This document shows positions 1 to 64,000 of a stretch of DNA of 64,000 nt, in pieces. The DNA is from a virus, in the IMG/VR virus record IMGVR_UViG_3300035001_000008, positions 32,001 to 96,000 of that record, one strand, 5' to 3'. Position 1 is the first letter of the stretch, and each line of letters starts with the position of its first letter. The notes below the pieces were generated by a model. It saw only the letters and a program-made list of their open reading frames with translations, was not told the origin of the DNA and ran no database searches. Both the position numbers and the translations under genes were made by a program.

Positions 1-215
1 GAATTACTAACAGAACAATTCAAGAACGATATGCCCGTGAAAGGCTACCATATACAATATTAAAAGAGAATAGATACCTTTTTGGCAGTCTAGCCAAACA
101 AAAAGAATCCGCACTATTAAAAAAGTTTAGCAATTACCTATACAAAGGTTTGCCAATTCTAAAAGACGGAAATACAGAAATTTTCATTAAGGACGTTCTT
201 AAACTCGATGCATAA
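1..215 (+). CDS. 5'-truncated GIY-YIG (T5orf172-like) homing endonuclease C-terminal domain; not in the ORF track
   Basis: Frame 3 reads ITNRTIQERYARERLPYTILKENRY...YKGLPILKDGNTEIFIKDVLKLDA* (stop 213-215), aligning with the C-terminus of 55933..56787 (ITSHKNAEDRFYRENIPFRVLSESRY...YKGEPLLLSGSTELFTKDVLNLDV). Confidence 0.8.
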   Translation, partial: ITNRTIQERYARERLPYTILKENRYLFGSLAKQKESALLKKFSNYLYKGLPILKDGNTEIFIKDVLKLDA

Positions 216-432
216 CGAAAATACTATTCACGCTAATCTAAAAGCCCTCAGAAACACTACAAACAAAAGTCAATCTACACTAGCTAAAGAATTAAACCTC
301 AGCGTGGATGCTTACAGAAAATGGGAGCATGGTAAGAAGTCTATTGATATTTTAGATTGTCACCGCTTAGCTGATGTTTTTGAACTTACACCAGTAGAAA
401 TATTTATCCAACTAAACAAAGGACTCCTATAA
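208..432 (+). CDS. XRE-family helix-turn-helix transcriptional regulator
   Basis: LKALR..T.KSQSTLAKELNLSVDAYRKWEHGK...LADVF is a typical HTH_3 pattern. Confidence 0.85.
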   Translation: MHNENTIHANLKALRNTTNKSQSTLAKELNLSVDAYRKWEHGKKSIDILDCHRLADVFELTPVEIFIQLNKGLL

Positions 433-806
433 TGGAAAACCCTAACGCTTTTCACATCAACCTAAAAACATATACTGAAAATAACTTTGCTTTAGACTAT
501 AAGCCTGCTATTGCTGATGGCATTGAACGTTGGCTTATTATGTATAACACACCAGTAATTATTGAATGTTCAGAAGTAAATACAATATTCACCATTTACC
601 TAAACAGTCTTTTAGCTGATTTAATTCATCGTCTAGGTGTAGAACGTAGCGGTTCAATGGTTTCATTCAGTAATTTAAGTGAATTAAATAATAGAGTATT
701 GGAACTTAGCCGTAAACACGTTTTTAATTACTTTAATGACCCTAAATATAAAGAAGCGGTAGATAGCATTCAGGGTAGTGTAATTGGGGTATTTGATGAT
801 AACTAA
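432..806 (+). CDS. STAS-like domain protein (DUF4325-like)
   Basis: Pattern PVIIECSEVNTIFTIYLNSLLADL..LG and C-terminal YFNDPKYKEAV resemble cyanobacterial DUF4325 proteins; TAATG-coupled to the XRE gene. Confidence 0.65.
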   Translation: MENPNAFHINLKTYTENNFALDYKPAIADGIERWLIMYNTPVIIECSEVNTIFTIYLNSLLADLIHRLGVERSGSMVSFSNLSELNNRVLELSRKHVFNYFNDPKYKEAVDSIQGSVIGVFDDN

Positions 807-869
807 AATAGTTGCACATGTCGGTAAATATTAGATATAATAAGTGTATTCTTTAGGATTAAACAAACA

Positions 870-1070
870 ATGCTTGCTGTATGGCCAGGTGATTTAGTCC
901 GGTACAAAGGTAAAAGTTTTGGTGGAAAACCTGATATATTTGAAATTGTAGAATATGACCCTATCCTAAAGATTGCATTATTTAAAAATACTAGAAGCGG
1001 TTTGGCTGCTGGATGGGGGCCAATCAGCGACTTAATCTTAATAAAGTCAGGTAAAAAAATTGATAATTGA
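870..1070 (+). CDS. Small hypothetical protein (SH3/KOW-like, PGDLVRY)
   Basis: Same-strand ORF filling the gap between the two STAS-like genes. Confidence 0.5.
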   Translation: MLAVWPGDLVRYKGKSFGGKPDIFEIVEYDPILKIALFKNTRSGLAAGWGPISDLILIKSGKKIDN

Positions 1071-1407
1071 AGTTTACAAATACACAGGGCGTTACGCATT
1101 AGCCTACGATTACCCTCCATGTAGACATTTAATTAAAGACTCAATCAAATTAGTACATAAGTGGAATTACCCTGTAAAATTTGATTTAACTTCAGTGGAA
1201 TTGCTTTTACCAGAATTCGCTACTGATATGCTCAAAGACTTCTACACAACTTTAGGATATAAAAAGCCTAAAAAGTTTGTCAATTGGATTAATGGCAATG
1301 ATTTAGTAACTGCCATTTGTGAATCAAGTTTATTGCATGTTGATACTTGGTGGCGTGACCCTAGGTATAAACATGCGGTTGAGTTGTTGGAATCGAATGT
1401 AGTTTAA
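1060..1407 (+). CDS. STAS-like domain protein (DUF4325-like), paralogue of 432..806
   Basis: IIEVYKYTGRYA...PVKFDLTSVELLLPEF...LG...DPRYKHAV. Confidence 0.65.
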   Translation: MIIEVYKYTGRYALAYDYPPCRHLIKDSIKLVHKWNYPVKFDLTSVELLLPEFATDMLKDFYTTLGYKKPKKFVNWINGNDLVTAICESSLLHVDTWWRDPRYKHAVELLESNVV

Positions 1408-1409
1408 GG

Positions 1410-2096
1410 TTAAACGCTCAATCCCCTAGCTACCGCTTCTTCTAAAGTTAATTGAATTAATTCGCAGCGGCACCGATTGTAACAAGTGCAATCCTGAGAA
1501 GGAAGAGGTAACACCCCTAGCTTCTGTATGCCTCTAGAAGCGTGGGCAATACAACTACCGCAGTGTCTAGCTAAAGGGTCTAATACTCTCACCTCCCAGG
1601 GCTTATCACGCGCCCTATCGCGTTTCATCTGCCAATAGGATTGTTGCCCACTGTCAGCATACATAGCTAATCGTTGTTTCAATCTAGCTACTGAAACATT
1701 ACCAGCCTCAATATCCATTGCAAGGAATTTCAGGCCGTATCGTTTTCCATCCTCCCCAATGCCTGAGTAATATTGATTTTTAAGTTTCCTAGCAATTGTT
1801 AAAAAGTCATTTGAAGTTAAATATTCAGATCCACCCGCTCCTAAAATGCCACTCGAAACATGTATATGCTTCAAATGCTCAGCAGCCCTTAATTGAAATT
1901 GAAATAAAGTAATCTCACCACTTTCTAACTTATCAGCAAGTTCAATTAATTTAACTTTCTCACGTTCAATATACCCTTTTGTTAAATTTAAGGCGGCTTC
2001 TTTTTTAAGAAATTGACCAGTATCAATATAGCGATACCGCTTTACACGGGGGTCAAATCTTACATTTGGGGTAATAGCGTCAATATTAAATTCCAT
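1410..2096 (-). CDS. Phage minor head / head morphogenesis protein (MuF/SPP1 gp7-like C-terminus)
   Basis: C-terminal RVLDPLARHCGSC...LPLPSQDCTCYNRCRC motif. Confidence 0.7.
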   Translation of the reverse strand: MEFNIDAITPNVRFDPRVKRYRYIDTGQFLKKEAALNLTKGYIEREKVKLIELADKLESGEITLFQFQLRAAEHLKHIHVSSGILGAGGSEYLTSNDFLTIARKLKNQYYSGIGEDGKRYGLKFLAMDIEAGNVSVARLKQRLAMYADSGQQSYWQMKRDRARDKPWEVRVLDPLARHCGSCIAHASRGIQKLGVLPLPSQDCTCYNRCRCELIQLTLEEAVARGLSV

Positions 2097-2133
2097 TTGA
2101 ATTAAAATAAAGTTATACCACTATTTTAATTGA

Positions 2134-2451
2134 ATGACTTTAATACACTTTGAGGAACAAGACCCAAAGAAATTAATTAAAAGTCAAAGGGCAGAAATAT
2201 TAAATCACTTTAAGCATACTTGTGTTTATTGCAAATCAAAAACTAAGCACATGACTATAGATCATGTGATACCCATTAAATATGGTGGCAGTGAAAGAAC
2301 TTCAAATAAAGTAACTGCGTGCCGTAGTTGTAATTTAGATAAAGCTCATGAGCCTTGGATTCCTTGGTATAGGCGACAATCTTTTTATGATGCTGTAACT
2401 GAGGTTTTTATTAAAGAATGGATTGATGTTGAGTTGAGAGAAGCGAGTTAA
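2134..2451 (+). CDS. HNH endonuclease
   Basis: CVYC...TIDHVIP..YGG....NKVTACRSCNLDK. Confidence 0.92.
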   Translation: MTLIHFEEQDPKKLIKSQRAEILNHFKHTCVYCKSKTKHMTIDHVIPIKYGGSERTSNKVTACRSCNLDKAHEPWIPWYRRQSFYDAVTEVFIKEWIDVELREAS

Positions 2452-2605
2452 ACGTACAACGCAACTATGCAAATTACAACGCCAGTAACAATACTGGCAA
2501 AACCCCATACCTTTTTATAAAAAGAATTTCGCCATCCACACAACCATTCAAACCCACTTAAAATCAAGCTGAATCCAATAAAGCCTAAAAATGTACCTAC
2601 AATTA

Positions 2606-3361
2606 TCATTTAATTAAAAGTCCCATTTGTTTGTACTTTCTAAACCTATCGCGGTACATATCTAGGTAAAACTCAAGTTCACTTTTATCTAAAGTGAAAA
2701 TTTGCGGTTCATGCTCAGGTACAGCAATAACAATTTTTGCTTGTTCAATAGGAGCGCATTCATTTTTATAAACGTGATTAAAGGCTGTAGCGTATGCTCC
2801 AGCTTGCATTAAATAACCTTCAATCCATTCTTTCTTTTTAGGCTTACCTTTATTCTTTCCCTTACCTGGCTTAGAAGTCTTCCAGTCTAATAGCGTTACA
2901 ATCCCGTCTACTATGCCTACCGAGTCCATTCTGCCAGCGTAGCAGCCAGGAAACCACACTACAGACTCAGTTAATATGAAATGCTCAACAGTCACTAAAA
3001 ACTGTTCTAGGCTGTACCACCAATCAGCCCATATATCAGAATCAACTATTACCTTTTTACCCGCTTGAAAATCCTCAGCTTTAGCGTGAGTCCAATTACC
3101 TCTATCTAATGAATCATCGTTAGGGTTTTCAGTCCTCCACTTTTTGAAAAATTCCTTTTTCTCCGGTGGATCAGTATTGCTACAAACAGTAGTAACTGAA
3201 GGCAGGAACTCATAGTAGGGCAGGTACTTTTTTACTTCAGATGGATAAAGTTTATCTGTTTTAAGTTCAAATTCCTTAGGAATGCTATCAACTAAAGGAA
3301 CCGTGTAATGCCGCTTCCAATTGATAGACACCGTTTGATAATCGTATGATTGTAATTTCAT
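2606..3361 (-). CDS. PD-(D/E)XK exonuclease (RecB/Cas4-like phage exonuclease)
   Basis: PSVTTV, RGNWTH, YAGRMD...LLDWKTS, Q.GAYA motifs. Confidence 0.85.
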   Translation of the reverse strand: MKLQSYDYQTVSINWKRHYTVPLVDSIPKEFELKTDKLYPSEVKKYLPYYEFLPSVTTVCSNTDPPEKKEFFKKWRTENPNDDSLDRGNWTHAKAEDFQAGKKVIVDSDIWADWWYSLEQFLVTVEHFILTESVVWFPGCYAGRMDSVGIVDGIVTLLDWKTSKPGKGKNKGKPKKKEWIEGYLMQAGAYATAFNHVYKNECAPIEQAKIVIAVPEHEPQIFTLDKSELEFYLDMYRDRFRKYKQMGLLIK

Positions 3362-4170
3362 TCCTTTATTTATTCTTAAGTAGGTTAATTAAACGTGCAA
3401 GGTCATCATTAGATAACTTACCTAGTAACCTTTGATATTTAAGCAAGTCGCCTACATATAACGCCTCTATTGTTTCAGATAACGTAGATGACATTGGCGC
3501 AAGGTTGGCAGCATCAGGAAGGCTCATTAATTAGTCCTTATTTAAGTAAAATGTCGTTATACACCCCAAGTATATGGTAACTAACGTTAGTTGTGCAATA
3601 TCAGATGCACTTAAAAAGCCGTCTAACATCCCAGTATATAACCGCTCAGACCCACCAAATAGGAAACTAGCTAGTAAAAAGTCTTTACTACCCTTTTGGA
3701 ACAGCTCTATTAAATTGTCCATTTAATTCAAGTGTTCATTGGTAGTGATCCTATCAAAATCGGCATCCCTAGTAGATTCTGAATTATAAGCCCATTCAAT
3801 ATCACATCCCTCAAAAACAATAGATGCAATACCATCATTGTCTGGATACCACCTCAATCTTGACTTTTTGATAGAGTTACACAGGCTTAGATTGACAGGG
3901 TTATTAGCTCTAGCATGTCCTCGGTATCTTGTACTTTCTACAGAACACTTAACAAAAAATGGATTAATACTCATTTTACTTTCCTTGATTGGGTGTTTCC
4001 TTCAATTTAGATTGAATTTGTTTAATGACATCATCAGCGCTTACTGAGTTCTCTAGGCGGTAACGTTCAATCTCAGTGTAGTTAATGGTTGCAGTTGGCA
4101 TACGTCTACCTAATGAAACAGCCTCAATGTTACCACTATCTAATTGAATTGACAGTATGGGAATTACCAC
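3362..4170 (-). other. Run of small hypothetical ORFs (3531..3722, 3723..3974, 3976..4170 and an unlisted ORF of about 53 aa ending near 3365)
   Basis: Head-to-tail minus-strand ORFs continuing the same operon. Confidence 0.6.
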
Positions 4171-4478
4171 TAGACGGATTTATCTAAATTTGATTCGTAT
4201 AGATGTTGCTGCAATAGATACCCTTTAAGTAACCACAATTGATCCTCGGCATCTTGTCTAGCAACAAAACGACCTACATCAAGATCAAAGTTATTAGGGT
4301 CTATACAAGCGCCTCTACCAGTAACAGCAAACCCGTTAGGTAATTTGTAAGATACAAGTAACTCTTTGCCCCAAAAAATATGCTCTGAGGTTTCAGAGGC
4401 GTCTAGCAAAGCGTTGATGCCTTCTATAGTTACTTTGTTGTCTGGATACCAAACAGAGTAATCTTTAGACATAATCAT
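4170..4478 (-). CDS. N4 gp49 / Sf6 gp66 family protein (candidate cyclic-nucleotide sponge)
   Basis: LPNGFAVTGRGACIDPNNFDLDVGRFVARQDAEDQLWLLKGYLLQQHL matches the family pattern NGF.VTG.SAC..P.NFD..IG..IA...A...IW.LEGYLL. Confidence 0.85.
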   Translation of the reverse strand: MIMSKDYSVWYPDNKVTIEGINALLDASETSEHIFWGKELLVSYKLPNGFAVTGRGACIDPNNFDLDVGRFVARQDAEDQLWLLKGYLLQQHLYESNLDKSV

Positions 4479-4832
4479 CCTTAATTTAAAATATCTACGT
4501 TATAAGACTGGGGTTATAGCTTACCCTTAAATTGGTATCTAGCTTTTACAGTGAATACCCTTTTAGGTGGTATAGGTTCATATTCACTAGGCATACAAAA
4601 CCTCTTGTTGAACAGAGCTAACCAGTACGGACTTAGCAACTACCATCCAAGTTTCTTTTACTTCACTCTGCAAGTCTTCCCATACCGTAGTGTATTGCCC
4701 ATTGAGAGTACACAACCAATAAGCGTTATAAGCTTCACTTGCGATTACTTCAATTGGAGTCATAGGACTAAGTAAATTAGGTAAAAAATAACTTGAAAAT
4801 CTAACAAGACAATATTTGTGAATTGATAGATG

Positions 4833-5114
4833 CTATTCATTCAAAGCAGCCTCAGCAATTTCAACGAAATCAGCAGCAGATATCTGACTTAGAGTTTCAT
4901 ATTCTGAATCAGTTAAAATGCTTCCATTAATCTGCATTGGCTCAACTGCATCAACCCTTTGAATGCTTACTTGTTTGTCGCAAGTACCCAAAGGGTTAAT
5001 TTTCGTATCAGTAATAGTGCAAGAGCCTGAATCGTAATATTCACAGTTGACGCAGACTGAATTAAAGTGTGTTTCAGAATCTACGTTATATCCAAGCTCT
5101 TTTAGAGTTACCAT
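4833..5114 (-). CDS. Small Cys-motif protein (HiPIP-like CxxC-x5-C-x12-C)
   Basis: CVNCEYYDSGSCTITDTKINPLGTCD. Confidence 0.45.
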   Translation of the reverse strand: MVTLKELGYNVDSETHFNSVCVNCEYYDSGSCTITDTKINPLGTCDKQVSIQRVDAVEPMQINGSILTDSEYETLSQISAADFVEIAEAALNE

Positions 5115-5152
5115 TTATGTCTAATGTTAGATGAGTCTATTCTAACTAAATA

Positions 5153-5884
5153 CTAAAACCCGTACCGCCAGCGGGCATAATATCCGCGAACATCAGCATG
5201 GGTGAAAACAGATGAGCTTGCTAAGCCCCCTCGATTACCCCACCAAGGATCTAGCTTTGCATATACATCAGCAGGGAGCATACCCTCTACTCTAAAATCA
5301 ACACCAAGCCCCGTCATGTGGGTGCTCTGTGTTGCCCCATTAACCCTACGGTTAGTAGCTGGGTCGCGATACCAGGAATTAATATAAATAGGTCTATCTA
5401 GAAATTCTCTAATATCTTGCATAGCCTTAGCAGATGAAATGATGCCATCTACTACCCTAGCATTGGCAGGGGGTCTATAAGCTTTACCTGAGAAGTGCAA
5501 AGCCTCACCCCAAGTAAAATTACCATTCTGGATAATAGGCTGATTGCTGTAGAACGTACTGCTTTGACCCGGTAGCTTAAAAGCTACTCCAGGGTTCTTT
5601 ACATCAGGCGGTTCATCTTTAGGCTTGTTATTAGGGCTGTACCCTGCTGCATCCTCAACGTGTGGTTTATAAACGTGCCAAGTATTGCGGCCTGTTGGGT
5701 GAATATCTTTAATATTAAATTTAGTAGGGTCAAACGTTACCAATAGGTAATCATCAAGCTCACTATAAGACTGAATCGGGTATGTCCCTGCTTTAATAAA
5801 AGCTTTGTCAGAGTCAGGTAAAACTGAAGCTGCTTTAGTTGAGGTTTTAACCCAAGTAGGTGCCGTGATAGTTAGAGTATGCAT
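5153..5884 (-). CDS. Endolysin, peptidase M15A family, with an N-terminal putative cell-wall-binding domain
   Basis: INSWYRDPATNRRVNGATQSTHMTGLGVDF...FTHADVRG (Zn ligands H, D, H). Confidence 0.9.
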   Translation of the reverse strand: MHTLTITAPTWVKTSTKAASVLPDSDKAFIKAGTYPIQSYSELDDYLLVTFDPTKFNIKDIHPTGRNTWHVYKPHVEDAAGYSPNNKPKDEPPDVKNPGVAFKLPGQSSTFYSNQPIIQNGNFTWGEALHFSGKAYRPPANARVVDGIISSAKAMQDIREFLDRPIYINSWYRDPATNRRVNGATQSTHMTGLGVDFRVEGMLPADVYAKLDPWWGNRGGLASSSVFTHADVRGYYARWRYGF

Positions 5885-6151
5885 TTATTCTTCAGTCCCA
5901 CTTACATTTTCAGATTGAATAGATGCGGCTACTGGAGTGCCTACAATAGCTTCAGTAGCTTTCTTACGTCCCTCGATAGTGCCGTGTAGAGTAATAGCAC
6001 CTGCAAACAAGGCCGCGATTTCAATTTGATTAGGAACTCTGAATTTACCCGTATCAGGATTGTATAGAGCAACTACTGTACTAAGTACAAGTACAACAAA
6101 AGCACCTACAGCATTCTGAACGGTACTTGATTTATAAACTGGCTTAGACAT
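5885..6151 (-). CDS. Putative holin
   Basis: 88 aa with two hydrophobic segments, YKSSTV...IEGRKKAT pattern, immediately upstream of the endolysin. Confidence 0.6.
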   Translation of the reverse strand: MSKPVYKSSTVQNAVGAFVVLVLSTVVALYNPDTGKFRVPNQIEIAALFAGAITLHGTIEGRKKATEAIVGTPVAASIQSENVSGTEE

Positions 6152-7799
6152 TTTTAATTACCCTTTTATAGTGCTGATAGGCATCGTAAGAATGCTGACC
6201 TTCAATCTTGAATGTGTTATTGGTAGGAATACCGCTGAATGCTGCAAGCATAGTTAGACCGTATAGAGTCTCATACCCATGTGTAAGTTCTTCAAACTTA
6301 TCGCCATGCTTGAGATAAAGCGCTTCAAGGTAATGTCGTACTCTAGCGGCTTCTACATCGTCTGTAATAGGCCCAACAGATTGAGCGTAAGCATAGACAG
6401 TATCTACAATAGAAACGGTTGCAGGCGCTTCAGGCGTAGGCTCAACCTCTTCTATAGGGCCAATAATAGATTCGATAATCTCTTCAACTACTGGCAAATC
6501 TTCATCATGAATGTCTACGTTCACATTCTCAACAAGTTCTTTGCCAATTAACTCGCTTACTTTTCGTCTGACCATATCAAATAGCACTGTGAGGTTTAGT
6601 ATGCAGTTTTTTAAGGGTGTGCCTAACGTTTTGGGTTTCAGCCGGGTTTACAGGAATTGAAAACCAAATGCTAATTACATAGGACAATGCAGTAGAGATT
6701 ACAGCCCAAGTATCAATCAACCTAAACTTAAACCAATAAACTAACCACATCAACGGATAGTAATCAGTTCTGACTATGTAAACTAACTGTCTGCTGTAAT
6801 CGGTTTGCACAACCTTATAAGACACTTGAGCGTTTACACCAAGATCATAAGGTGAAACTAATACACATTGTGATTCAGGTATATCCATATCAAATAGCAC
6901 TAGCTTGAGGAATAAGATTCAAATTACGTTCAGGTGTGCCCGCTACCCTACGTCGCCAATAAGTTACACCTGTTACCTCTTTACTTTCAACTACTCCATC
7001 TAACTTAAGTTTACTCAAAATGATTGAAGTAACAGGTCTAATAGTGCCTGAAAGGTTTGTGATTTCATAAATGGATTTCCAATGAAAATTAAGATTGCGG
7101 TAAACTAAATCCTGCATTAAATAAAAAAGGGTAGACGGGCTACCCCCATTGTATAACATTAGATTGTTTGATTAATTAGAGTAAGTCTAACTGTTTCTGC
7201 ATCTCTGCAATGATTGTAGACATAAACTCTTTTTGACTAGGAGGCATCACTCGATTACCAACATCCTTAGTACCTGGTGAATCCATATCAGGGTAGGCAG
7301 TCTTAACCGCTTGATTGAATACGCAGTCTGCATACTCTAAACATGCTTCCCATGCATTATCAAAACTGAGTGACCATTGGAGGTAATCATTGCGCCATTC
7401 CCAAATGAAGATGTCGCAGAAAAAACTAGGGTCTTTATCCCTGAGTAGGTGCAAGTCCTCTACAGCAGTATCTAACCATTCAAAAGATGCTGATAGGATT
7501 TTGTCTTTATCGTGAATAAGATTCCATGTCTCCGCATTAATAGAGTGAGTCTGCATTGCATACCCAGCAGGTAGACCTTCCACAGCCTCTACTATCTGCC
7601 AATGCCCTAGAGTCTTAAATTCTATATCAATCATCCTTACAGGAGCACCATGCCATGTAACAGGAGTGATATAGAAACAGCTACCTTGTTTAGGCTTACG
7701 CTTAATCGCTTTAGTGTAAGGGATAGCTTCAAACTCACCTGAAGCATTAGCCCGTTGTAAGTCTAACTTATTGAACATATTACTCCTATATTTACTCAT
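6144..7799 (-). other. Four hypothetical ORFs (6144..6587, 6577..6900, 6890..7159 winged-HTH-like, 7176..7799)
   Basis: Overlapping start/stop junctions in one minus-strand operon; 6890..7159 shows a wHTH pattern (SIYEIT..SGT...TSIILSKL..DGVVES). Confidence 0.6.
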
Positions 7800-7912
7800 C
7801 CATTATACGACATTAAACAAACTCAGCATTTACTTAAAGTGCGGTTGACGGTAGGTAAGCATCACTATAAAAGCTGTCGCAATGTGAGACTTAGTTATCT
7901 AATTAAGTGTAA

Positions 7913-8101
7913 GTATATCAACTTATATCCACATAATTCAATATGTTTATGTATACCCTAGCGCTCACCTTGCTTCGCAGGTCGCTACTATGCCAAGTGG
8001 TTATCTATAAAACCTCAGCTATTGTAGTCAGCCCGCGAAGCAAGGGCTGGCGACCACGTATTTATATACTTAATGAATTATGTGGATATAAGTTGATATA
8101 C
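7913..8101. repeat. Perfect 28-bp inverted repeat with a nested 11-bp inverted repeat
   Basis: GTATATCAACTTATATCCACATAATTCA (7913-7940) / TGAATTATGTGGATATAAGTTGATATAC (8074-8101); inner CCTTGCTTCGC (7968-7978) / GCGAAGCAAGG (8035-8045). Confidence 0.95.
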
Positions 8102-8148
8102 CTAGAGCCTCTATCTAAATGTTTGAATAAAAAAATAGCGCCTCTGTC

Positions 8149-8178
8149 GTTGCACGTTAGACAGAAAAGCGCTATACT
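8149..8178 (+). promoter_or_regulatory. Sigma70-type promoter overlapped by the operator motif, upstream of Rep-like gene A
   Basis: TTGCAC-N17-TATACT with GTTAGAC directly after the -35. Confidence 0.7.
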
Positions 8179-8210
8179 TGATTTAGTAATAATCAACTTA
8201 AGTATAACTC

Positions 8211-9164
8211 ATGAACAGCACGTTAGACAACGTTCCTCTATATTTTCTAGATATTGACCCAGACTGGAAAGACAAAATCGACACATGGGCATCTAATATG
8301 CCTAAGTCTTCCCTACTAGGTGTCATCGGTCTAACTCAGCATTTACTCTACTCACCAGCACACGCCATAGGAGCCTTAAAGAAGGATGTTGTAAGGCTTG
8401 ATGGGTGTTTGCTGTATAGCGTTGAGGAAGATGCCCTAGCAGAGCTAAATCAGCCTAGGTCATTTCAATGTGCATTAACTCACATTCAGAAGCATCTAGT
8501 TAGATACTGGATAGGTGCTACCTCAAATAGAATCACCCTCAGAAAGTACATTGCTAAGCTTTCCGGTCTAGGTGCATTCAGAACTGAGTCAGAATGGCAC
8601 CCAGGCGGCAAACAGCCTATGTTGTTCCATAACCTGAACTTTGATTTACTACTGGGTATTTACGAAAGGCTAGAAAAAGCTTGGTTTGAACGTGGGTTTA
8701 CAGTTCATGCATTCCCTAAGCATCGTGGGTTTGTAGGTAACTTACTGTTTCAAGCATGGACTAAGGTAATCTACGGTGTAGAGAATGCTAAGCCTAACCG
8801 AAGTGGGCAAGGTTCTACATTCGATTATGTATCTAAGGCTAGACACTCTCAGATAGCCTCTGACAAAGATGAGAGAGCTTTTCTAGAGTATTCTGCCCGT
8901 GTAGATGCTGAGCCTAGTAAAAGGTCTATTGAGCCTCCTAAGCCCGTCCTAACGGCTGTATATGAGGCAGCTAAGGCTAAGATTGATTTTGTATTCACTG
9001 ATTGGTTTTATCGCTTTGACTTTAAGCCTAAAAATCCTATCAAAGTTGAAAACCTTGTAACTAACCCTTATAGCCCTGAGCATTCCAGTTTGTATTGTGA
9101 ACCTCCTATGGAAGAATATGACGACGATATGAGAGCTTATGTAGAATCAATTCCTTTTAATTAA
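8211..9164 (+). CDS. Putative replication initiator / DNA-binding protein A (paralogue of 45895..47223)
   Basis: Shares L..LG.F, LL..YE.LE..F, P.H..F and P.RSG.GS blocks with 45895..47223; lies beside a large inverted repeat; function inferred. Confidence 0.4.
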   Translation: MNSTLDNVPLYFLDIDPDWKDKIDTWASNMPKSSLLGVIGLTQHLLYSPAHAIGALKKDVVRLDGCLLYSVEEDALAELNQPRSFQCALTHIQKHLVRYWIGATSNRITLRKYIAKLSGLGAFRTESEWHPGGKQPMLFHNLNFDLLLGIYERLEKAWFERGFTVHAFPKHRGFVGNLLFQAWTKVIYGVENAKPNRSGQGSTFDYVSKARHSQIASDKDERAFLEYSARVDAEPSKRSIEPPKPVLTAVYEAAKAKIDFVFTDWFYRFDFKPKNPIKVENLVTNPYSPEHSSLYCEPPMEEYDDDMRAYVESIPFN

Positions 9165-9200
9165 TTAAAAACTCAACCTAACTATACAAAGGACTTCAAA

Positions 9201-9980
9201 ATGACTAGAGGCGTTTATACAATTTGTTGCGTTCCAACGGGAAAAGTTTATGTAGGTTCAAGCAAGAATATTGAATCGAGATGGATAAGACATAAACGAG
9301 ACTTAAAAAAGAATAGACATCATTCTAAAAACTTGCAAGATGCATGGAATAAATACTCTGAAACCGATTTTAAGTTTTGTATTGTTGAAGAAGTGATTGA
9401 TGGTAATTTACTAGAGTTTGAATATAGATGGACACGAAAGCTAGACGCTTACAAAATAGGGTTTAATAGTTCACCTTTTATACAAAGACCTACTATTGTT
9501 TATTATCTTGAAGTCACTAAAAACGGCAATACAGTTTATAAAGTAGGTAAGACTCAGCAAAGCATCGAAAAACGCTTTGAAGAAGATACTTGCGAAATTA
9601 AAGTATTGGGTTTAGTGAAAATGGCTAATAAAGCAGATGCTACTTGGTTCATTCAATATATACTCACAAAGTATGAAGAATTTAAGTATGATGGCAGTGA
9701 TTTATTAATTAGCGGAAATACTCAGTTGTTTAGTAAAGATATTTTTAATTTAAGCAGCAAGTTTAGCAATAACCCTGACAACCTAGAATGTATCATCAAG
9801 GAATACATTAAGAAGACTCGCAAAAAACCTAACATTGTAGGTAGGCAACTAAGTGAGTATGAAAAATCCCTCAAACCTAGAGTATGGAGATCTCATATGG
9901 CGGGTTCCCCAAAAGAACTATTAGAGAAATACGGAATTATAGAACTCTGTAGAGATTACAGTGATAGAAAACGTTCTTAA
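9201..9980 (+). CDS. GIY-YIG homing endonuclease with two GIY-YIG-type domains
   Basis: N-terminal GVYTI...VYVGSS.NI..RW..H..L....H.S..LQ.AWNKY; second domain YYLEV...YKVGKT...EKRF...G.TQLFSKDIFNL. Confidence 0.88.
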   Translation: MTRGVYTICCVPTGKVYVGSSKNIESRWIRHKRDLKKNRHHSKNLQDAWNKYSETDFKFCIVEEVIDGNLLEFEYRWTRKLDAYKIGFNSSPFIQRPTIVYYLEVTKNGNTVYKVGKTQQSIEKRFEEDTCEIKVLGLVKMANKADATWFIQYILTKYEEFKYDGSDLLISGNTQLFSKDIFNLSSKFSNNPDNLECIIKEYIKKTRKKPNIVGRQLSEYEKSLKPRVWRSHMAGSPKELLEKYGIIELCRDYSDRKRS

Positions 9981-10088
9981 CTCAAAAGCCCCTCTAAAGG
10001 GGCGTTAAACTTCACCCTAATTTCATCTAACGCTATATGCTTTTAAGCTTTAGGGGTGTTATAGTAGGAGTAATTAAGAGGAAAGGAA

Positions 10089-10901
10089 ATGTCAACCGTT
10101 AAATTAGAATACCCAAGTGACAACGGCCTGAGTTTGGTAGAATACCGTTTTTATTTAATGGATACTATTTTGTATTTAGATGACTACACTGAATATAATC
10201 GTCCCAGTAAACGGCATTCTTTCAAGTCTGTAAAATCTTATGCCAGGTTGGATAAACGTAGGTCTACTATTGACGTAAGCGAAGTCCCACTTACTGAAGA
10301 AATTAAACAAGATGCCTTAAATGCATATATTTCCAAGCTTCAAGTTAAACTGTGGGATAAAAAGTAATGAATAAGACTCACTTGCAAATGGATTTAGATA
10401 TGATCCATGAAAGAGATAGACTTAAAAAGCTAGTTGAGCAGATTAAATATAAATGTGAGTTAGTATCAGGCGACGTTTCACCCGGTATTGTAGATGCTAC
10501 CTATTTAGCTGAGGATATCTTAGAATTGATTAGTAAGACTGAGGTTGAATAATGGAGTTGGCTAAATCTGTAGGCGGCATAGCAAACATAAGCAAGGGAA
10601 CAATTGTTTCCCCTCCCTTGCTCAATATGCTATGGCTAAAAGCGCTAAGAATAGACATCACGCTAACCGTTTAGTTAAAAACTATACTAAGTTACTCAAG
10701 CAGACTCATCCTAGTATGCTTACTTTTGTAGGGTTTGGTTACAGCTACAATAAAGACCCGTTTGATTGCGGTAATCCTGGCTGTTTTGTTTGCCATCATG
10801 AGCCTACAGGTAAATCTAGCTCAGCCAATAAAAAGAAAGATGCTAATGTAAGTACTGATTCAATTGAGGATTACTATGAACAGTTGGAAGGCAGAGGGTA
10901 A
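10089..10901 (+). other. Promoter-led cassette of small hypothetical ORFs (10089..10367, 10367..10552, 10632..10901)
   Basis: Follows hairpin 9988-10003, operator 10025-10038 and RBS GAGGAAAGGAA; last ORF has DCGNPGCFVCH. Confidence 0.6.
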
Positions 10902-11015
10902 ACCACAGGTTAAGCCTAAAAAGCGGCTTAAAAAACTAAAGCAGTGGAATAAGGCTAATAAACAATTAGCCGCTAAACTAAAGACTGGACTCAACCAAGG
11001 CCCACAAGGGTCTTT

Positions 11016-12995
11016 TTATTTGTACTCTAACTTAGCCAATTGCTTAAGTTCACTCTGACTCAATTCAGCAGCCCTTTCAAGAGGTATATACTTTCTATCA
11101 GATACTCTGCTATCTAATTCAATAGGGTCGCTTACAGACCCATCTAGACGTAGCTCTACCCATTCATCGCTACGCTTAGCGACATCAAAAGATTTAAGTT
11201 CACTTAATTTAATTTCTTTAATGCTTTTCATAAACTCAGATGGCATCGCACCTAAGTAAGTAGCCTTAGCTTCTTTTAATGACGTTACACCTAAGATAAA
11301 TTTATATTCGTCAAATTCACCGTTAATTACTTGTTCAACTACGAATAGTTTAGGTGAATCTAATTTAGTGCCGACATAACAATCAAGTGCCATGCCATCA
11401 GCACCTTTAGTATTTTGGATATATCCATAACCCGCAGTTAAAGTTTTACCGTGTCTGGTATCAAAAGGTAGGTATTGCAGACCAATAGAAAGACCTTGCC
11501 ATTTAATTACTTTTTTAGCTTTAGTTAAATCATCCAAATTAAATTTAGAATCCCAATCTTCTCTAGGTTTAGTTTTTTCTTTAGGTTCAGGTTCTTTTAC
11601 TTCAGGGGTAGTGCCATCTTCCATTGAATCAGTGTCAGCCTCTATAACGGCTTCTAAGGCTTCAGTAAAATCATCTCTAAGTGTAATCTGCTGATTGAAC
11701 TTGTAACCGTTGAGCCTCTGTCTAGATTCACTTGGGTGCATTGAACCCGATTCAATACGGATTTTATCAGTTTCAGCAAATAACTTTTCAATTTCAGCTT
11801 GTTCTTTACCAGTTAGTTGTAACGCAGATTCCCAAGTAAAACCGAATCCTTTAGGAATGGTGCCGCCTGTCGGCCCGTCTTTTGAGAGCAGCACGTATTC
11901 CCCTAAACGTCTACGTGGTGCAGTCCATATGGTGTTTTGGAAATTTGCTACAAACTCAGACCATAATCTTTCGTCAGTTTTACCCCCTTCACTTAATGCA
12001 TTTTGTCCAGAATGGCCTAATAGTTTAGATTTGGGGAAACCTGTAGCAGTTAATAGAAAATCTTCCATTCTTTGTAGAACAGGGTCGATACCTCCAAACG
12101 ACCTATTCAAATATGAGACTGTCTCCGACTCAGAATCGTGCATTACGCCCTTAAGGGACGAAATTCCCATCTGAATAGCGACAAATCTATTAACTAAAGC
12201 TGACGTATCGCCGCTTTGAGCAAGTGTTGCTAGCCCTTTTAGTCCATAGGTAAAAACTGAATAATCAGCAAGCATTCCACCTACTGAATAATAAGATTGT
12301 AAATAAGTAGATAATTCCGAAAAGCAAGCTTGAATAGCCGAGTCATTATACCCACCGTTATATCTCAATCCCCTAGCCATTAACCTTTTGCCAGGGAATC
12401 TAAGAACTCTATCACTATGAATTATCTGCGTATTTAATGACTTAAATTCATCGGATACATCTTGATTAATATTAAATCGGTAATCTTTAGGATTAACAAT
12501 AGAACCCGATGTATTTGGTTGAAGCATATCCCGTTCAAGTACTTCAAGCCAAGCAACACTTTTTATGTTGTCACGGTCTACAGGTTCATTTATTTCTCTT
12601 CCATCTTGTAGATCTAGGACTATCCAGCCATCTCCATTTAAACGACCTTCTACTGAAGCTTCTGTAAATGCTTCAATTACTCCTAAGTTTGAGCAATACT
12701 CATCCATTGCCGATACTAAATCGGATGAATCCTCTCCCTCAGTATGGCCGAATGAAAAGGTGCCCCAGTGCTTTGAAGCCGCCTCACAAGGCAATAGCAC
12801 AAGCTTCTCAACAATTTTATTTGAACGGAATAAACCTAGACGTTCTTCAGATGTAAGAATCCTAGGAGCGATATTGACTTCTACCCCTTCGATTTTACTA
12901 CGCGCACTACCATGACCCGTATTATTATTAGACACAGATGCACTGAGAGCTGAAATCAGCGACCCATCGTTCCTAAAGTCGTCTAAGTCTGTCAT
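11016..12995 (-). CDS. Phage portal protein (DUF1073-type) fused to a C-terminal pyrophosphatase-like (InPase) domain
   Basis: RL.GDGWIVL...EP, IHSDRVLRF.G, ATGFP..KLLG.....L..GG..D...W portal motifs; GYGYIQNTKGADGMALDCYVG...DEYKFILG PPase-like motifs. Confidence 0.82.
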   Translation of the reverse strand: MTDLDDFRNDGSLISALSASVSNNNTGHGSARSKIEGVEVNIAPRILTSEERLGLFRSNKIVEKLVLLPCEAASKHWGTFSFGHTEGEDSSDLVSAMDEYCSNLGVIEAFTEASVEGRLNGDGWIVLDLQDGREINEPVDRDNIKSVAWLEVLERDMLQPNTSGSIVNPKDYRFNINQDVSDEFKSLNTQIIHSDRVLRFPGKRLMARGLRYNGGYNDSAIQACFSELSTYLQSYYSVGGMLADYSVFTYGLKGLATLAQSGDTSALVNRFVAIQMGISSLKGVMHDSESETVSYLNRSFGGIDPVLQRMEDFLLTATGFPKSKLLGHSGQNALSEGGKTDERLWSEFVANFQNTIWTAPRRRLGEYVLLSKDGPTGGTIPKGFGFTWESALQLTGKEQAEIEKLFAETDKIRIESGSMHPSESRQRLNGYKFNQQITLRDDFTEALEAVIEADTDSMEDGTTPEVKEPEPKEKTKPREDWDSKFNLDDLTKAKKVIKWQGLSIGLQYLPFDTRHGKTLTAGYGYIQNTKGADGMALDCYVGTKLDSPKLFVVEQVINGEFDEYKFILGVTSLKEAKATYLGAMPSEFMKSIKEIKLSELKSFDVAKRSDEWVELRLDGSVSDPIELDSRVSDRKYIPLERAAELSQSELKQLAKLEYK

Positions 12996-13119
12996 ATTAA
13001 ATAAAAATTTGATATAATGCCTTACCTAAGTCTATCTAATCTTTATCTAATGAGTATTGACGATTAAACAAGCAAGCGTTAAACTAAAAGGGTAAGTTTG
13101 AAATTAAGGAATTAATTAA

Positions 13120-13242
13120 ATGTCTAACCAAGCTAAGATTGCTCAACTACGGCAACAATACCAACAAGCTAAATCTGAGCCAGAAGCACGTAAGATTTTG
13201 CTTGAGATTCAAAAGCTGGAAAGGGAAGATTTCGGCATTTAA
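13120..13242 (+). CDS. 40-aa hypothetical protein not in the ORF track (MSNQAKIAQLRQQY...EDFGI)
   Basis: TTGACG-N17-TAAACT promoter at 13057-13085 and AAGGA RBS upstream. Confidence 0.6.
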   Translation: MSNQAKIAQLRQQYQQAKSEPEARKILLEIQKLEREDFGI

Positions 13243-13772
13243 GTTAACGTTAAATTAATGCATCTACCTTATCTAAAACTAACTAAGGATTAAATTAAAT
13301 AGATATGCAACCAGGTTTGACTAAACTAAAAGCAGAGTTAGCATTGTCTGCTGAGATTGAAGCCAAACGTGCTTCAATCTCTGTTGAGCAAGCAGTGAAA
13401 GCTAACATTATATCTACCCTTGCTCAAGCTGCTGACTGGTAGACTTAAAGGGTACATCTACCTTAAAGTAAATCTAAATAAGGACTTAATCAAATGGCTT
13501 TATCTACAGAGACAATTAATAACAAACTGGCTAACGATTACGCAACAAGGTTTATCCTACTTCTCAAAAGTGAACCCTGGGATGTTGAATCAAAAAGCCA
13601 ACTTTCTATGCTCTTTGATTTTTACTCTGCTGGTGTGCTAGAAACAACCGCACCGATAAGCAGAGAAATTCTAAAACTAGACGCTGTAATCGGTATAGCT
13701 AAGTCAATTGTTCTAAATCAAAATGGATTGCTTTAGTTAAACTTAAAGGGGTTTAATCACCCCTTGAAATAT

Positions 13773-13848
13773 CTCTCATTAACTCAGCGCATAGAGTAGC
13801 GGGTTTCTACCCCGTTTGTCCTAGGTTGGAATCCTAGATGAGAGGCCA
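13773..13848 (+). tRNA. trnR: tRNA-Arg(UCU) with encoded CCA and non-canonical C19/G56
   Basis: Acceptor CTCTCAT/ATGAGAG, D-arm ACTC-AGCGCATA-GAGT, anticodon arm GCGGG-TTTCTAC-CCCGT, T-arm CTAGG-TTGGAAT-CCTAG, G73, CCA. Confidence 0.85.
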
Positions 13849-13921
13849 GGGCGTTTGGCAGAGCGGATTATGCACCATGCTCATAACGTGGTTTAGACTG
13901 GTTCAATTCCAGTAGCGCCCA
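13849..13921 (+). tRNA. tRNA with CAU anticodon (Ile2 or elongator Met); no encoded CCA
   Basis: Acceptor GGGCGTT/AGCGCCC, anticodon arm CCATG-CTCATAA-CGTGG, T-arm ACTGG-TTCAATT-CCAGT, A73. Confidence 0.92.
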
Positions 13922-13943
13922 TCTCAATTAAATAAAGGAAACA

Positions 13944-14159
13944 ATGACAGATAAACCAACGCCTAAACGAATGTCAATTAATTTAACGGGTGATGCTGCT
14001 GAGTATCTAGAAGATCTTGCTGAATCGCAGGGCATAACTCAAACTGAAGCACTACGTAGAGCTATTGCAACCGAATCTTATATTCAGAAATCAATCAAAG
14101 AAGGCTATAGGGTTTTACTTCAGAACAAGGATGAAATTAGAGAAATTGTTTTTAGGTAA
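13944..14159 (+). CDS. Ribbon-helix-helix (CopG-family) regulator
   Basis: KRMSINLTGDAAEYLEDLAESQGITQTEALRRAIATESY. Confidence 0.85.
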   Translation: MTDKPTPKRMSINLTGDAAEYLEDLAESQGITQTEALRRAIATESYIQKSIKEGYRVLLQNKDEIREIVFR

Positions 14160-14227
14160 GGGTTAATTAAAACAACAGACTCATCTAAAATAGGTATTAC
14201 TATACTTATTTCAAAAGTGCATCAAAC

Positions 14228-15069
14228 ATGCTCAGCAAACATTTATTTGTCAAAAGAAATACTGTTGTTCTTAAATCAACGGCTACTGCTTGGGATCTAT
14301 CTACTGAGTACGATGTTAATTTATTCACCGTTGAAAGACAATTAAAGTTATTTGGAATATGTCTACATTCCAAAGCAATCTTTGCTGATTTTGATGTAAA
14401 TGTCTGTAATGAGTATATTAGGGAATTTAAGGATTAAATAAATGGAAACTAATTATCAAAATGAACTTGAAGAAGTTCTAAATTACTGCCTTAAACACAA
14501 ATACTCATTTAATTATTCCTATACGCCGCATTCAAGTAGACATTACTTCTACATCACTTCAGATGACTTTGATGTAATGGAGCAAGGAATAGCACACACT
14601 AAAGAAAAAGCGTTTGCAGATTTTATGTTAGATTTTAAGGCACGTAGAATTAAATATAAGGATTAATTAAATGATTTTCCTTTTAATTGAAAAATATCTA
14701 AAAGACTCAAGTATTGAAGTTACTAAAGTTAATAATTCACTGAGAGTTAAGTTATTAAACAGCACTGGATACTTTTATGCTGACATGGCGCTATCTGATG
14801 AGCATTTAGTTACAGTATCAGAACTACCTTACACTTTAGAATATGCGGGTAAGTCATCAGGGTATGGAGAAAAGGGTATTCTAACACTCAATACTAGATT
14901 AAACTCTGCTTGGTTAGCTACTCAAGACAATAAGTTAATTCTTAAAAGCACTCAACCAGAAAGAGATTTAACTAAATATACGCTCCTAAGAGATTTAGCT
15001 TACTTTGTTAAAGCACATGCCTATATTTGCTACAAAATTGAAAATGGTGTGATGGGTAAAAGAGAATAA
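14228..15069 (+). other. Three hypothetical ORFs (14228..14437, 14442..14666, 14671..15069)
   Basis: Closely spaced same-strand ORFs with AAGGA-type RBSs. Confidence 0.6.
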
Positions 15070-15073
15070 AAAC

Positions 15074-15097
15074 AAAGCCCCAATTAAGGGGCTTTTT
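15074..15097. terminator. Probable bidirectional intrinsic terminator
   Basis: AAAGCCCC-AATTAA-GGGGCTTTTT. Confidence 0.75.
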
Positions 15098-15162
15098 AGT
15101 TTGATTTAATACTCTTATGTATAATCTTGTATCACGTTAGATATTTGTGTTAAAATTATAGA

Positions 15163-16356
15163 ATGAGAAACGTAGCCAAGGTTAGAATTTATCCCACTCC
15201 TGAGCAACAGCAGTTGTTAACGCAGTCTTTTGGTTGTGCTAGGTGGTTTTGGAATTATGCTCTAGCTTTGAATAACGAAACTTATAAAGAGACTGGAAAA
15301 GGTTTATCTAGGCAAGGCTATAACGACTTGCTGCCCGACTTAAAGAAAGAGCATCCTTGGTTAAAGGATTGCTATTCTCAAGTTTTGCAGTCTGTCAGCT
15401 TAAACTTGTCTAGGGCTTTTATCAACTTCTTTGAAGGACGGGCAAAATACCCTAACTTCAAGAGCAAGCATGGAAAACAATCTATCCAGTATCCTCAACA
15501 TGTTAAATTGCTAAATGGCAAAATTAAGCTACCTAAAATAGGAGAAGTTAAAGCAAAACTACACCGTACATTTGAAGGAAAGCTAAAGACTGTAACCATT
15601 AGCCTAAACAAAGCAGGTAAGTATCACGCTTCTTTATTGTTTGATGATGGTACACCTGATTTAGTGCCTAGCTCAGAAGGTAAAGCTATTGGAATTGACT
15701 TAGGGTTAACTCACTTCGCTATCACCTCAGATGGTTCTAAATATGATAACCCCAGACATTTAAGCAAGCGGGCTAAGAATCTAAAGCGTAAGCAACAGAA
15801 ACTATCTCGCAAACAAAAAGGGTCTGGTAAGCGTAACAAAGCCCGCAAGATTGTCGCACGGGTACATGATCGTATTGCCAATACTCGTAAAGATTTTCAG
15901 CATAAACTATCCCGTAAAATTGTTGACGAAAACCAAGTCATCATTACTGAGGATTTAGCTGTTAAGAACATGGTTAAAAATCACAATCTAGCCAAAGCAA
16001 TCTCTGATTGTGGATGGTCTAGCTTTACAACCATGCTCAAATACAAGGCCGAGAAAGAAGGTAAAGTCTATTTACAGATTGGTAGATTTTTTCCTTCAAG
16101 TAAGACTTGTAATGTATGCCTACATCAAGTTGATAGCTTATCTCTAAATATTCGTAGTTGGGAATGTCCTAGCTGTAAAACAAAGCATGATAGAGATGTG
16201 AATGCTGCTATCAATATCAGAGATGAAGGTCTAAGGATTCTAGCGTTAGGAACTAGCGCTACTGCCCAAGGAGGGAAGGTAAGTCCAAAGCGGGGGCGTA
16301 GGTCATCCGTAGAGGCTCATCCTGTTGAGTTGGGAAATCCAAAACTTACCATATAG
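15163..16356 (+). CDS. tnpB: RNA-guided endonuclease TnpB (IS200/IS605 OrfB)
   Basis: N-terminal RIYPT.EQ..LL...FGC.R; RuvC-I IGIDLG, RuvC-II ITEDL, Zn finger CNVC..CPSC, RuvC-III HDRDVNAAINI. Confidence 0.96.
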   Translation: MRNVAKVRIYPTPEQQQLLTQSFGCARWFWNYALALNNETYKETGKGLSRQGYNDLLPDLKKEHPWLKDCYSQVLQSVSLNLSRAFINFFEGRAKYPNFKSKHGKQSIQYPQHVKLLNGKIKLPKIGEVKAKLHRTFEGKLKTVTISLNKAGKYHASLLFDDGTPDLVPSSEGKAIGIDLGLTHFAITSDGSKYDNPRHLSKRAKNLKRKQQKLSRKQKGSGKRNKARKIVARVHDRIANTRKDFQHKLSRKIVDENQVIITEDLAVKNMVKNHNLAKAISDCGWSSFTTMLKYKAEKEGKVYLQIGRFFPSSKTCNVCLHQVDSLSLNIRSWECPSCKTKHDRDVNAAINIRDEGLRILALGTSATAQGGKVSPKRGRRSSVEAHPVELGNPKLTI

Positions 16357-16381
16357 ATTAGGTAAGTTTTGGATAGTTCAC
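16338..16381 (+). ncRNA. Right-end hairpin / 3' part of the omegaRNA scaffold; predicted guide begins TTAACTATCTTCTCTC at 16382
   Basis: TCCAAAACTTACC-ATATAGATTA-GGTAAGTTTTGGA followed by TAGTTCAC, overlapping the tnpB stop. Confidence 0.6.
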
Positions 16382-16741
16382 TTAACTATCTTCTCTCCAA
16401 AATCCTACTACTTTAAGGTTTTTATTTAGACCCATAACACTATGTAAGACTTTACAGATAAGGTCTTTGTTAGCCTCAAAGTCTTTTTGAAGTTCATCGT
16501 CTAAAATACCATCCTCCTTAGCGGATTGATTCGCATATACACATAACTGAAATACCTTTTCCATATACATTGAATCAATGTGATCTGCTGATGTGTAATT
16601 AGCTAACTTAGTTAAAACAGTTGGGTTTACTGAATCATTAGCCCCTACAACATTAGAGAAATGAGCACCTACGTTTAATACAGTTTTATACAAAAAGTCA
16701 GCAGTCTTACCATCCCAATTGTCACCTTTAATTGTATTCAT
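16382..16741 (-). CDS. Hypothetical protein
   Basis: Directly downstream of thyX on the same strand; its stop codon abuts the IS right end. Confidence 0.6.
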   Translation of the reverse strand: MNTIKGDNWDGKTADFLYKTVLNVGAHFSNVVGANDSVNPTVLTKLANYTSADHIDSMYMEKVFQLCVYANQSAKEDGILDDELQKDFEANKDLICKVLHSVMGLNKNLKVVGFWREDS

Positions 16742-16752
16742 TGATTACCGTC

Positions 16753-17559
16753 CTAGGGTGCTAGCTTTGCCCGCTTAAATCGGTTCTTTTCGTAAAACTC
16801 CCAAACCTCAGGAACCCATTCTTCTAGATAAGGAACCATCAGTTCACAAAGCCATTGTATTTCAAGTTGGGCATCGGCCTTTGCCCTTAAGTCTAAAAAG
16901 TGTAGCAGACTTCTAAGGTTAAAGCTAACTACAAAGTGTTGTCTTACATCAAATGGAATTAAGCCTCTAGCATGTTCTTCTGAAAAACCTTGCTCAATCC
17001 TATCACGGTAATGAAAAGCAGCATTCATGGCTAGGTTAATATCTTCAGCCCTATCAGATTTTGTATATTCATACTTTTTACCCTTCCTATCGGTGTAAAA
17101 ACCCACAGGCCGTAGGTAGAACGTTTTCTCGATAGCTTCTAGTACGTCATCAGCCTCTATAGCATTGCAGATACGCTTACCAGAGTATCGAAAACTCTGC
17201 ACATCGAAAGAGGTAGAAATGCGATGTGTGCGGGCTTGCTGCATTACTGAATGGGGAAAATAGCCCACGTTGAATGTAATTTGCGGGTGTTCTATGACGC
17301 CCCAATGCCCAAACTTGACACAATGGCTAATTACCCGTCTACCAGCCTCAGACTCCTTTAGAATCTCACTAGGGTTCATCGGGTCTACCCATAGCCCGTT
17401 GTATGCTGTTACAGGTTCGACAGGATTAAACAACTCATCTGATACTAGTTTCTCTGAGTAGTCAGTATGCATAGCTGCATAACATAGCTTTTGCGGGTTG
17501 GGTGTTTTGGCTAACAACTCAACTCTAAATAATTTATCCATAAATCCCTTATATAACAA
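16753..17559 (-). CDS. thyX: FAD-dependent thymidylate synthase
   Basis: GHWGVIEHPQITF, QQARTHRISTSFDVQSFRY, NLRSLLHFLDLR...AQLEI. Confidence 0.96.
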   Translation of the reverse strand: MLYKGFMDKLFRVELLAKTPNPQKLCYAAMHTDYSEKLVSDELFNPVEPVTAYNGLWVDPMNPSEILKESEAGRRVISHCVKFGHWGVIEHPQITFNVGYFPHSVMQQARTHRISTSFDVQSFRYSGKRICNAIEADDVLEAIEKTFYLRPVGFYTDRKGKKYEYTKSDRAEDINLAMNAAFHYRDRIEQGFSEEHARGLIPFDVRQHFVVSFNLRSLLHFLDLRAKADAQLEIQWLCELMVPYLEEWVPEVWEFYEKNRFKRAKLAP

Positions 17560-17623
17560 GCGTTTACCATACCATTCTACTCTATCTAATGTTAAACTAG
17601 GGGAGTGATTAGGACTAAATTAA

Positions 17624-18439
17624 ATGAAATACGCAACGTCGCTATACTACGGTGGAAATCTAGTTAATGCTATTCAGTGCAAACATCAAGACTTTCTAAA
17701 AATTATACCGATGTGCCCTGAGTGCAAAGAACCCGTATTCCTTAGACAGGCATCTAAAACTGCTAGTGCTTGCTGGTGCCATTTTAAGGGAAGTAAGTCT
17801 GATATTGCACTGTGTGAGCTAAGGGTAAACAGTTATTCAGATAACAAGCGTAAAAGACTAGCTAATACAGCAAGAAATCAATTACTCGCATTGTTACGTA
17901 AACACTTTTGGAAAGTATGGCATTCCGAACCAAATAAAATAAAAACTCATGAACTGAATGAAGCTAACTTATTGACAAATCATAAGAGCGAATGGAAGAC
18001 TGAGCTTTATAAAATTATGTGGTGGCACCACATAAACCACGCTGAAAACTCTAAGCAGATGCTTGAGTTTTATATTAATCACTATCTCGTAGAAACTAGG
18101 AACTTTACAGATGGTATGAAAGGTGAGGATAACGTTTTAAGGGATCTTGAAAAGTGCTATCAAGAAAGTACGTTACTGCATAGACATTATCAACAAAACG
18201 TTGTAAGCGTGGTGTTTGATTTCTTGAGTACTGCAAAGACTCGCGAGATAACATGTGCTATGTATTTACTTGCCATACATAGCGCCAATACAATGGATGC
18301 TTTTAACTTAGGTGATAACGGAATATTAGACCTTAACTTACTCAAAACAAATAAAGATGTGAGGTTCAAGCTTACTGAAAACGTTTTAATTTCTCTTACA
18401 GTTGCACCTTGGTGGGATATGTTGAGGGAGGTTATTTAA
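17624..18439 (+). CDS. Hypothetical protein with an N-terminal CoiA-like Zn-finger (CPECKEPVFLR...H)
   Basis: C-x2-C...H...C cluster in the first 70 aa. Confidence 0.5.
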   Translation: MKYATSLYYGGNLVNAIQCKHQDFLKIIPMCPECKEPVFLRQASKTASACWCHFKGSKSDIALCELRVNSYSDNKRKRLANTARNQLLALLRKHFWKVWHSEPNKIKTHELNEANLLTNHKSEWKTELYKIMWWHHINHAENSKQMLEFYINHYLVETRNFTDGMKGEDNVLRDLEKCYQESTLLHRHYQQNVVSVVFDFLSTAKTREITCAMYLLAIHSANTMDAFNLGDNGILDLNLLKTNKDVRFKLTENVLISLTVAPWWDMLREVI

Positions 18440-20127
18440 TAATGGATACCGTTCAACTAGGATTACTTGAATACCATGCAATACCCGCTAAAAATGTAGT
18501 TATTCAAAAAGCAGCAACGTTAAGTATAATTGACTCCCTTAAGCAACCTCAATTAGAAATAGTTGAAAGTGCTTATATAAAAGTAGCTAATGGTTACAAA
18601 AAAATACTATTAGTTGCGCTGATGGGAGTCGGGAAGACGATCCTTGCTGGTTGGATAATTAGAGATGCCGTTAAAGCTTCTAAAGAGTGTGTGTTCTTTG
18701 TTCACTTCGACACGCTAGTTAATCAAACTGTAGAAGAATTTAGCCGATTAGGGTTAACGGCTAATGTTTTGCAAGGTAATAAAAAGTTTAACAAGCATTC
18801 ATGTGTTGCTGTTGTTTCAATTCAGTCCCTTGAATCTAAATTAAAAAAGGGTGCTTCTGTATCAGACATTCTAGGGCATAGAGATGTTTTATTTTTTGAT
18901 GAATGTCACGAATTAGCTTTTAGAGAATCGTTTGATTTAATTGATAAGCATTACCCCGATGCAATTAAGTTTGGTTTAACGGCTACACCTTGGCGATTGT
19001 CTAAGAAGGAATGGTTAGGGCAGAAATTTGAGACTACTGTAGAGGGTTGGCAACCGCCTAAGTTGATTAAGGAGGGTATTAGCGTACATGCCAGGTGCTA
19101 TGCCATTGGCGGGGGTGTTATCCACGTTACAGAGGCCGATGTAGGCTTTGATGGGGATTACTCTGAAGGGTTGATGGGTAAGCAGGCTAGTGAGGATGCA
19201 GCGCTAGAGTATACATTTCAGGAATGGCAACGCTTGAGCGGTGATAGACCCACGATCATGGTAGGCTCTACCATTGAACAAGCTAAGGCCACTACCGCGA
19301 AGTTTCTAGAGCATGGCATCCCTACTGAGATGGTTATAGGATCTACCTCTAAGAAGCAACGCAAGGATATCTTTGCTAGGGTTGCCTGTGGTCAGACTCA
19401 AGTTATAACGTCTGTGGGTGCCCTGGTAGCTGGGTTTAATCTACCCATCCTCTCATCCATACTATTTGTCAGAGCTACTAAATCAAAGTCTCTGTTCTTT
19501 CAGTGCTGTGGTCGCCCAGCAAGGTCTTATCCTGGTAAGGAAGACTACCTAATTTTAGACTTTGGAGGTAACTTAAAACGTTTTGGCAATCCTATGGATT
19601 TTCAGGACTATTCAATCGATGGTGAAATGCCTGAAGATAACGGAGAATCATTCAAAGATTGTCCTAACTGTGGTCATACGCAGAGAGTATTTAACTCTAA
19701 GTGTGAAAAGTGCGGATATGAATTTAATTCACCTGAAGAAGAAATAGAAGAGGAAACCCATTACCAAGAGTTAGTCGAATATACAAATGGATTAACCAAA
19801 CAAAAGATTAAAAATATCAGAGCTTGGCGTAAGATGGCATTTAAGCAATGGTCTATTAATAGACAAGCTTCAGATACTACATCGCCTGATAGAGCTATTC
19901 AATTATTTTTAGATGAGTACGGACATAACCCACCAGCAGACTGGATTATTAATTCAGCTCTTACCCGTAGGTACTCAAAATCAAAACTACGTGATTACAT
20001 TGCTTACTTAAAAGCTCACATTAAAAATCCTAAGTATGCAAAAGGATGGTTAAACTATCATTATCGACTTGAAACAGGGCAAGATATACCGGATAATCAA
20101 TTAGATTTGTTATTGAGGGATGTTTGA
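18409..20127 (+). CDS. SF2 DEAD/DEAH-box helicase (YejH/RadD-like) with Zn ribbon; start may be 18442
   Basis: GVGKT, DECH, LTATP, GFNLP, QCCGR..R, CPNC/CEKC. Confidence 0.92.
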   Translation: MVGYVEGGYLIMDTVQLGLLEYHAIPAKNVVIQKAATLSIIDSLKQPQLEIVESAYIKVANGYKKILLVALMGVGKTILAGWIIRDAVKASKECVFFVHFDTLVNQTVEEFSRLGLTANVLQGNKKFNKHSCVAVVSIQSLESKLKKGASVSDILGHRDVLFFDECHELAFRESFDLIDKHYPDAIKFGLTATPWRLSKKEWLGQKFETTVEGWQPPKLIKEGISVHARCYAIGGGVIHVTEADVGFDGDYSEGLMGKQASEDAALEYTFQEWQRLSGDRPTIMVGSTIEQAKATTAKFLEHGIPTEMVIGSTSKKQRKDIFARVACGQTQVITSVGALVAGFNLPILSSILFVRATKSKSLFFQCCGRPARSYPGKEDYLILDFGGNLKRFGNPMDFQDYSIDGEMPEDNGESFKDCPNCGHTQRVFNSKCEKCGYEFNSPEEEIEEETHYQELVEYTNGLTKQKIKNIRAWRKMAFKQWSINRQASDTTSPDRAIQLFLDEYGHNPPADWIINSALTRRYSKSKLRDYIAYLKAHIKNPKYAKGWLNYHYRLETGQDIPDNQLDLLLRDV

Positions 20128-20509
20128 TGAAAGTCTATATAATTCAAGATTACGATTACGCAGAGTCAACAAATACATTTGGCGCTGTCATGTCACATGA
20201 AGCCTTAAATATACAAAACCTTTGGGATGAGTTTAGGCGTATTTATAAAGTTCCACTTGAAAACGCTAATAAGTGGAACTTTGAACTGAGTGATTACAGC
20301 ATTAAAGCTTTTGATAAATTAAAGGCGGATGGTATTATTGAGGTTAAGTGCTCTAATAACTTTAGCCCAGATTCTTTTATACCTTACTTTGTTGATTGGC
20401 TGCTTAAACGTAAGGGATGTTTATTAGTAGACTTTGAGTATTCTAAAGTTGCAACTAAAACTAAGTATCTGAAAGAGTCTAGAAAATCAACTTGATTTAC
20501 TTTTAAGGG

Positions 20510-20761
20510 ATGTCGAATACCATGAATTGTAAATTTGATATTTCCGTCAATAAATATGAAGACACTTTTATTGCTTACTCAAAAGCGTTTAACTTGCGTG
20601 GAGTATCTAATACAAAAGATGGTGCTCTTAAAGCTCTATCATCCAACCTACATGCAGACTATAAAAGCCTATCAAGTGAAAAGCTTGAAGACCTAGATAA
20701 AAGTGCAATTAAATTACTTGAGTTGTATAAATTAGTGTTTGGGATTTTTGGTAATGCTTAA
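20510..20761 (+). CDS. Hypothetical protein, HicB-like fold possible
   Basis: V.KYEDTFIAYS..FNL.GVSNTKDGAL..L pattern. Confidence 0.35.
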   Translation: MSNTMNCKFDISVNKYEDTFIAYSKAFNLRGVSNTKDGALKALSSNLHADYKSLSSEKLEDLDKSAIKLLELYKLVFGIFGNA

Positions 20762-21071
20762 ATACAACGTCTATGTAAATGGTAAATACCATCACTCTAA
20801 TGCTTCCTTTAAAGATTACACTCATGATGTTGGCAAAGAAGGTATTAACTCAATAGGAACAACTACAGCCGTAGTAAAGGTTGAAGTTATTGGCAGTAAT
20901 GGCGATAGAATATGGTTTTAATTTCGGTTAAACCGATAAAACTATTCGGTTTTCAATAATTAACCCTTGAATTTTGATTGATTAAAATTGAATAGTAGAG
21001 TTCAATTAGTATTATGGGTGCTATTAAAAAAGAAGTATTTAACTCTGGATGCCCACCTTAACAACATTAAG

Positions 21072-21098
21072 AACCCCTAGCCATAAACTAGGGGTTTT
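21072..21098. terminator. Intrinsic terminator of the repeated CCCCTAG...CTAGGGG family
   Basis: AACCCCTAG-CCATAAA-CTAGGGGTTTT. Confidence 0.75.
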
Positions 21099-21101
21099 GT
21101 T

Positions 21102-21605
21102 TTATACATATTTAACAAACCTATTCCATACATTCACTACAGGTTTACCAGTAGCCTCAGCATACTTAATGCAATTGTAAGTACCCCCATCCTCAACACC
21201 ATCCCACAGGGCTATCATTTTATTTGAGTTATCGACAATGGCTTTATTACGGTGCTGAAACTTCCATGCTGAATAAGGGGGAGGTGAACAGTAGTTAACC
21301 TCAGTAGCATAACTAAGTAAATTAAAGTAGATATCCTTGTCTGACTTATTCCATACACTTTCTTGACCCTCAAAGGGCACCATAGCGATTAAAGGTAATC
21401 CTAGTAGCTTTGCCACCTTAGCGGCGGCTATATCCAGCCCTAGAGCCATACCGCTAACTATATTTAAATCGCATCCAATCAACTCAATTTCAAGTTGAAT
21501 TACAGCAGTCATTAAATCTACTAAACGGTTGTCTATATTGGCAGAGTGCTTAATTAAGCGCTGTCTGCGATGGCCTGTAAAACCTAGCGATGTAAGGTGA
21601 ATCAT
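21102..21605 (-). CDS. YspA/DUF1273-like SLOG-family protein
   Basis: GFTGHR, VSGMALGLDIAAA, PFEGQE..W, RN..IVD.S..IA.WDG...GGTYNCI.YA. Confidence 0.9.
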   Translation of the reverse strand: MIHLTSLGFTGHRRQRLIKHSANIDNRLVDLMTAVIQLEIELIGCDLNIVSGMALGLDIAAAKVAKLLGLPLIAMVPFEGQESVWNKSDKDIYFNLLSYATEVNYCSPPPYSAWKFQHRNKAIVDNSNKMIALWDGVEDGGTYNCIKYAEATGKPVVNVWNRFVKYV

Positions 21606-22859
21606 TGAATAAAGTTTATTTAATTCCTGCTATGTCTATTTTACACCTTATCTAAAGGCTGTGTTATATTAGACAAAGTTAAAGGACATTTAAATGCTAA
21701 CTAAAACTTCTCTAATCGACCAACTAGACGACGTTACAGCTAAATCAGAAACGCTTGAATCTAAGGTATCTACCCTAACCGATGCCCTTGATTCAGTTCA
21801 ATACGTTCTAGCTTGTCTGTGTCGTGCTAAATGTATTGAGCCTACAGACTTTGGACACACGGCTATCGACGTAGTTAATAAATCAATTGACTCTGAATTT
21901 ATATCAGCGCTTATCGCTGAACATGGCGAGGATGGATTAATTGAATTAATGGCTTGACATTCAATCTATAGCCTATATAATATTAGACAGGGGTAACACC
22001 CTGTTTTTTATTTAAGGAACCTAATATGCCTGTTACTTTTTTGACCGATACCGAATTGTTTGCTGTCCTATCTAACCCACTAAATCCCGACTATAGTACT
22101 GAATATTATGTTTCAGCTACTAATGAACTGAGTAAGCGTCATGCATTTATCAAACTACAAGATGGCCTGGGCAATGCCCAGTAGCACCGTAAAGACCCCC
22201 TTACCTTTAAGGCAGTCTATTCTAGCTAACCCTATATTCCATCAGTTCTTAGCCTGTTATAGAAGGTCTGACGATAAACCTAACTACTATCCCATGTGGG
22301 TTAAATATAATCCTTTCAACTTAGATTGGGGACATCTAAAAAAGTTAGGTATTCAAACTATCAACACTGGAAAACTACCTCCTTACTTTACTTTTGAACA
22401 ACTTCTAAATGCTGTAGGCTATCAAATAAATTAAACTCTTAGCCCCTATAAAGGGGCTTTTTCGTGCTTACCGTACTTATCAGTAACAGCCCTTAGGTTA
22501 AAATTAAAATAAAAGGTAAACTATGGATGCTGAAACTGAATTTAAGTTAATTACTGACTTTAAGGCTTTGACAAAAGAAGACCTTGAAAGAATTGCTTTG
22601 CAATTGACAAAAGCTTATAACAATTCCACTAACTTAAATAGTCAAGCTTCAGTTAAACTTGCATTGCAAGCTGATGTAATTAATAGTTTAATGGCTGAGG
22701 TTGAAAGATCTTCACCATTGCTAGAAGGTGCCGAAAAGATTAAAAAAGCGTTTAGCTTTTGGGTACTTTATTCAATGTTAACGACTGTTGGAATATTGGC
22801 AATGTTTATCCTGGTACTGTTCAAATAAAAACCCTAGGGGTTAGCTAGGGTAGAGTGAT

Positions 22860-23321
22860 TTAAGGAACAAATGCGCCTGACTGTATATCAAGTAAATCTT
22901 GCTTAGCTATGGCGTATTTTCTATTACGCTTAATATCTTTCTCAGTCACATTAGGCAGTCTACTTAAATCCATATTATCTTCTAAGTCTGCCAATTTAAC
23001 TTTAATAGCATCGGGATTAAAACCGATTACCCTTGTGATGTAAGCATCATAGTCAATTCCTATAACTTTAGTCATAGCTTTTAGACCAGCAATAACCCTA
23101 TCACTGAAGCCCGCCGCTTTGATGTCTTCAAGGGTCACATCTGAATCTTCAATCACATCATGCATAACCGCTATACATTGAAGTTCAATATCATCAGGGT
23201 ATTTAGTTTTAACAGTATCCAATACTCTTAGGGGATGCTCAATATAATCTTTACCAGCTTTGTCTAGTTGCCCTTTATGAGCATTAGATGCCATCTCAAT
23301 AGCTACGTCTAAGTCAGTCAT
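22860..23321 (-). CDS. RelA/SpoT-type HD-domain hydrolase (small alarmone hydrolase/MESH1-like)
   Basis: AHKGQLDKAGKDYIEHPLRV, HDVIED, VKLADLEDN. Confidence 0.88.
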   Translation of the reverse strand: MTDLDVAIEMASNAHKGQLDKAGKDYIEHPLRVLDTVKTKYPDDIELQCIAVMHDVIEDSDVTLEDIKAAGFSDRVIAGLKAMTKVIGIDYDAYITRVIGFNPDAIKVKLADLEDNMDLSRLPNVTEKDIKRNRKYAIAKQDLLDIQSGAFVP

Positions 23322-23840
23322 TTTAGTTACCCTTTATTACTCTTCCATTATACCAAACCTAAAATAGAAAAACCCTTAATTAAAAGGGTTTGTTGAATCT
23401 ATTTAGTTGTTAATGACTAATTTAATTTCAATAAGACTAATTTTGTAAGGGCTGTCATCATTTTCATAAAAATGTTGCAATTCAGTCGTATACAATTGTT
23501 CTACAGAATGCAAGCAATCACTTTTGTTTTTAGAGGCCGTGTCTAGATAAACGGCATCTGAAGTTGTGTTATGGAATACCCAATACTTAGGCGTAAACTT
23601 TTGAGTACTTTTCATTTAATTAATTCCTTAATCTAGATTAGTTTTGATTAATACACCGTCGCTAAACTCAAATTGACTATTTAATACGTCTGAAGTGTCT
23701 CGCCTATACACATGCTCAAGTCTTACTTGATAATGTTTAGGTAAGTCTTGACCTTTGATTACTCCGTTAAGTTTATTCATTCGTTTTCCTTTAATTAAAT
23801 TAAACCCCGCTTATGCGGGGAATTGACTACTTTAGTTTGC

Positions 23841-24386
23841 CTAGAAAGGGATCAATTCGAGAGCTTTAGCATCGTACTCAGCCTTAAACGATTCAAAAGC
23901 AATACCTTTAGCTAGTGCTTTTTCTTTAACAGCATCTAGCGCGGCATCGTCTTCAGCATTAGCAATGGCTTTAAGCAATGCTGCTGAGGGCTTAACGATG
24001 GTTGTGGGAGAGGCTACTGCTACTTGCTCAGCGTCTTGGGTATAATCCCCTCCATTGTTACTGGTGGCGGCTTCTAGGGCAAATACAGTTAGGTATAGCT
24101 TAGTCTGCTTCTTACCGTCACGTTCCCATTCATCATGCGATAGTTTAGATTCAGTAATAGCAACTCGATCACCCTTATCAAATTGCATAAGTGAATCAGC
24201 CGCATCATTCCAAGCTTTAATGGTAATCCAGGTAGAAGGATTCCATTCATCAGTCTTTTTATTCTTACCTTGGCTAACAGCTACGTTAACCTCAGCTACC
24301 CGTGAACCACTATCAAATGTTTTTAGTTCTGGAGGTTTGCCTAGATTACCGACAATTTGAACTTTATTTTTAACTACGTCATTCAT
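23841..24386 (-). CDS. ssb: Single-stranded DNA-binding protein
   Basis: NKVQIVGNLGKPPELK, W.....W...A, acidic C-terminal ELIPF. Confidence 0.92.
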   Translation of the reverse strand: MNDVVKNKVQIVGNLGKPPELKTFDSGSRVAEVNVAVSQGKNKKTDEWNPSTWITIKAWNDAADSLMQFDKGDRVAITESKLSHDEWERDGKKQTKLYLTVFALEAATSNNGGDYTQDAEQVAVASPTTIVKPSAALLKAIANAEDDAALDAVKEKALAKGIAFESFKAEYDAKALELIPF

Positions 24387-24434
24387 TGTTATTCACCTCT
24401 AATTTTGTTTAACGTTAAGCGTAGCAAGCAGGAG

Positions 24435-25061
24435 TTAGAAATCAACCTCCTGTTGAGTCTTCATCAACTTAAAAGCATTTTCAAAATGAACAATGCGATT
24501 ATCTTGAATATCCTTAGTGTTACCTGTAGGTACACCTTGCTCAATTAGATATTGCTTGAGCTTGGCCCCATCCTTGTTAAAAGCATCCATGCCCATAGCA
24601 TAAAGCTTGGCTGAGGTAGGCTTAGCTCCGCTAGCAGGGGCTTTAGATGCGGGTGTAGTAGTCTTACCGGGTGTAGGTGACAAGGAATTACCATCATCAT
24701 CAATATCAGCATTCACATCAAAGAATGCACACTTTTGCCCCCTACGCGCATAGGTTATTTCACCTAAAAGCTTCTGTGGATCACCCGATGAATTAAGTGG
24801 ATACATACCGGCATCTACAGACTGTCCTGATACGTGATAAAGCGTACCTTGTAGGTATTGTTTACCTTCAAATACAACAGTTTTATGGGTAAAGAACAAG
24901 CCGTTTGAAAGTAAAGCAGCATCTACTGATTCAGCAACATCTGAGTTAGATGAATACTTACCTTTGGTTGGCCCTGAAATAAATCGAGTGTTAGTAGCAG
25001 TTCTACCCAAAGGCTTAAACTCTGCTTTAGCTTTAACAACAGCTTTGATAAGATCTTCCAT
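24435..25061 (-). CDS. erf: ERF-family single-strand annealing protein
   Basis: TLYHVSGQ, DPQKLLGEITYARR, DDDGN. Confidence 0.88.
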   Translation of the reverse strand: MEDLIKAVVKAKAEFKPLGRTATNTRFISGPTKGKYSSNSDVAESVDAALLSNGLFFTHKTVVFEGKQYLQGTLYHVSGQSVDAGMYPLNSSGDPQKLLGEITYARRGQKCAFFDVNADIDDDGNSLSPTPGKTTTPASKAPASGAKPTSAKLYAMGMDAFNKDGAKLKQYLIEQGVPTGNTKDIQDNRIVHFENAFKLMKTQQEVDF

Positions 25062-25525
25062 TACCTTCCACTACCCCTATCACCAGGTTTCATTTTGTTA
25101 ATCCTTATCTAATGTTATACGCTTAACCTAAAACCAATCGGGATTCTCATCGACTGCACTAAAGCAAGCGCAATGGCCTAGGTAATCAGCCTTATAGGTT
25201 TCAGATAGGTAGTCTGCAATAAAGCTTACTTGAGGCTCTACAGGCTTCAGCGTGTCAACCTCTACCATGTGCCGTACAACATCGCTATCGTACCAGCATC
25301 GCTCATTATCAGAGTCTACATAAGAAGCGTGTAGACGAAAGGTAAGCTCAACTAGACCCGGTGAATCGGCTTCAGGGTCTTGGATTACGATGTCTTGCTT
25401 AACAGTGGTGTAGGTCATTGGTTTGTTTCCTAAGCGATGTAACCATACTAGCATCTAACATTAGACATTGCGCAACAAAAACCAAGCTTCACACAAGCTT
25501 TATCTAATGCTACATGTCGCTGTAG

Positions 25526-25912
25526 CTATACAACAGCGGTTTTAATCAGATCTACTTCGATAATAAATGAAGCAAATCCTGTTAACGGCTCCCGTGTATA
25601 AACTTCGGAGCCATCATTCTTGGCTATCTGAAGCTCATAGAAGTACTTCTTACCGTTCCCGGCTATCTGGAGGGCTGATGTGTCACTAGGCGCTAGCACA
25701 GTCTCAGCTACTAGGTTAGATATGACTGTAATACCATTACCTGTACGTTTTGTAATCTCAGCATCTTCATCAGGTAGTGTAAGGGCTGACTTAACTACAA
25801 AACGGGTTGTGTATCCCGGTGTATTAAAATGTGGTACTGCACCACTCTCTAAGGTATGCGTAAGTTTAACTGTGTCACCCTGTCTAATCGTTCCACCGTT
25901 CAATCCTGCCAT
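25526..25912 (-). CDS. Putative virion structural protein (BppU N-terminal-like Ig fold), copy B2
   Basis: IRQGDT, FVVKS, L.PSDT..L, YFYELQI. Confidence 0.6.
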   Translation of the reverse strand: MAGLNGGTIRQGDTVKLTHTLESGAVPHFNTPGYTTRFVVKSALTLPDEDAEITKRTGNGITVISNLVAETVLAPSDTSALQIAGNGKKYFYELQIAKNDGSEVYTREPLTGFASFIIEVDLIKTAVV

Positions 25913-26220
25913 ATCTGCGTAGTGCTTCCTTTAATTGATTCAAAAGTTGTTAGACAAGGCTTAATACTTTCTATTTTAGTTTCTATAGCTTTACGAATTT
26001 CTAAGGTAGTTAGTACAAATTTTGTAGTTTCAATTTCAGTGGCCATTTTAGAGTGATACTCAAAAGTAGTTAGACTTGATTGAATTAACTTAAGTGAGGT
26101 AATAGCACCTAAATAATTACCAATTAAGATTAATTCTTCTGGTGTAAAGCCATCTTTGGCTACAGCTAGTGAGCCATAGCCTATACCATCTTTAGCAATA
26201 GATAGAGCATTAACAGGCAC
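25900..26220 (-). CDS. Putative virion protein, copy A2 (DGIGYG motif)
   Basis: N-terminus LSIAKDGIGYGSLAVAKDGF shared with 26631..27074. Confidence 0.55.
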   Translation of the reverse strand: MPVNALSIAKDGIGYGSLAVAKDGFTPEELILIGNYLGAITSLKLIQSSLTTFEYHSKMATEIETTKFVLTTLEIRKAIETKIESIKPCLTTFESIKGSTTQIWQD

Positions 26221-26627
26221 TACCTACCCGCTTTAGATTCTTTTTCAACAATAAACTTGCCGTCAAACCCACCACCTTTATGTACGCGAATGGGCACACC
26301 TCCAACGGGAGTAATAGACCAGGCATAACCTACCGTAACCGTTTCATCTTCGCCTAGTAATACAGCTAGATTAGATTCTGAAATTGTCAATAATACAGTT
26401 TGTACCGACTCAGTATCTAAAAGCTTAGTAAGCCCGTTATCAGTATCTAAGATAACTGTAGGCTCTGAGGCTGATGGATTATTATACAAAACTAATTCAA
26501 TAGCAGCCCCTACAAAGTCTGTAGGATTGTCTGAACTAGTATCTAAGGCTGCACGTGTAAACGTAAATAATTTAGCGGTAATTGCAGCACCCGCTAGATA
26601 CGTTTTATCAGCTAAAACATCAACCAT
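26220..26627 (-). CDS. Putative virion structural protein (BppU-like), copy B1
   Basis: DFVGAAIEL, LDTDNGLT, LTISE..LA.L pattern. Confidence 0.55.
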   Translation of the reverse strand: MVDVLADKTYLAGAAITAKLFTFTRAALDTSSDNPTDFVGAAIELVLYNNPSASEPTVILDTDNGLTKLLDTESVQTVLLTISESNLAVLLGEDETVTVGYAWSITPVGGVPIRVHKGGGFDGKFIVEKESKAGR

Positions 26628-26630
26628 AAT

Positions 26631-27074
26631 CTAATCTCCAAAAGTACCGCTAGGTTTTAATTCAATCGAATTAAGAGTTATTACATAATCAATACTGTCA
26701 ACTACAATACCAAAGCTAACTGAACCTAATTCAGGTTCTTTTGCTATAAAATCAAGTGTTACAGGGCTATCGTAACTACCTAATGATGGTGCGCTTATTG
26801 TAGAAGACATAATTAAATCATAACTGATTGAATCTAATGCTAATAAGTACTCAAAATAATCAACGGTTAAACTTAAATCAATTGAACTTAATTCATTAAA
26901 TCCTATTTGAATTGAATTAAAATTAGTGATTGATGAATAACTAACTAGGTTGGGTGGGCTTATTGTTAGATTTGATGTTTTAAGTTTGTTGCTTGTGTTA
27001 AACCCATCGCTAGCTGTAACTAAACCGCCATAACCTATACCATCCCTTGCTAAAGTTAAGCCGCTTAAAGTCAT
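26631..27074 (-). CDS. Putative virion protein, copy A1 (DGIGYG motif)
   Basis: N-terminus LTLARDGIGYGGLVTASDGF. Confidence 0.55.
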   Translation of the reverse strand: MTLSGLTLARDGIGYGGLVTASDGFNTSNKLKTSNLTISPPNLVSYSSITNFNSIQIGFNELSSIDLSLTVDYFEYLLALDSISYDLIMSSTISAPSLGSYDSPVTLDFIAKEPELGSVSFGIVVDSIDYVITLNSIELKPSGTFGD

Positions 27075-28234
27075 TAGTTAGGGGTAGCCGTATAGCTACC
27101 AGATCCATTATCAGTTAGCATAATGTCTACATCAGAATCACTTGAAGTAATCGATGTATTTGTATAAGTAGTCGATACCCCATCAACTAAAGCAAAGCGT
27201 TTAGCTAACTTAGTAATTGGCAAAACTGTAGTTTGAAGTGCTAAGCTTGAAACATCAGACTTAAATATGTTTTGTCTATTATCTGCTGTAAAGTATCCGT
27301 AGATATCAGCAGCATTCACAGTTACAGGCGTTGTGGCAGCGTCAAAAGTGCTACGTGATGTAATATTAGCGTCGATTCGTGCTAGTTCAATAGCCAATTC
27401 AGCCCTAACGGCTTGAGCAATGGCTTGTTGTTCTGCCGCCGGTAAATCAAACTGTGCATTAATGACCTGCAAAAATGCGTCAATAACTTTACTTGGATCC
27501 CCCTCATCGATAATCGCAACTTCAACAGCAACGGCAATAGCATTGCGTTCTTCTGTGGTTAAGGCAAACCCTACTTTATCAGTGAGGCTTCTAGTTGCGT
27601 ACTCCCATACCTGCTGAGCGTTTAACGTGCTAAACCCTGTAGCCTTGAATGCATTAGCCCTAGTACCCTCAGTAAAATAAGTATATATTTCAGCTTCGGT
27701 TGGGGCATTACCTGACCCAGATCCACCCGTGGGAGCATTGGCTAAAGCTGTTGTACTGAATGCCGTCGCCCCATTGCCTGAGGTTGTTGCGTTGAATAAG
27801 GTTGTTAACTGCGTTGATTGCGTGCTATCTAACCCGCTACCAGTTGAAACCATAATAATTTCAACTTGAGGCGGTTGATAGTCAATATCTACAATAGAAA
27901 GTAGGGAAGACCTATCAAATAGATCAGCACCTTCTGATTGATCTTCCGCACTAATTAAAGAGCCTCTAATTTTTAGCGTATGTGTGGCGTCATAGGGTAC
28001 AATTTTCACCCCTGAATTTAAGTCAGTGAATCTAGGTGTAAATTTTGCAGCGCCAATTTGTTGATTGCCAAACGCTGAAACCATAGGCGGAAATTTACGC
28101 TCATTGTTAACATTTAATCGCCGCCTAAGCCGATGTTCTTTGTAAATGTCAATGGGTTGAATATCAATACCAATTGAATCAACGCTTAGATAAATCCGGT
28201 TAGTTGTGTAATCCTCTGACGCGATTAAAACCAT
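27074..28234 (-). CDS. Putative tail/baseplate-associated structural protein
   Basis: Lies in the structural block; T/S/A/G-rich. Confidence 0.55.
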   Translation of the reverse strand: MVLIASEDYTTNRIYLSVDSIGIDIQPIDIYKEHRLRRRLNVNNERKFPPMVSAFGNQQIGAAKFTPRFTDLNSGVKIVPYDATHTLKIRGSLISAEDQSEGADLFDRSSLLSIVDIDYQPPQVEIIMVSTGSGLDSTQSTQLTTLFNATTSGNGATAFSTTALANAPTGGSGSGNAPTEAEIYTYFTEGTRANAFKATGFSTLNAQQVWEYATRSLTDKVGFALTTEERNAIAVAVEVAIIDEGDPSKVIDAFLQVINAQFDLPAAEQQAIAQAVRAELAIELARIDANITSRSTFDAATTPVTVNAADIYGYFTADNRQNIFKSDVSSLALQTTVLPITKLAKRFALVDGVSTTYTNTSITSSDSDVDIMLTDNGSGSYTATPN

Positions 28235-28238
28235 TTAT

Positions 28239-28565
28239 TTACTCTGTAGTCCAACCCGTAATAGGGTCAATTGGTTTTTCAATGTCTTCGCTAATCCAAC
28301 GGTTTGCTAGTTTAGTCATTACACTTTGTAAACCGGCAATTGAAATAGAACCGGATAACTTAGTAATAGGGTCGGTGAATGCTATAGTTTCTTGCACCAC
28401 TTCCATAGCATTACGATACACTCTATCAGTATTACCAATAATAGCGACAACCTTATTGTCTGCGTCTAGTTCTACTTTTTGAACCAAAATACTTAAAATA
28501 GGTAAGGAGTTTGGCCTAACAGTATCAATCGTAATTTGTTGAGGTCTATGCGCTTTTTTATTCAT
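28239..28565 (-). CDS. Hypothetical protein in the structural block
   Basis: Coupled start/stop with neighbours. Confidence 0.5.
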   Translation of the reverse strand: MNKKAHRPQQITIDTVRPNSLPILSILVQKVELDADNKVVAIIGNTDRVYRNAMEVVQETIAFTDPITKLSGSISIAGLQSVMTKLANRWISEDIEKPIDPITGWTTE

Positions 28566-30073
28566 TAAATATTAGTCTCTGCTTCTGACAGAGCTTGTGC
28601 CGAAATGGTAGACTGTCGAGTAATCGTAATCTCAGCTAGAGCAGCTTGTGCGCCACCGTCGCCTTCGGCAAGAAAGACGACTACTTTATCAATCCCAGCA
28701 ACTAACCCAGCTTGAACGTTACCGTCATAATCAAACGAGAAGACGATGCGCTTGCTTCCTGTGGAGCCTGTTGCAGCCGATGACGTACCCACTACAGGGA
28801 CTCCTGATGCGTTGTTGACAATTACAGCTCCAGTCGTGTCAAAGTCAGCGGTAGATGCCCCATCCTTAAACATGCACTGATACCATGCGTTAGGATCATT
28901 TGCCCATGCATCAGATACAAATACTGTCACCTGTACGTTAAATGGATAGGTTTTTAAGTTTCCGGAGTTGTCAGTAAAGGCGACACTTTGTTGGTCAGCA
29001 GTGGGAACATTTTCAATAAACAACCCCTGCCTTGGTCTGAGTCGGCCTACGTCATCAATCGTATAAAGACGCGCTGCTCGCTTTGGCTTAAACCCATTGA
29101 GGTTAGTATCAATATCCGTATCTAGCTGCATCCAAGCATCCATACGCGCCCGAATCTGCGCTAATGTTGCTCCTGCCGAGTTACTGATTACGTCAGTGAA
29201 AAGACCGCTGGCTTGCACAAAACCTGTCTTGGTTTGAGGTGAAGCAAAACGAGTGAATAGAATACCCGTGTAGGGAGAGATAGCTGAGCCGCCGTACACT
29301 TGAGACAAAGTAAATGTACTTGTGGGGCTAAGGACTTCACCTAAGCCAAATCCAGCGGAGAACCCTTGAAGAGTCTCTACACCTGAACCACCAACACCCT
29401 TGGAAAATGCTACCCCTTGGGTATAACCAAAGGTGCGGACTTTGGAGAATAGTACCCTAGAAGTTGTGAAGTCAAAATTACCCGCACCTGAGTCTCCGTT
29501 AGCTGTGCTACCAAACACTTGGAAAGCTTCATCGAGGGGGCCGAGTCTGGAGGCATTAATAGGTGCGGCTGCTAATAGGTCAACCTCAGACTGTGAAGCG
29601 GATAGCTGGATATAGGGTTGACTGGTTGGCTGAATATCGTTAAGAGAACGAACACCAAAATAAATGCGATCAATAGCGCGAGTGGCCGAATATTCGATCC
29701 ACCCAGACTGTCTAATCTTGGTTCTATCTGTGCCTGCTAGCTTAATCCCATTCTCAAACACCCATGCCCCTGCAAACTGAAATACACCATCAGTACCGGG
29801 CAGAAACTTTCTAAGGCTTGTATTAGTGCGTCTAATGCGCCGCTCAAATGCGTAGAGAGCCTGAAGGGTAATACCGAAAGCGTTAGTTAGTGGATTGGCT
29901 TCTAGCCCACTACCTAGGTTAACTTGGGATAACTCTTCAGCGGTAATAATTTCAATACGATCATTTACTGTATCAATGAAAATATTTCCGTCGGGGGTGC
30001 CTGCTCTACCTTGAGTAGACTGTACTAATAGAGTGGTTTGATTAGTGCGTGTAATTAACTGCGGGGTTGCCAT
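28565..30073 (-). CDS. Putative virion structural protein
   Basis: 502 aa, beta-rich, G/T/S-rich, in the structural operon. Confidence 0.6.
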   Translation of the reverse strand: MATPQLITRTNQTTLLVQSTQGRAGTPDGNIFIDTVNDRIEIITAEELSQVNLGSGLEANPLTNAFGITLQALYAFERRIRRTNTSLRKFLPGTDGVFQFAGAWVFENGIKLAGTDRTKIRQSGWIEYSATRAIDRIYFGVRSLNDIQPTSQPYIQLSASQSEVDLLAAAPINASRLGPLDEAFQVFGSTANGDSGAGNFDFTTSRVLFSKVRTFGYTQGVAFSKGVGGSGVETLQGFSAGFGLGEVLSPTSTFTLSQVYGGSAISPYTGILFTRFASPQTKTGFVQASGLFTDVISNSAGATLAQIRARMDAWMQLDTDIDTNLNGFKPKRAARLYTIDDVGRLRPRQGLFIENVPTADQQSVAFTDNSGNLKTYPFNVQVTVFVSDAWANDPNAWYQCMFKDGASTADFDTTGAVIVNNASGVPVVGTSSAATGSTGSKRIVFSFDYDGNVQAGLVAGIDKVVVFLAEGDGGAQAALAEITITRQSTISAQALSEAETNI

Positions 30074-30074
30074 A

Positions 30075-31589
30075 TTAAATAAATACCTCTAATTCTAAGT
30101 TTGATGCTAGGTCTAACGTTTGCGAAGTTGCCGGTATACTGCCTGCGATATTAAATTCTCGATACAGAGCAGAATCGCCGGTATTTGGAACGAACTGAAA
30201 GATCACAGAATTTCCTGCTGTACCCACGTAACTAATATTGCTGCCTGTCGTAGGGTTAGTTACTTGTAAAGCTGTACCTAGATCTTGAGCATCTGATTCC
30301 TCATCATCCCAAATAGTAAAAATACCTCCAGCAGGTATACCTGAAAGTGTTAATGTCGGTGTCGGTGCAATAATGTTTACTGTCCCGGCTACTACGGTTA
30401 CATCAGATAGAGTAAAGTTGCCTGATGTTTGAATATTTAAGGTTTTACCGGAGGCATCAACTCTAACTTTTCGTGTCCCTGGAGTACCGAAGATAATACC
30501 CGTTACATCAAGTGTTGCACCTGAGGTAAAATTAGAGCCGCTACAATTAATAAAATGGGCGTTACTAGTGCCTGTGAGATTTAACCCATTAAACGTAGTG
30601 GTGCCGTTCCACTCAATGGCATAACTAGCTGTGTTGCTCCGTACAGCACCGCCAAAGCTCGTACCACCAGTGATAGAGCCTGTCCCGCTAGCTAACACTC
30701 CATTAAAAACAGCTAATCCTAGGCTAACCGTTGAGTGTCTAAGAATTAGAACGTCACTACTGTAAGTATTAATAAATATACTTACATCAGCAAATGTAAA
30801 TTCTTCGCTTGCAGTTCCTACAAATTGAACTCCTGAAAAAGTTTGAGATGCGGTAGAATCAATTCTGAATACCCTATTTGTTAAAGATATTCTAGGGGTG
30901 CTAGTTCCTGAGCTTATACTATAAGCGTTTGGTTGAAATGCTAAACAACCGTTTAGAAAACTACTAACCGTTGGGGCTAACGTTAGCGGTACAGGCATCC
31001 CAACATAGTTACCTGAAATTAATTCAGCACCATCGGATGAACCGTTCAACAACGATTGAATAAGAGTATAAGTACTTCCAGGTGTTAACGGATTACCAAC
31101 TTCACCAGCCCCAAAATTTATACCTGTGCTCTTAAGGTATGAGTAGGGACGGTAAAGTGATACTTCTCTACTGGTGGTAGTAGTTGAACTTGTTACATAA
31201 AATCTAATTTTATTAACAGCAGTAATGTCAAAAGTTCCAGTATCCGCGAAGTTAGATCCTTGAGCTTCTAAATAAAACTCGGTGATGTTATTAGGGCCAC
31301 AAAGTATGTTCCATCTTCTTTCACCATTAGTAGAAAGAAAAGCGAAAGAAGCAGCAGTTAAACTAAATGTATGACGGAAACCAAAAAATATCCCGCGCCC
31401 AGTTAAATCAAAGGTTCCATCGGCTGTGAACTCTACCCACATCTCAACGTTAGCTGTCGGGTTGAGAGAACTAACAGCTACAGATGTTGTGCCAGTCGAA
31501 ATTGAAATCGTAGCATCAGACGACACAATCCCGGTATTAGACGTTGTTGATCTTAGTAGTGTTGCGCCAGTAATACTTGGAACTGCCAT
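30075..31589 (-). CDS. Putative tail protein with a beta-helix-like region
   Basis: T/S/G/N-rich repetitive beta pattern. Confidence 0.55.
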   Translation of the reverse strand: MAVPSITGATLLRSTTSNTGIVSSDATISISTGTTSVAVSSLNPTANVEMWVEFTADGTFDLTGRGIFFGFRHTFSLTAASFAFLSTNGERRWNILCGPNNITEFYLEAQGSNFADTGTFDITAVNKIRFYVTSSTTTTSREVSLYRPYSYLKSTGINFGAGEVGNPLTPGSTYTLIQSLLNGSSDGAELISGNYVGMPVPLTLAPTVSSFLNGCLAFQPNAYSISSGTSTPRISLTNRVFRIDSTASQTFSGVQFVGTASEEFTFADVSIFINTYSSDVLILRHSTVSLGLAVFNGVLASGTGSITGGTSFGGAVRSNTASYAIEWNGTTTFNGLNLTGTSNAHFINCSGSNFTSGATLDVTGIIFGTPGTRKVRVDASGKTLNIQTSGNFTLSDVTVVAGTVNIIAPTPTLTLSGIPAGGIFTIWDDEESDAQDLGTALQVTNPTTGSNISYVGTAGNSVIFQFVPNTGDSALYREFNIAGSIPATSQTLDLASNLELEVFI

Positions 31590-31656
31590 TTATTAAATAC
31601 CTATAAGCGCTTATGCTGTTTAATATTAAAAACTTGAATATACTTTAATTGTAGCT

Positions 31657-32295
31657 TTAATCAATTTTTAGAACTCCGGTACTAGGTATTTGAAATTCTA
31701 ACGTATCCCCTAAAGACGTTTTAGTTGTATATGCACCGGGTGCAGAAATTTGAAGTGTGAATGTACCTGAAGTGGTAGTGTTTTTTGTTAATACTAATTG
31801 ATTGGATGAAGGGATAGATAGAATTTTTGAATCTGGTGAAATGCCTGTACCTATAACAGCCATACCATTTGTAAATTCACTAAAGCTATTTATTGTTGTA
31901 ACAATGGGAGATCCACTAGTCACGGTGCAACTTGATATAGGTGTTGCTTGCACGTAAGGGTGAAACGCTACAAATTCATCACTATTTGAGGGTGATGCCC
32001 CTAATTGAGAACAAATAACCATACCTGCAATATTGACAGGCGTAGCCGTTGTAAGGTCAGGCCATGTTACAGATGTACCTGCACCAAGGGATACTCTAGC
32101 CCCTGTACCATCAGCAGCGGCAGACCCTAGCGTTACAGGCTTGAGAGTGTAATTACCACCTGTAGGTAACGCTAGCCCTGTAACAGTAGTTACACTTCTC
32201 AAAGGTGCAACGGTTACTAAATGGGCATAGAATGTTTTACCTGTTAGATAGTTGGTTAAAGCCCGTAGGGTGAATAGCGAGGATGGATAAGACAT
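31657..32295 (-). CDS. Putative tail-fibre-associated protein
   Basis: FYAHLVT..P...GGNY..K.VTL pattern with an inserted beta domain. Confidence 0.5.
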   Translation of the reverse strand: MSYPSSLFTLRALTNYLTGKTFYAHLVTVAPLRSVTTVTGLALPTGGNYTLKPVTLGSAAADGTGARVSLGAGTSVTWPDLTTATPVNIAGMVICSQLGASPSNSDEFVAFHPYVQATPISSCTVTSGSPIVTTINSFSEFTNGMAVIGTGISPDSKILSIPSSNQLVLTKNTTTSGTFTLQISAPGAYTTKTSLGDTLEFQIPSTGVLKID

Positions 32296-35200
32296 TTAAT
32301 TAGATCTTCCTAGAGCAATTAATAATTGATAGACAATTGAGTTAAACGTAAGCATTTCATCGTTTGTATATGCCTCAGTTATTGCTGAAAAACCTATGTT
32401 TCTATTGGTATGCCCTTCAGCAGTAGAACCCCGCTTAAATCCTGACAACAAATACATACCATTTTCAATAGCCCCTGTAGCCGCTGTCCCTAATGTTCCA
32501 GCCGGTGAGCCGTTAACGTAGTATTGTGCCTGTCTAGAGGCTCCTGCCATGACACTAAGCAAACCTACAGACGACGTTGGGCCTACTGCCCCAGCCGTAG
32601 ATGATCCGCCGATCCGGCCTGTCTCTCTAGTGCCGTTGTAGGCAATGCCTGTATATTGAGTAGCCACACTATCCCAATAGCCCATTAGCCATCGAGTACC
32701 GGCTAAAGATTCAGTCTGTGATGTCCATGCGTGTAGTGCTGCGTTTGTAGGTGTAACCCTAGAGCTTGGGTTTATTCCTGTATTAATTGAACGTGAGCCG
32801 TTGCCTTGCATACCGCCCACTTTTGTATAACCCGCCGTATCAGATTGGGTCATTACACCAACACTTTCTGTTAAATCAGTAGGGCTACGCAAGATTCTAC
32901 GCATAGCGTGAGCTTGATTCTCACCCATTAATGGCATTAACGCCCAAACTCTAGACCAAAGACCATTAGACTTCATAGTTGAAACAAAATTATCTAATGC
33001 AAGCATGTCAGCACTTAATGGGGCTGTGCCAGTACTTGCTAGAGATGCTGAAAAATCAGCCGTGATTTGATTTGAATAAATTGAAGGCGTGATAATTAAT
33101 GTAGGTGGCTGCATATCCAAAGAACTGGCTAATGCAGCATAAGGCGGTTTAATTTGGACTGCAATACGTTGAATACTTCTGATAAACGTTTCAGTTCTAG
33201 AATAAAACTGAATCATCTCAGAAGATGTCAGCCCTTTAGTTACTGCCCCCCATTGCAGATTACGGTTTGTTGAATAGTTAGGAGTTAAAACAGATTGCCC
33301 TGACCTAAAAGTAGCTAATAGCCAAATACCTGAAGCCAAAGAAGATGTAAGCGTTGCTGAGCTAGCAGTACCTACCGGTAAACCGTTATGGTAAAACTGA
33401 GAATTGCGAGTACCGCTATTTACCACAGATAACATGCCCGTTAATGTGGTATTGGCTCTGGCTGTATTATTTGCAGTAAACGCATTGCCGCCTAAACTAC
33501 CTGCGTCAGTTGTGGATGTGTTTAACCTGCCAATAACAGTATGTTGGTCAGAAGATGAGTTCATGCCGCCCATCAGCGTTCTAACGCCTGAAGCCGTTTC
33601 GATTTGCGATGTCCATACATGAAGCCCTACATCGTTAGCAGCTTGCGACGATAGACTTAACCGTGCGGCTAGCGCTCTTAATTCAGACGCTACACCTTGC
33701 ACACCGTTTTTACGTGAGTATCCTGACTCCGGTATGTTGTAGTTACTCATCTCTGAGAGTATTGCAAACGTACCTGGTCTATAGTCTAAAGCTTTCATTG
33801 CGGTTTCAAGATTACCGCCGATCAAAGGGAATAATTGAAATACTTTAGACCTTATACCATCAGTTTCTAAAGCTTTTAAGTAAGTATCTAAAGCTTGATA
33901 ATCTTCCTCAACTACAACACCCTTTGAGGCACTGTTAATATATTTAAGGTCTTCTACTAATGGGTCTGTTGTTGGTTCTGTACCTACATAGGGATAAGCC
34001 GATAACGCAGAACACCTAACGCCTAAACCCCTTGAGTTGAAATAGCTTCTAGGTAAAATTCTTTTAGTGTCTGTGCGTGTTTCAGATAAAACGTTTGTGT
34101 AAAGGCGAGTTGTACTAGACCCTGCTAATGAAAATACAGCAGAGAAATCACTATCAACTATAATAAATCCGGCTTCAATATTACGTGCAGCAACTTCAGT
34201 AGTTGTAAAATCTTCAATTGGATACAGAAACGTACCTAGCATTTCTGTTTTACCACCGTTTATTGTTCTAACGGCTTCCCATCCACCTTCGGTTTTGAAC
34301 CCTAAACTCCACAATTCTCCGCCATCGTTGAGAATCATGTTGGTATACTCAATATTCAATGACCGAGCAAAATACTTACCACCAGGTTTTACTTGGAGCG
34401 GGTAAACTGCCGATTCAAAACTTGCTGGGCTACAAAGAACGTCATCAATAAAGATTGGCCCTGCAATAGCTGTATTTGTAATCGCAATATAAGATCCTAG
34501 TCGGCAGTTTTTAATTACCAAAGGTCTAGGTGAATCATGCAGAATACTAATCTGAGTAAAGTTAGTTGCTGCACTAGCTCTAGCAGATAAATCTAAAGCG
34601 TCTAGCGTTAAAGGGTCGGTAGTGTCGCCTGTTGTTCTGATTATGGGTTTTGAGTTAGCTGACCAAAGCGTTCCTTTAGTTGTTAGAGTTACCTGATTTC
34701 CTACAATGCGTTTAACTGAAGGTGGAATAACCCAAGTGTCGCTAGTTGCATAGCTAGCCCGCTGAAAATATAGAATAGGTCTGCCTGATGCAGCGGCAGC
34801 ATTAAGTCCCGTGATACTGTCTAAAGGGTCTGTTAAAAATACTGACGTAGGCTGAGCACCATAAGTTACTACGTTGGCCCAATCATCTAAATTAGTACTG
34901 TTAAATACGGGTGGTGAACTTTGAATAGGAAGTTTTAAGCTTCCTGGTGGTGAATTAAACGCTCTATAAACTGAACTACTATACTCATCAATAGTCCCTG
35001 GAATAGTGCGGCCATTGCCAAGGTCTACAGTCGAACCATACCCACTAGATGTTACATTTCTCAGATATAAACTAACGCTTACCCCAACAATGGCAGAAGT
35101 ACTAGCAGAACCTCCGTTAAGGGTGCCACCAATTAAAATAATACTTCCTGTGTTTGTGCCGCCACTGACCGTTAAAGCAGGCGCTAAAATAGCAGGCACT

Positions 35201-36486
35201 TGATTGGTAGATACTAGGTTTTCAATTGAAACCATATTATCTTCAAGATAAAAACCCGCCACAGTTTGATTAGTGAGGATTAGGTTTACATAGGTTAGAG
35301 AATAAAAAGCTTGTCTTATCCTAAAACCGTATTGAAAACCATTAATCGTAATATCTTTATTTAGGTGCGGCCCATCAGATCTATTACCATGAATGCCTAC
35401 ATATCCGTTACCCGTCACGGTAACTCTCTCAATGCAACCCCAGTTATGCGAAGTAAAGTCTAAGGCTACTGCACCGGGGTTATTTCCGGTATCAATCACC
35501 ATATCCATGCAGCGCATACCGAAGGCAGTATTACCACTACCCGTTGGGTTAACGGTTGTGCTTTGATTCTCAGAACCTCCAAGAATCATAAATGCTTTAG
35601 GATTTCCAGGATCATTAAACCCGATAGCATTATCAACTAATTTAAGAGTAGTTGTTTCCCTTGAATCTCCTTGAACTGTCCATCTAGCAAACCAATTATT
35701 ATTTGATGGATTTACAGTACGGATAGTATCGTTAAAGTACCAAGTCCCTGCCGGGAAGATAATAGAACGGTTAGACCCTGGCTGAGTTTGGCACAATAAA
35801 TTCCATACATCAGAGTTAGTCTGAGCAGATGCAGGGTCATTAGGGACACCACCATTAGTTTGAAAGTTAATTAACCCGCTATCTGAAGGTCTACCGGATA
35901 GAAATGTAATTGCAGGCGGTTCAGGCGGGGTAGGTTCAACAATAGTAACTTCAATAGCACCCGCAATGTCAGCCCAAGCACTAATATTTAAGTCAGTTCT
36001 AGCCCTGATTCGTGCTTTATAAAAACCTTCAGTACTTACCGTTGATGTATACGTTAAAAGGTTTGAAGCTAACTTTATAGGATTGCCTGTATAGTTATCA
36101 GCGTTAGGCGCTATTTGTAATTCGTAATACCTTACAATCGTGCTACTAGGCGCTTGCCAAGTTAGTTTTAATTGTAAATTACCTAAATTAGTTCCTTCTA
36201 ATAGAAAAGGTTGATTGACCGTATTACCAAAGCTAATTGAAGATGCACTAGGTACATCAATCGCTACTGTCCCTGTTTGCAACCTATAGCAACGATTAGT
36301 TTCAAGTGTTAAAAGGCTATTTAATGTTGCTGAACGTCCTGCTTTCCAAGATAGCCAAAGTGATTGATCAACCGTATCTACAGCATGGATTATTGCACCT
36401 CCAACATTAAACACACTACCCGTTAGATTTGTTTGGGCACCTGTCCATGCAAAGAATACTGTTTTGTTAGGAGCTACAATTGGCAT
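32296..36486 (-). CDS. Tailspike / receptor-binding protein: FN3 domain, pectate-lyase-3-like beta-helix and two C-terminal repeats
   Basis: FN3 (LTWQAP...YELQ...YKARIRA), beta-helix starts (IIFPAGTWY; NVVTYGA...ILYF...SY) and a duplicated C-terminal domain of about 240 aa. Confidence 0.8.
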   Translation of the reverse strand: MPIVAPNKTVFFAWTGAQTNLTGSVFNVGGAIIHAVDTVDQSLWLSWKAGRSATLNSLLTLETNRCYRLQTGTVAIDVPSASSISFGNTVNQPFLLEGTNLGNLQLKLTWQAPSSTIVRYYELQIAPNADNYTGNPIKLASNLLTYTSTVSTEGFYKARIRARTDLNISAWADIAGAIEVTIVEPTPPEPPAITFLSGRPSDSGLINFQTNGGVPNDPASAQTNSDVWNLLCQTQPGSNRSIIFPAGTWYFNDTIRTVNPSNNNWFARWTVQGDSRETTTLKLVDNAIGFNDPGNPKAFMILGGSENQSTTVNPTGSGNTAFGMRCMDMVIDTGNNPGAVALDFTSHNWGCIERVTVTGNGYVGIHGNRSDGPHLNKDITINGFQYGFRIRQAFYSLTYVNLILTNQTVAGFYLEDNMVSIENLVSTNQVPAILAPALTVSGGTNTGSIILIGGTLNGGSASTSAIVGVSVSLYLRNVTSSGYGSTVDLGNGRTIPGTIDEYSSSVYRAFNSPPGSLKLPIQSSPPVFNSTNLDDWANVVTYGAQPTSVFLTDPLDSITGLNAAAASGRPILYFQRASYATSDTWVIPPSVKRIVGNQVTLTTKGTLWSANSKPIIRTTGDTTDPLTLDALDLSARASAATNFTQISILHDSPRPLVIKNCRLGSYIAITNTAIAGPIFIDDVLCSPASFESAVYPLQVKPGGKYFARSLNIEYTNMILNDGGELWSLGFKTEGGWEAVRTINGGKTEMLGTFLYPIEDFTTTEVAARNIEAGFIIVDSDFSAVFSLAGSSTTRLYTNVLSETRTDTKRILPRSYFNSRGLGVRCSALSAYPYVGTEPTTDPLVEDLKYINSASKGVVVEEDYQALDTYLKALETDGIRSKVFQLFPLIGGNLETAMKALDYRPGTFAILSEMSNYNIPESGYSRKNGVQGVASELRALAARLSLSSQAANDVGLHVWTSQIETASGVRTLMGGMNSSSDQHTVIGRLNTSTTDAGSLGGNAFTANNTARANTTLTGMLSVVNSGTRNSQFYHNGLPVGTASSATLTSSLASGIWLLATFRSGQSVLTPNYSTNRNLQWGAVTKGLTSSEMIQFYSRTETFIRSIQRIAVQIKPPYAALASSLDMQPPTLIITPSIYSNQITADFSASLASTGTAPLSADMLALDNFVSTMKSNGLWSRVWALMPLMGENQAHAMRRILRSPTDLTESVGVMTQSDTAGYTKVGGMQGNGSRSINTGINPSSRVTPTNAALHAWTSQTESLAGTRWLMGYWDSVATQYTGIAYNGTRETGRIGGSSTAGAVGPTSSVGLLSVMAGASRQAQYYVNGSPAGTLGTAATGAIENGMYLLSGFKRGSTAEGHTNRNIGFSAITEAYTNDEMLTFNSIVYQLLIALGRSN

Positions 36487-36821
36487 TAGCTTAAGTTAAT
36501 AGGTGCGTTTGAAAATTGTCCTGAATATGTTTGTCCGGTTATATCGTGGTAATAAGAAAAAGCCCTTAATGGATTTAAGTAATCAGAAGGGAATGCTATT
36601 ACCGCGACAACTGAACCACTTAAAAATAATTCCTGTTCAATTCCACTACCAACATGACTAACAATAGATGCAAAAGATATTGTTGAATTTATAGGTGCTG
36701 AAAGGGATACACCATTAAGCCCCGTTTGCCCTGCCAACACCACAGCAGGCGTAGCCCCTACAGGTATTGCAGACCCTCCACCTGATAGCCCTAACGGGTT
36801 AAAGATAGGCATTACAGACAA
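36486..36821 (-). CDS. Hypothetical structural-region protein
   Basis: Coupled to the tailspike gene. Confidence 0.5.
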   Translation of the reverse strand: MSVMPIFNPLGLSGGGSAIPVGATPAVVLAGQTGLNGVSLSAPINSTISFASIVSHVGSGIEQELFLSGSVVAVIAFPSDYLNPLRAFSYYHDITGQTYSGQFSNAPINLS

Positions 36822-37432
36822 GACTCCAACGCTAGGTTAGTAGTACCTGATGCGGTGATTGCTGTAATTACTCCCGTATAAAGGTTGCTAGCATTAATTT
36901 CATAAAAGCCGCCTTCAGCTTTTAATAAAATGCCTTGCCCTGCGATAGCCGGAGTACCCCGTCTAATAAACACATCAGCACTTCCATTATTAACAATTAC
37001 TACTGATGTTCGATTACCATTAGATGCAAGTATCGACGTAGAAGTAGTATCTACCTCTACAGTAGCCGCTGTGCATACCCCTACACTAAACCTTGTTTCT
37101 ACAGGTATTCGACTATTAATTAACGTAGGTAATTTAGCATCGATTAATTGAGTTAATTTAACTAACCATCTTAGTAAAAATGAACGTGAATATCTTGCAC
37201 TAGCAGCCCCGCCAGTATGTGCTGTAGGGTCAACTGACCTTACTTCTGCTGTAGTGTCAATTGTCGCTAAATTACCATCAATCTCTACTAAAGTTTGACT
37301 TAACCCCGCTTGTTCATCAATTACAACATTGCCGCCTGCTGTATTCAAAGACAAATCATCGCGACCATTACCCAATAGATCGTTTTCGTTCTTTCTGTAT
37401 ACGTCGGAACTTGAGTTTAATCTAGTGGGCAT
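36812..37432 (-). CDS. Putative structural protein with a C-terminal jelly-roll-like domain
   Basis: R.SVVIVNNGSADVFI..G......G..L..GG pattern. Confidence 0.5.
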   Translation of the reverse strand: MPTRLNSSSDVYRKNENDLLGNGRDDLSLNTAGGNVVIDEQAGLSQTLVEIDGNLATIDTTAEVRSVDPTAHTGGAASARYSRSFLLRWLVKLTQLIDAKLPTLINSRIPVETRFSVGVCTAATVEVDTTSTSILASNGNRTSVVIVNNGSADVFIRRGTPAIAGQGILLKAEGGFYEINASNLYTGVITAITASGTTNLALESCL

Positions 37433-37462
37433 GGTTAAAATTAAATATAGGTATATTGTAAC

Positions 37463-39049
37463 TTATACGGAAGATAGCCATCCTAGGGCGTTTACTTGAT
37501 CGAATTGCGATAGGTAAGTATGGCAACCGGATACAGCGTCACAAACATCAGAACCATCCTTTTTGGTTCCATCAAACGCATGTAAAAAAGCTAAAAACTG
37601 CGGTGTAAAATCAGCATTTAATACCTTAACTCTACCATTTGAAATAAATTCGCCGCTATCAGGGTCAGTAATAGGTTTGCAAGTTGCCGCAAAAGGCTTC
37701 ATTCTTGTTAGTTTATCGCCCATTGGTCTAATACCTTCTGCGTCTACACCAGATAGCCTACTTTTTAAGTTGGCCTCAACTTTCAAACCGCTACTACCCC
37801 CCTCCAATTCCCAACGTAAGGCGTAAGCTCTTCCTCTATTAAATTTACTGTCTTGATATCCTTGATTAACAATTAAATTATCCCCATCTGTAGGCGATAA
37901 TTGATCCCAAGTTGCATCAGCTATTAAATAATAGAACTCATTTGAATCATAGGGCATGATTAAATACATGAATACTGAAGCGGTATAACATGCAGAATCA
38001 TTTACTTCTTTGGCAGTAGCCGCCATGTCAAAAAATCTACAGCAATAGATCTGCCTAACACGGTTAAAGTCTGGTAATTCCTCAACTATCTCTATCCAAG
38101 TTTTATTAATAACAACGCCGGAAGCGTAGTTTACAAGCCAGTTGCCTCCGAGCAATCTTGCGGATTCGATTGCATCTTGTGCCATCAAATTAGCTTTATA
38201 ACATGGATCTTTTTCTAATAGAATTTTGTTGTCTGATAATTTAGAAGGGATAAAAGTAAATGACTTAGGCAGCATCTCAGGGTAAGCATGTAAAGCATCT
38301 TCTTTTGAATCAAACCATTTAATTTCATCGCTTATTCTCACAAACCAGCGGATAACTCCGCCCCTCTCATTGATAGGTAATCCTGTCTCAGGGTCAATCC
38401 ACCAGCCCAACAAGCCGCTACCCCAACCATTCTTACCAGTAATCAGCCAACTGTCTGCATCGGGGTTACAAGTGCCTCTGATGCAGGGTTTAATTCCTGA
38501 TGTTGAACGATTACGAGACATCAGATAGAAAAATTGACTTTCGGTGAAGTGTGCGATTTCATCCATGCCAATTCTAGTTATCTGAGCACCTTGCCAAGAA
38601 AACTTATCCTTCTCATGCTGTAGATGCCTAAAATCTATTCGAGAGCCTGAAGGGAATCGCCACTCCTGCCCATTTTGTTTTCCTACTCCACCTACTAATG
38701 GAAAAATCTTTTCCGCCTCATTTGCGAGGCCGCCGGGAGCGGTGATCTGCGGTGATGTGCGCCGGAAGATGACAGCAGAATATTCAGGATTTTCTACATA
38801 CTCTTCTTTTGCAAAGTCAAGCAATAATCCCCAGGTTTTTGCGCCGCCTGCTGCGCCCCCGAATATTATAATATCAGCATCACAATTAACAAATGTTGTT
38901 TGAGGGCCAGGTTGTGTAGCAGGCAATCCTTTAACGTTTTCGTCAATTTCAGATGCTTTCTTAGCTTTATTCCTAGATGAAACGACTAAGGGCAATTCTG
39001 AGATTGCCCTATCTAATGCATAAGATTTTACTTTCTTTTTAACAGGCAT
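37463..39049 (-). CDS. terL: Terminase large subunit
   Basis: Walker A FGGAAGGAKT, IFRRT, Walker B MDEIAHF, TCNP, nuclease DMAAT...D.CDA.SG. Confidence 0.96.
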   Translation of the reverse strand: MPVKKKVKSYALDRAISELPLVVSSRNKAKKASEIDENVKGLPATQPGPQTTFVNCDADIIIFGGAAGGAKTWGLLLDFAKEEYVENPEYSAVIFRRTSPQITAPGGLANEAEKIFPLVGGVGKQNGQEWRFPSGSRIDFRHLQHEKDKFSWQGAQITRIGMDEIAHFTESQFFYLMSRNRSTSGIKPCIRGTCNPDADSWLITGKNGWGSGLLGWWIDPETGLPINERGGVIRWFVRISDEIKWFDSKEDALHAYPEMLPKSFTFIPSKLSDNKILLEKDPCYKANLMAQDAIESARLLGGNWLVNYASGVVINKTWIEIVEELPDFNRVRQIYCCRFFDMAATAKEVNDSACYTASVFMYLIMPYDSNEFYYLIADATWDQLSPTDGDNLIVNQGYQDSKFNRGRAYALRWELEGGSSGLKVEANLKSRLSGVDAEGIRPMGDKLTRMKPFAATCKPITDPDSGEFISNGRVKVLNADFTPQFLAFLHAFDGTKKDGSDVCDAVSGCHTYLSQFDQVNALGWLSSV

Positions 39050-39953
39050 CCTTTAATTTTAGCTGCTTTGAATAAGAATGAATTCCTAAGCTTCTACGTT
39101 TATAATTTACGGCCATCGTTGTAACACCAATTAAAGCGGCTACAACATAATCAGGTTTTGTGCCCAATAAATCTATTTTGTCTTGCGTCCATGATGAATC
39201 TCTTAGAGATTTAATATCCAATAATCTTCGTAATTGCCCTACTACATTTTTAGTAATTCCTAATTCTTTAGCTAGCGTAGTATCTTCTACTTTACCAAGT
39301 TTATCTAATGCCCATTGCGGCCAACTATTGGGGTTAAAACCATTCGGCGTTGATAAGTCTTCATATTTAGGAATACCATTTTCAAGTCTTCTATTTTTTA
39401 TTAAAACAGTTGATACACCCGCTTGCCTAGCCAGCTCAGCATCATGCTCCTTACCCAACATATCCATTATGCTTTTAGGCAATTCTTTATAGTTAGCCTC
39501 TAAAACATTTTGGTATGCTTCAAGCCGCATCTTTTTACCCTTCTTAGGGCTAGGTCTTCCCGTAAGCGCTTTTGATATCTTTTTCCTTGTCTCTTCTGAA
39601 TAAACTCTATTTAATGTACCCTCGCCGCCATCTGTGAGGTTAGTTAATGGATACCCCATGTCTCTATAGGTCTTAATCCAGTATATTTCCCTTTCTTGCC
39701 AAGAATCCCCAAGTGCTACCGTTTCAATAGGCTTAATAGCAGGCTTAACCCCTTCATTCTCAAGCTTACGAAACCATCTGCTTTTATGCCAATGATGTCT
39801 AGCTGGTTGCCTAGATTCTGCTATATGCGTATTAAGCCTACGAATTAACGCTACTTCAGACTTGCCTACATATCTAGGCGTTTGCTTTTCATCTCTAGGG
39901 TCATATAAAACATAAATGACCACATCCTTAGATTTACGTGTTACCTTATTCAT
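39039..39953 (-). CDS. Free-standing GIY-YIG homing endonuclease with NUMOD3 and three HTH-like repeats
   Basis: IYVLYDPR...RYVGKS...R...H, ERE.YWI, NLTDGGEG, SEETRKKISKA, and repeats of the form LLG..PD..A..LG. Confidence 0.9.
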   Translation of the reverse strand: MNKVTRKSKDVVIYVLYDPRDEKQTPRYVGKSEVALIRRLNTHIAESRQPARHHWHKSRWFRKLENEGVKPAIKPIETVALGDSWQEREIYWIKTYRDMGYPLTNLTDGGEGTLNRVYSEETRKKISKALTGRPSPKKGKKMRLEAYQNVLEANYKELPKSIMDMLGKEHDAELARQAGVSTVLIKNRRLENGIPKYEDLSTPNGFNPNSWPQWALDKLGKVEDTTLAKELGITKNVVGQLRRLLDIKSLRDSSWTQDKIDLLGTKPDYVVAALIGVTTMAVNYKRRSLGIHSYSKQLKLKDAC

Positions 39954-39985
39954 ATCTGTTTAACACTCACATTGTTAAATGGCTA

Positions 39986-40021
39986 GATAACCCTTGAACC
40001 TCAGAGATTCAGGGGTTATTG
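39986..40021. terminator. Stem-loop between the divergent HEG/terL and RNase H units
   Basis: ATAACCCTTGAA-CCTCAGAGA-TTCAGGGGTTAT. Confidence 0.5.
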
Positions 40022-40141
40022 CTATTTTAGCTCAATTTATATAATTTATGCCTAGCGTTATACACACTTGGCACCCTTAGGTAAATCAAGCTAAGGCAAT
40101 GTATATTAAGGTAATACCTACGAATCGGAGATTATTGATAA

Positions 40142-40873
40142 GTGTCAGCTATTTATGTAGATGCATCGTATAAAAAAGGAGAAAAGCATGCAGGTGTAGG
40201 TGTTTACAACAGTGATACAGGTTTAGCTATTGGCAGAAGAATAGAAGCTGTTGTTAGCAGATATTGGCAAAGGATCACACTGCATGCTGAGCTTCACGCT
40301 ATAGGAGTTGCCGCCTTAATGGAAGGCGTTACTCACATAATCACAGACAGTAAAGATGCTGTAGAACTGTATAAAGGGTTAAAGGAAATACCTGAAGGTG
40401 TGCGTTTAACCTCGTTGCCTGATGGTTGTGAGTTGACATGGATACCCAGAGAGCAGAACCTCATAGCTGACTGGATGGCTAAAGCTCCTATGGATATAGA
40501 ACTACAACTGGCCCCTAACTTAGTTGATTTACCGACCCCTGAGCCTGCTGTAGTAGAACTTGCCCTTGATTTAGTAGAAGCTAAAAGACAAAAATGGATA
40601 GGCAATCTAAAATATACTCAGTTTTTAGATAGCGCTACTATTGAGTCAGTTAGGCAAGCTGACAGTTATATGCTTACAAGACTTATTGATGACGCTAAGT
40701 CTCAAGACAAATGGATTAAAGTAAATCAGGAATTAAAGACTAACATTAAAAAACTTAGACAGACTCAACAAGAATGGCACAACAAATATCAAAAACTAAA
40801 TAGTGAGTATTCTCGATTGACAAGAGAACTAGAATCACTTAAACAAGAATATGGCATAGATTCAGATGGCTAA
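40142..40873 (+). CDS. RNase H-like (RVT_3) domain protein with a C-terminal coiled coil
   Basis: YVDAS..G....GVG, AELHAI, ITDSK, WIPREQNLIAD. Confidence 0.85.
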   Translation: MSAIYVDASYKKGEKHAGVGVYNSDTGLAIGRRIEAVVSRYWQRITLHAELHAIGVAALMEGVTHIITDSKDAVELYKGLKEIPEGVRLTSLPDGCELTWIPREQNLIADWMAKAPMDIELQLAPNLVDLPTPEPAVVELALDLVEAKRQKWIGNLKYTQFLDSATIESVRQADSYMLTRLIDDAKSQDKWIKVNQELKTNIKKLRQTQQEWHNKYQKLNSEYSRLTRELESLKQEYGIDSDG

Positions 40874-40945
40874 AGCTATATAATGCAAATCACTACTTGA
40901 CCAAAAACCCTTTATAAGTTAAAGGTCTAATCTCACTCAATCTTT

Positions 40946-40996
40946 ATCCAATATTAGACAAAACCTATTGACCGTGATCACGCGCTAAGCTATAGT
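40946..40996 (+). promoter_or_regulatory. Operator plus sigma70 promoter of the ParB-like gene
   Basis: ATCCAATATTAGAC (40946-40959) then TTGACC-N17-TATAGT (40968-40996). Confidence 0.7.
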
Positions 40997-41025
40997 AAGT
41001 GAAATAGGACAAAGGAACTAAACCA

Positions 41026-41919
41026 ATGGCTAAGCTTGAAGACGTAATTAAGGCTCATGGTGGCGGTAAGCAATCCGGTAAGTTTGCAGTGCCTCTATCC
41101 ATGCTTCAGATTGATACCCAGCTAGATAAGCGTGACCGCACTACAGAACGCTATCAGATTCACTTTAATAATGTAAAAGCAGGCATCGTTACTCGTAAGG
41201 GCATTGAAGACACTATCGAGGTACATAGGGGTGTAGGTGACAATGCCGATACTCTGTATGTGGTTAATGGTCGTACTCGCACCTATGCGGCCCGTGAGGC
41301 TATCTCAGAAGGATTACTAGGGGACGTTACAGAAGATACGTTCCTAGTCCCTGTAGAGGTTAAACAAGGCAATGAGCTTGATTTCCTGGCTACTCAGTTT
41401 CGCACTCAGCAAGTTTTAACCCTCAGTGCTGCTGAGCAAGGCGCTATTGTGGCTGAGATGGTTCGCACTGCTGGAGGACTTGAAGATAAAGTAGCTGAAG
41501 CTTTAGGTAAGTCACTTAAACAAGTTCAAGACCTTCTCAAAGTCGATAGATTACTTCCTCAAGTAAAGGAAATGATTTCAAACGGTGACGTTGCTGTTAC
41601 CGTCGCTGTTGAACTAGCTGAGGAACATAGCGGTACTGAGCTAGTAGAAATCTTTAGCAAAGCTAAGGAAACTAAACAAGTTGAGCAGTCTGAAGATTCT
41701 GACAAACCTAAAAAAGGTAAAGGTAATCCTAAAAACAGACTAACTAAGCGTGACATTTACAATGCTAAATTCAATTCTCTGGCTGATTCAGAGCGTGAAT
41801 CACAAACTACCAGCATGTTGAATAACATCATCGCAGTACTTGAGGATCAAAAGCTTGACCCGTTCACCCTTAAGCAACTACACGACATCTCAGTTAAAGC
41901 ATTTGACAAAATGGATTAA
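41026..41919 (+). CDS. ParB/RepB/Spo0J N-terminal domain protein
   Basis: IEV...YVVNGRTRTYAA..A, LSAAEQG, VAEALGKS..V..LL.V..L...VK.MI..G. Confidence 0.8.
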   Translation: MAKLEDVIKAHGGGKQSGKFAVPLSMLQIDTQLDKRDRTTERYQIHFNNVKAGIVTRKGIEDTIEVHRGVGDNADTLYVVNGRTRTYAAREAISEGLLGDVTEDTFLVPVEVKQGNELDFLATQFRTQQVLTLSAAEQGAIVAEMVRTAGGLEDKVAEALGKSLKQVQDLLKVDRLLPQVKEMISNGDVAVTVAVELAEEHSGTELVEIFSKAKETKQVEQSEDSDKPKKGKGNPKNRLTKRDIYNAKFNSLADSERESQTTSMLNNIIAVLEDQKLDPFTLKQLHDISVKAFDKMD

Positions 41920-43347
41920 GGTTTCACTACACACTACGGAGTTTAATTAAATGGATACTGAAGAAAACTTTTATATTGGTGTACCTTGTGAAGGTCAGCG
42001 TTTAGCTGATGGTACATATTGGACTAACTGTGATGCTAATGTGGGTGATATATCTGAAACTCACCATTACGAAACTAAATATGATTCAGTAAATGGTCAT
42101 ATGTCTAAGTCTAAAAAGACTAAATGTATTGAAACTTCTACATTCAATGGCTTACCTTTTGCTAGATGGGAAGATATAGATACTGATTGGCGTAACGCTG
42201 TTAAATATTCAAACCATCAGTGGGGTTATAAATAATGAAAGTACTAGATTGGTGGGAATCAACCGCTTTAAGGACTGAAGCAGATGACGGAAAGCTTAGG
42301 GGTGAGATTGTTTATATCATGTATGACAATGTAGGAACACAACTATGGTGGAATGGTGTTGATTGGTCTAAAAACATTAACGATGCTACACCTATGATAA
42401 ATGACGGTAATTTATTTAATCAATTCAAATCAGGAGAACCTATTGTTTTAATTGAATATGAATACTTCACTGAAAGTATACTCAAATCCATTGCACATTA
42501 GACAAACGTGAGTTAAACTTAAAAAGTAACGCGCACAGCGCTAAGAAATAAAGGAAGGAAAACAACATGTCTAACGAAAGAATGTCTATTGAAGAAATAG
42601 TTCAACACAATGACGCTATCATGCAAAAGATAAGGAAGCTTATTGATCAATATGCACAGGCTATTGATAATGAATTACTTGACGAAGCTAGGCGAATAAT
42701 GGCTGAAAAGAGAAGCCTAGAAAAAGAACTCATTCGCTAGATTGCTAAGGGTGCATTTATTATTCAATGGAGTAATTAAAGGACTAGGTAAAATGCCATA
42801 CACAAAAGATCAAATAGTCATTATTATGACTGGACAACCAGACCAAGAAACATGCATTGACTTGTTTGAATCTAGTTGGTGGGAAGACTTTACACATGAG
42901 CAAGCAGCTTTTTTGCAATTCCATCAAGATAAACTATGTATGCCTTTTGGGTTATTCCATAAATACTTTGAAAACTTAATTGGCAGACCTGTTTACAGCC
43001 ATGAGTTCGCATCTAAACGTTTGCTACAAGAAGAACTAGAGACAGGTATTCATCCAACGTTAAATGAAATACTTGCCCAAATCCCATCTGAAAAGTTAAT
43101 CACTTTTACCCAAAATAATTAAAATGGACACTAACTATATTCAGAGACAGTTGAATCTTTATTACGGGACTACTAACATCCCGGCTCAATCTGATTGCCT
43201 ATGGCGTATCGCATCAAACGCTGATATCTACTCACCTGATGAATTAAACAATGTAGACAATCACAATCTACCTTTGTCAATGATTCAGCAAATACTTGAC
43301 TGGTTGTTTCAAAACAAGTTTTACTTTTAAGCGCTTCGCTTTAATTA

Positions 43348-43377
43348 AAAACCCCTAGGCTTTTGTCTAGGGGTTTT
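43348..43377 (+). terminator. Intrinsic terminator (repeated family)
   Basis: AAAACCCCTAG-GCTTTTGT-CTAGGGGTTTT. Confidence 0.75.
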
Positions 43378-43418
43378 CTTTGTCTCAACTTTATTTAATT
43401 AAGGGTGTTCAATACATT

Positions 43419-43453
43419 AACTTTGCCTAACGTGCAATGAAGTAAGGCATAAT
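43419..43453 (+). promoter_or_regulatory. Class B promoter (CTTTRYCTAA-N17-YATAAT)
   Basis: AACTTTGCCTAA-N17-CATAAT. Confidence 0.6.
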
Positions 43454-43870
43454 AGACATATAGAAACAAGGAAAGCAAATGATTAACCATCCTGAAGCAA
43501 AGATTAATAAACTAAACCGTCAACTTGCAGGCTATCCCGTAGTAGTTGGCCCATGCTATGAGCAATCTGGCGGTAAGTGGAAGCTTCTAGGGTATGAGGC
43601 CGCTAATCTAGGAAATAAGCGTATAACGTTCAATGTTAACCTTAATCAGCTAATGGATGCAGTAAACAATATGATTGACAACAATCATATTATGCTCAGA
43701 CCATACGCCTAATATCAACTAAACATTGGAGTTAAACAGATGACAGATAAAAATACGAGTATTGTACCTAGGCCGATTAAAAAGCGTACAGATGCTACGG
43801 TAAATCCGCTTAAGCGGCCAGATTATTTGATTCACTGGCAAAAGTTCAAACAGGCTAAAGACTGATAGTT

Positions 43871-43899
43871 AAAACCCCTGGTGATCACTAGGGGTTTTT
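43871..43899 (+). terminator. Intrinsic terminator (repeated family)
   Basis: AAAACCCCTGG-TGATCA-CTAGGGGTTTTT. Confidence 0.75.
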
Positions 43900-43940
43900 A
43901 TTTTGTCAGGCTTTACAGAACATGGCTAACTCAACATATT

Positions 43941-43975
43941 AACTTTACCTAATACTAGATAGGTAATGTCATAAT
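43941..43975 (+). promoter_or_regulatory. Class B promoter
   Basis: AACTTTACCTAA-N17-CATAAT. Confidence 0.6.
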
Positions 43976-44442
43976 AGGGATATAAGCAACCAAGGAAAGC
44001 AAATGAATCTCTTCACTTCCCTAGCTACTCAAATCGGCGTTACTGATGAAGTTGATACTTGCTCCTGTTGCGGTAAAACCAATCTAAAGCGTACTGTAGT
44101 TTTTGAAACTACTCAAGACTGGCAAGGTGACGGTGGCGATCAATTTGTTTTTTTCGGTACTACTTGCGCTACTAACGCTAAAAGCAAAGCTAAAAAGCGT
44201 TTTAATGATATCCGTTCTAAAGTTAATGCTGAGGGTTTAACTGAATCAGAACAACGTGATAAAGCAGCGCGTGAGAAGGTTAAAGTTGACTATGCTCGGT
44301 TTCTAGTCAACCGTGGTCATAGCCTACCTGAAGCTTGGGACATTGTTCGACATATCGAATCTCAGCCTAACGGTGTTTATCGTATGGCTACTAAACTTAA
44401 ACTAAGCGCTATCGCTTAAACTCAAATCAACCTTACCTACTC

Positions 44443-44465
44443 ACCCCGCTTAAGGCGGGGTTTTT
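44443..44465 (+). terminator. Intrinsic terminator
   Basis: ACCCCGC-TTAAG-GCGGGGTTTTT. Confidence 0.75.
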
Positions 44466-45894
44466 AATGCCAATAAAAAACCACTACTCAATAAAGCTTG
44501 CTGGCGCTGAATAGTGGTTTAGTTTAATTCGTTTGTCGTGTCCATACAAAGGAGGACTATTTACATTTTAGCTTTCTTCAAAACGTTACCCAAGTCATTA
44601 ATAGTTTCCTTTTTCAATCCAGCTATCAACATATCAAGGCTAATAGCATCACCATAACTAACAGCTTTATCTTTTTTCTCAATAGCACATTTCAAAGTAT
44701 CAACTGCAAACTCATAAGACACAGTACCTTTGAACTTAAGTTCAATTGAAACAGTTTTACCGTCTGTCTCAAAATGCCAAGTTCCTAGACAATCATCCAT
44801 AGTTTCAATCATTTTATTAATCCCCAATAAAATTAGTAAGTAACTCAGCAGTCCAATCAAAGCAATTAACCATTACTTGAGCTAAATCTAAAATAGCGTG
44901 TCTACTACAAAAATGAAGCATTATATCTTGGGGTGACATATCCCAATCAGAGCAACCATCCCACTTTACAGCACCTTTTGCTAAACACTCACCTAAGTCA
45001 AAGTAAGGCATAGTTTCGTTAGATGAGTTTAGTAATTCAATTGTTTTGGTGTTATTCTCCGAATAAGATTCAACAGACGCGAAAATATAGTAACCAACGC
45101 TATGTTCTTTCACATCGGCAAATGCGGTGTATCCTAAATCAATAAAATCTTTTCTTAGTAATTCAGACATTGGTAATCCTTTTAATTAATTCTAAAGTCA
45201 CCAGCAGCCGCTTTAAGGCGGCTAATCACTGATTAAGGTAACTCTCTACCAATTCACCCCTAACCTTTTGTAGATGCTCAATAAAAGCATCATACCCTTC
45301 GATGTCTGTCGCTATTTTAATCGAAGTATCTCCAAAGTGTAGAAAAATACCTTCGGTTACAATGTCACCGTCTGAATCGTAAGTGTTGATTGAGAATTTA
45401 GGATTGTTCATTCTCAACTCTCCTTAAAACTAAATTCTTTTTTATTCAAATTCTGTAGCAAAACAGCACCGTGATCCTTCTCAAATTTAAGCGTGTTTAA
45501 TCCCTGTGAAATAGATACATTCCAAGGGCCAAGGGTACTTAGAATAGCGTGAGCTTCTGATTCGGTCATTTTAATTTCTCTAATAATACATTCAAATAAT
45601 CAGGATACTTCTCTGCAAATTCAAGCCTTAGTTTTTTACAATGTTTTTCAGAAGATATTTTCAATTGAACTATTAGATCAAACTGAGCTTTTACGGCTGT
45701 ATACTCTGATTTATAACTATCGCCACAATCAGCATACATCCCATAAGCATCTACATTCTTTTTAGCCATCTCTAAATGAGCGTGTATGCCCTTAGCATTA
45801 GCCCTCAATAAACTTCTTTGTTTATAAGCACACAGAACTTCACCTATTGCTATATAAACTTCTTTCATTTTCAATTCCTCAATACTACCTAACA

Positions 45895-47223
45895 TTATAC
45901 AGCAACTAACTCTCTATCCTCAATTTCTTTATATTCAATTTCATCTAAATAAGGTTGGTAATAGATGGAAGAGAATTGAATATCCTCATCAGTGATTAGC
46001 AGTAGCTCACCATCAATCTCTACTAACTCAGATTCGTTAATGTAGCTGACGTCAGGTGGGTAATACGTAACGACAGATGCCCCGGACTGAAACCAAGTGA
46101 TAACCCAATCAATTGAACGGGCTAGACCTTCTATAGGGCGATTAAAACTATCTTTAGGGATGATAGTACCTCCAATAGCTTCCCACGCTTTAATAGCGCA
46201 TCGGCGTAATTGACTAAGGGTTTTGATAGAAGCATCTACAACAGACTGCACAGCAGTACCGATACTGAAAGATGCTTTCTTAGCTTGCACCTTCTCAGCG
46301 ACAATCATTTCCTCAATCGGACACTTGCCAGACTCAGACTCAGAACCCTTACCAGACCGTCTAGGAGCACGCCCTAGAAAGAACTCATGAGCTAGTACGG
46401 TTAGAAAGTTTTTATGCCCTGGTAGGTCTGCTAGCGTAGGCTGTTGAGTTGTAAAGTACCCATCAGCTTTACTTAGAAAGCAATGTTCAAGGTACTCATA
46501 CACATGCAGTAAGCGGTTAATTTTAAATTTACTGAGGTTTGTCGCGTAACGTCTGCCATCTACATAGGATGCGTCAACATCAAAGCAACCTAGAGCGGCT
46601 AGGTTGTTACGCACAAAGCGCATATAGTCTACACCTGTGTAGGCAGTATCACCACAAGACTTTTTAACAAACTTAGCCGACTGCTCAAGGCTTACCTGCT
46701 GCCAGTCTACTTCTAGCATCTCAGGCAGTAGAGTGTAGTCGATGGCGTATCCACTTTTTGATTGAGCATGGCCTACCCATTCAATAGCCTTGACCTTATC
46801 CATTAAGCAGTAGATTACATGCCCGATATATGCCAAGTGTGATTGAATCCCTCTCCTAGGAGCCGTCACCTTTCTAGGGTCTTTAGTGGTCTTGCTTACA
46901 ATGCTGTTAGGGTCTGCTAGTAGCTCAGCCCCTAAGCCATGTAGATAAAGCTCAAAGTCTTGGTCTAGGTTGGGTACTTGATACTGAGAGGTATACCGTA
47001 CCTGACTCTTACGGCTTTTAATCTCACCAGTCTTTTTACTGATATAGAACCTTTCACGCATGACCCTACCACCGTAGGCATCCACTGGATAAAGGGTTAA
47101 AGGGTGTAGTGAAGGCTGACCTATATCAGGGTTAAGCCAGTCCCTTGTTACTTCATCGTCTAATAGTGGTTGGTGATCTTTGTATTTATCAGGCAGGTAT
47201 GTTATCATGACGGTATTGAACAA
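45895..47223 (-). CDS. Putative replication initiator / DNA-binding protein B (paralogue of 8211..9164)
   Basis: LAALGCF...LLHVYEYLEHCF...LPGHKNF...PRRSGKGS. Confidence 0.4.
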   Translation of the reverse strand: MFNTVMITYLPDKYKDHQPLLDDEVTRDWLNPDIGQPSLHPLTLYPVDAYGGRVMRERFYISKKTGEIKSRKSQVRYTSQYQVPNLDQDFELYLHGLGAELLADPNSIVSKTTKDPRKVTAPRRGIQSHLAYIGHVIYCLMDKVKAIEWVGHAQSKSGYAIDYTLLPEMLEVDWQQVSLEQSAKFVKKSCGDTAYTGVDYMRFVRNNLAALGCFDVDASYVDGRRYATNLSKFKINRLLHVYEYLEHCFLSKADGYFTTQQPTLADLPGHKNFLTVLAHEFFLGRAPRRSGKGSESESGKCPIEEMIVAEKVQAKKASFSIGTAVQSVVDASIKTLSQLRRCAIKAWEAIGGTIIPKDSFNRPIEGLARSIDWVITWFQSGASVVTYYPPDVSYINESELVEIDGELLLITDEDIQFSSIYYQPYLDEIEYKEIEDRELVAV

Positions 47224-47482
47224 CTATATCTAATATACCACGGTTTTTTGCTTTTGAGCAAGCCGTGGTATTTTTTGTCTAATGGGCAACGCCAAATAAA
47301 ATTTGAAGTGGACAAGCCATATAACTTTAAGCCTCTATATATTTATCTCACTCCGTTTTATAAATTAAAATCTTTACCAGTGTTAAATATATAACTAGGT
47401 AAAGGTTTATGCGTTGTCCACTTGGATTAGAGGTACACCCTAAGCATTTCTACTCAATCACTGGATAAGCTTAATCAATTAA

Positions 47483-47836
47483 GTAAATATACTCAGCGTG
47501 TAAACACCATCAATTAACCTTCCAACAAATCAGATGGCCCTATTCTCACTCCTGCTATAGCCGACAAGGCATCACATAAGGCTGATAGTTCAGCACCAGA
47601 GAATCTAGGCATCTCATCAGCGGTTCTCATTCTACTAATAGATGTCTCATGCCTCTGCAACTTCTCAGCTAAAAGCTTGTTACTAATGCGATGTCTCGCC
47701 ATCACTTCATTTAAGCGCCATGTAAGCATGTGGGTTAACTAAAGCGGCTATGCTAGTATCCCTTACAATCTAGCTCTCACAAGCCCTTAGACTCACCTCT
47801 CAGCTTACAAATGATTAAATAGGTAAATGTACTCAG
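47483..47836. repeat. 14-bp direct repeat flanking the HTH gene
   Basis: GTAAATATACTCAG (47483-47496) and GTAAATGTACTCAG (47823-47836). Confidence 0.7.
47514..47729 (-). CDS. Cro/C1-type HTH regulator (cyanobacterial HTH_26-like)
   Basis: WRLNEVMARHRISNKLLAEKL...SISRMR..DEMPR.....L..LC.AL......P.DLL. Confidence 0.85.
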   Translation of the reverse strand: MLTWRLNEVMARHRISNKLLAEKLQRHETSISRMRTADEMPRFSGAELSALCDALSAIAGVRIGPSDLLEG

Positions 47837-48800
47837 TTACAGGCTTTACACAACTACTGTTTAACTTTACGCTAAGTTTATGTAACGTTAGACAGAGTGA
47901 GGTATATTAAAAGGGTGGTGAGACAGAGGACATACGGATGAAACGCGACAAACTTTTTTATCAAGCTGTAATGACGCATAATTGTTATGTAATTGGTAAT
48001 TTAGCTACATCTGCTACAGGTCGTAGACTAGCAGCTTTGATAGAACTATCAGAGTTAAAGTTTCAGATGGCTAACGACATTGGCATTGTAGAAGGATTAG
48101 ATGCTGTGATTGAAAAAATACTTCGATACTACGATGTGCAAAAAGCTATCAAAAGCTACGTAGCCAGTTAAAATAATACTTAATGGTTTAGTAGTCGAAC
48201 TTTAGGGCTTGAAAGTATTAATTTATTTTACAGGATTTAACCCTATGAACAGCACCATGAATGATTTAGCTAATAAGCAATGGCCTGCAATTTTTCAAAA
48301 CACTAGTTTGATTCAATCTCTACCAGAACGTGAGCTATGCGCTCAAATCTTCTGTGCTTGGGCCTTGTGTTCAATTAGACCTGAAGTGCATAACAACTTT
48401 GGGCATGTAATGGCTGCTTGTGCTACTCGACTATGTGTATCAGTGACGGATGAATCACTTACTCAATACTGCAAGGATAAAGGTTGGTTGTCTTAAGCCC
48501 TATTACAAGTTAAATTAAATAGATTAAAGGATATTCAATTATGCCAAACGACTACATACCGTATAGCGACCTTTTAGCATTTGGTCATAAATTTAATGCT
48601 CTGCTAAAAGCTTATGCTGAAAAAGAAGGGGTTAAGTATGACTTAATGGATTTATTTAATCGTGGTGTAAAAGCTTTAGAGTACGCGCAAGCTAAAAATA
48701 AAATACCTAATGACGCTACTATGCACTACGCCGCTCAGCAATGGGTTAAATGGATAAAGGAGGGTAAGCCTTAATAGTTTAATTAATTACGTTTACCCCA

Positions 48801-48829
48801 TTGCACATTAAACAAACATCTGCTACACT
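48801..48829 (+). promoter_or_regulatory. Class A sigma70 promoter
   Basis: TTGCAC-N17-TACACT with ATTAAAC after the -35. Confidence 0.6.
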
Positions 48830-49412
48830 CAACATGTACATTAGGATTCAATTAAATGGAAAACGATAAGCAATATACGATTCACGATGCTATTGACGTT
48901 ACCACTTCGCTAAGTAAGCAAGCGTTTAACGCTTATAAACAAGCTTTCTTTAGTGAAGCTGCTGAGCAACGTTATGATGCTACGGGTAAAGCAATTGGCA
49001 ATGCAGCTATTGAAGCCGTTAAACTTACACGTACTGTTAAATCTAAACTGAATAAGCCTCAACCTGAATAAGTAACCAGCACAGCCTGTAAGCCTCTAGA
49101 ACATACCTTAAGCATTTTAAGACTACAGTGTATCTTTAAGGCTTAAAGCTGTTCTAGAGGCATTAACGTTTCTCTAATTAAAGAAAAGGATTAACATGGA
49201 ATTTTTAATTTATGAACAAAGCGAGCATAGACAAGAAATAAAAGAAGTCACCCCTAAACAGTTGTATCACTGGGTAAACAATACGAGTTACACCTATGTC
49301 AAAAAATATGAAATTAATGCTTTTGGGCAGAATGCAAAACTAGGTCAATCTATCATGTCTGATTTTGAATATGGATACTTAATTGTTACTCGTATCCGGT
49401 AAATCAACATTC

Positions 49413-49495
49413 AACCCTTAGCCACAAACTAAGGGTTTTTATTTGTCTAATCTTCATCTAACGCTATTGCATGTTTGGTTTACATTTGCGATAAT
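49413..49495 (+). promoter_or_regulatory. Terminator-operator-promoter junction
   Basis: AACCCTTAG-CCACAAA-CTAAGGGTTTTT, ATCTAACGCT at 49456, TTGCAT-N17-GATAAT (49467-49495). Confidence 0.65.
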
Positions 49496-51846
49496 GGAGG
49501 GAGTAAAGAGGAAATACTTAAATGCCTGAATTTAAAACTGATATGCCTACTCTAGTAATTGACGATAAGACAGATAAGAATAACTGGTTTGCCTTTGTTA
49601 AAGATTATGAAACAATTGGATTTATTTCTTCTCTGCCTGAAGCCGTAGGTAAAGCTGCTGAAATGGGTATAAATCCTGGTTATCTAGTCAGGTTAAGTAA
49701 TCCAAATCTACAGACTACTTTAGGTATTTCATCTTGCATAGGTTCTTACCAAAATGTAAATAAAAAAGGTTAAGAAAATGCTAGAAGATGCTATTCAACC
49801 ATTTTTAGAAGCTGGGTTTAAGAAATTCCCAACAAACGGAGTATCCAGTAAACATGCTGCGTTTGGTCTGCAAAAGATAATCAGAGATTCACAAGGTACT
49901 AAATACTTTGTCACTGTTTACGTTTATGACTTCTCAAGCATCTCAGATTACCCTAATCCAAATAAAGCAAGTTTTAGTTTAAGTTCTCACTTTGATTCTG
50001 AATTGTTAGGCAGTGATCAAGTAGAAATTAATACAACTGTTGATTCTCCTAAACACGCTATAGAAACCCAAGAAAAACTATGGGTAGCTCTGCAAGGTAA
50101 ATATTATGAAAGGAATTAAGTGAATGAAATCTTGCCATGACTGCCGACATTGCGCTTACAAGTTTTACCACGCTACACGCGAAGACCTTGAAGATGAATC
50201 AATTGATTGTGCTTTAGACTTCCCCACTTCACTAACTGAATCTCAATTTGAATCCGCTATCGCTTCTGAACACTGGCATACTCGTTTAGCTACAAATTGT
50301 CTTAAGTTTGAAGAGAAAAATCCTTATTTGCGTAAGCCGACGCCTTCCCTTTTAGAACTTTATTAGAGGAAATTAAAATGACACAACTGATTTATCAAAT
50401 TGAGGGAGAATCTACTACATATTCCAGTGACAGTAGGAAATTTACTCAGTATGAATTCCCTAATAATGTAGAGGTGTTTGACCTAGGTATATTTCAAAAA
50501 CATCCTACAAGCCTTGAAGTTATATTTAGACTTAAATTGATTGCGCTAGCTAGAGACATTAAAGCAAGTTTCAAAGCAGACCACGCTATTAATCTGAGTT
50601 TGAGTTTAGCTTACACTATAGCCGAAATATGGGAAATAAACTCTAGCTTAGGTAGAAAACTAGAATCTGAAATACTAGGCCAAATTAAAGGAAATTGAAA
50701 TGCAATTAGCTAATGGATTGAAGGTTGGAGATGTTTGTTTTTGTGAAGGGAATGATGGTTTACTAAGTGGATTCTTAGCCAGGATTTTAGATATAGATTT
50801 AGATCAAGATGAAGTAGTTATTGAGAATTTAGAAACTAAAAAACAACCAACTATATATAAAGGTCGTTTAGTAACTCTTAATTTTATCAACGCTCAGTTA
50901 ACAGACCAGGTAATTCAAATTGAAAAGTTGCGTGATTCTATTGCAGACATTTTGAATAAGGAATCAAACTAATGAAATCAGTTGCCCGTTTCACTATTCG
51001 CCCTAATGGCGATAAAGATGATTTAATTTTAGGTGGAGTTTCTAGAGATTCACCGCTTAAATCAGGCCGTATCTATGAGATTAGAGAAATATTGGGAGTA
51101 CTTACTATTGTAGATCTAGGCCCATCTGAAATTAAAATTAAGCGTAATCGTACAGGTGCAAGTTGGAACTGTGACATAAACGGAATTATAACTAATGGTC
51201 TAAATTATGCGTTAATGACTGAACAAGACTTTAATGAAAAGGAATCAAACTAATGTTCGGTAAAGACAGGGATGACGGAATTATAATTCTAGCCTTATTC
51301 ATTTTCAGCAGCTTATTTATGTGGTTAGGGTTTTCAATGGCATCAGGTGGGGTATGCAAAACAAGAGCAACACTGCCTTTATTCGCTGAACAGTTGTTTA
51401 TAACTTTTATGGGTGAGAGATAATGTTTGAAAAAGAATTAAATGAACTTAAATCTCAGGCTGTTAATGCAATAAGTGAACGATTAACAGAAGATGATAAA
51501 AGCTTTGCCGATATAGGTGTTGTTAATCTACATCTATGCCATTACCTAGAAGATTTAATCTCTTTACTCGATACGATGCCTATAGCTAAGGTTCATAAAA
51601 TGGTAGATGATTACTACGATTCAATTCAGCCAGATGTAAACGAGTATTAATGAATCAAATTCTAGTCTACCAAGACCGTTGTTTAGTTGGATTTATCGCC
51701 CCTGATATTAACAGGGGTAATTTGTTTTACGGTAACAATCTAACGTTAGCTTTTATTCATGGCTTATCGAAAGTAGAGGCATTAGATAAACTTAGATTAA
51801 ACGGGTATCAGTTTCGTACAGCAGAATCTTTAGCTAATTAAATTAA

Positions 51847-52353
51847 ATGCATTGTAATTGGGTTGATTTAAGTAAATATGATGAGCAATGTACTGAGTAT
51901 GCGAATGAAGTTGATTCACTTAAATTAGGCTTTGTTAGTTCAAGTTATAGAAACCCAAGTCCCCATCGAATCGGAAAATTGGGTGAGTGTATATTCGGAG
52001 AATTATTCAATTTACCTGTTAACTTTGATCTTCATTATCAAGGTGATAACGGAATTGATTTTAAATTAAACGGATGGATTGTAGATGTAAAGTCTACAGT
52101 GTATTGGAAACACCCTGATCTTAAGGAGTTTCCTAACCTGGCTCACGTACCTGATGTGTACGTGTTGGCCGCTATTGACCCTGAGAGGATGCGGGGAAGG
52201 CTTGTAGGCTTCTGTAGTGCGCTTAGGTTGCTGAGTATGCCACCTACTGATTACAAAGGCTTAGGGCGTAGGTACTGGGTAAGCGGGGATGCACTTTGTA
52301 AGGACTGGCTAATATTAGACAACCATTCGATGAAGTATGCCAAAGTAGCTTGA
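51847..52353 (+). CDS. Putative PD-(D/E)XK-type nuclease
   Basis: GKLGE...GDNGIDF...IVDVKS pattern. Confidence 0.5.
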   Translation: MHCNWVDLSKYDEQCTEYANEVDSLKLGFVSSSYRNPSPHRIGKLGECIFGELFNLPVNFDLHYQGDNGIDFKLNGWIVDVKSTVYWKHPDLKEFPNLAHVPDVYVLAAIDPERMRGRLVGFCSALRLLSMPPTDYKGLGRRYWVSGDALCKDWLILDNHSMKYAKVA

Positions 52354-54201
52354 TTAATTAAGGTAGTTGAGGCATACTGAGGGAGTAGTTAAGGGATTGA
52401 TTATATGAGTGTGCAACGCAAAATTATTGAGACAATTGAAGAAAATGACCTAGAGTTAATTATTTACAGTGCCGTCACTTTTATTGGTAGTACTTTTGGG
52501 TATACCCTTAGTTGTAAGGCTTACACTATTAAAACTGAATCAGGTTTTGCTAGATTTGAAAGCGCTAAACAAGAAGGTCTATTTCATCTTAAAAAGAGTA
52601 TAGGAAAATAACTAAATGATTACCACTATTCACCCCGGTTTTACTTATCAGATTGTAGAAAACGGACACACTTTAACAGGTGAAGTTTTAGAGATTAATA
52701 GAACTGCTCAAAATACTTTTACCTATCGCGTTTTATGGTCTGATAATACCGAATCAATTGAAACATCGATTTCACCAAGGACAACTAAATGTACCAACTT
52801 AAATTAATCAACCTCAACACTGGCAATGTTGATAAATCTTTCACTCGCTCAACTAAAGTAGCAGCCAGTAAACTTTTGTTTAATTTAATCAGAAGCAATA
52901 GCCGACAGTTTGATGTAACTGTAACTAAGGATTAATTGGAATGTCTCATCAAATTACTACAGAAGATATTCTAGGGTATTACTCTAACTCAATTGCTAGT
53001 AGCCGTAAGGAAAGGAAGTCTTTAGCTATCGGGGTTACTCCTACCTGTGAGAAAGGGTTGATTTCTGAATATGTTTTACTGTCTCAGGGTGTAATTGTTC
53101 TTAGAACTAAGGATATTAATGAAGCGGTAAACGCTTACAATCAACTTTAATTTAAGGATGTTATGCCTGATAAACTTGATTTCAATTCACTAACTCAAAC
53201 TCAAATTGACTGCCTATGTGCAATTGCTTTTGGTGGTTCTCAAGTATGGCCTAAGCAAACCTTAAACTTCTTAGTTGATAAAGGTCTGATTGAACATCAC
53301 CCTATTAGAGATGGTGTCTTTACTACTCATACTTACGAAATGCCTAGTCACGTTCACATTCAATTTTGTGAATGGTGTTCTGATACTTATACTGAGGGAG
53401 AATGATGAAGCTGAATGTTAAACCTAAAATAATACTCAACGTAAAACCTAAGATGAAAAATGAAGTGATTATTTCATATTGGAATGAAGACATTATCAAA
53501 GTAGAGTGGTTGACAAAAATAGGGCAAGACTATATTAAAAAAGTTGTGGCCGATAACTCAGACATATTACTTCCTACAAGTCTTGTTTCTTCTGATGCAA
53601 ACGTTTGCTGTTTTGGTATTTCTAAAGACTACTACTTAGAAGAGGTAGTTCAAGCCATAGAACTTCAGGCACCGGATGATGTGACCGTTATTTATAACAA
53701 AGGGAATTAACTAAAATGTCTGTAAAAGAAACTGCTGACAAAATTAAATCTAAGTATGGTTCAAAATCAAATATGCCTAGCTATGCTCAGGTATTGAGTG
53801 AACTTAAAATAGGTTTAGGTGAATACCTGTTAGCTGTTGAATGGTTAGGCTGGGATTAACTTCACAAAACAACCGCTTAAGTTTACGTCAACTTTATTTA
53901 ATGTTAGATATACTTTAGAAGTACTGAAGGAGAAAGGAATTATGAGTTCTAGTCTTGAGTCAAGTCTAAAACCCAACGCTCCAGCTAATTCAAGGTTTTT
54001 AACTAATACCGAACACCAAACTTTAGAAGATTACTTGGCCGCTGTTTCAGATCATGACATTGTTAATGAAATATTCCGTAGTAAGCCTGAAGAATTGATT
54101 ATGTTAGACGAAGCATACTCTCTAAAAGGAACTTTAATACCTGGACATAAAGCTGTGTTTAGACGGTTTGTTTAATTAACCCATCTAACCCTAAACACTT
54201 C

Positions 54202-54273
54202 ACCTCTAGCCTAAAAACTAGGGGTTTTTCTTTACCTTAACTTTATCTAATGCTAGACGACAAGCTATATAAT
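54202..54273 (+). promoter_or_regulatory. Terminator-operator-class B promoter junction
   Basis: ACCTCTAG-CCTAAAAA-CTAGGGGTTTTT, then AACTTTATCTAATGCTAGAC, with TATAAT 17 nt after ATCTAA. Confidence 0.65.
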
Positions 54274-55621
54274 AGTCGTATAGCAAGCAGGACAGGGAAA
54301 TGAAAACAGCTTACGCATCCTTTAACCATAACGCTACTCATTCAGATGAGTTTTTAGTTACTGAAGCTTATATGTCTGAACTGGGTAAGCAGTATGCCCT
54401 TGAAGGTAAGTCTTTACCTGTTAAAGTGAATCTACCAGGTAGACCCTTTCCCTTTCACATCAAGCGTTCTAGACACGAATGGGCCTGTGCTTTCACTGAT
54501 AGCTATTTTGCAACTAAAAAGGACTTAAGTAAATGAAATCTAAATTTGGTATTCACAATTACAACTTAAACGGTTTAGATTCACTTGAAATTTTAAGGCT
54601 TGCTGTATATCAGCAAAAGTTAGCTAATGATTACATTGCTAAGCTTGAATCTCAGTTAGATGAACTATTGGATAAGGATTAAATTAAATGCAAGTAACAT
54701 TTAAGCATGGTAATTCTCAAACTGTTTCAGAAATACCTGAATCTGATTGTGAGGATGTTACCCTTAATTTAATTAAAGATAAGGCTAGAGAAATTAAATT
54801 GAGTTGTGGTGTAAAAGTTAGTTGGGAAATTGTGAAATGACAAAGATTGTTTATGAAATATGGATACGCAATCAGAATAACCCAGATTGGCGCAAGATGG
54901 ATCAAACAAGAGATTCAATGCAGTCTGCCCTAAGTCTTTCTTCCATTATGGAAAAGAAAGGGTTTGAAGTAGATATACGTGAAGTGTCACTATGAAACAA
55001 CCAATCTACGTTGTCATATATGATCCTACTTTTCCAGGTGTGAATAGGCTTTACTTAAACGACTCTAACCAATGGGTACAATGCTTTAATGATGCTGCTA
55101 CATTCTATGATGGGGAATCAGCCAGTACCGCTAGGGATGCGCAAATAAGGACTATAAAAAATAACCCTAATCCAACTATCAAGAATAATATTGCTTCAAT
55201 TAAGGCTAGAATTTTTATTAAAGATGTAGCCGTTGAATCTTTTTAATTAAATCCCCTCACACTAACTTTATTAAATCAGAGCATGTCTTTACGTTAGCTT
55301 TGCCTATTGTTAAATAGAGTGAGAGATAATAGATACATACAGCAAGGACACTTAAAAATGAACATTCCTCAGCAGCTAACCAATTCAATCGAAACTTCTA
55401 ATAAAGTAAGAATTGGTAAGACTACCTACGATATTCTTTCAGTGTCTAACACCTTTGGTTTCCTAACCTTTACCATTCAGGCGCATAAGCGCAATCAAAC
55501 TAAATCTTTAATGCAGCAAGATGCTTCTTTTGTTTTAATGACCGACGGCAAACGCTCAACAATGCCTAAGTTTGTAACCCCTGAGTTTATCTAACTTTAA
55601 GCGCCCTAAGGCGCAATTAAT

Positions 55622-55650
55622 AAACCCCTCTAGATAACTGGAGGGGTTTT
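55622..55650. terminator. Probable bidirectional terminator between convergent ORFs
   Basis: AAACCCCTCTAG-ATAA-CTGGAGGGGTTTT. Confidence 0.7.
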
Positions 55651-55932
55651 AAGTTTAAGGAATATCAATCATTTCAGCTACACCACGTAAGATAGCAGCA
55701 CACTTAAACCGCCATTCAGTTAAGCTGAAAATCCACATTAAACCGGCAGGGTCAGTACGCCACCATTCATCTTGCACAGCTTTATAAAAATCAGCGATAA
55801 GCTGTTTATTTAACTCAGCTTCATTGCCTAATTGTTGCCAAACATTAGATTCATTTTGCATAGGTAATCCTTTAATTTATGGGCATAGCCTGTATAATGT
55901 CATATAATTATTATATAGCATTAAATACTTGA

Positions 55933-56787
55933 ATGAAGTATACGGAAGATGTGATTAAAGAGTTTTGTCAGGAGAATGGCTTAACCTTTAATGGGATTGT
56001 TTCAAAGCAAGGTACTAACCAACTTATTAGAAAAGTTGACGTAACATGCCATTGTGGGCACCGATACGACATAATGCCCACAATGCTTATAAAATCTAAA
56101 GTGTCGTGCAATAAGTGTAAATATATAAAAGTTAGAACGACAAGTGCTAGTGATATACAGCAATTAGCTGAGGATAGAGGGTATACATACGTAAAAGAGG
56201 TTAGTCTTAACCGCCGTAGATTTATAGACTTAGTTTGCCCATCTAAGCATGAAGTAACTCTTAGAGTTGATCATTTTGTGAGCGGTAGTGGTTGTGGATA
56301 TTGTAAAAAGAACGTCAAACATTCCTATGAGTTTGTTAGACAAACTATAGAGTCCGAGGATGGATACACGCTTCTATCAACCGAATATATTAATGAACAC
56401 ACACCCCTGTTAGTAGAGTGTCCCAAAGGACATACATGCCAACCTAACCTTTCAAATTGGGTAAAAGGTAATAGATGCTCTACTTGCTCTGGTGCAAATT
56501 TTACACTAGCCCCTGCGTCTGTTTATTACGTTAGGTTTGACACTAAATTGGGGCCGATGTATAAAATAGGTATCACCAGTCATAAAAACGCCGAAGATAG
56601 GTTTTACCGTGAAAATATACCTTTTAGAGTTCTATCGGAATCTAGGTATATGTCTAGAGAATTTGCATTGTTGGAAGAACGCAGTATCTTAAATAAATAC
56701 GAAAAATTTAGATATAAAGGAGAACCTTTACTCTTATCTGGCAGCACTGAACTATTTACAAAAGATGTATTAAATCTAGATGTCTAG
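55933..56787 (+). CDS. Homing endonuclease: three Zn-finger (CapR-like) repeats plus a C-terminal T5orf172-like GIY-YIG domain
   Basis: C.CGH...C..C, CP..H...GC..C, CP.GH...G.RC..C; VYYVRF...YKIGIT...RF...GSTELF. Confidence 0.85.
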   Translation: MKYTEDVIKEFCQENGLTFNGIVSKQGTNQLIRKVDVTCHCGHRYDIMPTMLIKSKVSCNKCKYIKVRTTSASDIQQLAEDRGYTYVKEVSLNRRRFIDLVCPSKHEVTLRVDHFVSGSGCGYCKKNVKHSYEFVRQTIESEDGYTLLSTEYINEHTPLLVECPKGHTCQPNLSNWVKGNRCSTCSGANFTLAPASVYYVRFDTKLGPMYKIGITSHKNAEDRFYRENIPFRVLSESRYMSREFALLEERSILNKYEKFRYKGEPLLLSGSTELFTKDVLNLDV

Positions 56788-56788
56788 A

Positions 56789-57283
56789 TTATTCTTTTTC
56801 GTCTAAACTCTGTAAGAGAGTATCAATACCCCAGGCATGATCCATTTTCTCTAAAGCTGAACTGCTTACCTTATCGTAAACCTCAATCAGTTTAAGCATT
56901 TCTTGGGGCTTAAGATCTTCTACATCAATAGTAGTAAGCCATTGCTTAGCGAGGGAGTGCATTGAGTCTGAAATCTCCCACAGGCTCTTACCAAGCTTGT
57001 AGGTACACTCTCTGATGTAATCTACTTCCTTAGCGTGTTCTACCTTTTTAAGATAGAGAATGGTAGCGTCTAAACCATCCTTAAATGCTGACAACCTACG
57101 CCATTTGACTAGCGTTTGCTGTGACATATTAATACGCTTAGCCACCTCTTTATCAGTAATCCCTGGAGTACTGGCTAAGTAAAAAATAGCGTGAATCTGC
57201 TTAGCATTAAGACCTTTACCATTCAAAAATGATAGGTCAGATGCTAAGTCAGTATTTTCTGCTAAATTTTGGTTTTGTGTCAT
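56789..57283 (-). CDS. Putative terminase small subunit (N-terminal HTH)
   Basis: LNAKQIHAIFYL...ITDKEVAKRINMSQQTLVKWRR..AF followed by helical oligomerisation-like segments. Confidence 0.5.
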   Translation of the reverse strand: MTQNQNLAENTDLASDLSFLNGKGLNAKQIHAIFYLASTPGITDKEVAKRINMSQQTLVKWRRLSAFKDGLDATILYLKKVEHAKEVDYIRECTYKLGKSLWEISDSMHSLAKQWLTTIDVEDLKPQEMLKLIEVYDKVSSSALEKMDHAWGIDTLLQSLDEKE

Positions 57284-59292
57284 TAGTTAAATTACTTTTG
57301 GGTAAATTTTACCCTTATCCTATTTCAATCTCACCGTCGTCATCATCAATGATGAATGTAGGCTCATCTATTTCTCTACCCTGTTGCAAAAGGTCTAATG
57401 AATCATTCCAGATACAGGTAGCTAAATCTAGTATAGCGCCTTCACTTAATCTAATTTTATTAGACTTAAGCCCTGCTTTTATCTGAGCAACAGTATCAAC
57501 CATCAGTTTAGTTTTGAACTGATGATTAATTAAAAATAAATCAGTTGGGTTTGATGGTGTCATTGTTTTATTATAGATTAAATAAAAAACCTCTGTTGTG
57601 ATCAGAGGTAGGGAGTTGATTTAATACATATCAAGAACTGTAATGTATCTGTCCTTTGATTTGTCATATATTTCAGCTCCTTCATCAAGTAGATCTCTTA
57701 GTCTACGAGGATGAATCGTTTCAACTTCCAGTGTTTGACCTTTAAGCTTAATTACAAACATTTTCAATCTCCTTTTATTTAAGTGACACAGCCAATTCAG
57801 GTACTATCTCAGTAATCTCAGTTACTCTACTGTCATATTCCTTTTGAAGCGCTTTAAGGCGCTTTGAGGTAGTTAACAAATTAAGTTGAGCTTGTAAGTC
57901 TTCAATCTGCTGAGTAACCGCATCAATACCAGCAGCATTACTCAATTGAATACGTTCAATCTCAGAATCAATATCTTGTTTAATAGAATCTAAATCTGAA
58001 TCAGTTTCAGGCGTAGGTTTAACGTTCTTAAGCCTGATAGTAACACTGCCACCATCCAAAGGAATTTTAGCTTTATCATTCTCAGCCTTAAAAGCTAAAG
58101 CTTCATCAAGTGCCAATTCTTTTTGAAACTTAAATTTAGATTCAAGTTCCTCTAATTGAGATTTGAGTGTAATTAACTGTTGTAAGTTTTCCATTTATTT
58201 CCCTAACTGCATTACTTTACTAGCAAACTGATTAGAGTCCATTGAACTATCTTTTTGAAATTCCCAGTTCAATGTAGAAAACAATTCTTTTTGATGTGGA
58301 GTTAGGCTTTTCTTAATAACTTCAATTACATAAGCAACACCACAATTTTCTTTAGCGGTAAAGCTGATAATTTCAACAGGGGCTACTCCACTAACAACAG
58401 AACCTAAAGGCATTTCACTTTTAACAACTACATCAGTCAGTAAGTGAGTAACGGGTTCCTTTTCACTGGATGCTACATGCTTAACTGATTCAGGGTTAGT
58501 GATTGGATTACCAGATTTAGCCCATGATGATGCATTGCCTTTTACGATGTAGTAACTATCCCCTAAAGGGGTAGCGTTATATCTAACAATGTAAGTATCC
58601 ATTTATTTAATTAGGTAGGGGATCTTGAGAGGTAAACCAGATTGGACTGTATCGATATTTATTTAGAAATAGATTAAGGCAACTTGAGTAAGCTTCATAG
58701 CTGATGTCGCGTTGATTAAAACGTACTCTCTGCCGATTACATTCAATTGCCGCTTTAAGTTCAGCAATCTTACATTTCAATTGGTCAGTACCTTTCAACT
58801 TACCAACCTCATCCTTACATTTTGAATGAGGAAAGTAATTAACTTCCTCAGCGTGTAGAGTATCGTTACCATGCTTGATTGTGATAGAGCCTGATAGCCT
58901 TACGTGAGGGCCAGGGGTAGCACTGGAGGTGTAACGGCCAGTATTAGGCCAAATAGCTTTGTTATCTTCTAGCAAGGACTCATACCATTGCAGGTATAGA
59001 CCTGCTTTCTCTTGGTTGTATCCTTTGATATTGAATACTTCGCGAAGGGGTCTATTAGTCGCTTTAGTGTGCATTACTTTAATAAGTTGATAGGGTAGTT
59101 TGTTCAGCTTTAGTTAAGGGTAGATATTTAAGAAACTCTCTACCAGCTTTCGTTTGCATCAAGTTAGTTTTAATTTGCTTTTGTTCAGCTAAAGGTAGCC
59201 GATAGTAGATGTATTGGACATCAACTACTGAACCTCGGTTATGGATTAAATTTAAGCAGTCTTGCATAGTCCTTTAATGTATCGTCTATTTA

Positions 59293-59351
59293 ATTGTATC
59301 TAATGATTGTCCAATGTGCAACAAAAAACCCTAAGTATTTTACTCAGGGTT
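59293..59351 (-). promoter_or_regulatory. Class A promoter for 59079..59267, preceded by a terminator hairpin
   Basis: Minus strand TTGCAC-N17-TACAAT (59321-59293); hairpin AACCCT..AGGGTT at 59327-59351. Confidence 0.6.
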
Positions 59352-61770
59352 AAAGACAAAGGATTTAATTTAAGTTGATTTAATCTTGGGTATCACTCTC
59401 TACATCGTTTTCATCAGAGGATTTAGAAAATAGAGAGACTACACCTCCAGCCCAAATACTTAGACTTAACAGGTCAATACTGTTACCTGCTTTCAAATCT
59501 AGAATCATTTGAATGAATAGGGCTACTAGAGCAATAGCCATTACACTACGGAGAATATACTTAAGTTCCATCCGATACCTTTTGGTTAGTTACTTCAAAA
59601 TTAACAGAATCAAAAGCATCTACATTTTCAATATACCTACCATCGGACATTCTGCGCATCCATAGTTGATTCATTACCCAGATGTAATCTGAATCAGTTT
59701 GCTTAGGCATTTTTCAAATCTACCTTAATTAATAGCATCCGTAGCCCATTTCGATAACGATTTCAGCTAAACGACCTTCACAATCTGCACAGTTTTCAAC
59801 ATTATCACTATCAATAGATGTCAAACATGGGCCTAAGTTTATATCCCTTAGATAACCACCTCCATTAAATCCATCTAAAATCATTACTTCAAAATCGCCA
59901 TCAATTTTATTTAAGCGTTCAATCAATTTAGACTTAAGCATTATTAAAAACTTCCCATATTTCAGTTTGACAAGGTTCAATCTCTATATCTAGCTCAGTC
60001 CCGGCAAAGGTTACTAATTTAAGTGATATTGGATTAATCAAAAACACTCCAGTTTGAGTAAATGCAACTAAAAGACCACCAGACCATTCACCTTGAATAA
60101 AAGCAGGATGTTTACCTGATTCAGTTAAAACATAGATGTCGGGTGGTCTAGGTAAACGCATACCTACAGGCTTTTAATTTGAGTAAGCATCGATTCAGCC
60201 ATGCAAAAAGCCATAGCGGCTAGAGCATCTGTTTGTGCCATAGGAGTAAGGCTAGTATCATATTTATGATTTGCTAGAAGAATCGTCATGCACTCAATAG
60301 CTAAATTGATATGTGCATCACTACCATAGCTGTAATCAGTTTTAGACATTTTTAATTTCCATACACATGCGCACATTCTAGCTTAACTCTGTCTAATATG
60401 CAACACATTCATTCAAGGGTTGTCGATAGGTATATCACGTTATATAATGAGACTCAATTAAATTAAAGGACTCAATGAAACTTCTACACTGTTCTAATTG
60501 CGGCGATATATTCAATTTAGATTTAACTAAAAAATCGTGTAGATGTGGTGAAACTTGGGGCTACTATCAAACTGATGGAGTTAAAGCCGTTGTGTCTGCT
60601 GGTAGGCATACAACGGCTATAGGGTTTACCAATCCTACTTTTCTCTATGCCCGTATAAATCGCCCCAAATCTGGTATGGGAGAACGGTTTACTGCTTTTG
60701 TAATGCCTGAGCACTGCGATAATATTTTCTATTCAAAAGGTGCGTAAGTTCATATAAAGCTTGGGTTTCTTTACCTTAGCTTTATATAATATTAGATAGG
60801 GTGCGTTATTATTTAAGGGTAGATAGAGGAAAGGTAAATGTTCACTAGTGAAACTGTTTCTATTATCTGTGAACTACTTAGTTCTGCTGTTAGCTGGTCT
60901 AACGTTATTCATGGTAGTACACGTAAGGTTGTTAAAGGTGTGATTGTCGATGAATCAGATGTAAAAACTGTTGTAGACCTAGTTGATTTTCAAGTTAGTC
61001 TAACCGACCTAGGGCATTCAGTTCTGATTACCGATAATCGTTGCCCTGACCCACTATAGCTTTTAAGGTGCGTCTACTTAAATAATTTGACTCATGAATA
61101 ATAAAGGAATTAAAAATGTTATCTCCTAACTATTACGCTGGCTGGAACTTCGCTATTTCTCAACTTTCAGTAGATAGAGTAAGCCGTAAGGCTTTTGTTA
61201 AAGGTTTATCAGACTCTATCCAAGTAGAAGAGTATTCAGCGCATGGCAGTGATTACTACAAAGGGTTATCAGATGCCGTAGCCACCTACCAGGCTAATCG
61301 AAAGATTCCCATTAAAGCTGAAATTAAAGTAGTTTCCTTTTTTAGTTAGATGGATACTCAGAAATTTAAGCAGCAACTATGGAATGCACTTAATTCAAAT
61401 TCAGAGTTAGCTTTTCAAATTAAACGATATTCTAGCTTTTACGCTAGAGGTCTTAAATGTAGAGCAATTGAATTTAGTCAAAGGTTTGTTTATCCTGAAG
61501 TAGTATTCAACTGTCTTAAATGGTACGCATCCAATTTACTTGATAAAGATAGAGAGTTTGTTCAAGAATTAGGGGGTGATTTAGAACCTTTTATTCCTGG
61601 TTTCAGTAAGCAACATTATTGGAGAGTTTACAAAGATGAATTAAGTTCAATTCAATGGGGTAAGTTAAAGAAAGAATTTAATGTAATTGTTGGGCCGTAC
61701 ATTAAAGATTAAATCTCAATAAACTAAATAAGTTAAACTAAAGGGATGTATGTTTTAATACGTCCCTTTT

Positions 61771-62562
61771 ATGCTTTTTATTCACTCTACTAACCTTTTA
61801 ATTGAAATTCAATTAGGTTTAATGAGGGGGGATTTTGAGCTTTATTATCAGCCTGTGCTTAGCTTAAAAGAAGATAAAGTAATAGGCTTTGAAGCTTTAG
61901 TTAGATGGAATCACAATAATTTAGGATTACTTAGCCCTGATAAGTTCATCCCATTTATTGAAAAGTTTGATTGGCTAGCTTGTCAGTTTAGCCGATATGT
62001 ACTTAAAAAAGCTGTTAAACAGGCTAAGGAATGGAATTGTGATGAGAATTTATACATTGCCGTCAATATTCCTACTGCCCATATCGGTAAGACTGGTTTT
62101 GCTAAGTTTGTAGACGATATTCTATTTGAAAATGGGCTTAGCCATTCTGCTTTAGTTTTAGAAATTACTGAATCAAGTTATGGTGACTTTGCACCAATTA
62201 TTAGAAGCTTAGCCAACCTTAAAGACCTAGGAAGTAGACCACACCTAGACGACTTTTTAACCGGCTTTAGTTCATTTGAAAGATTGCTTAGACTTGAAAA
62301 GTATTTAAGTGCTGTTAAAATATCAGAGCTTTTTGCCGCTAATTTAGTTGATAATTCTGATATTGTTCATCTTCTAGTAGGTGTAGCCCATTCAAGGAAT
62401 TTGAAAGTAATTTCAGAAGGAATTGAATCTCCTGCGCAATTAGATGTGGTTAAGCGGTTAGGTGTAGATGCTGCTCAAGGTTGGTTATGGTGCCCCGCCC
62501 TACCAGCAATTAAAGCTAAACAATGGGCTGAGGCTTATAACATCAAATATCAAACCGTATAA
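61771..62562 (+). CDS. Stand-alone EAL-domain c-di-GMP phosphodiesterase
   Basis: LYYQP, GFEALVRW, AVNI, LEITES, LDDFLTGFSS, VKI, SEGIES, QGWL. Confidence 0.93.
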   Translation: MLFIHSTNLLIEIQLGLMRGDFELYYQPVLSLKEDKVIGFEALVRWNHNNLGLLSPDKFIPFIEKFDWLACQFSRYVLKKAVKQAKEWNCDENLYIAVNIPTAHIGKTGFAKFVDDILFENGLSHSALVLEITESSYGDFAPIIRSLANLKDLGSRPHLDDFLTGFSSFERLLRLEKYLSAVKISELFAANLVDNSDIVHLLVGVAHSRNLKVISEGIESPAQLDVVKRLGVDAAQGWLWCPALPAIKAKQWAEAYNIKYQTV

Positions 62563-62782
62563 ATCGCTACAATTTAGTTATCCTTTTAATTAATAAAAAT
62601 GAAACTAAAGCGGCGAGGTGTTGAGTATCAATTTAAATTAGTTGAGCTTAAAACTACGGTTGACGATAAGGCTAGAATGCTTGAGAGTGAAGCACATCAA
62701 GCCGACAGGCGCAATGCTGAGACTTTGAGAGTATTGGTAATGCGTTGATTATCTTCATAGATGTACGGTTGGTCTTTATATT

Positions 62783-62817
62783 ACCTTTACCTAATGCTAC
62801 TCTCTAGCGTATATAAT
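62783..62817 (+). promoter_or_regulatory. Class B promoter of 62845..63015
   Basis: ACCTTTACCTAA-N17-TATAAT. Confidence 0.6.
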
Positions 62818-63034
62818 TTGAATATACGCAGAGGAATTAAACAAATGACCATCAACGATATCGCAGTAGGTGACACGGTTACTCTAGCCTCTGGCGAAAC
62901 TGCCAAAGTAAAAGATATTCAGTTTCTTAAAGTGTTTATTCAGAAAGTCAAGTTTGGCCCTGTTACATCCCTAAATGTGAATATTAAAGATCAAACTATT
63001 CAAGGTCTAGCCTAAAAATAAAACAAGCTAAAGT

Positions 63035-63062
63035 AAACCCCTAAGATGTCTTAGGGGTTTTT
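63035..63062. terminator. Bidirectional terminator (repeated family)
   Basis: AAACCCCTAAGA-TG-TCTTAGGGGTTTTT. Confidence 0.75.
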
Positions 63063-63071
63063 AGTGTGTAT

Positions 63072-63344
63072 CTAAGCAGCTTCATTAATTAATCGTTCTC
63101 TCAGTTCTTTAGCCATACCCATAAAAGATTCTGTATCAGATCCTAGCGTTTTACAGTGATTGTCAAAATCGTTAGGTGTTGCTGTAGATTTAACTTTATT
63201 AATACACCCAGGACGTTTAGCGTATACACAACATTTAGAATAAAAGGCTTCAGATGTCATAGATTTAGCTAAACCTAGCTCAGCCATTCTAGTAATAAAT
63301 AAATTGTCTTGCTTAGTTACACCACAAGCACTACAAGATTCCAT
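63072..63344 (-). CDS. Cys-rich hypothetical protein
   Basis: CSACGV...CC.YA...GCIN; overlaps the nblA stop, so probably co-transcribed. Confidence 0.55.
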   Translation of the reverse strand: MESCSACGVTKQDNLFITRMAELGLAKSMTSEAFYSKCCVYAKRPGCINKVKSTATPNDFDNHCKTLGSDTESFMGMAKELRERLINEAA

Positions 63345-63522
63345 TAAAGCTACCCCAAGTTTCTTTTTTCATAACGTTAACGGTTACTTGGTCTTTGCAG
63401 AGCATTAGGTAATGTACTTTAAGCAACATTTCTTTAGCTTGAGCTTCATTCATCTTTTCAACGCTAATTTCAAGGTTACGCTGGATGAATTGCTTTTCTG
63501 GTGAAAGTTGAATTGGTTGCAT
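63331..63522 (-). CDS. nblA: Phycobilisome degradation adaptor NblA
   Basis: PIQLSPEKQF......V..MN..QAKEML.....M..KD......MK...WG matches the NblA pattern LS.EQ.F.....V..MS..QA...L...Y.QM..R......LLK..WG. Confidence 0.85.
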   Translation of the reverse strand: MQPIQLSPEKQFIQRNLEISVEKMNEAQAKEMLLKVHYLMLCKDQVTVNVMKKETWGSFNGIL

Positions 63523-63543
63523 AATAAATACCGTTAATAATAG

Positions 63544-63774
63544 TTACTGAAAACTTTCCTTATATTCTTCATCGTTAAGGGAATAAACATCTAAATCAGA
63601 TTCTTTAGATGGAAATGAGGGTTGCCCTTTATTTTTACCTCTAGTTTTCAATCTACAAGACTCCCCTTTAATCAACACGCCATTGTTTGTACTCTCAATA
63701 ATTCTGTGATACCAATCGTCGCTAAGATTAAACTTGGTACGCATATACAAATCTAGCTTAGTAGGTCTATCCAT
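63544..63774 (-). CDS. Hypothetical protein upstream of nblA
   Basis: Preceded by AAGGA RBS and a minus-strand TTGCAT-N18-TAGAAT promoter at 63827-63798. Confidence 0.6.
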   Translation of the reverse strand: MDRPTKLDLYMRTKFNLSDDWYHRIIESTNNGVLIKGESCRLKTRGKNKGQPSFPSKESDLDVYSLNDEEYKESFQ

Positions 63775-64000
63775 TTATTCCTTTAATAACTGCACTCATT
63801 CTATCTAATATTTATCTAATATGCAATGCTTTAGTTAAATCTAATAGTAGGGCTGCTTTCTTCGAGCATAACGCCTCTCTCTAAATTAAATCGATACTTA
63901 TCAAGGCTGAGTATGCACTTCCATAACTCACCTTGATACCCGTCAATCTCACCGCCTACTAGCACCTGGTAAGGCTTAAAGCCTCTCCAAGATGATTCGT

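Follow-up and report, generated by a model that had tools for sequence, protein, structure and literature searches.

G19 and C56, whose tertiary pair joins the D-loop to the T-loop at the elbow, count among the most conserved, "invariant" nucleotides of tRNA (PMC10424219), and many enzymes and RNAs dock on the pair they form. The window, by which we mean the whole 64,000-nucleotide stretch analysed here, contains a tRNA-Arg(UCU) gene with C at position 19 and G at position 56, and thereby raises the question of what a reversed elbow pair signifies: a working tRNA in which one structural pair has replaced another, a disguise against a factor that reads the elbow, or a gene in decay or diverted to some other use. 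We are confident, short of certainty, that the gene is a working prophage tRNA-Arg(UCU) with an elbow reversal of unchanged geometry, inherited from a mobile lineage and kept by purifying selection; that it is expressed, processed and charged, and in which order the substitutions arose, we infer from sequence. Literature searches returned engineered mutants and statements of invariance only, with no description of natural C19:G56 tRNAs, and the reversal is apparently an undescribed but recurrent natural variant.

The prophage and its host

The window corresponds to G000:C36:136680-200679 of a 77-contig genome of 5.9 Mb, and lies inside an island of about 35-44% GC (the window itself being about 37% GC) in a host genome of 55.3% GC. 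An exact direct repeat of 122 bp marks both ends of the island (C36:106025-106146 and 231434-231555); it comprises the 5'-terminal 43 nt of the tRNA-Phe gene of the host and 79 bp upstream of that gene, a duplication of the 5' half of the tRNA gene and not of the usual 3' half. The 13 phycobilisome PF00502 matches in the host genome identify the host as a cyanobacterium, and the portal and terminase genes identify the low-GC island as a phage (Table 1); the island is an integrated temperate phage, a prophage, at the tRNA-Phe of a cyanobacterium. The portal gene is the nearest large gene to the tRNA pair and is divergently oriented; residues 494-602 of its product form a C-terminal domain that matches PF18823 'InPase' and is fused to or encoded beside portals in other cyanobacterial genomes. 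Other island genes encode an Erf-like annealing protein, ThyX, a helicase, a ParB-like protein, GIY-YIG and HNH homing endonucleases, and TnpB. Two of the endonuclease/TnpB genes lie less than 4 kb from the tRNA pair, an arrangement reminiscent of the SegB-tRNA association in T4.

Searches for relatives of the prophage comprised (i) megablast and blastn queries of INPHARED phages with the tRNA region, which gave no match; (ii) a back-translated portal search of IMG/VR, which found none; (iii) a portal search of 400 genomes of the host's class, with a best identity of at most 37% and no tRNA alongside; and (iv) a DNA search of 100 host relatives, which returned only ordinary tRNA-Arg/Met similarity. 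Public DNA reads include a 269-nt fragment identical to the prophage that ends short of the tRNA.

Table 1. Positions of the island, its marker genes and the tRNA features (window numbering, except for the island)
Feature	Position	Strand	Evidence
Low-GC integrated element, 125.4 kb, containing the whole window 1..64000	C36:106025-231555		GC profile, direct repeat
Phage portal protein with C-terminal InPase-like domain	11016..12995	-	phrog_146 9.9e-58; PF06381 4.8e-41; PF18823 5.5e-22
Terminase large subunit	37463..39049	-	phrog_979 2e-119
GIY-YIG homing endonuclease, TnpB (IS605 OrfB/Cas12f-like), further homing/HNH genes	9201-9980, 15163-16356, 39039-39953, 55933-56787	+, +, -, +	
7-bp hairpin (AAGGGGT / ACCCCTT, 6-nt loop)	13746..13765	+	MFE fold of 13740-13925
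tRNA-Arg(UCU) gene, 76 nt including encoded CCA	13773..13848	+	ARAGORN, Infernal RF00005, MFE fold
tRNA-Arg(UCU) anticodon	13806-13808	+	
tRNA-Arg(UCU) D-loop bases	G18 = 13789, C19 = 13790, A20 = 13791		
tRNA-Arg(UCU) T-loop bases	T54 = 13826, T55 = 13827, G56 = 13828		
tRNA-Arg(UCU) identity bases	A20 = 13791, C35 = 13807, U36 = 13808, G73 = 13845		
tRNA with anticodon CAT	13849..13921	+	ARAGORN; RF00005 51.3 bits

Structure of the tRNA-Arg(UCU) gene

ARAGORN and Infernal with the Rfam model RF00005 both call the gene, with anticodon TCT and identical ends, and Infernal aligns it over the full model (1-71) at 53.6 bits against a gathering threshold of 29 (E 9.5e-11). In this alignment the D-loop AGCGCAuA reads A14 G15 C16 G18 C19 A20 u20a A21 and the T-loop TTGGAAT reads T54 T55 G56 G57 A58 A59 T60, placing C and G where G19 and C56 are expected and keeping the potential of the two bases to pair. 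All stems are paired, with seven Watson-Crick pairs in the acceptor stem, four pairs in the D stem, five (one of them G-U) in the anticodon stem and five in the T stem, and the tertiary bases U8, A14, G15:C48, G18, A21, U33, A37, G46, G53:C61, and T54:A58 are all present at their expected positions, as is T55. The identity set read by bacterial ArgRS, A20, C35, U/G36, and A/G73 (PMC9976931), is complete, with U at 36 and G at 73. The cloverleaf is the minimum-free-energy fold of the gene, and the segment 13740-13925 folds into two cloverleaves with a 7-bp hairpin upstream. Apart from the elbow pair, the gene has the character of an RF00005 class I elongator, with stems of 7/4/5/5 bp and a score above gathering.

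The host carries its own tRNA-Arg(UCU) at C45:85615-85687, with the 8-nt D-loop AGCGGATA and the T-loop TTCGATC. The prophage D-loop has the same length and differs from it solely by G19->C, which makes the assignment of C19 secure. In the other 43 tRNAs of the host genome the D-loop always has GG and the T-loop always has TTC. The initial annotation had reported C19 and G56 in a tRNA with intact stems, A20, G73, and CCA, and every detail is confirmed by the two programs and by the host comparison. In the same genome, a 91-nt 'tRNA-Thr(tgt)' called by ARAGORN at C71:36896-36986 (+), with the D-loop AGGTGCA and the T-loop TTCGGGC, was not recovered by Infernal with RF00005, and is perhaps a spurious call or a gene with an interruption.

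The integrity of the molecule bears directly on whether the gene is a decaying or non-functional relic, or serves outside translation, as a site of recombination or attachment, as a primer, or as a signal for processing, a reading to which we give a very small probability. It could draw on the Infernal score, which lies at the low end among the tRNAs of the host genome, on the TnpB and homing endonuclease genes nearby, and on the fact that tRNA genes are common integration sites. Nevertheless, the low score is expected from two changes at strongly conserved model positions, and a chromosomal C19:G56 gene of Brevundimonas scores about equal, at 52.5 bits. Against the reading stand also the intact stems, identity elements and other conserved tertiary bases, a second change that exactly restores pairing, which is unexpected under decay, and a strong match to codon usage. 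The suggestion in the initial annotation that the tRNA might have a non-translational role finds no support, given the intact structure and a match to the most over-used arginine codon of the prophage.

The adjoining tRNA and the probable decoding role

The spacer between the two tRNA genes is of zero nucleotides (13848/13849), the encoded CCA of tRNA-Arg(UCU) being followed at once by position +1 of a tRNA with anticodon CAT. The latter displays a canonical elbow (GG / TTCAATT) and, as in most host tRNAs, no encoded CCA. Its 1:72 bases are paired and its anticodon stem lacks a run of three G:C pairs, which indicates that it is not an initiator. Raw identity to the three host CAT tRNAs (50, 47, and 43 of 73) was non-discriminating, and its identity was approached instead with RF04354, the consensus of which we take to be the reverse complement of plastid trnI-CAU. 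The antisense match scores 36.7 bits for the prophage tRNA(CAT), 37.6 bits for the tRNA(CAT) on host contig C77, and 25.7 bits for that on C63, the host's other elongator-type CAT tRNA, the initiator giving none. The score close to that of the C77 gene, the non-initiator features, and the 3.7-fold enrichment of ATA in island genes (9.6 per 1000 codons in island ORFs compared with 2.6 in the host) all suggest that the second tRNA is probably tRNA-Ile2, which carries lysidine and reads AUA, rather than tRNA-Met.

The tRNA pair is located amid small genes of the same strand, and both tRNAs would presumably be excised from a longer transcript; a scan for promoters and terminators around them gave counts no higher than shuffled expectation. 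The absence of a spacer suggests that a single RNase P cut at the 5' end of tRNA(CAT) would directly free the encoded CCA end of tRNA-Arg(UCU). The predicted hairpin 7 nt upstream of the 5' end of tRNA-Arg, which a consensus scan did not score as a terminator, might serve in processing or stabilizing the precursor.

AGA is the commonest arginine codon of the prophage, with 16.0 per 1000 codons and 36% of arginine codons in island ORFs, 7-fold above the host, in whose ORFs the corresponding values are 2.3 per 1000 and 4%. The gene has the two marks of a codon-compensating phage tRNA, being phage-encoded and having a cognate codon that is commoner in the phage than in the host, which retains its own canonical tRNA-Arg(UCU). 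Decoding A-ending codons for an AT-rich phage in a GC-rich host is a classical role of phage tRNAs, and tRNA-Arg(UCU) and the probable tRNA-Ile2 would supply decoders for AGA and AUA, the two A-ending codons most in demand in such a setting. For this genome the outcome is an ordinary one: the prophage supplies an AGA decoder of its own and, probably, one for AUA.

Covariation of positions 19 and 56 in viral and metagenome tRNAs

Viral and metagenome contigs were surveyed with patterns in which an Arg-type D-arm was fixed and position 56 was either free or fixed. In IMG/VR, D-loops ending in G-C-A-T-A with C or G at 56 occur at 37 loci, all of them tRNAs, including (i) 32 loci with C19 and G56; (ii) a single locus with C19 and C56 (L144), which also has acceptor-stem mismatches; and (iii) four ordinary tRNAs (GGCATA, TTCG). 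The normal GGATA D-loop combined with G56, that is, G19 and G56, was found at zero IMG/VR loci, and the normal tRNA-Arg(UCU) with G19 and C56 at 117 or more. The covariation that the initial annotation had proposed to look for among phage tRNAs is thus present, C19 standing alone once and G56 never. Metagenome contigs, searched for the anticodon UCU only, gave 52 loci, again all tRNAs, of which 43 carry C19 and G56, six carry C19 and C56, and three are ordinary. The six represent four distinct sequences, and G56 alone was never seen in the Arg-type D-arm surveys of either collection. The two changes occur together far more often than chance would allow, and their covariation is near-perfect.

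The 32 viral loci are tRNA-Arg genes with UCU, CCU, and ACG anticodons and widely different stems, so that both changes recur together in independent lineages. Among them, eight phages of 86-160 kb from IMG sample 3300045988 carry a tRNA-Arg(ACG) with the exact D-arm and T-loop of the window gene set in other acceptor, anticodon, and T stems. Three of these phages, which are complete and of 146-158 kb (L039, L040, and L042), encode, in addition to the flipped tRNA-Arg(ACG), several tRNAs of 85-92 nt with the aberrant T-loops CGCACAT, ATCGACA, and AGCATAG. A loop-only pattern, AGCGCATA..GTTGGAATC, was discarded as a survey tool: 60 of its 67 IMG/VR loci are chance matches in coding DNA, as its information content predicts, and only the tRNAs of the 3300045988 phages are real. 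Eight single-tRNA "viral" C19:G56 matches are identical to bacterial chromosomal genes and, judged by this identity, are probably host tRNAs at prophage ends.

Three of the metagenome loci with C19 alone (L309, L310, and L312, which comprise two distinct sequences) have the same acceptor and T stems as the C19 and G56 gene L311, which indicates that single-change intermediates exist; together with the surveys, this suggests that G19C probably precedes C56G.

Relatives in cyanobacterial tRNA arrays

The closest sequences found to the window gene are tRNA-Arg(UCU) genes in tRNA clusters, at 74-75% identity, comprising (i) a Symploca MAG (L275); (ii) metagenome contigs with 28 (L300) and 21 (L303) tRNAs in 7-10 kb; and (iii) the shorter fragments L296, L301, L305, and L324. 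Both their D-loop, AGCGCATA, and their T-loop, TTGGAAT, match the window gene exactly, and the pairs 10:25 and 50:64 differ from it by compensated changes. Within the arrays, tRNA-Arg(UCU) alone is flipped among the 21-28 tRNAs. The clusters are the long tRNA arrays described for filamentous cyanobacteria in a report whose text makes no mention of the elbow variant (PMC8421152).

The nearest relatives therefore carry both changes, and this, with the near-perfect covariation, upholds the proposal of the initial annotation that the two changes form a compensatory pair under selection and are not the product of decay. Its expectation that relatives would not carry one change only held for these nearest relatives and not throughout, as 6 of the 49 metagenome UCU loci with C19 carry C19 alone.

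The reversal in ordinary chromosomes and in other isotypes

A scan of 185,579 species genomes returned at least 120 matches, and 118 of the 120 listed are tRNA-Arg(CCU) genes with C19:G56 on ordinary chromosomal contigs, so that at least 118 such genes exist. They fall into three families, including (i) Brevundimonas/Caulobacterales, in at least 30 genomes; (ii) Blastocatellia/Pyrinomonadaceae, in at least 44 genomes; and (iii) Acidobacteriaceae (Granulicella, Edaphobacter, and others), in at least 35 genomes, the remaining listed matches belonging to a few gammaproteobacterial and other MAGs. Among the matches listed, C19:G56 is fixed in the housekeeping tRNA-Arg(CCU) of Caulobacterales and of two acidobacterial clades. 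Extraction of all tRNAs from the complete chromosome of Brevundimonas albigilva gave a single tRNA-Arg(CCU) gene, which is of the C19:G56 type, the ACG, CCG, and UCU arginine tRNAs and all others (48-49 tRNAs) being canonical. These chromosomal genes suggest that C19:G56 is compatible with ordinary translation, in the sense of tolerance and not of full equivalence; since AGG can also be read by tRNA-Arg(UCU), the CCU genes are possibly dispensable.

Outside arginine, a non-Arg D-arm control pattern recovered 15 real C19 and G56 tRNAs from viral contigs (Pro, Ile, Thr, Ala, Phe, Gly, and His), so that phage-borne C19:G56 amounts to roughly 24 Arg loci compared with 15 for all other tested isotypes together. 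The state of position 56 was tallied over the distinct tRNAs within loci chosen for a flipped gene: C56 accompanies a GG D-loop in 321 tRNAs, G56 occurs without GG in 71 and with GG in one, U56, mostly opposite A19, in 11, and A56 opposite U19 in four. All four Watson-Crick combinations at 19:56 are thus found in nature, as is characteristic of a structural base pair. Judged from these samples, the reversal is rare overall, at less than about 1% of phage tRNAs and clustered in particular phages, and accounts for no more than about 9% of the viral tRNA-Arg(UCU) genes that share the D-stem of the window gene; G56 occurs in none of the 282 distinct bystander tRNAs at the 117 listed viral loci with a normal tRNA-Arg(UCU).

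Two groups of tRNAs depart further from the usual pattern. Class I tRNAs with an Arg-type body, the anticodon GCT or ACT, A20, C35, U36, a short variable loop, and C19:G56, which ARAGORN labels 'Ser', occur at L124:1981-2055(-), L147, L128:13949-14024(-), L145, and L169:6543-6619(-), that is, on viral contigs of 20.8-135 kb (135, 46, 32, and 21 kb for L124, L128, L145, and L147, respectively) and on the chromosome of one Pseudomonadales MAG; if charged by ArgRS, such tRNAs would read AGY serine codons as arginine. In addition, L130 (IMGVR_UViG_3300037993_001242, 199 kb) and L148/L161 (3300017938_000007, 108 kb) combine many elbow variants in one tRNA cluster, with C19:G56 in Arg(UCU), Arg(CCU), Ser(UGA), Ala(CGC), and Met, U19:A56 in Arg(GCG) and Arg(CCG), and many tRNAs with A54 (T-loops ATCG...).

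The distribution of the reversal bears on whether it is adaptive, hiding the tRNA-Arg of phages and arrays from a factor that reads the G19:C56 face, for instance a defence or toxin nuclease directed at tRNA-Arg, or letting a phage factor distinguish phage tRNAs from those of the host. That phage tRNAs escape anticodon nucleases is an established idea, and the pattern has features that such a benefit might produce: the reversal is rare and missing from the bystander tRNAs, it recurs in phages and tRNA arrays with a bias towards Arg, it singles out tRNA-Arg(UCU) in the cyanobacterial arrays, and some phages carry several reversed tRNAs (L130/L148, L152). Discrimination between phage and host, however, cannot explain its presence in the housekeeping tRNA-Arg(CCU) of three clades; known tRNA-Arg nucleases such as colicin D target the anticodon loop; neither RtcB nor an Rnl2-type ligase is encoded on the island, both being present in the host genome on other contigs; and no candidate nuclease was identified, nor did a literature search find a paper tying the tRNA elbow to phage defence. 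We consider this explanation improbable, and the evasion of a nuclease or elbow sensor that the initial annotation had envisaged is left without support by the chromosomal tRNA-Arg(CCU) genes and by an island that lacks RNA-repair genes.

Probable origin and maintenance of the reversed pair

The preferred reading, a working tRNA with a compensated elbow, asks little of the molecule. C19:G56 is the reversed Watson-Crick pair of the same geometry, and would keep both the lock between D-loop and T-loop and the flat outer face of the elbow. An engineered E. coli tRNA with G19C/C56G reportedly keeps its loop-loop interaction and its aminoacylation, which is lost when the pair is disrupted (PMC3602588); elbow binders are in general viewed as stacking on the flat outer pair (PMC10424219). 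On the other hand, the in vitro activity of bacterial TruB and of the protein-only RNase P of plants depends on position 56 (PMC5039416), which suggests that some maturation steps could differ in a C19:G56 tRNA.

The prophage gene most likely inherited the reversal from a mobile-element tRNA-Arg lineage in which it was already fixed. The route to that state probably led from G19:C56 through C19.C56, tolerated in minor or redundant tRNAs, to C19:G56; the concentration of the reversal in such tRNAs (bacterial CCU genes, phage and array copies) fits an intermediate that is mildly deleterious. Purifying selection would then keep both partners, and no purpose beyond maintenance of the pair need be invoked.

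Simple neutral compensation does not account for the concentration of the reversal in arginine tRNAs. As a speculation, ArgRS, which binds A20 beside the pair, might relax or alter the constraint and so give the bias. A more far-reaching and improbable proposal holds that reversed-elbow tRNA-Arg is a horizontally mobile lineage, spread over phages, arrays, and some chromosomes, in which the C19:G56 face alters the treatment of the tRNA by elbow readers and yields a private arginine decoder. Such readers could include the N-terminal domain of ArgRS by A20, RNase P, TruB/TrmA, the ribosomal L1 stalk, or a tRNA-Arg-directed nuclease, and a private decoder, if real, would stay active when the host tRNA-Arg is attacked or limited.

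Implications

Taken together, 19:56 behaves as an ordinary covarying Watson-Crick pair in which C:G and, more rarely, A:U and U:A replace G:C. The replacements accumulate chiefly in arginine tRNAs, those of mobile elements as well as the housekeeping tRNA-Arg(CCU) that entire clades share. New here are the clades with a chromosomal tRNA-Arg(CCU) of this type, the relatives in cyanobacterial arrays, the intermediates with C19 alone, and the codon-usage rationale. The variant bears on how elbow factors recognize tRNA, by shape rather than by base identity, and reversed-elbow tRNAs are natural substrates on which ArgRS, RNase P, TruB, and T-loop-directed nucleases could be tested. It also concerns annotation, as tRNA gene finders and pseudogene filters give reversed-elbow genes low scores.

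Comparison with known systems

Compared to the host tRNA-Arg(UCU) and the argU type of E. coli, the window gene shares the class I cloverleaf, the anticodon, the 8-nt D-loop with A20 and U20a, the 5-nt variable loop, G73, and the Arg identity elements. It differs from the host gene in C19:G56, the encoded CCA, an A-U pair at 10:25, and a U32/C38 anticodon loop, and the overall identity of 67% indicates that it is no recent host copy. The cyanobacterial arrays contain its nearest relatives, but the window gene belongs to a phage and not to an array of 20-40 tRNAs, and its stems differ from theirs by compensated pairs. With the chromosomal tRNA-Arg(CCU) of the three clades it shares C19:G56 in an Arg-type D-arm (..GCATA / TTGG..), whereas those genes are another isoacceptor, housekeeping in role, with 9-nt D-loops, and not phage-borne. 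The engineered G19C/C56G tRNA carries the same double change, but is a laboratory construct of another isotype.

Finally, as in the tRNA clusters of T4-type phages, the window gene is phage-borne and reads a codon that the phage over-uses and the host seldom employs. T4 tRNAs are known to be made from dimeric precursors, and the two window tRNAs are likewise directly abutted; the window phage differs in having only two tRNAs, in being a temperate, integrated, cyanophage-like element of 125 kb, and in the reversed elbow pair.

Follow-up and report, generated by a model that had tools for sequence, protein, structure and literature searches.

In bacteria, c-di-GMP is a switch between attached or aggregated and motile life. 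The 64,000-nt stretch of viral DNA analyzed here (the window) carries a gene for a stand-alone EAL domain at positions 61771..62562 of the plus strand. The question raised by this locus is whether a phage encodes here a working c-di-GMP phosphodiesterase, given that the catalytic residues of the protein are conserved and that two conserved positions, one in loop 6 and one in the KID motif, are replaced.

A bare EAL domain among phage genes

The open reading frame of 263 amino acids is intact and starts with ATG. This start at 61771 is supported by both 70%-identical relatives, which begin with the same MLFI(H/N)S sequence; M18 as an alternative start was rejected because the MLFI N-terminus is conserved in the relatives. 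A single Pfam family was found in the protein, PF00563 (EAL; E = 2.1e-52, 178.3 bits versus a cut-off of 31.3), whose match covers residues 14–242 on profile positions 5–235 of 236, and no sensor or GGDEF domain was detected by Pfam. Since PF00563 is the only family found, the protein consists of the EAL domain alone, extended by a short helix at the N-terminus and another helix at the C-terminus. When the window was searched with GGDEF-EAL proteins (tblastn), the sole match was the EAL part of the gene at 61771–62562, and the window therefore contains neither a GGDEF domain nor a second EAL. The stand-alone architecture without sensor or GGDEF domain, as proposed in the initial annotation, is confirmed by these searches. 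Among the PHROGs, two long families of unknown function were matched, in both cases through their C-terminal EAL part alone.

The AlphaFold model, built on a 61-sequence alignment, reached a pLDDT of 94.1 and a pTM of 0.91, the weakest internal blocks being residues 131–140 and 161–170 (the latter including loop 6), both with a pLDDT of 82. Its best Foldseek matches were all active EAL phosphodiesterases (Bd1971, MorA, BifA, MucR, and TBD1265; TM 0.82–0.89, E = 1e-22), and a phmmer search of PDB sequences retrieved MorA, PdeA, MucR, BifA, DosP, RocR, TBD1265, PA3825, and YahA with E-values of about 1e-35 to 1e-22. In the printed phmmer alignments to these PDB EALs, the signature and catalytic motifs were all in register.

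The surroundings of the gene are phage DNA. The window encodes a large terminase (TerL; 37463–39049), a portal protein (11016–12995), a helicase (18409–20127), and an HTH/small-terminase-like protein (56789–57283), together with a ParB-like protein, an HNH endonuclease, an exonuclease, an endolysin, a GIY-YIG homing endonuclease, a ThyX-like thymidylate synthase, an Erf-type annealing protein, and two tRNAs. A gene for the phycobilisome degradation protein NblA (63331..63522, minus strand; PF04485, E = 3e-8, 34.4 bits versus a cut-off of 25) is located 0.8 kb from the EAL stop codon and represents a second host-physiology gene in this accessory block. NblA is carried by some cyanophages, and its presence marks the host as a cyanobacterium. 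The EAL gene has a G + C content of 35.6%, and its codon usage compares with that of the pooled phage ORFs at a cosine of 0.917; both values fall within the range of the other genes (0.82–0.95). The dispersed palindrome TCTAAYRYTAGA has 33 matches (at most one mismatch, both strands), compared to 4 expected, and its nearest copy, at 60785, is situated in the plus-strand block of the EAL gene. Judging by its location in phage DNA and its composition, the gene is probably a phage accessory (moron/AMG-like) gene, in agreement with the phage-encoded status assigned to it at the outset.

A mis-join with host DNA had been named beforehand as an outcome that would refute this status. A separately assembled Logan contig from the probable source run (an “algae metagenome”) spans positions 54000–64000 with zero differences, which makes such a mis-join unlikely, and the composition of the gene matches that of the element. 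In run X2 (marine metagenome, small share), three short identical pieces outside the gene and an unrelated EAL fragment were observed.

The initial annotation had also described EAL genes as rare in phages, which a survey of viral collections supports. A tblastn search of 50,697 INPHARED records matched 61 records, the best 40 of which were mislabeled bacterial assemblies, unannotated fragments of a few kb, or Tn21-type Urf2. One “cyanophage” match (AS-1 contig_14) turned out to be a high-GC GGDEF-EAL fragment and was rejected as contamination. When 2.9 million IMG/VR contigs were scanned by pattern, 201 EAL loci were confirmed; 83 of them were examined, comprising 75 multi-domain proteins and 8 of at most 330 aa (several of these 8 at contig ends), and a credible pilin-like ORF within 6 kb of the EAL was found at none of the 83. 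Stand-alone viral EALs are rare in these collections. The literature search retrieved no paper describing or testing a phage EAL; a virus-encoded diguanylate cyclase has been discussed (PMC7785012), and the enzyme family as well as the idea of c-di-GMP genes on mobile elements are already known.

Active site and closest relatives

Every metal-binding and catalytic residue listed in the initial annotation is present, the aligned set consisting of E41 (EAL), R45, N99, E131/E134 (ExxE), D160/D161, K183, E216/E219 (EGxE), and Q236. Key columns were tabulated in an alignment of the 117 nearest homologs outside the family. Positions 41, 45, 131, 134, 160, 161, 183, 216, and 236 (E, R, E, E, D, D, K, E, and Q in the phage protein) are invariant in these homologs, and the residues at positions 27, 99, and 219 (Q, N, and E) are shared by 115/117 each. 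The canonical loop-6 motif is DFG(T/A)GYSS (PMC2994820). Loop 6 of the phage protein (residues 160–168) is DDFLTGFSS and thus departs from this motif by reading DFLTGFSS, and the KID motif is K183-I184-S185, with serine in place of the Asp. Position 163, here Leu, is Gly in all 117 homologs; position 185, here Ser, is Asp in 114 and Ala in 3 of them; and position 186, here Glu, is mostly Arg or Lys. Gly occupies position 163 in 277 of 283 EAL domains (the homologs, 80 genome loci, and the 83 IMG/VR loci), and Leu occurs only in the three family members. Both changes had been recognized in the initial annotation, whose description of loop 6 as slightly altered is nevertheless an understatement in view of this conservation (Gly in 117/117, Asp in 114/117).

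Structural studies indicate what these positions do. Both loop-6 glycines form backbone hydrogen bonds to the loop-stabilizing (ExxE) glutamate and in this way position the loop, and a main-chain-to-main-chain link connects the KID Asp with the Phe of loop 6 (PMC2994820), so that the substitutions L163 and S185 are neighbors in space. The isolated EAL domain of PA3825 from Pseudomonas aeruginosa (PA3825-EAL; 5MF5, 5MFU), which is of similar length, provides the standard against which metal sites M1, M2, and M3 and the movement of the DDFGTG loop are compared; this loop moves upon dimerization, whereby the metal sites are built, and the ligands that hold Mg2+ at M2 are Asp161 and the KID Asp, Asp183 (PMC5301497). 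From the canonical spacing, in which D161 + 22 is the K-I-D Asp and E217 the Glu of AEGVE, Asp183 of PA3825 would correspond to Ser185 here, and the Gly following Phe162 is replaced by Leu. Both deviations are thus predicted to sit at the M2/loop-6 switch governing the activity of EAL domains.

The solved active EALs MorA (4RNI/4RNJ), MucR (5M1T), PdeA/CC3396 (3U2E), TBD1265 (3N3T), BifA (8ARV), and Bd1971 (6HQ5) resemble the phage protein in fold and in the aligned catalytic and substrate residues, at an identity of 26–34%. They have DDFGTG(Y/F)SS and K-I-D, whereas the phage protein has DDFLTGFSS and K-I-S-E, and differs from them further in having two residues inserted before K183 and three deleted after N195-S196-D197. 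Most of them are part of multi-domain sensors, in contrast to the bare domain found here. EAL domains with partly deviating signatures can be functional, as recognized in the “functional class IIa and IIb” (PMC12900916), and the class II EALs described in that study share with the phage protein an intact catalytic set and a non-canonical loop 6. The activity of these class II EALs differs from case to case. Intact catalytic residues combined with a deviating loop 6 define a class whose activity sequence alone cannot predict, and neither the Gly-to-Leu nor the KID-to-KIS change was found in any characterized protein.

The gene belongs to a very small family. A word-indexed search of 5.8 billion clusters retrieved two proteins of 70–71% identity (P0002 and P0003, on short ENA contigs), all others having at most 41%. 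Both are metagenome proteins that retain DDFLTGFSS and VKISE. Since L163 and S185 are conserved in the three close members, these residues are not products of decay. An exhaustive HMM search of 1.84 billion representatives yielded one family cluster (554 bits), followed by a drop to 208 bits, and among its top matches were two distant short members, P0125 and P0132, on Logan contigs of 1–2 kb. Like the family, these two carry two extra residues ahead of K183, lack three residues following NSD, and have a residue other than Gly at position 163, with the loop sequences DDTFYGFNG and DDFPQGFNS; both retain K(L/I)D. Together the five proteins form a clade of approximately 38% identity with an SH-aLRT value of 98 in an IQ-TREE quick tree with long branches. 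The grouping rests on the shared indels as much as on this long-branched tree. A profile built from the five members found no sixth. Invariant across the clade are Q27, E41, R45, N99, E131, E134, D160, D161, G165, K183, E216, E219, and Q236, and the persistence of the catalytic residues at so low an identity is an argument for selection on the chemistry or, at a minimum, on the metal-nucleotide site.

A comparison with host EAL domains, as suggested in the initial annotation, revealed no donor lineage. Nodosilinea PCC 7104 encodes 24 EALs, which are all multi-domain and at most 37% identical to the phage protein; 401 sampled cyanobacterial genomes contained no match at E ≤ 1e-42. The position beside REC-EAL proteins in the FastTree tree was set aside because of a long-branch warning. 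In the genome collection, the best identity among the matches listed was 39%. A single-protein search of viral contigs found no close relative, a search of such contigs with the family alignment recovered only three loci, of 32–34% identity and none of them close, and positions 55000–64000 had no megablast match in the INPHARED phages.

Expression signals

PdeH (YhjH) of E. coli is a one-domain, sensor-less EAL phosphodiesterase. Stand-alone EALs of this type have the architecture of the phage protein, and control of such a protein would be expected at the level of expression. PdeH itself is not close to the phage EAL, which NCBIfam NF008617 matches weakly (E = 2e-5); among the NCBIfam models, the EAL parts of DibA, PdeR-type, GepA, and Tlr1612-type proteins match it best.

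The EAL gene is part of a plus-strand block at 60475–63015, in which four small ORFs (90, 73, 77, and 120 aa; 60475..61712, plus strand) without match to a known family precede it. The best sigma-70-like promoter candidate of this block (TTGTCG-17-TATAAT, 10/12, a consensus match only) is located at 60420..60448 on the plus strand and is a candidate start of a unit that runs into the EAL gene through a terminator-like hairpin at 61740..61769 (plus strand). This hairpin, detected by a scan, has a 12-bp stem and a 6-nt loop (RNA fold –18.3 kcal/mol, z = –3.7); it ends one base before the AUG of the EAL gene, which is itself contained in the U-tract UUUUAUGCUUUUU. Downstream, an ORF of 49 aa without family match (62599..62748, plus strand) begins 36 nt past the EAL stop codon with no terminator in between and is possibly co-transcribed with the EAL gene. 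It is followed by an ORF of 56 aa (62845..63015, plus strand), which has an AGAGGA ribosome-binding site and is preceded by a promoter-like box (ACCTAA-N17-TATAAT) at about 62789. A GC-rich hairpin found by the scan between convergent genes at 63035..63060 is likely the end of the plus-strand unit containing the EAL gene.

In the interval between the terminator-like hairpin and the EAL start codon no promoter match passed the scan, and the EAL gene has no Shine-Dalgarno sequence. The hairpin is the probable end of the four-gene unit upstream and would act as a gate or attenuator for expression of the EAL gene. Most transcripts would then stop at the EAL start codon, and we infer that expression depends on read-through or antitermination or possibly on a near-leaderless start; as a speculation, a weak TTTAAT in the hairpin loop could give rise to such a near-leaderless EAL mRNA. 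A search of the 59–64 kb region with Rfam gave no match of any kind, and hence no c-di-GMP riboswitch. A terminator-like hairpin abutting the start codon argues against free, unregulated expression, and the unregulated c-di-GMP removal envisaged earlier for this gene further presupposes a fully active enzyme, whereas the loop-6 Gly and the KID Asp are replaced.

Predicted function and alternatives

What is novel about this locus is an EAL lineage, very rare and rebuilt in its loop-6/M2 region, that is carried by a cyanobacterial phage or prophage behind a terminator-like hairpin. With a probability of about one half, its product is a c-di-GMP phosphodiesterase, possibly attenuated or differently regulated. 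The sensor-less protein, encoded among the small accessory genes of a large cyanobacterial temperate phage or prophage, would bind c-di-GMP in the standard EAL pocket and hydrolyze it to pGpG by the usual metal-dependent mechanism, thereby lowering c-di-GMP in the host. Catalysis is probably kept, since the catalytic set is invariant in the five-member clade and a loss of catalysis should have cost some of these residues; the metal dependence or the dimerization-based activation may be altered through L163, S185, and the Glu that replaces R/K at position 186. Expression would be gated, the gene being reached by read-through or antitermination past the hairpin or from a near-leaderless start. 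Counting against this reading are the near-universal conservation of Gly163 (277/283), the role of the loop-6 glycines in positioning the loop, and the replacement of the M2-ligand KID Asp by Ser.

The same positions lend some weight to a tentative alternative, according to which the protein keeps the c-di-GMP pocket, hydrolyzes the ligand very slowly, and acts as a sponge, receptor, or trigger protein. G163L and D185S are both at the loop-6/M2 switch, R/K186 is replaced by Glu, the loop-6 block is the lowest-confidence part of the model core (pLDDT 82), and solved EALs that only bind c-di-GMP exist (LapD, FimX). Receptors of the FimX/LapD type, however, kept the pocket and lost metal-binding and catalytic residues, and FimX has no DDFGTG motif (PMC5301497), whereas in the phage protein the classical set is retained, and every classical catalytic residue is invariant over the deep five-member clade. 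The best sequence and fold matches are moreover active enzymes, with LapD far lower: LapD-type NCBIfam models gave E = 6.5e-16 compared to 3e-45 for phosphodiesterase models, and in the phmmer search of the PDB the LapD EAL gave E = 1.6e-14 compared to 9e-35 for MorA. A bolder and rather doubtful proposal is that the five-member clade is a virus-associated lineage whose rebuilt loop-6/M2 region (loss of the first Gly, the two indels, and KIS-E for KID in the phage family) has freed it from the dimerization/Mg2+ switch of cellular EALs, and that it would provide a constitutive minimal phosphodiesterase or a high-affinity c-di-GMP sponge that is released by terminator read-through. That the EAL pocket and metal site were retuned to another cyclic or linear dinucleotide is unlikely. 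The rare deep clade with its shared indels around loop 6, the absence of Gly from position 163 (L, F, or P instead), and the changed M2 ligand would fit such a shift in substrate, but the residues contacting c-di-GMP (Q27, E41, R45, N99, D160/161, E216, and Q236) are unchanged, and no precedent was found in the literature searched.

Destruction of c-di-GMP, or of a related cyclic dinucleotide of a host STING-type CBASS, during infection would turn the gene into a counter-defence factor, as the initial annotation had suggested. This role appears quite improbable. It appeals to the general logic that phages degrade defence nucleotides, and the lack of a sensor domain and a divergent active site that could fit an altered substrate agree with it; PADLOC, however, gave no match for the EAL gene and its neighbors, the literature search found no EAL anti-CBASS enzyme, and the gene is located in an accessory block beside NblA and behind a terminator rather than in an evident early operon. 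The idea is therefore left unsupported. That the gene is host DNA wrongly joined to the contig, or inert cargo on its way to being lost, is very improbable. The 255-kb contig exceeds the element, and most of the 83 IMG/VR EAL loci are multi-domain and host-like, many of them near contig ends. Nevertheless, the EAL gene has phage genes to its left and both NblA and small phage-type ORFs to its right, its G + C content and codon usage are inside the range of the element, the Logan contig is identical across the region, the frame is intact with conserved relatives, and the 401 cyanobacterial genomes contain no close homolog.

If the protein is a phosphodiesterase, its consequences for the host can be predicted from cyanobacterial c-di-GMP signaling. 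A high c-di-GMP level favors flocculation, biofilm formation, and cellulose-dependent aggregation in Synechocystis and Thermosynechococcus; there it also inhibits motility by type IV pili and changes the expression of minor-pilin operons, among them the operon required for competence (PMC10124867). ComFB/CdgR connects cyclic dinucleotides to pili and DNA uptake (PMC12448109). From these effects the EAL enzyme would be expected to cause dispersal and altered pilus function, and by lowering c-di-GMP it may push the host to a dispersed, motile, and pilus-active state. In cyanobacteria, much of the action of c-di-GMP is exerted via type IV pili, structures that also take part in DNA uptake (PMC10124867) and that phages of other bacteria use as receptors (PMC11461919).

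Apart from its active-site variant, in which the value of the finding lies, the protein is of an ordinary enzyme type. The five-member clade represents a natural experiment in which the catalytic residues were kept while the loop-6 Gly was replaced, together with the M2 ligand in the phage family, and its activity would show how essential these two positions are. For the cyanobacterial host, a prophage with its own sensor-less EAL could reset the decision between attached and motile life in the lysogen or during infection.

Ancestry and surroundings of the EAL gene

The two distant members of the EAL clade, P0125 and P0132, which are short proteins encoded on Logan contigs of 1-2 kb, carry at their N-terminal start a vestige (ADxALYKVK) of the C-terminal GGDEF motif. 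The clade has therefore probably descended from a GGDEF-EAL protein, unless the gene calls of P0125 and P0132 are truncated. A public record matched by tblastn in INPHARED, the 1.67-kb high-GC fragment DQ115821.1 ("Cyanobacteria phage AS-1 contig_14"), encodes a GGDEF-EAL protein. Its assignment to cyanophage AS-1 was rejected, and the fragment is almost certainly contaminating bacterial DNA.

The start codon of the EAL gene (61771-62562, plus strand) is located inside the U-tract of a strong terminator-like hairpin (61740-61769, plus strand), an unusual arrangement that may reflect attenuation or control by antitermination, or else a leaderless mRNA. The accessory block holding the EAL gene contains a second host-physiology gene, which encodes the phycobilisome degradation protein NblA (63331-63522, minus strand; 62-63 aa; PF04485, E = 3e-8).

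Mobile elements, tRNA genes, and large ORFs

Three homing-endonuclease-like genes were found in the window: one of the GIY-YIG type (9201-9980, plus strand), one immediately downstream of the large terminase gene TerL, with an 11-nt overlap between the two (39039-39953, minus strand), and one of the HNH type with a CapR domain (55933-56787, plus strand). An IS-type transposase gene lies within the phage (15163-16356, plus strand; phrog_506, E = 6e-131) and adjoins a ThyX-like gene (16753-17559, minus strand), and tandem genes for tRNA-Arg(TCT) and tRNA-Met(CAT) abut without a gap at 13773-13921 (plus strand).

The minus strand of region 27074-36486 carries a series of large ORFs of 386, 502, 504, 212, and 1396 aa, which presumably encode novel structural or tail proteins; none of the four ORFs other than the 212-aa one matched a PHROG, and neither of the two compared with Pfam had a match. 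A 243-aa ORF (40142-40873, plus strand) with a weak match to Pfam RVT_3 (RNase H-like; E = 2e-5) adjoins a ParB-like gene (41026-41919).

Dispersed palindrome and occurrence of the element

Across both strands of the whole window, the palindrome TCTAAYRYTAGA had 33 matches with at most one mismatch versus 4 expected, a number reached in 0 of 100 shuffles. With copies at, for example, 5120, 25454, 54246, and 60785, it looks like an operator or promoter-associated site used element-wide.

For window positions 54000-64000, the Logan contig of the probable source run, an "algae metagenome", had a word depth of ~988. Over the same interval, a marine metagenome of another study matched the element without a difference in three short pieces (57357-57620, 60141-60291, and 60381-60531), which indicates that the element or its lysogen is present elsewhere at low abundance.
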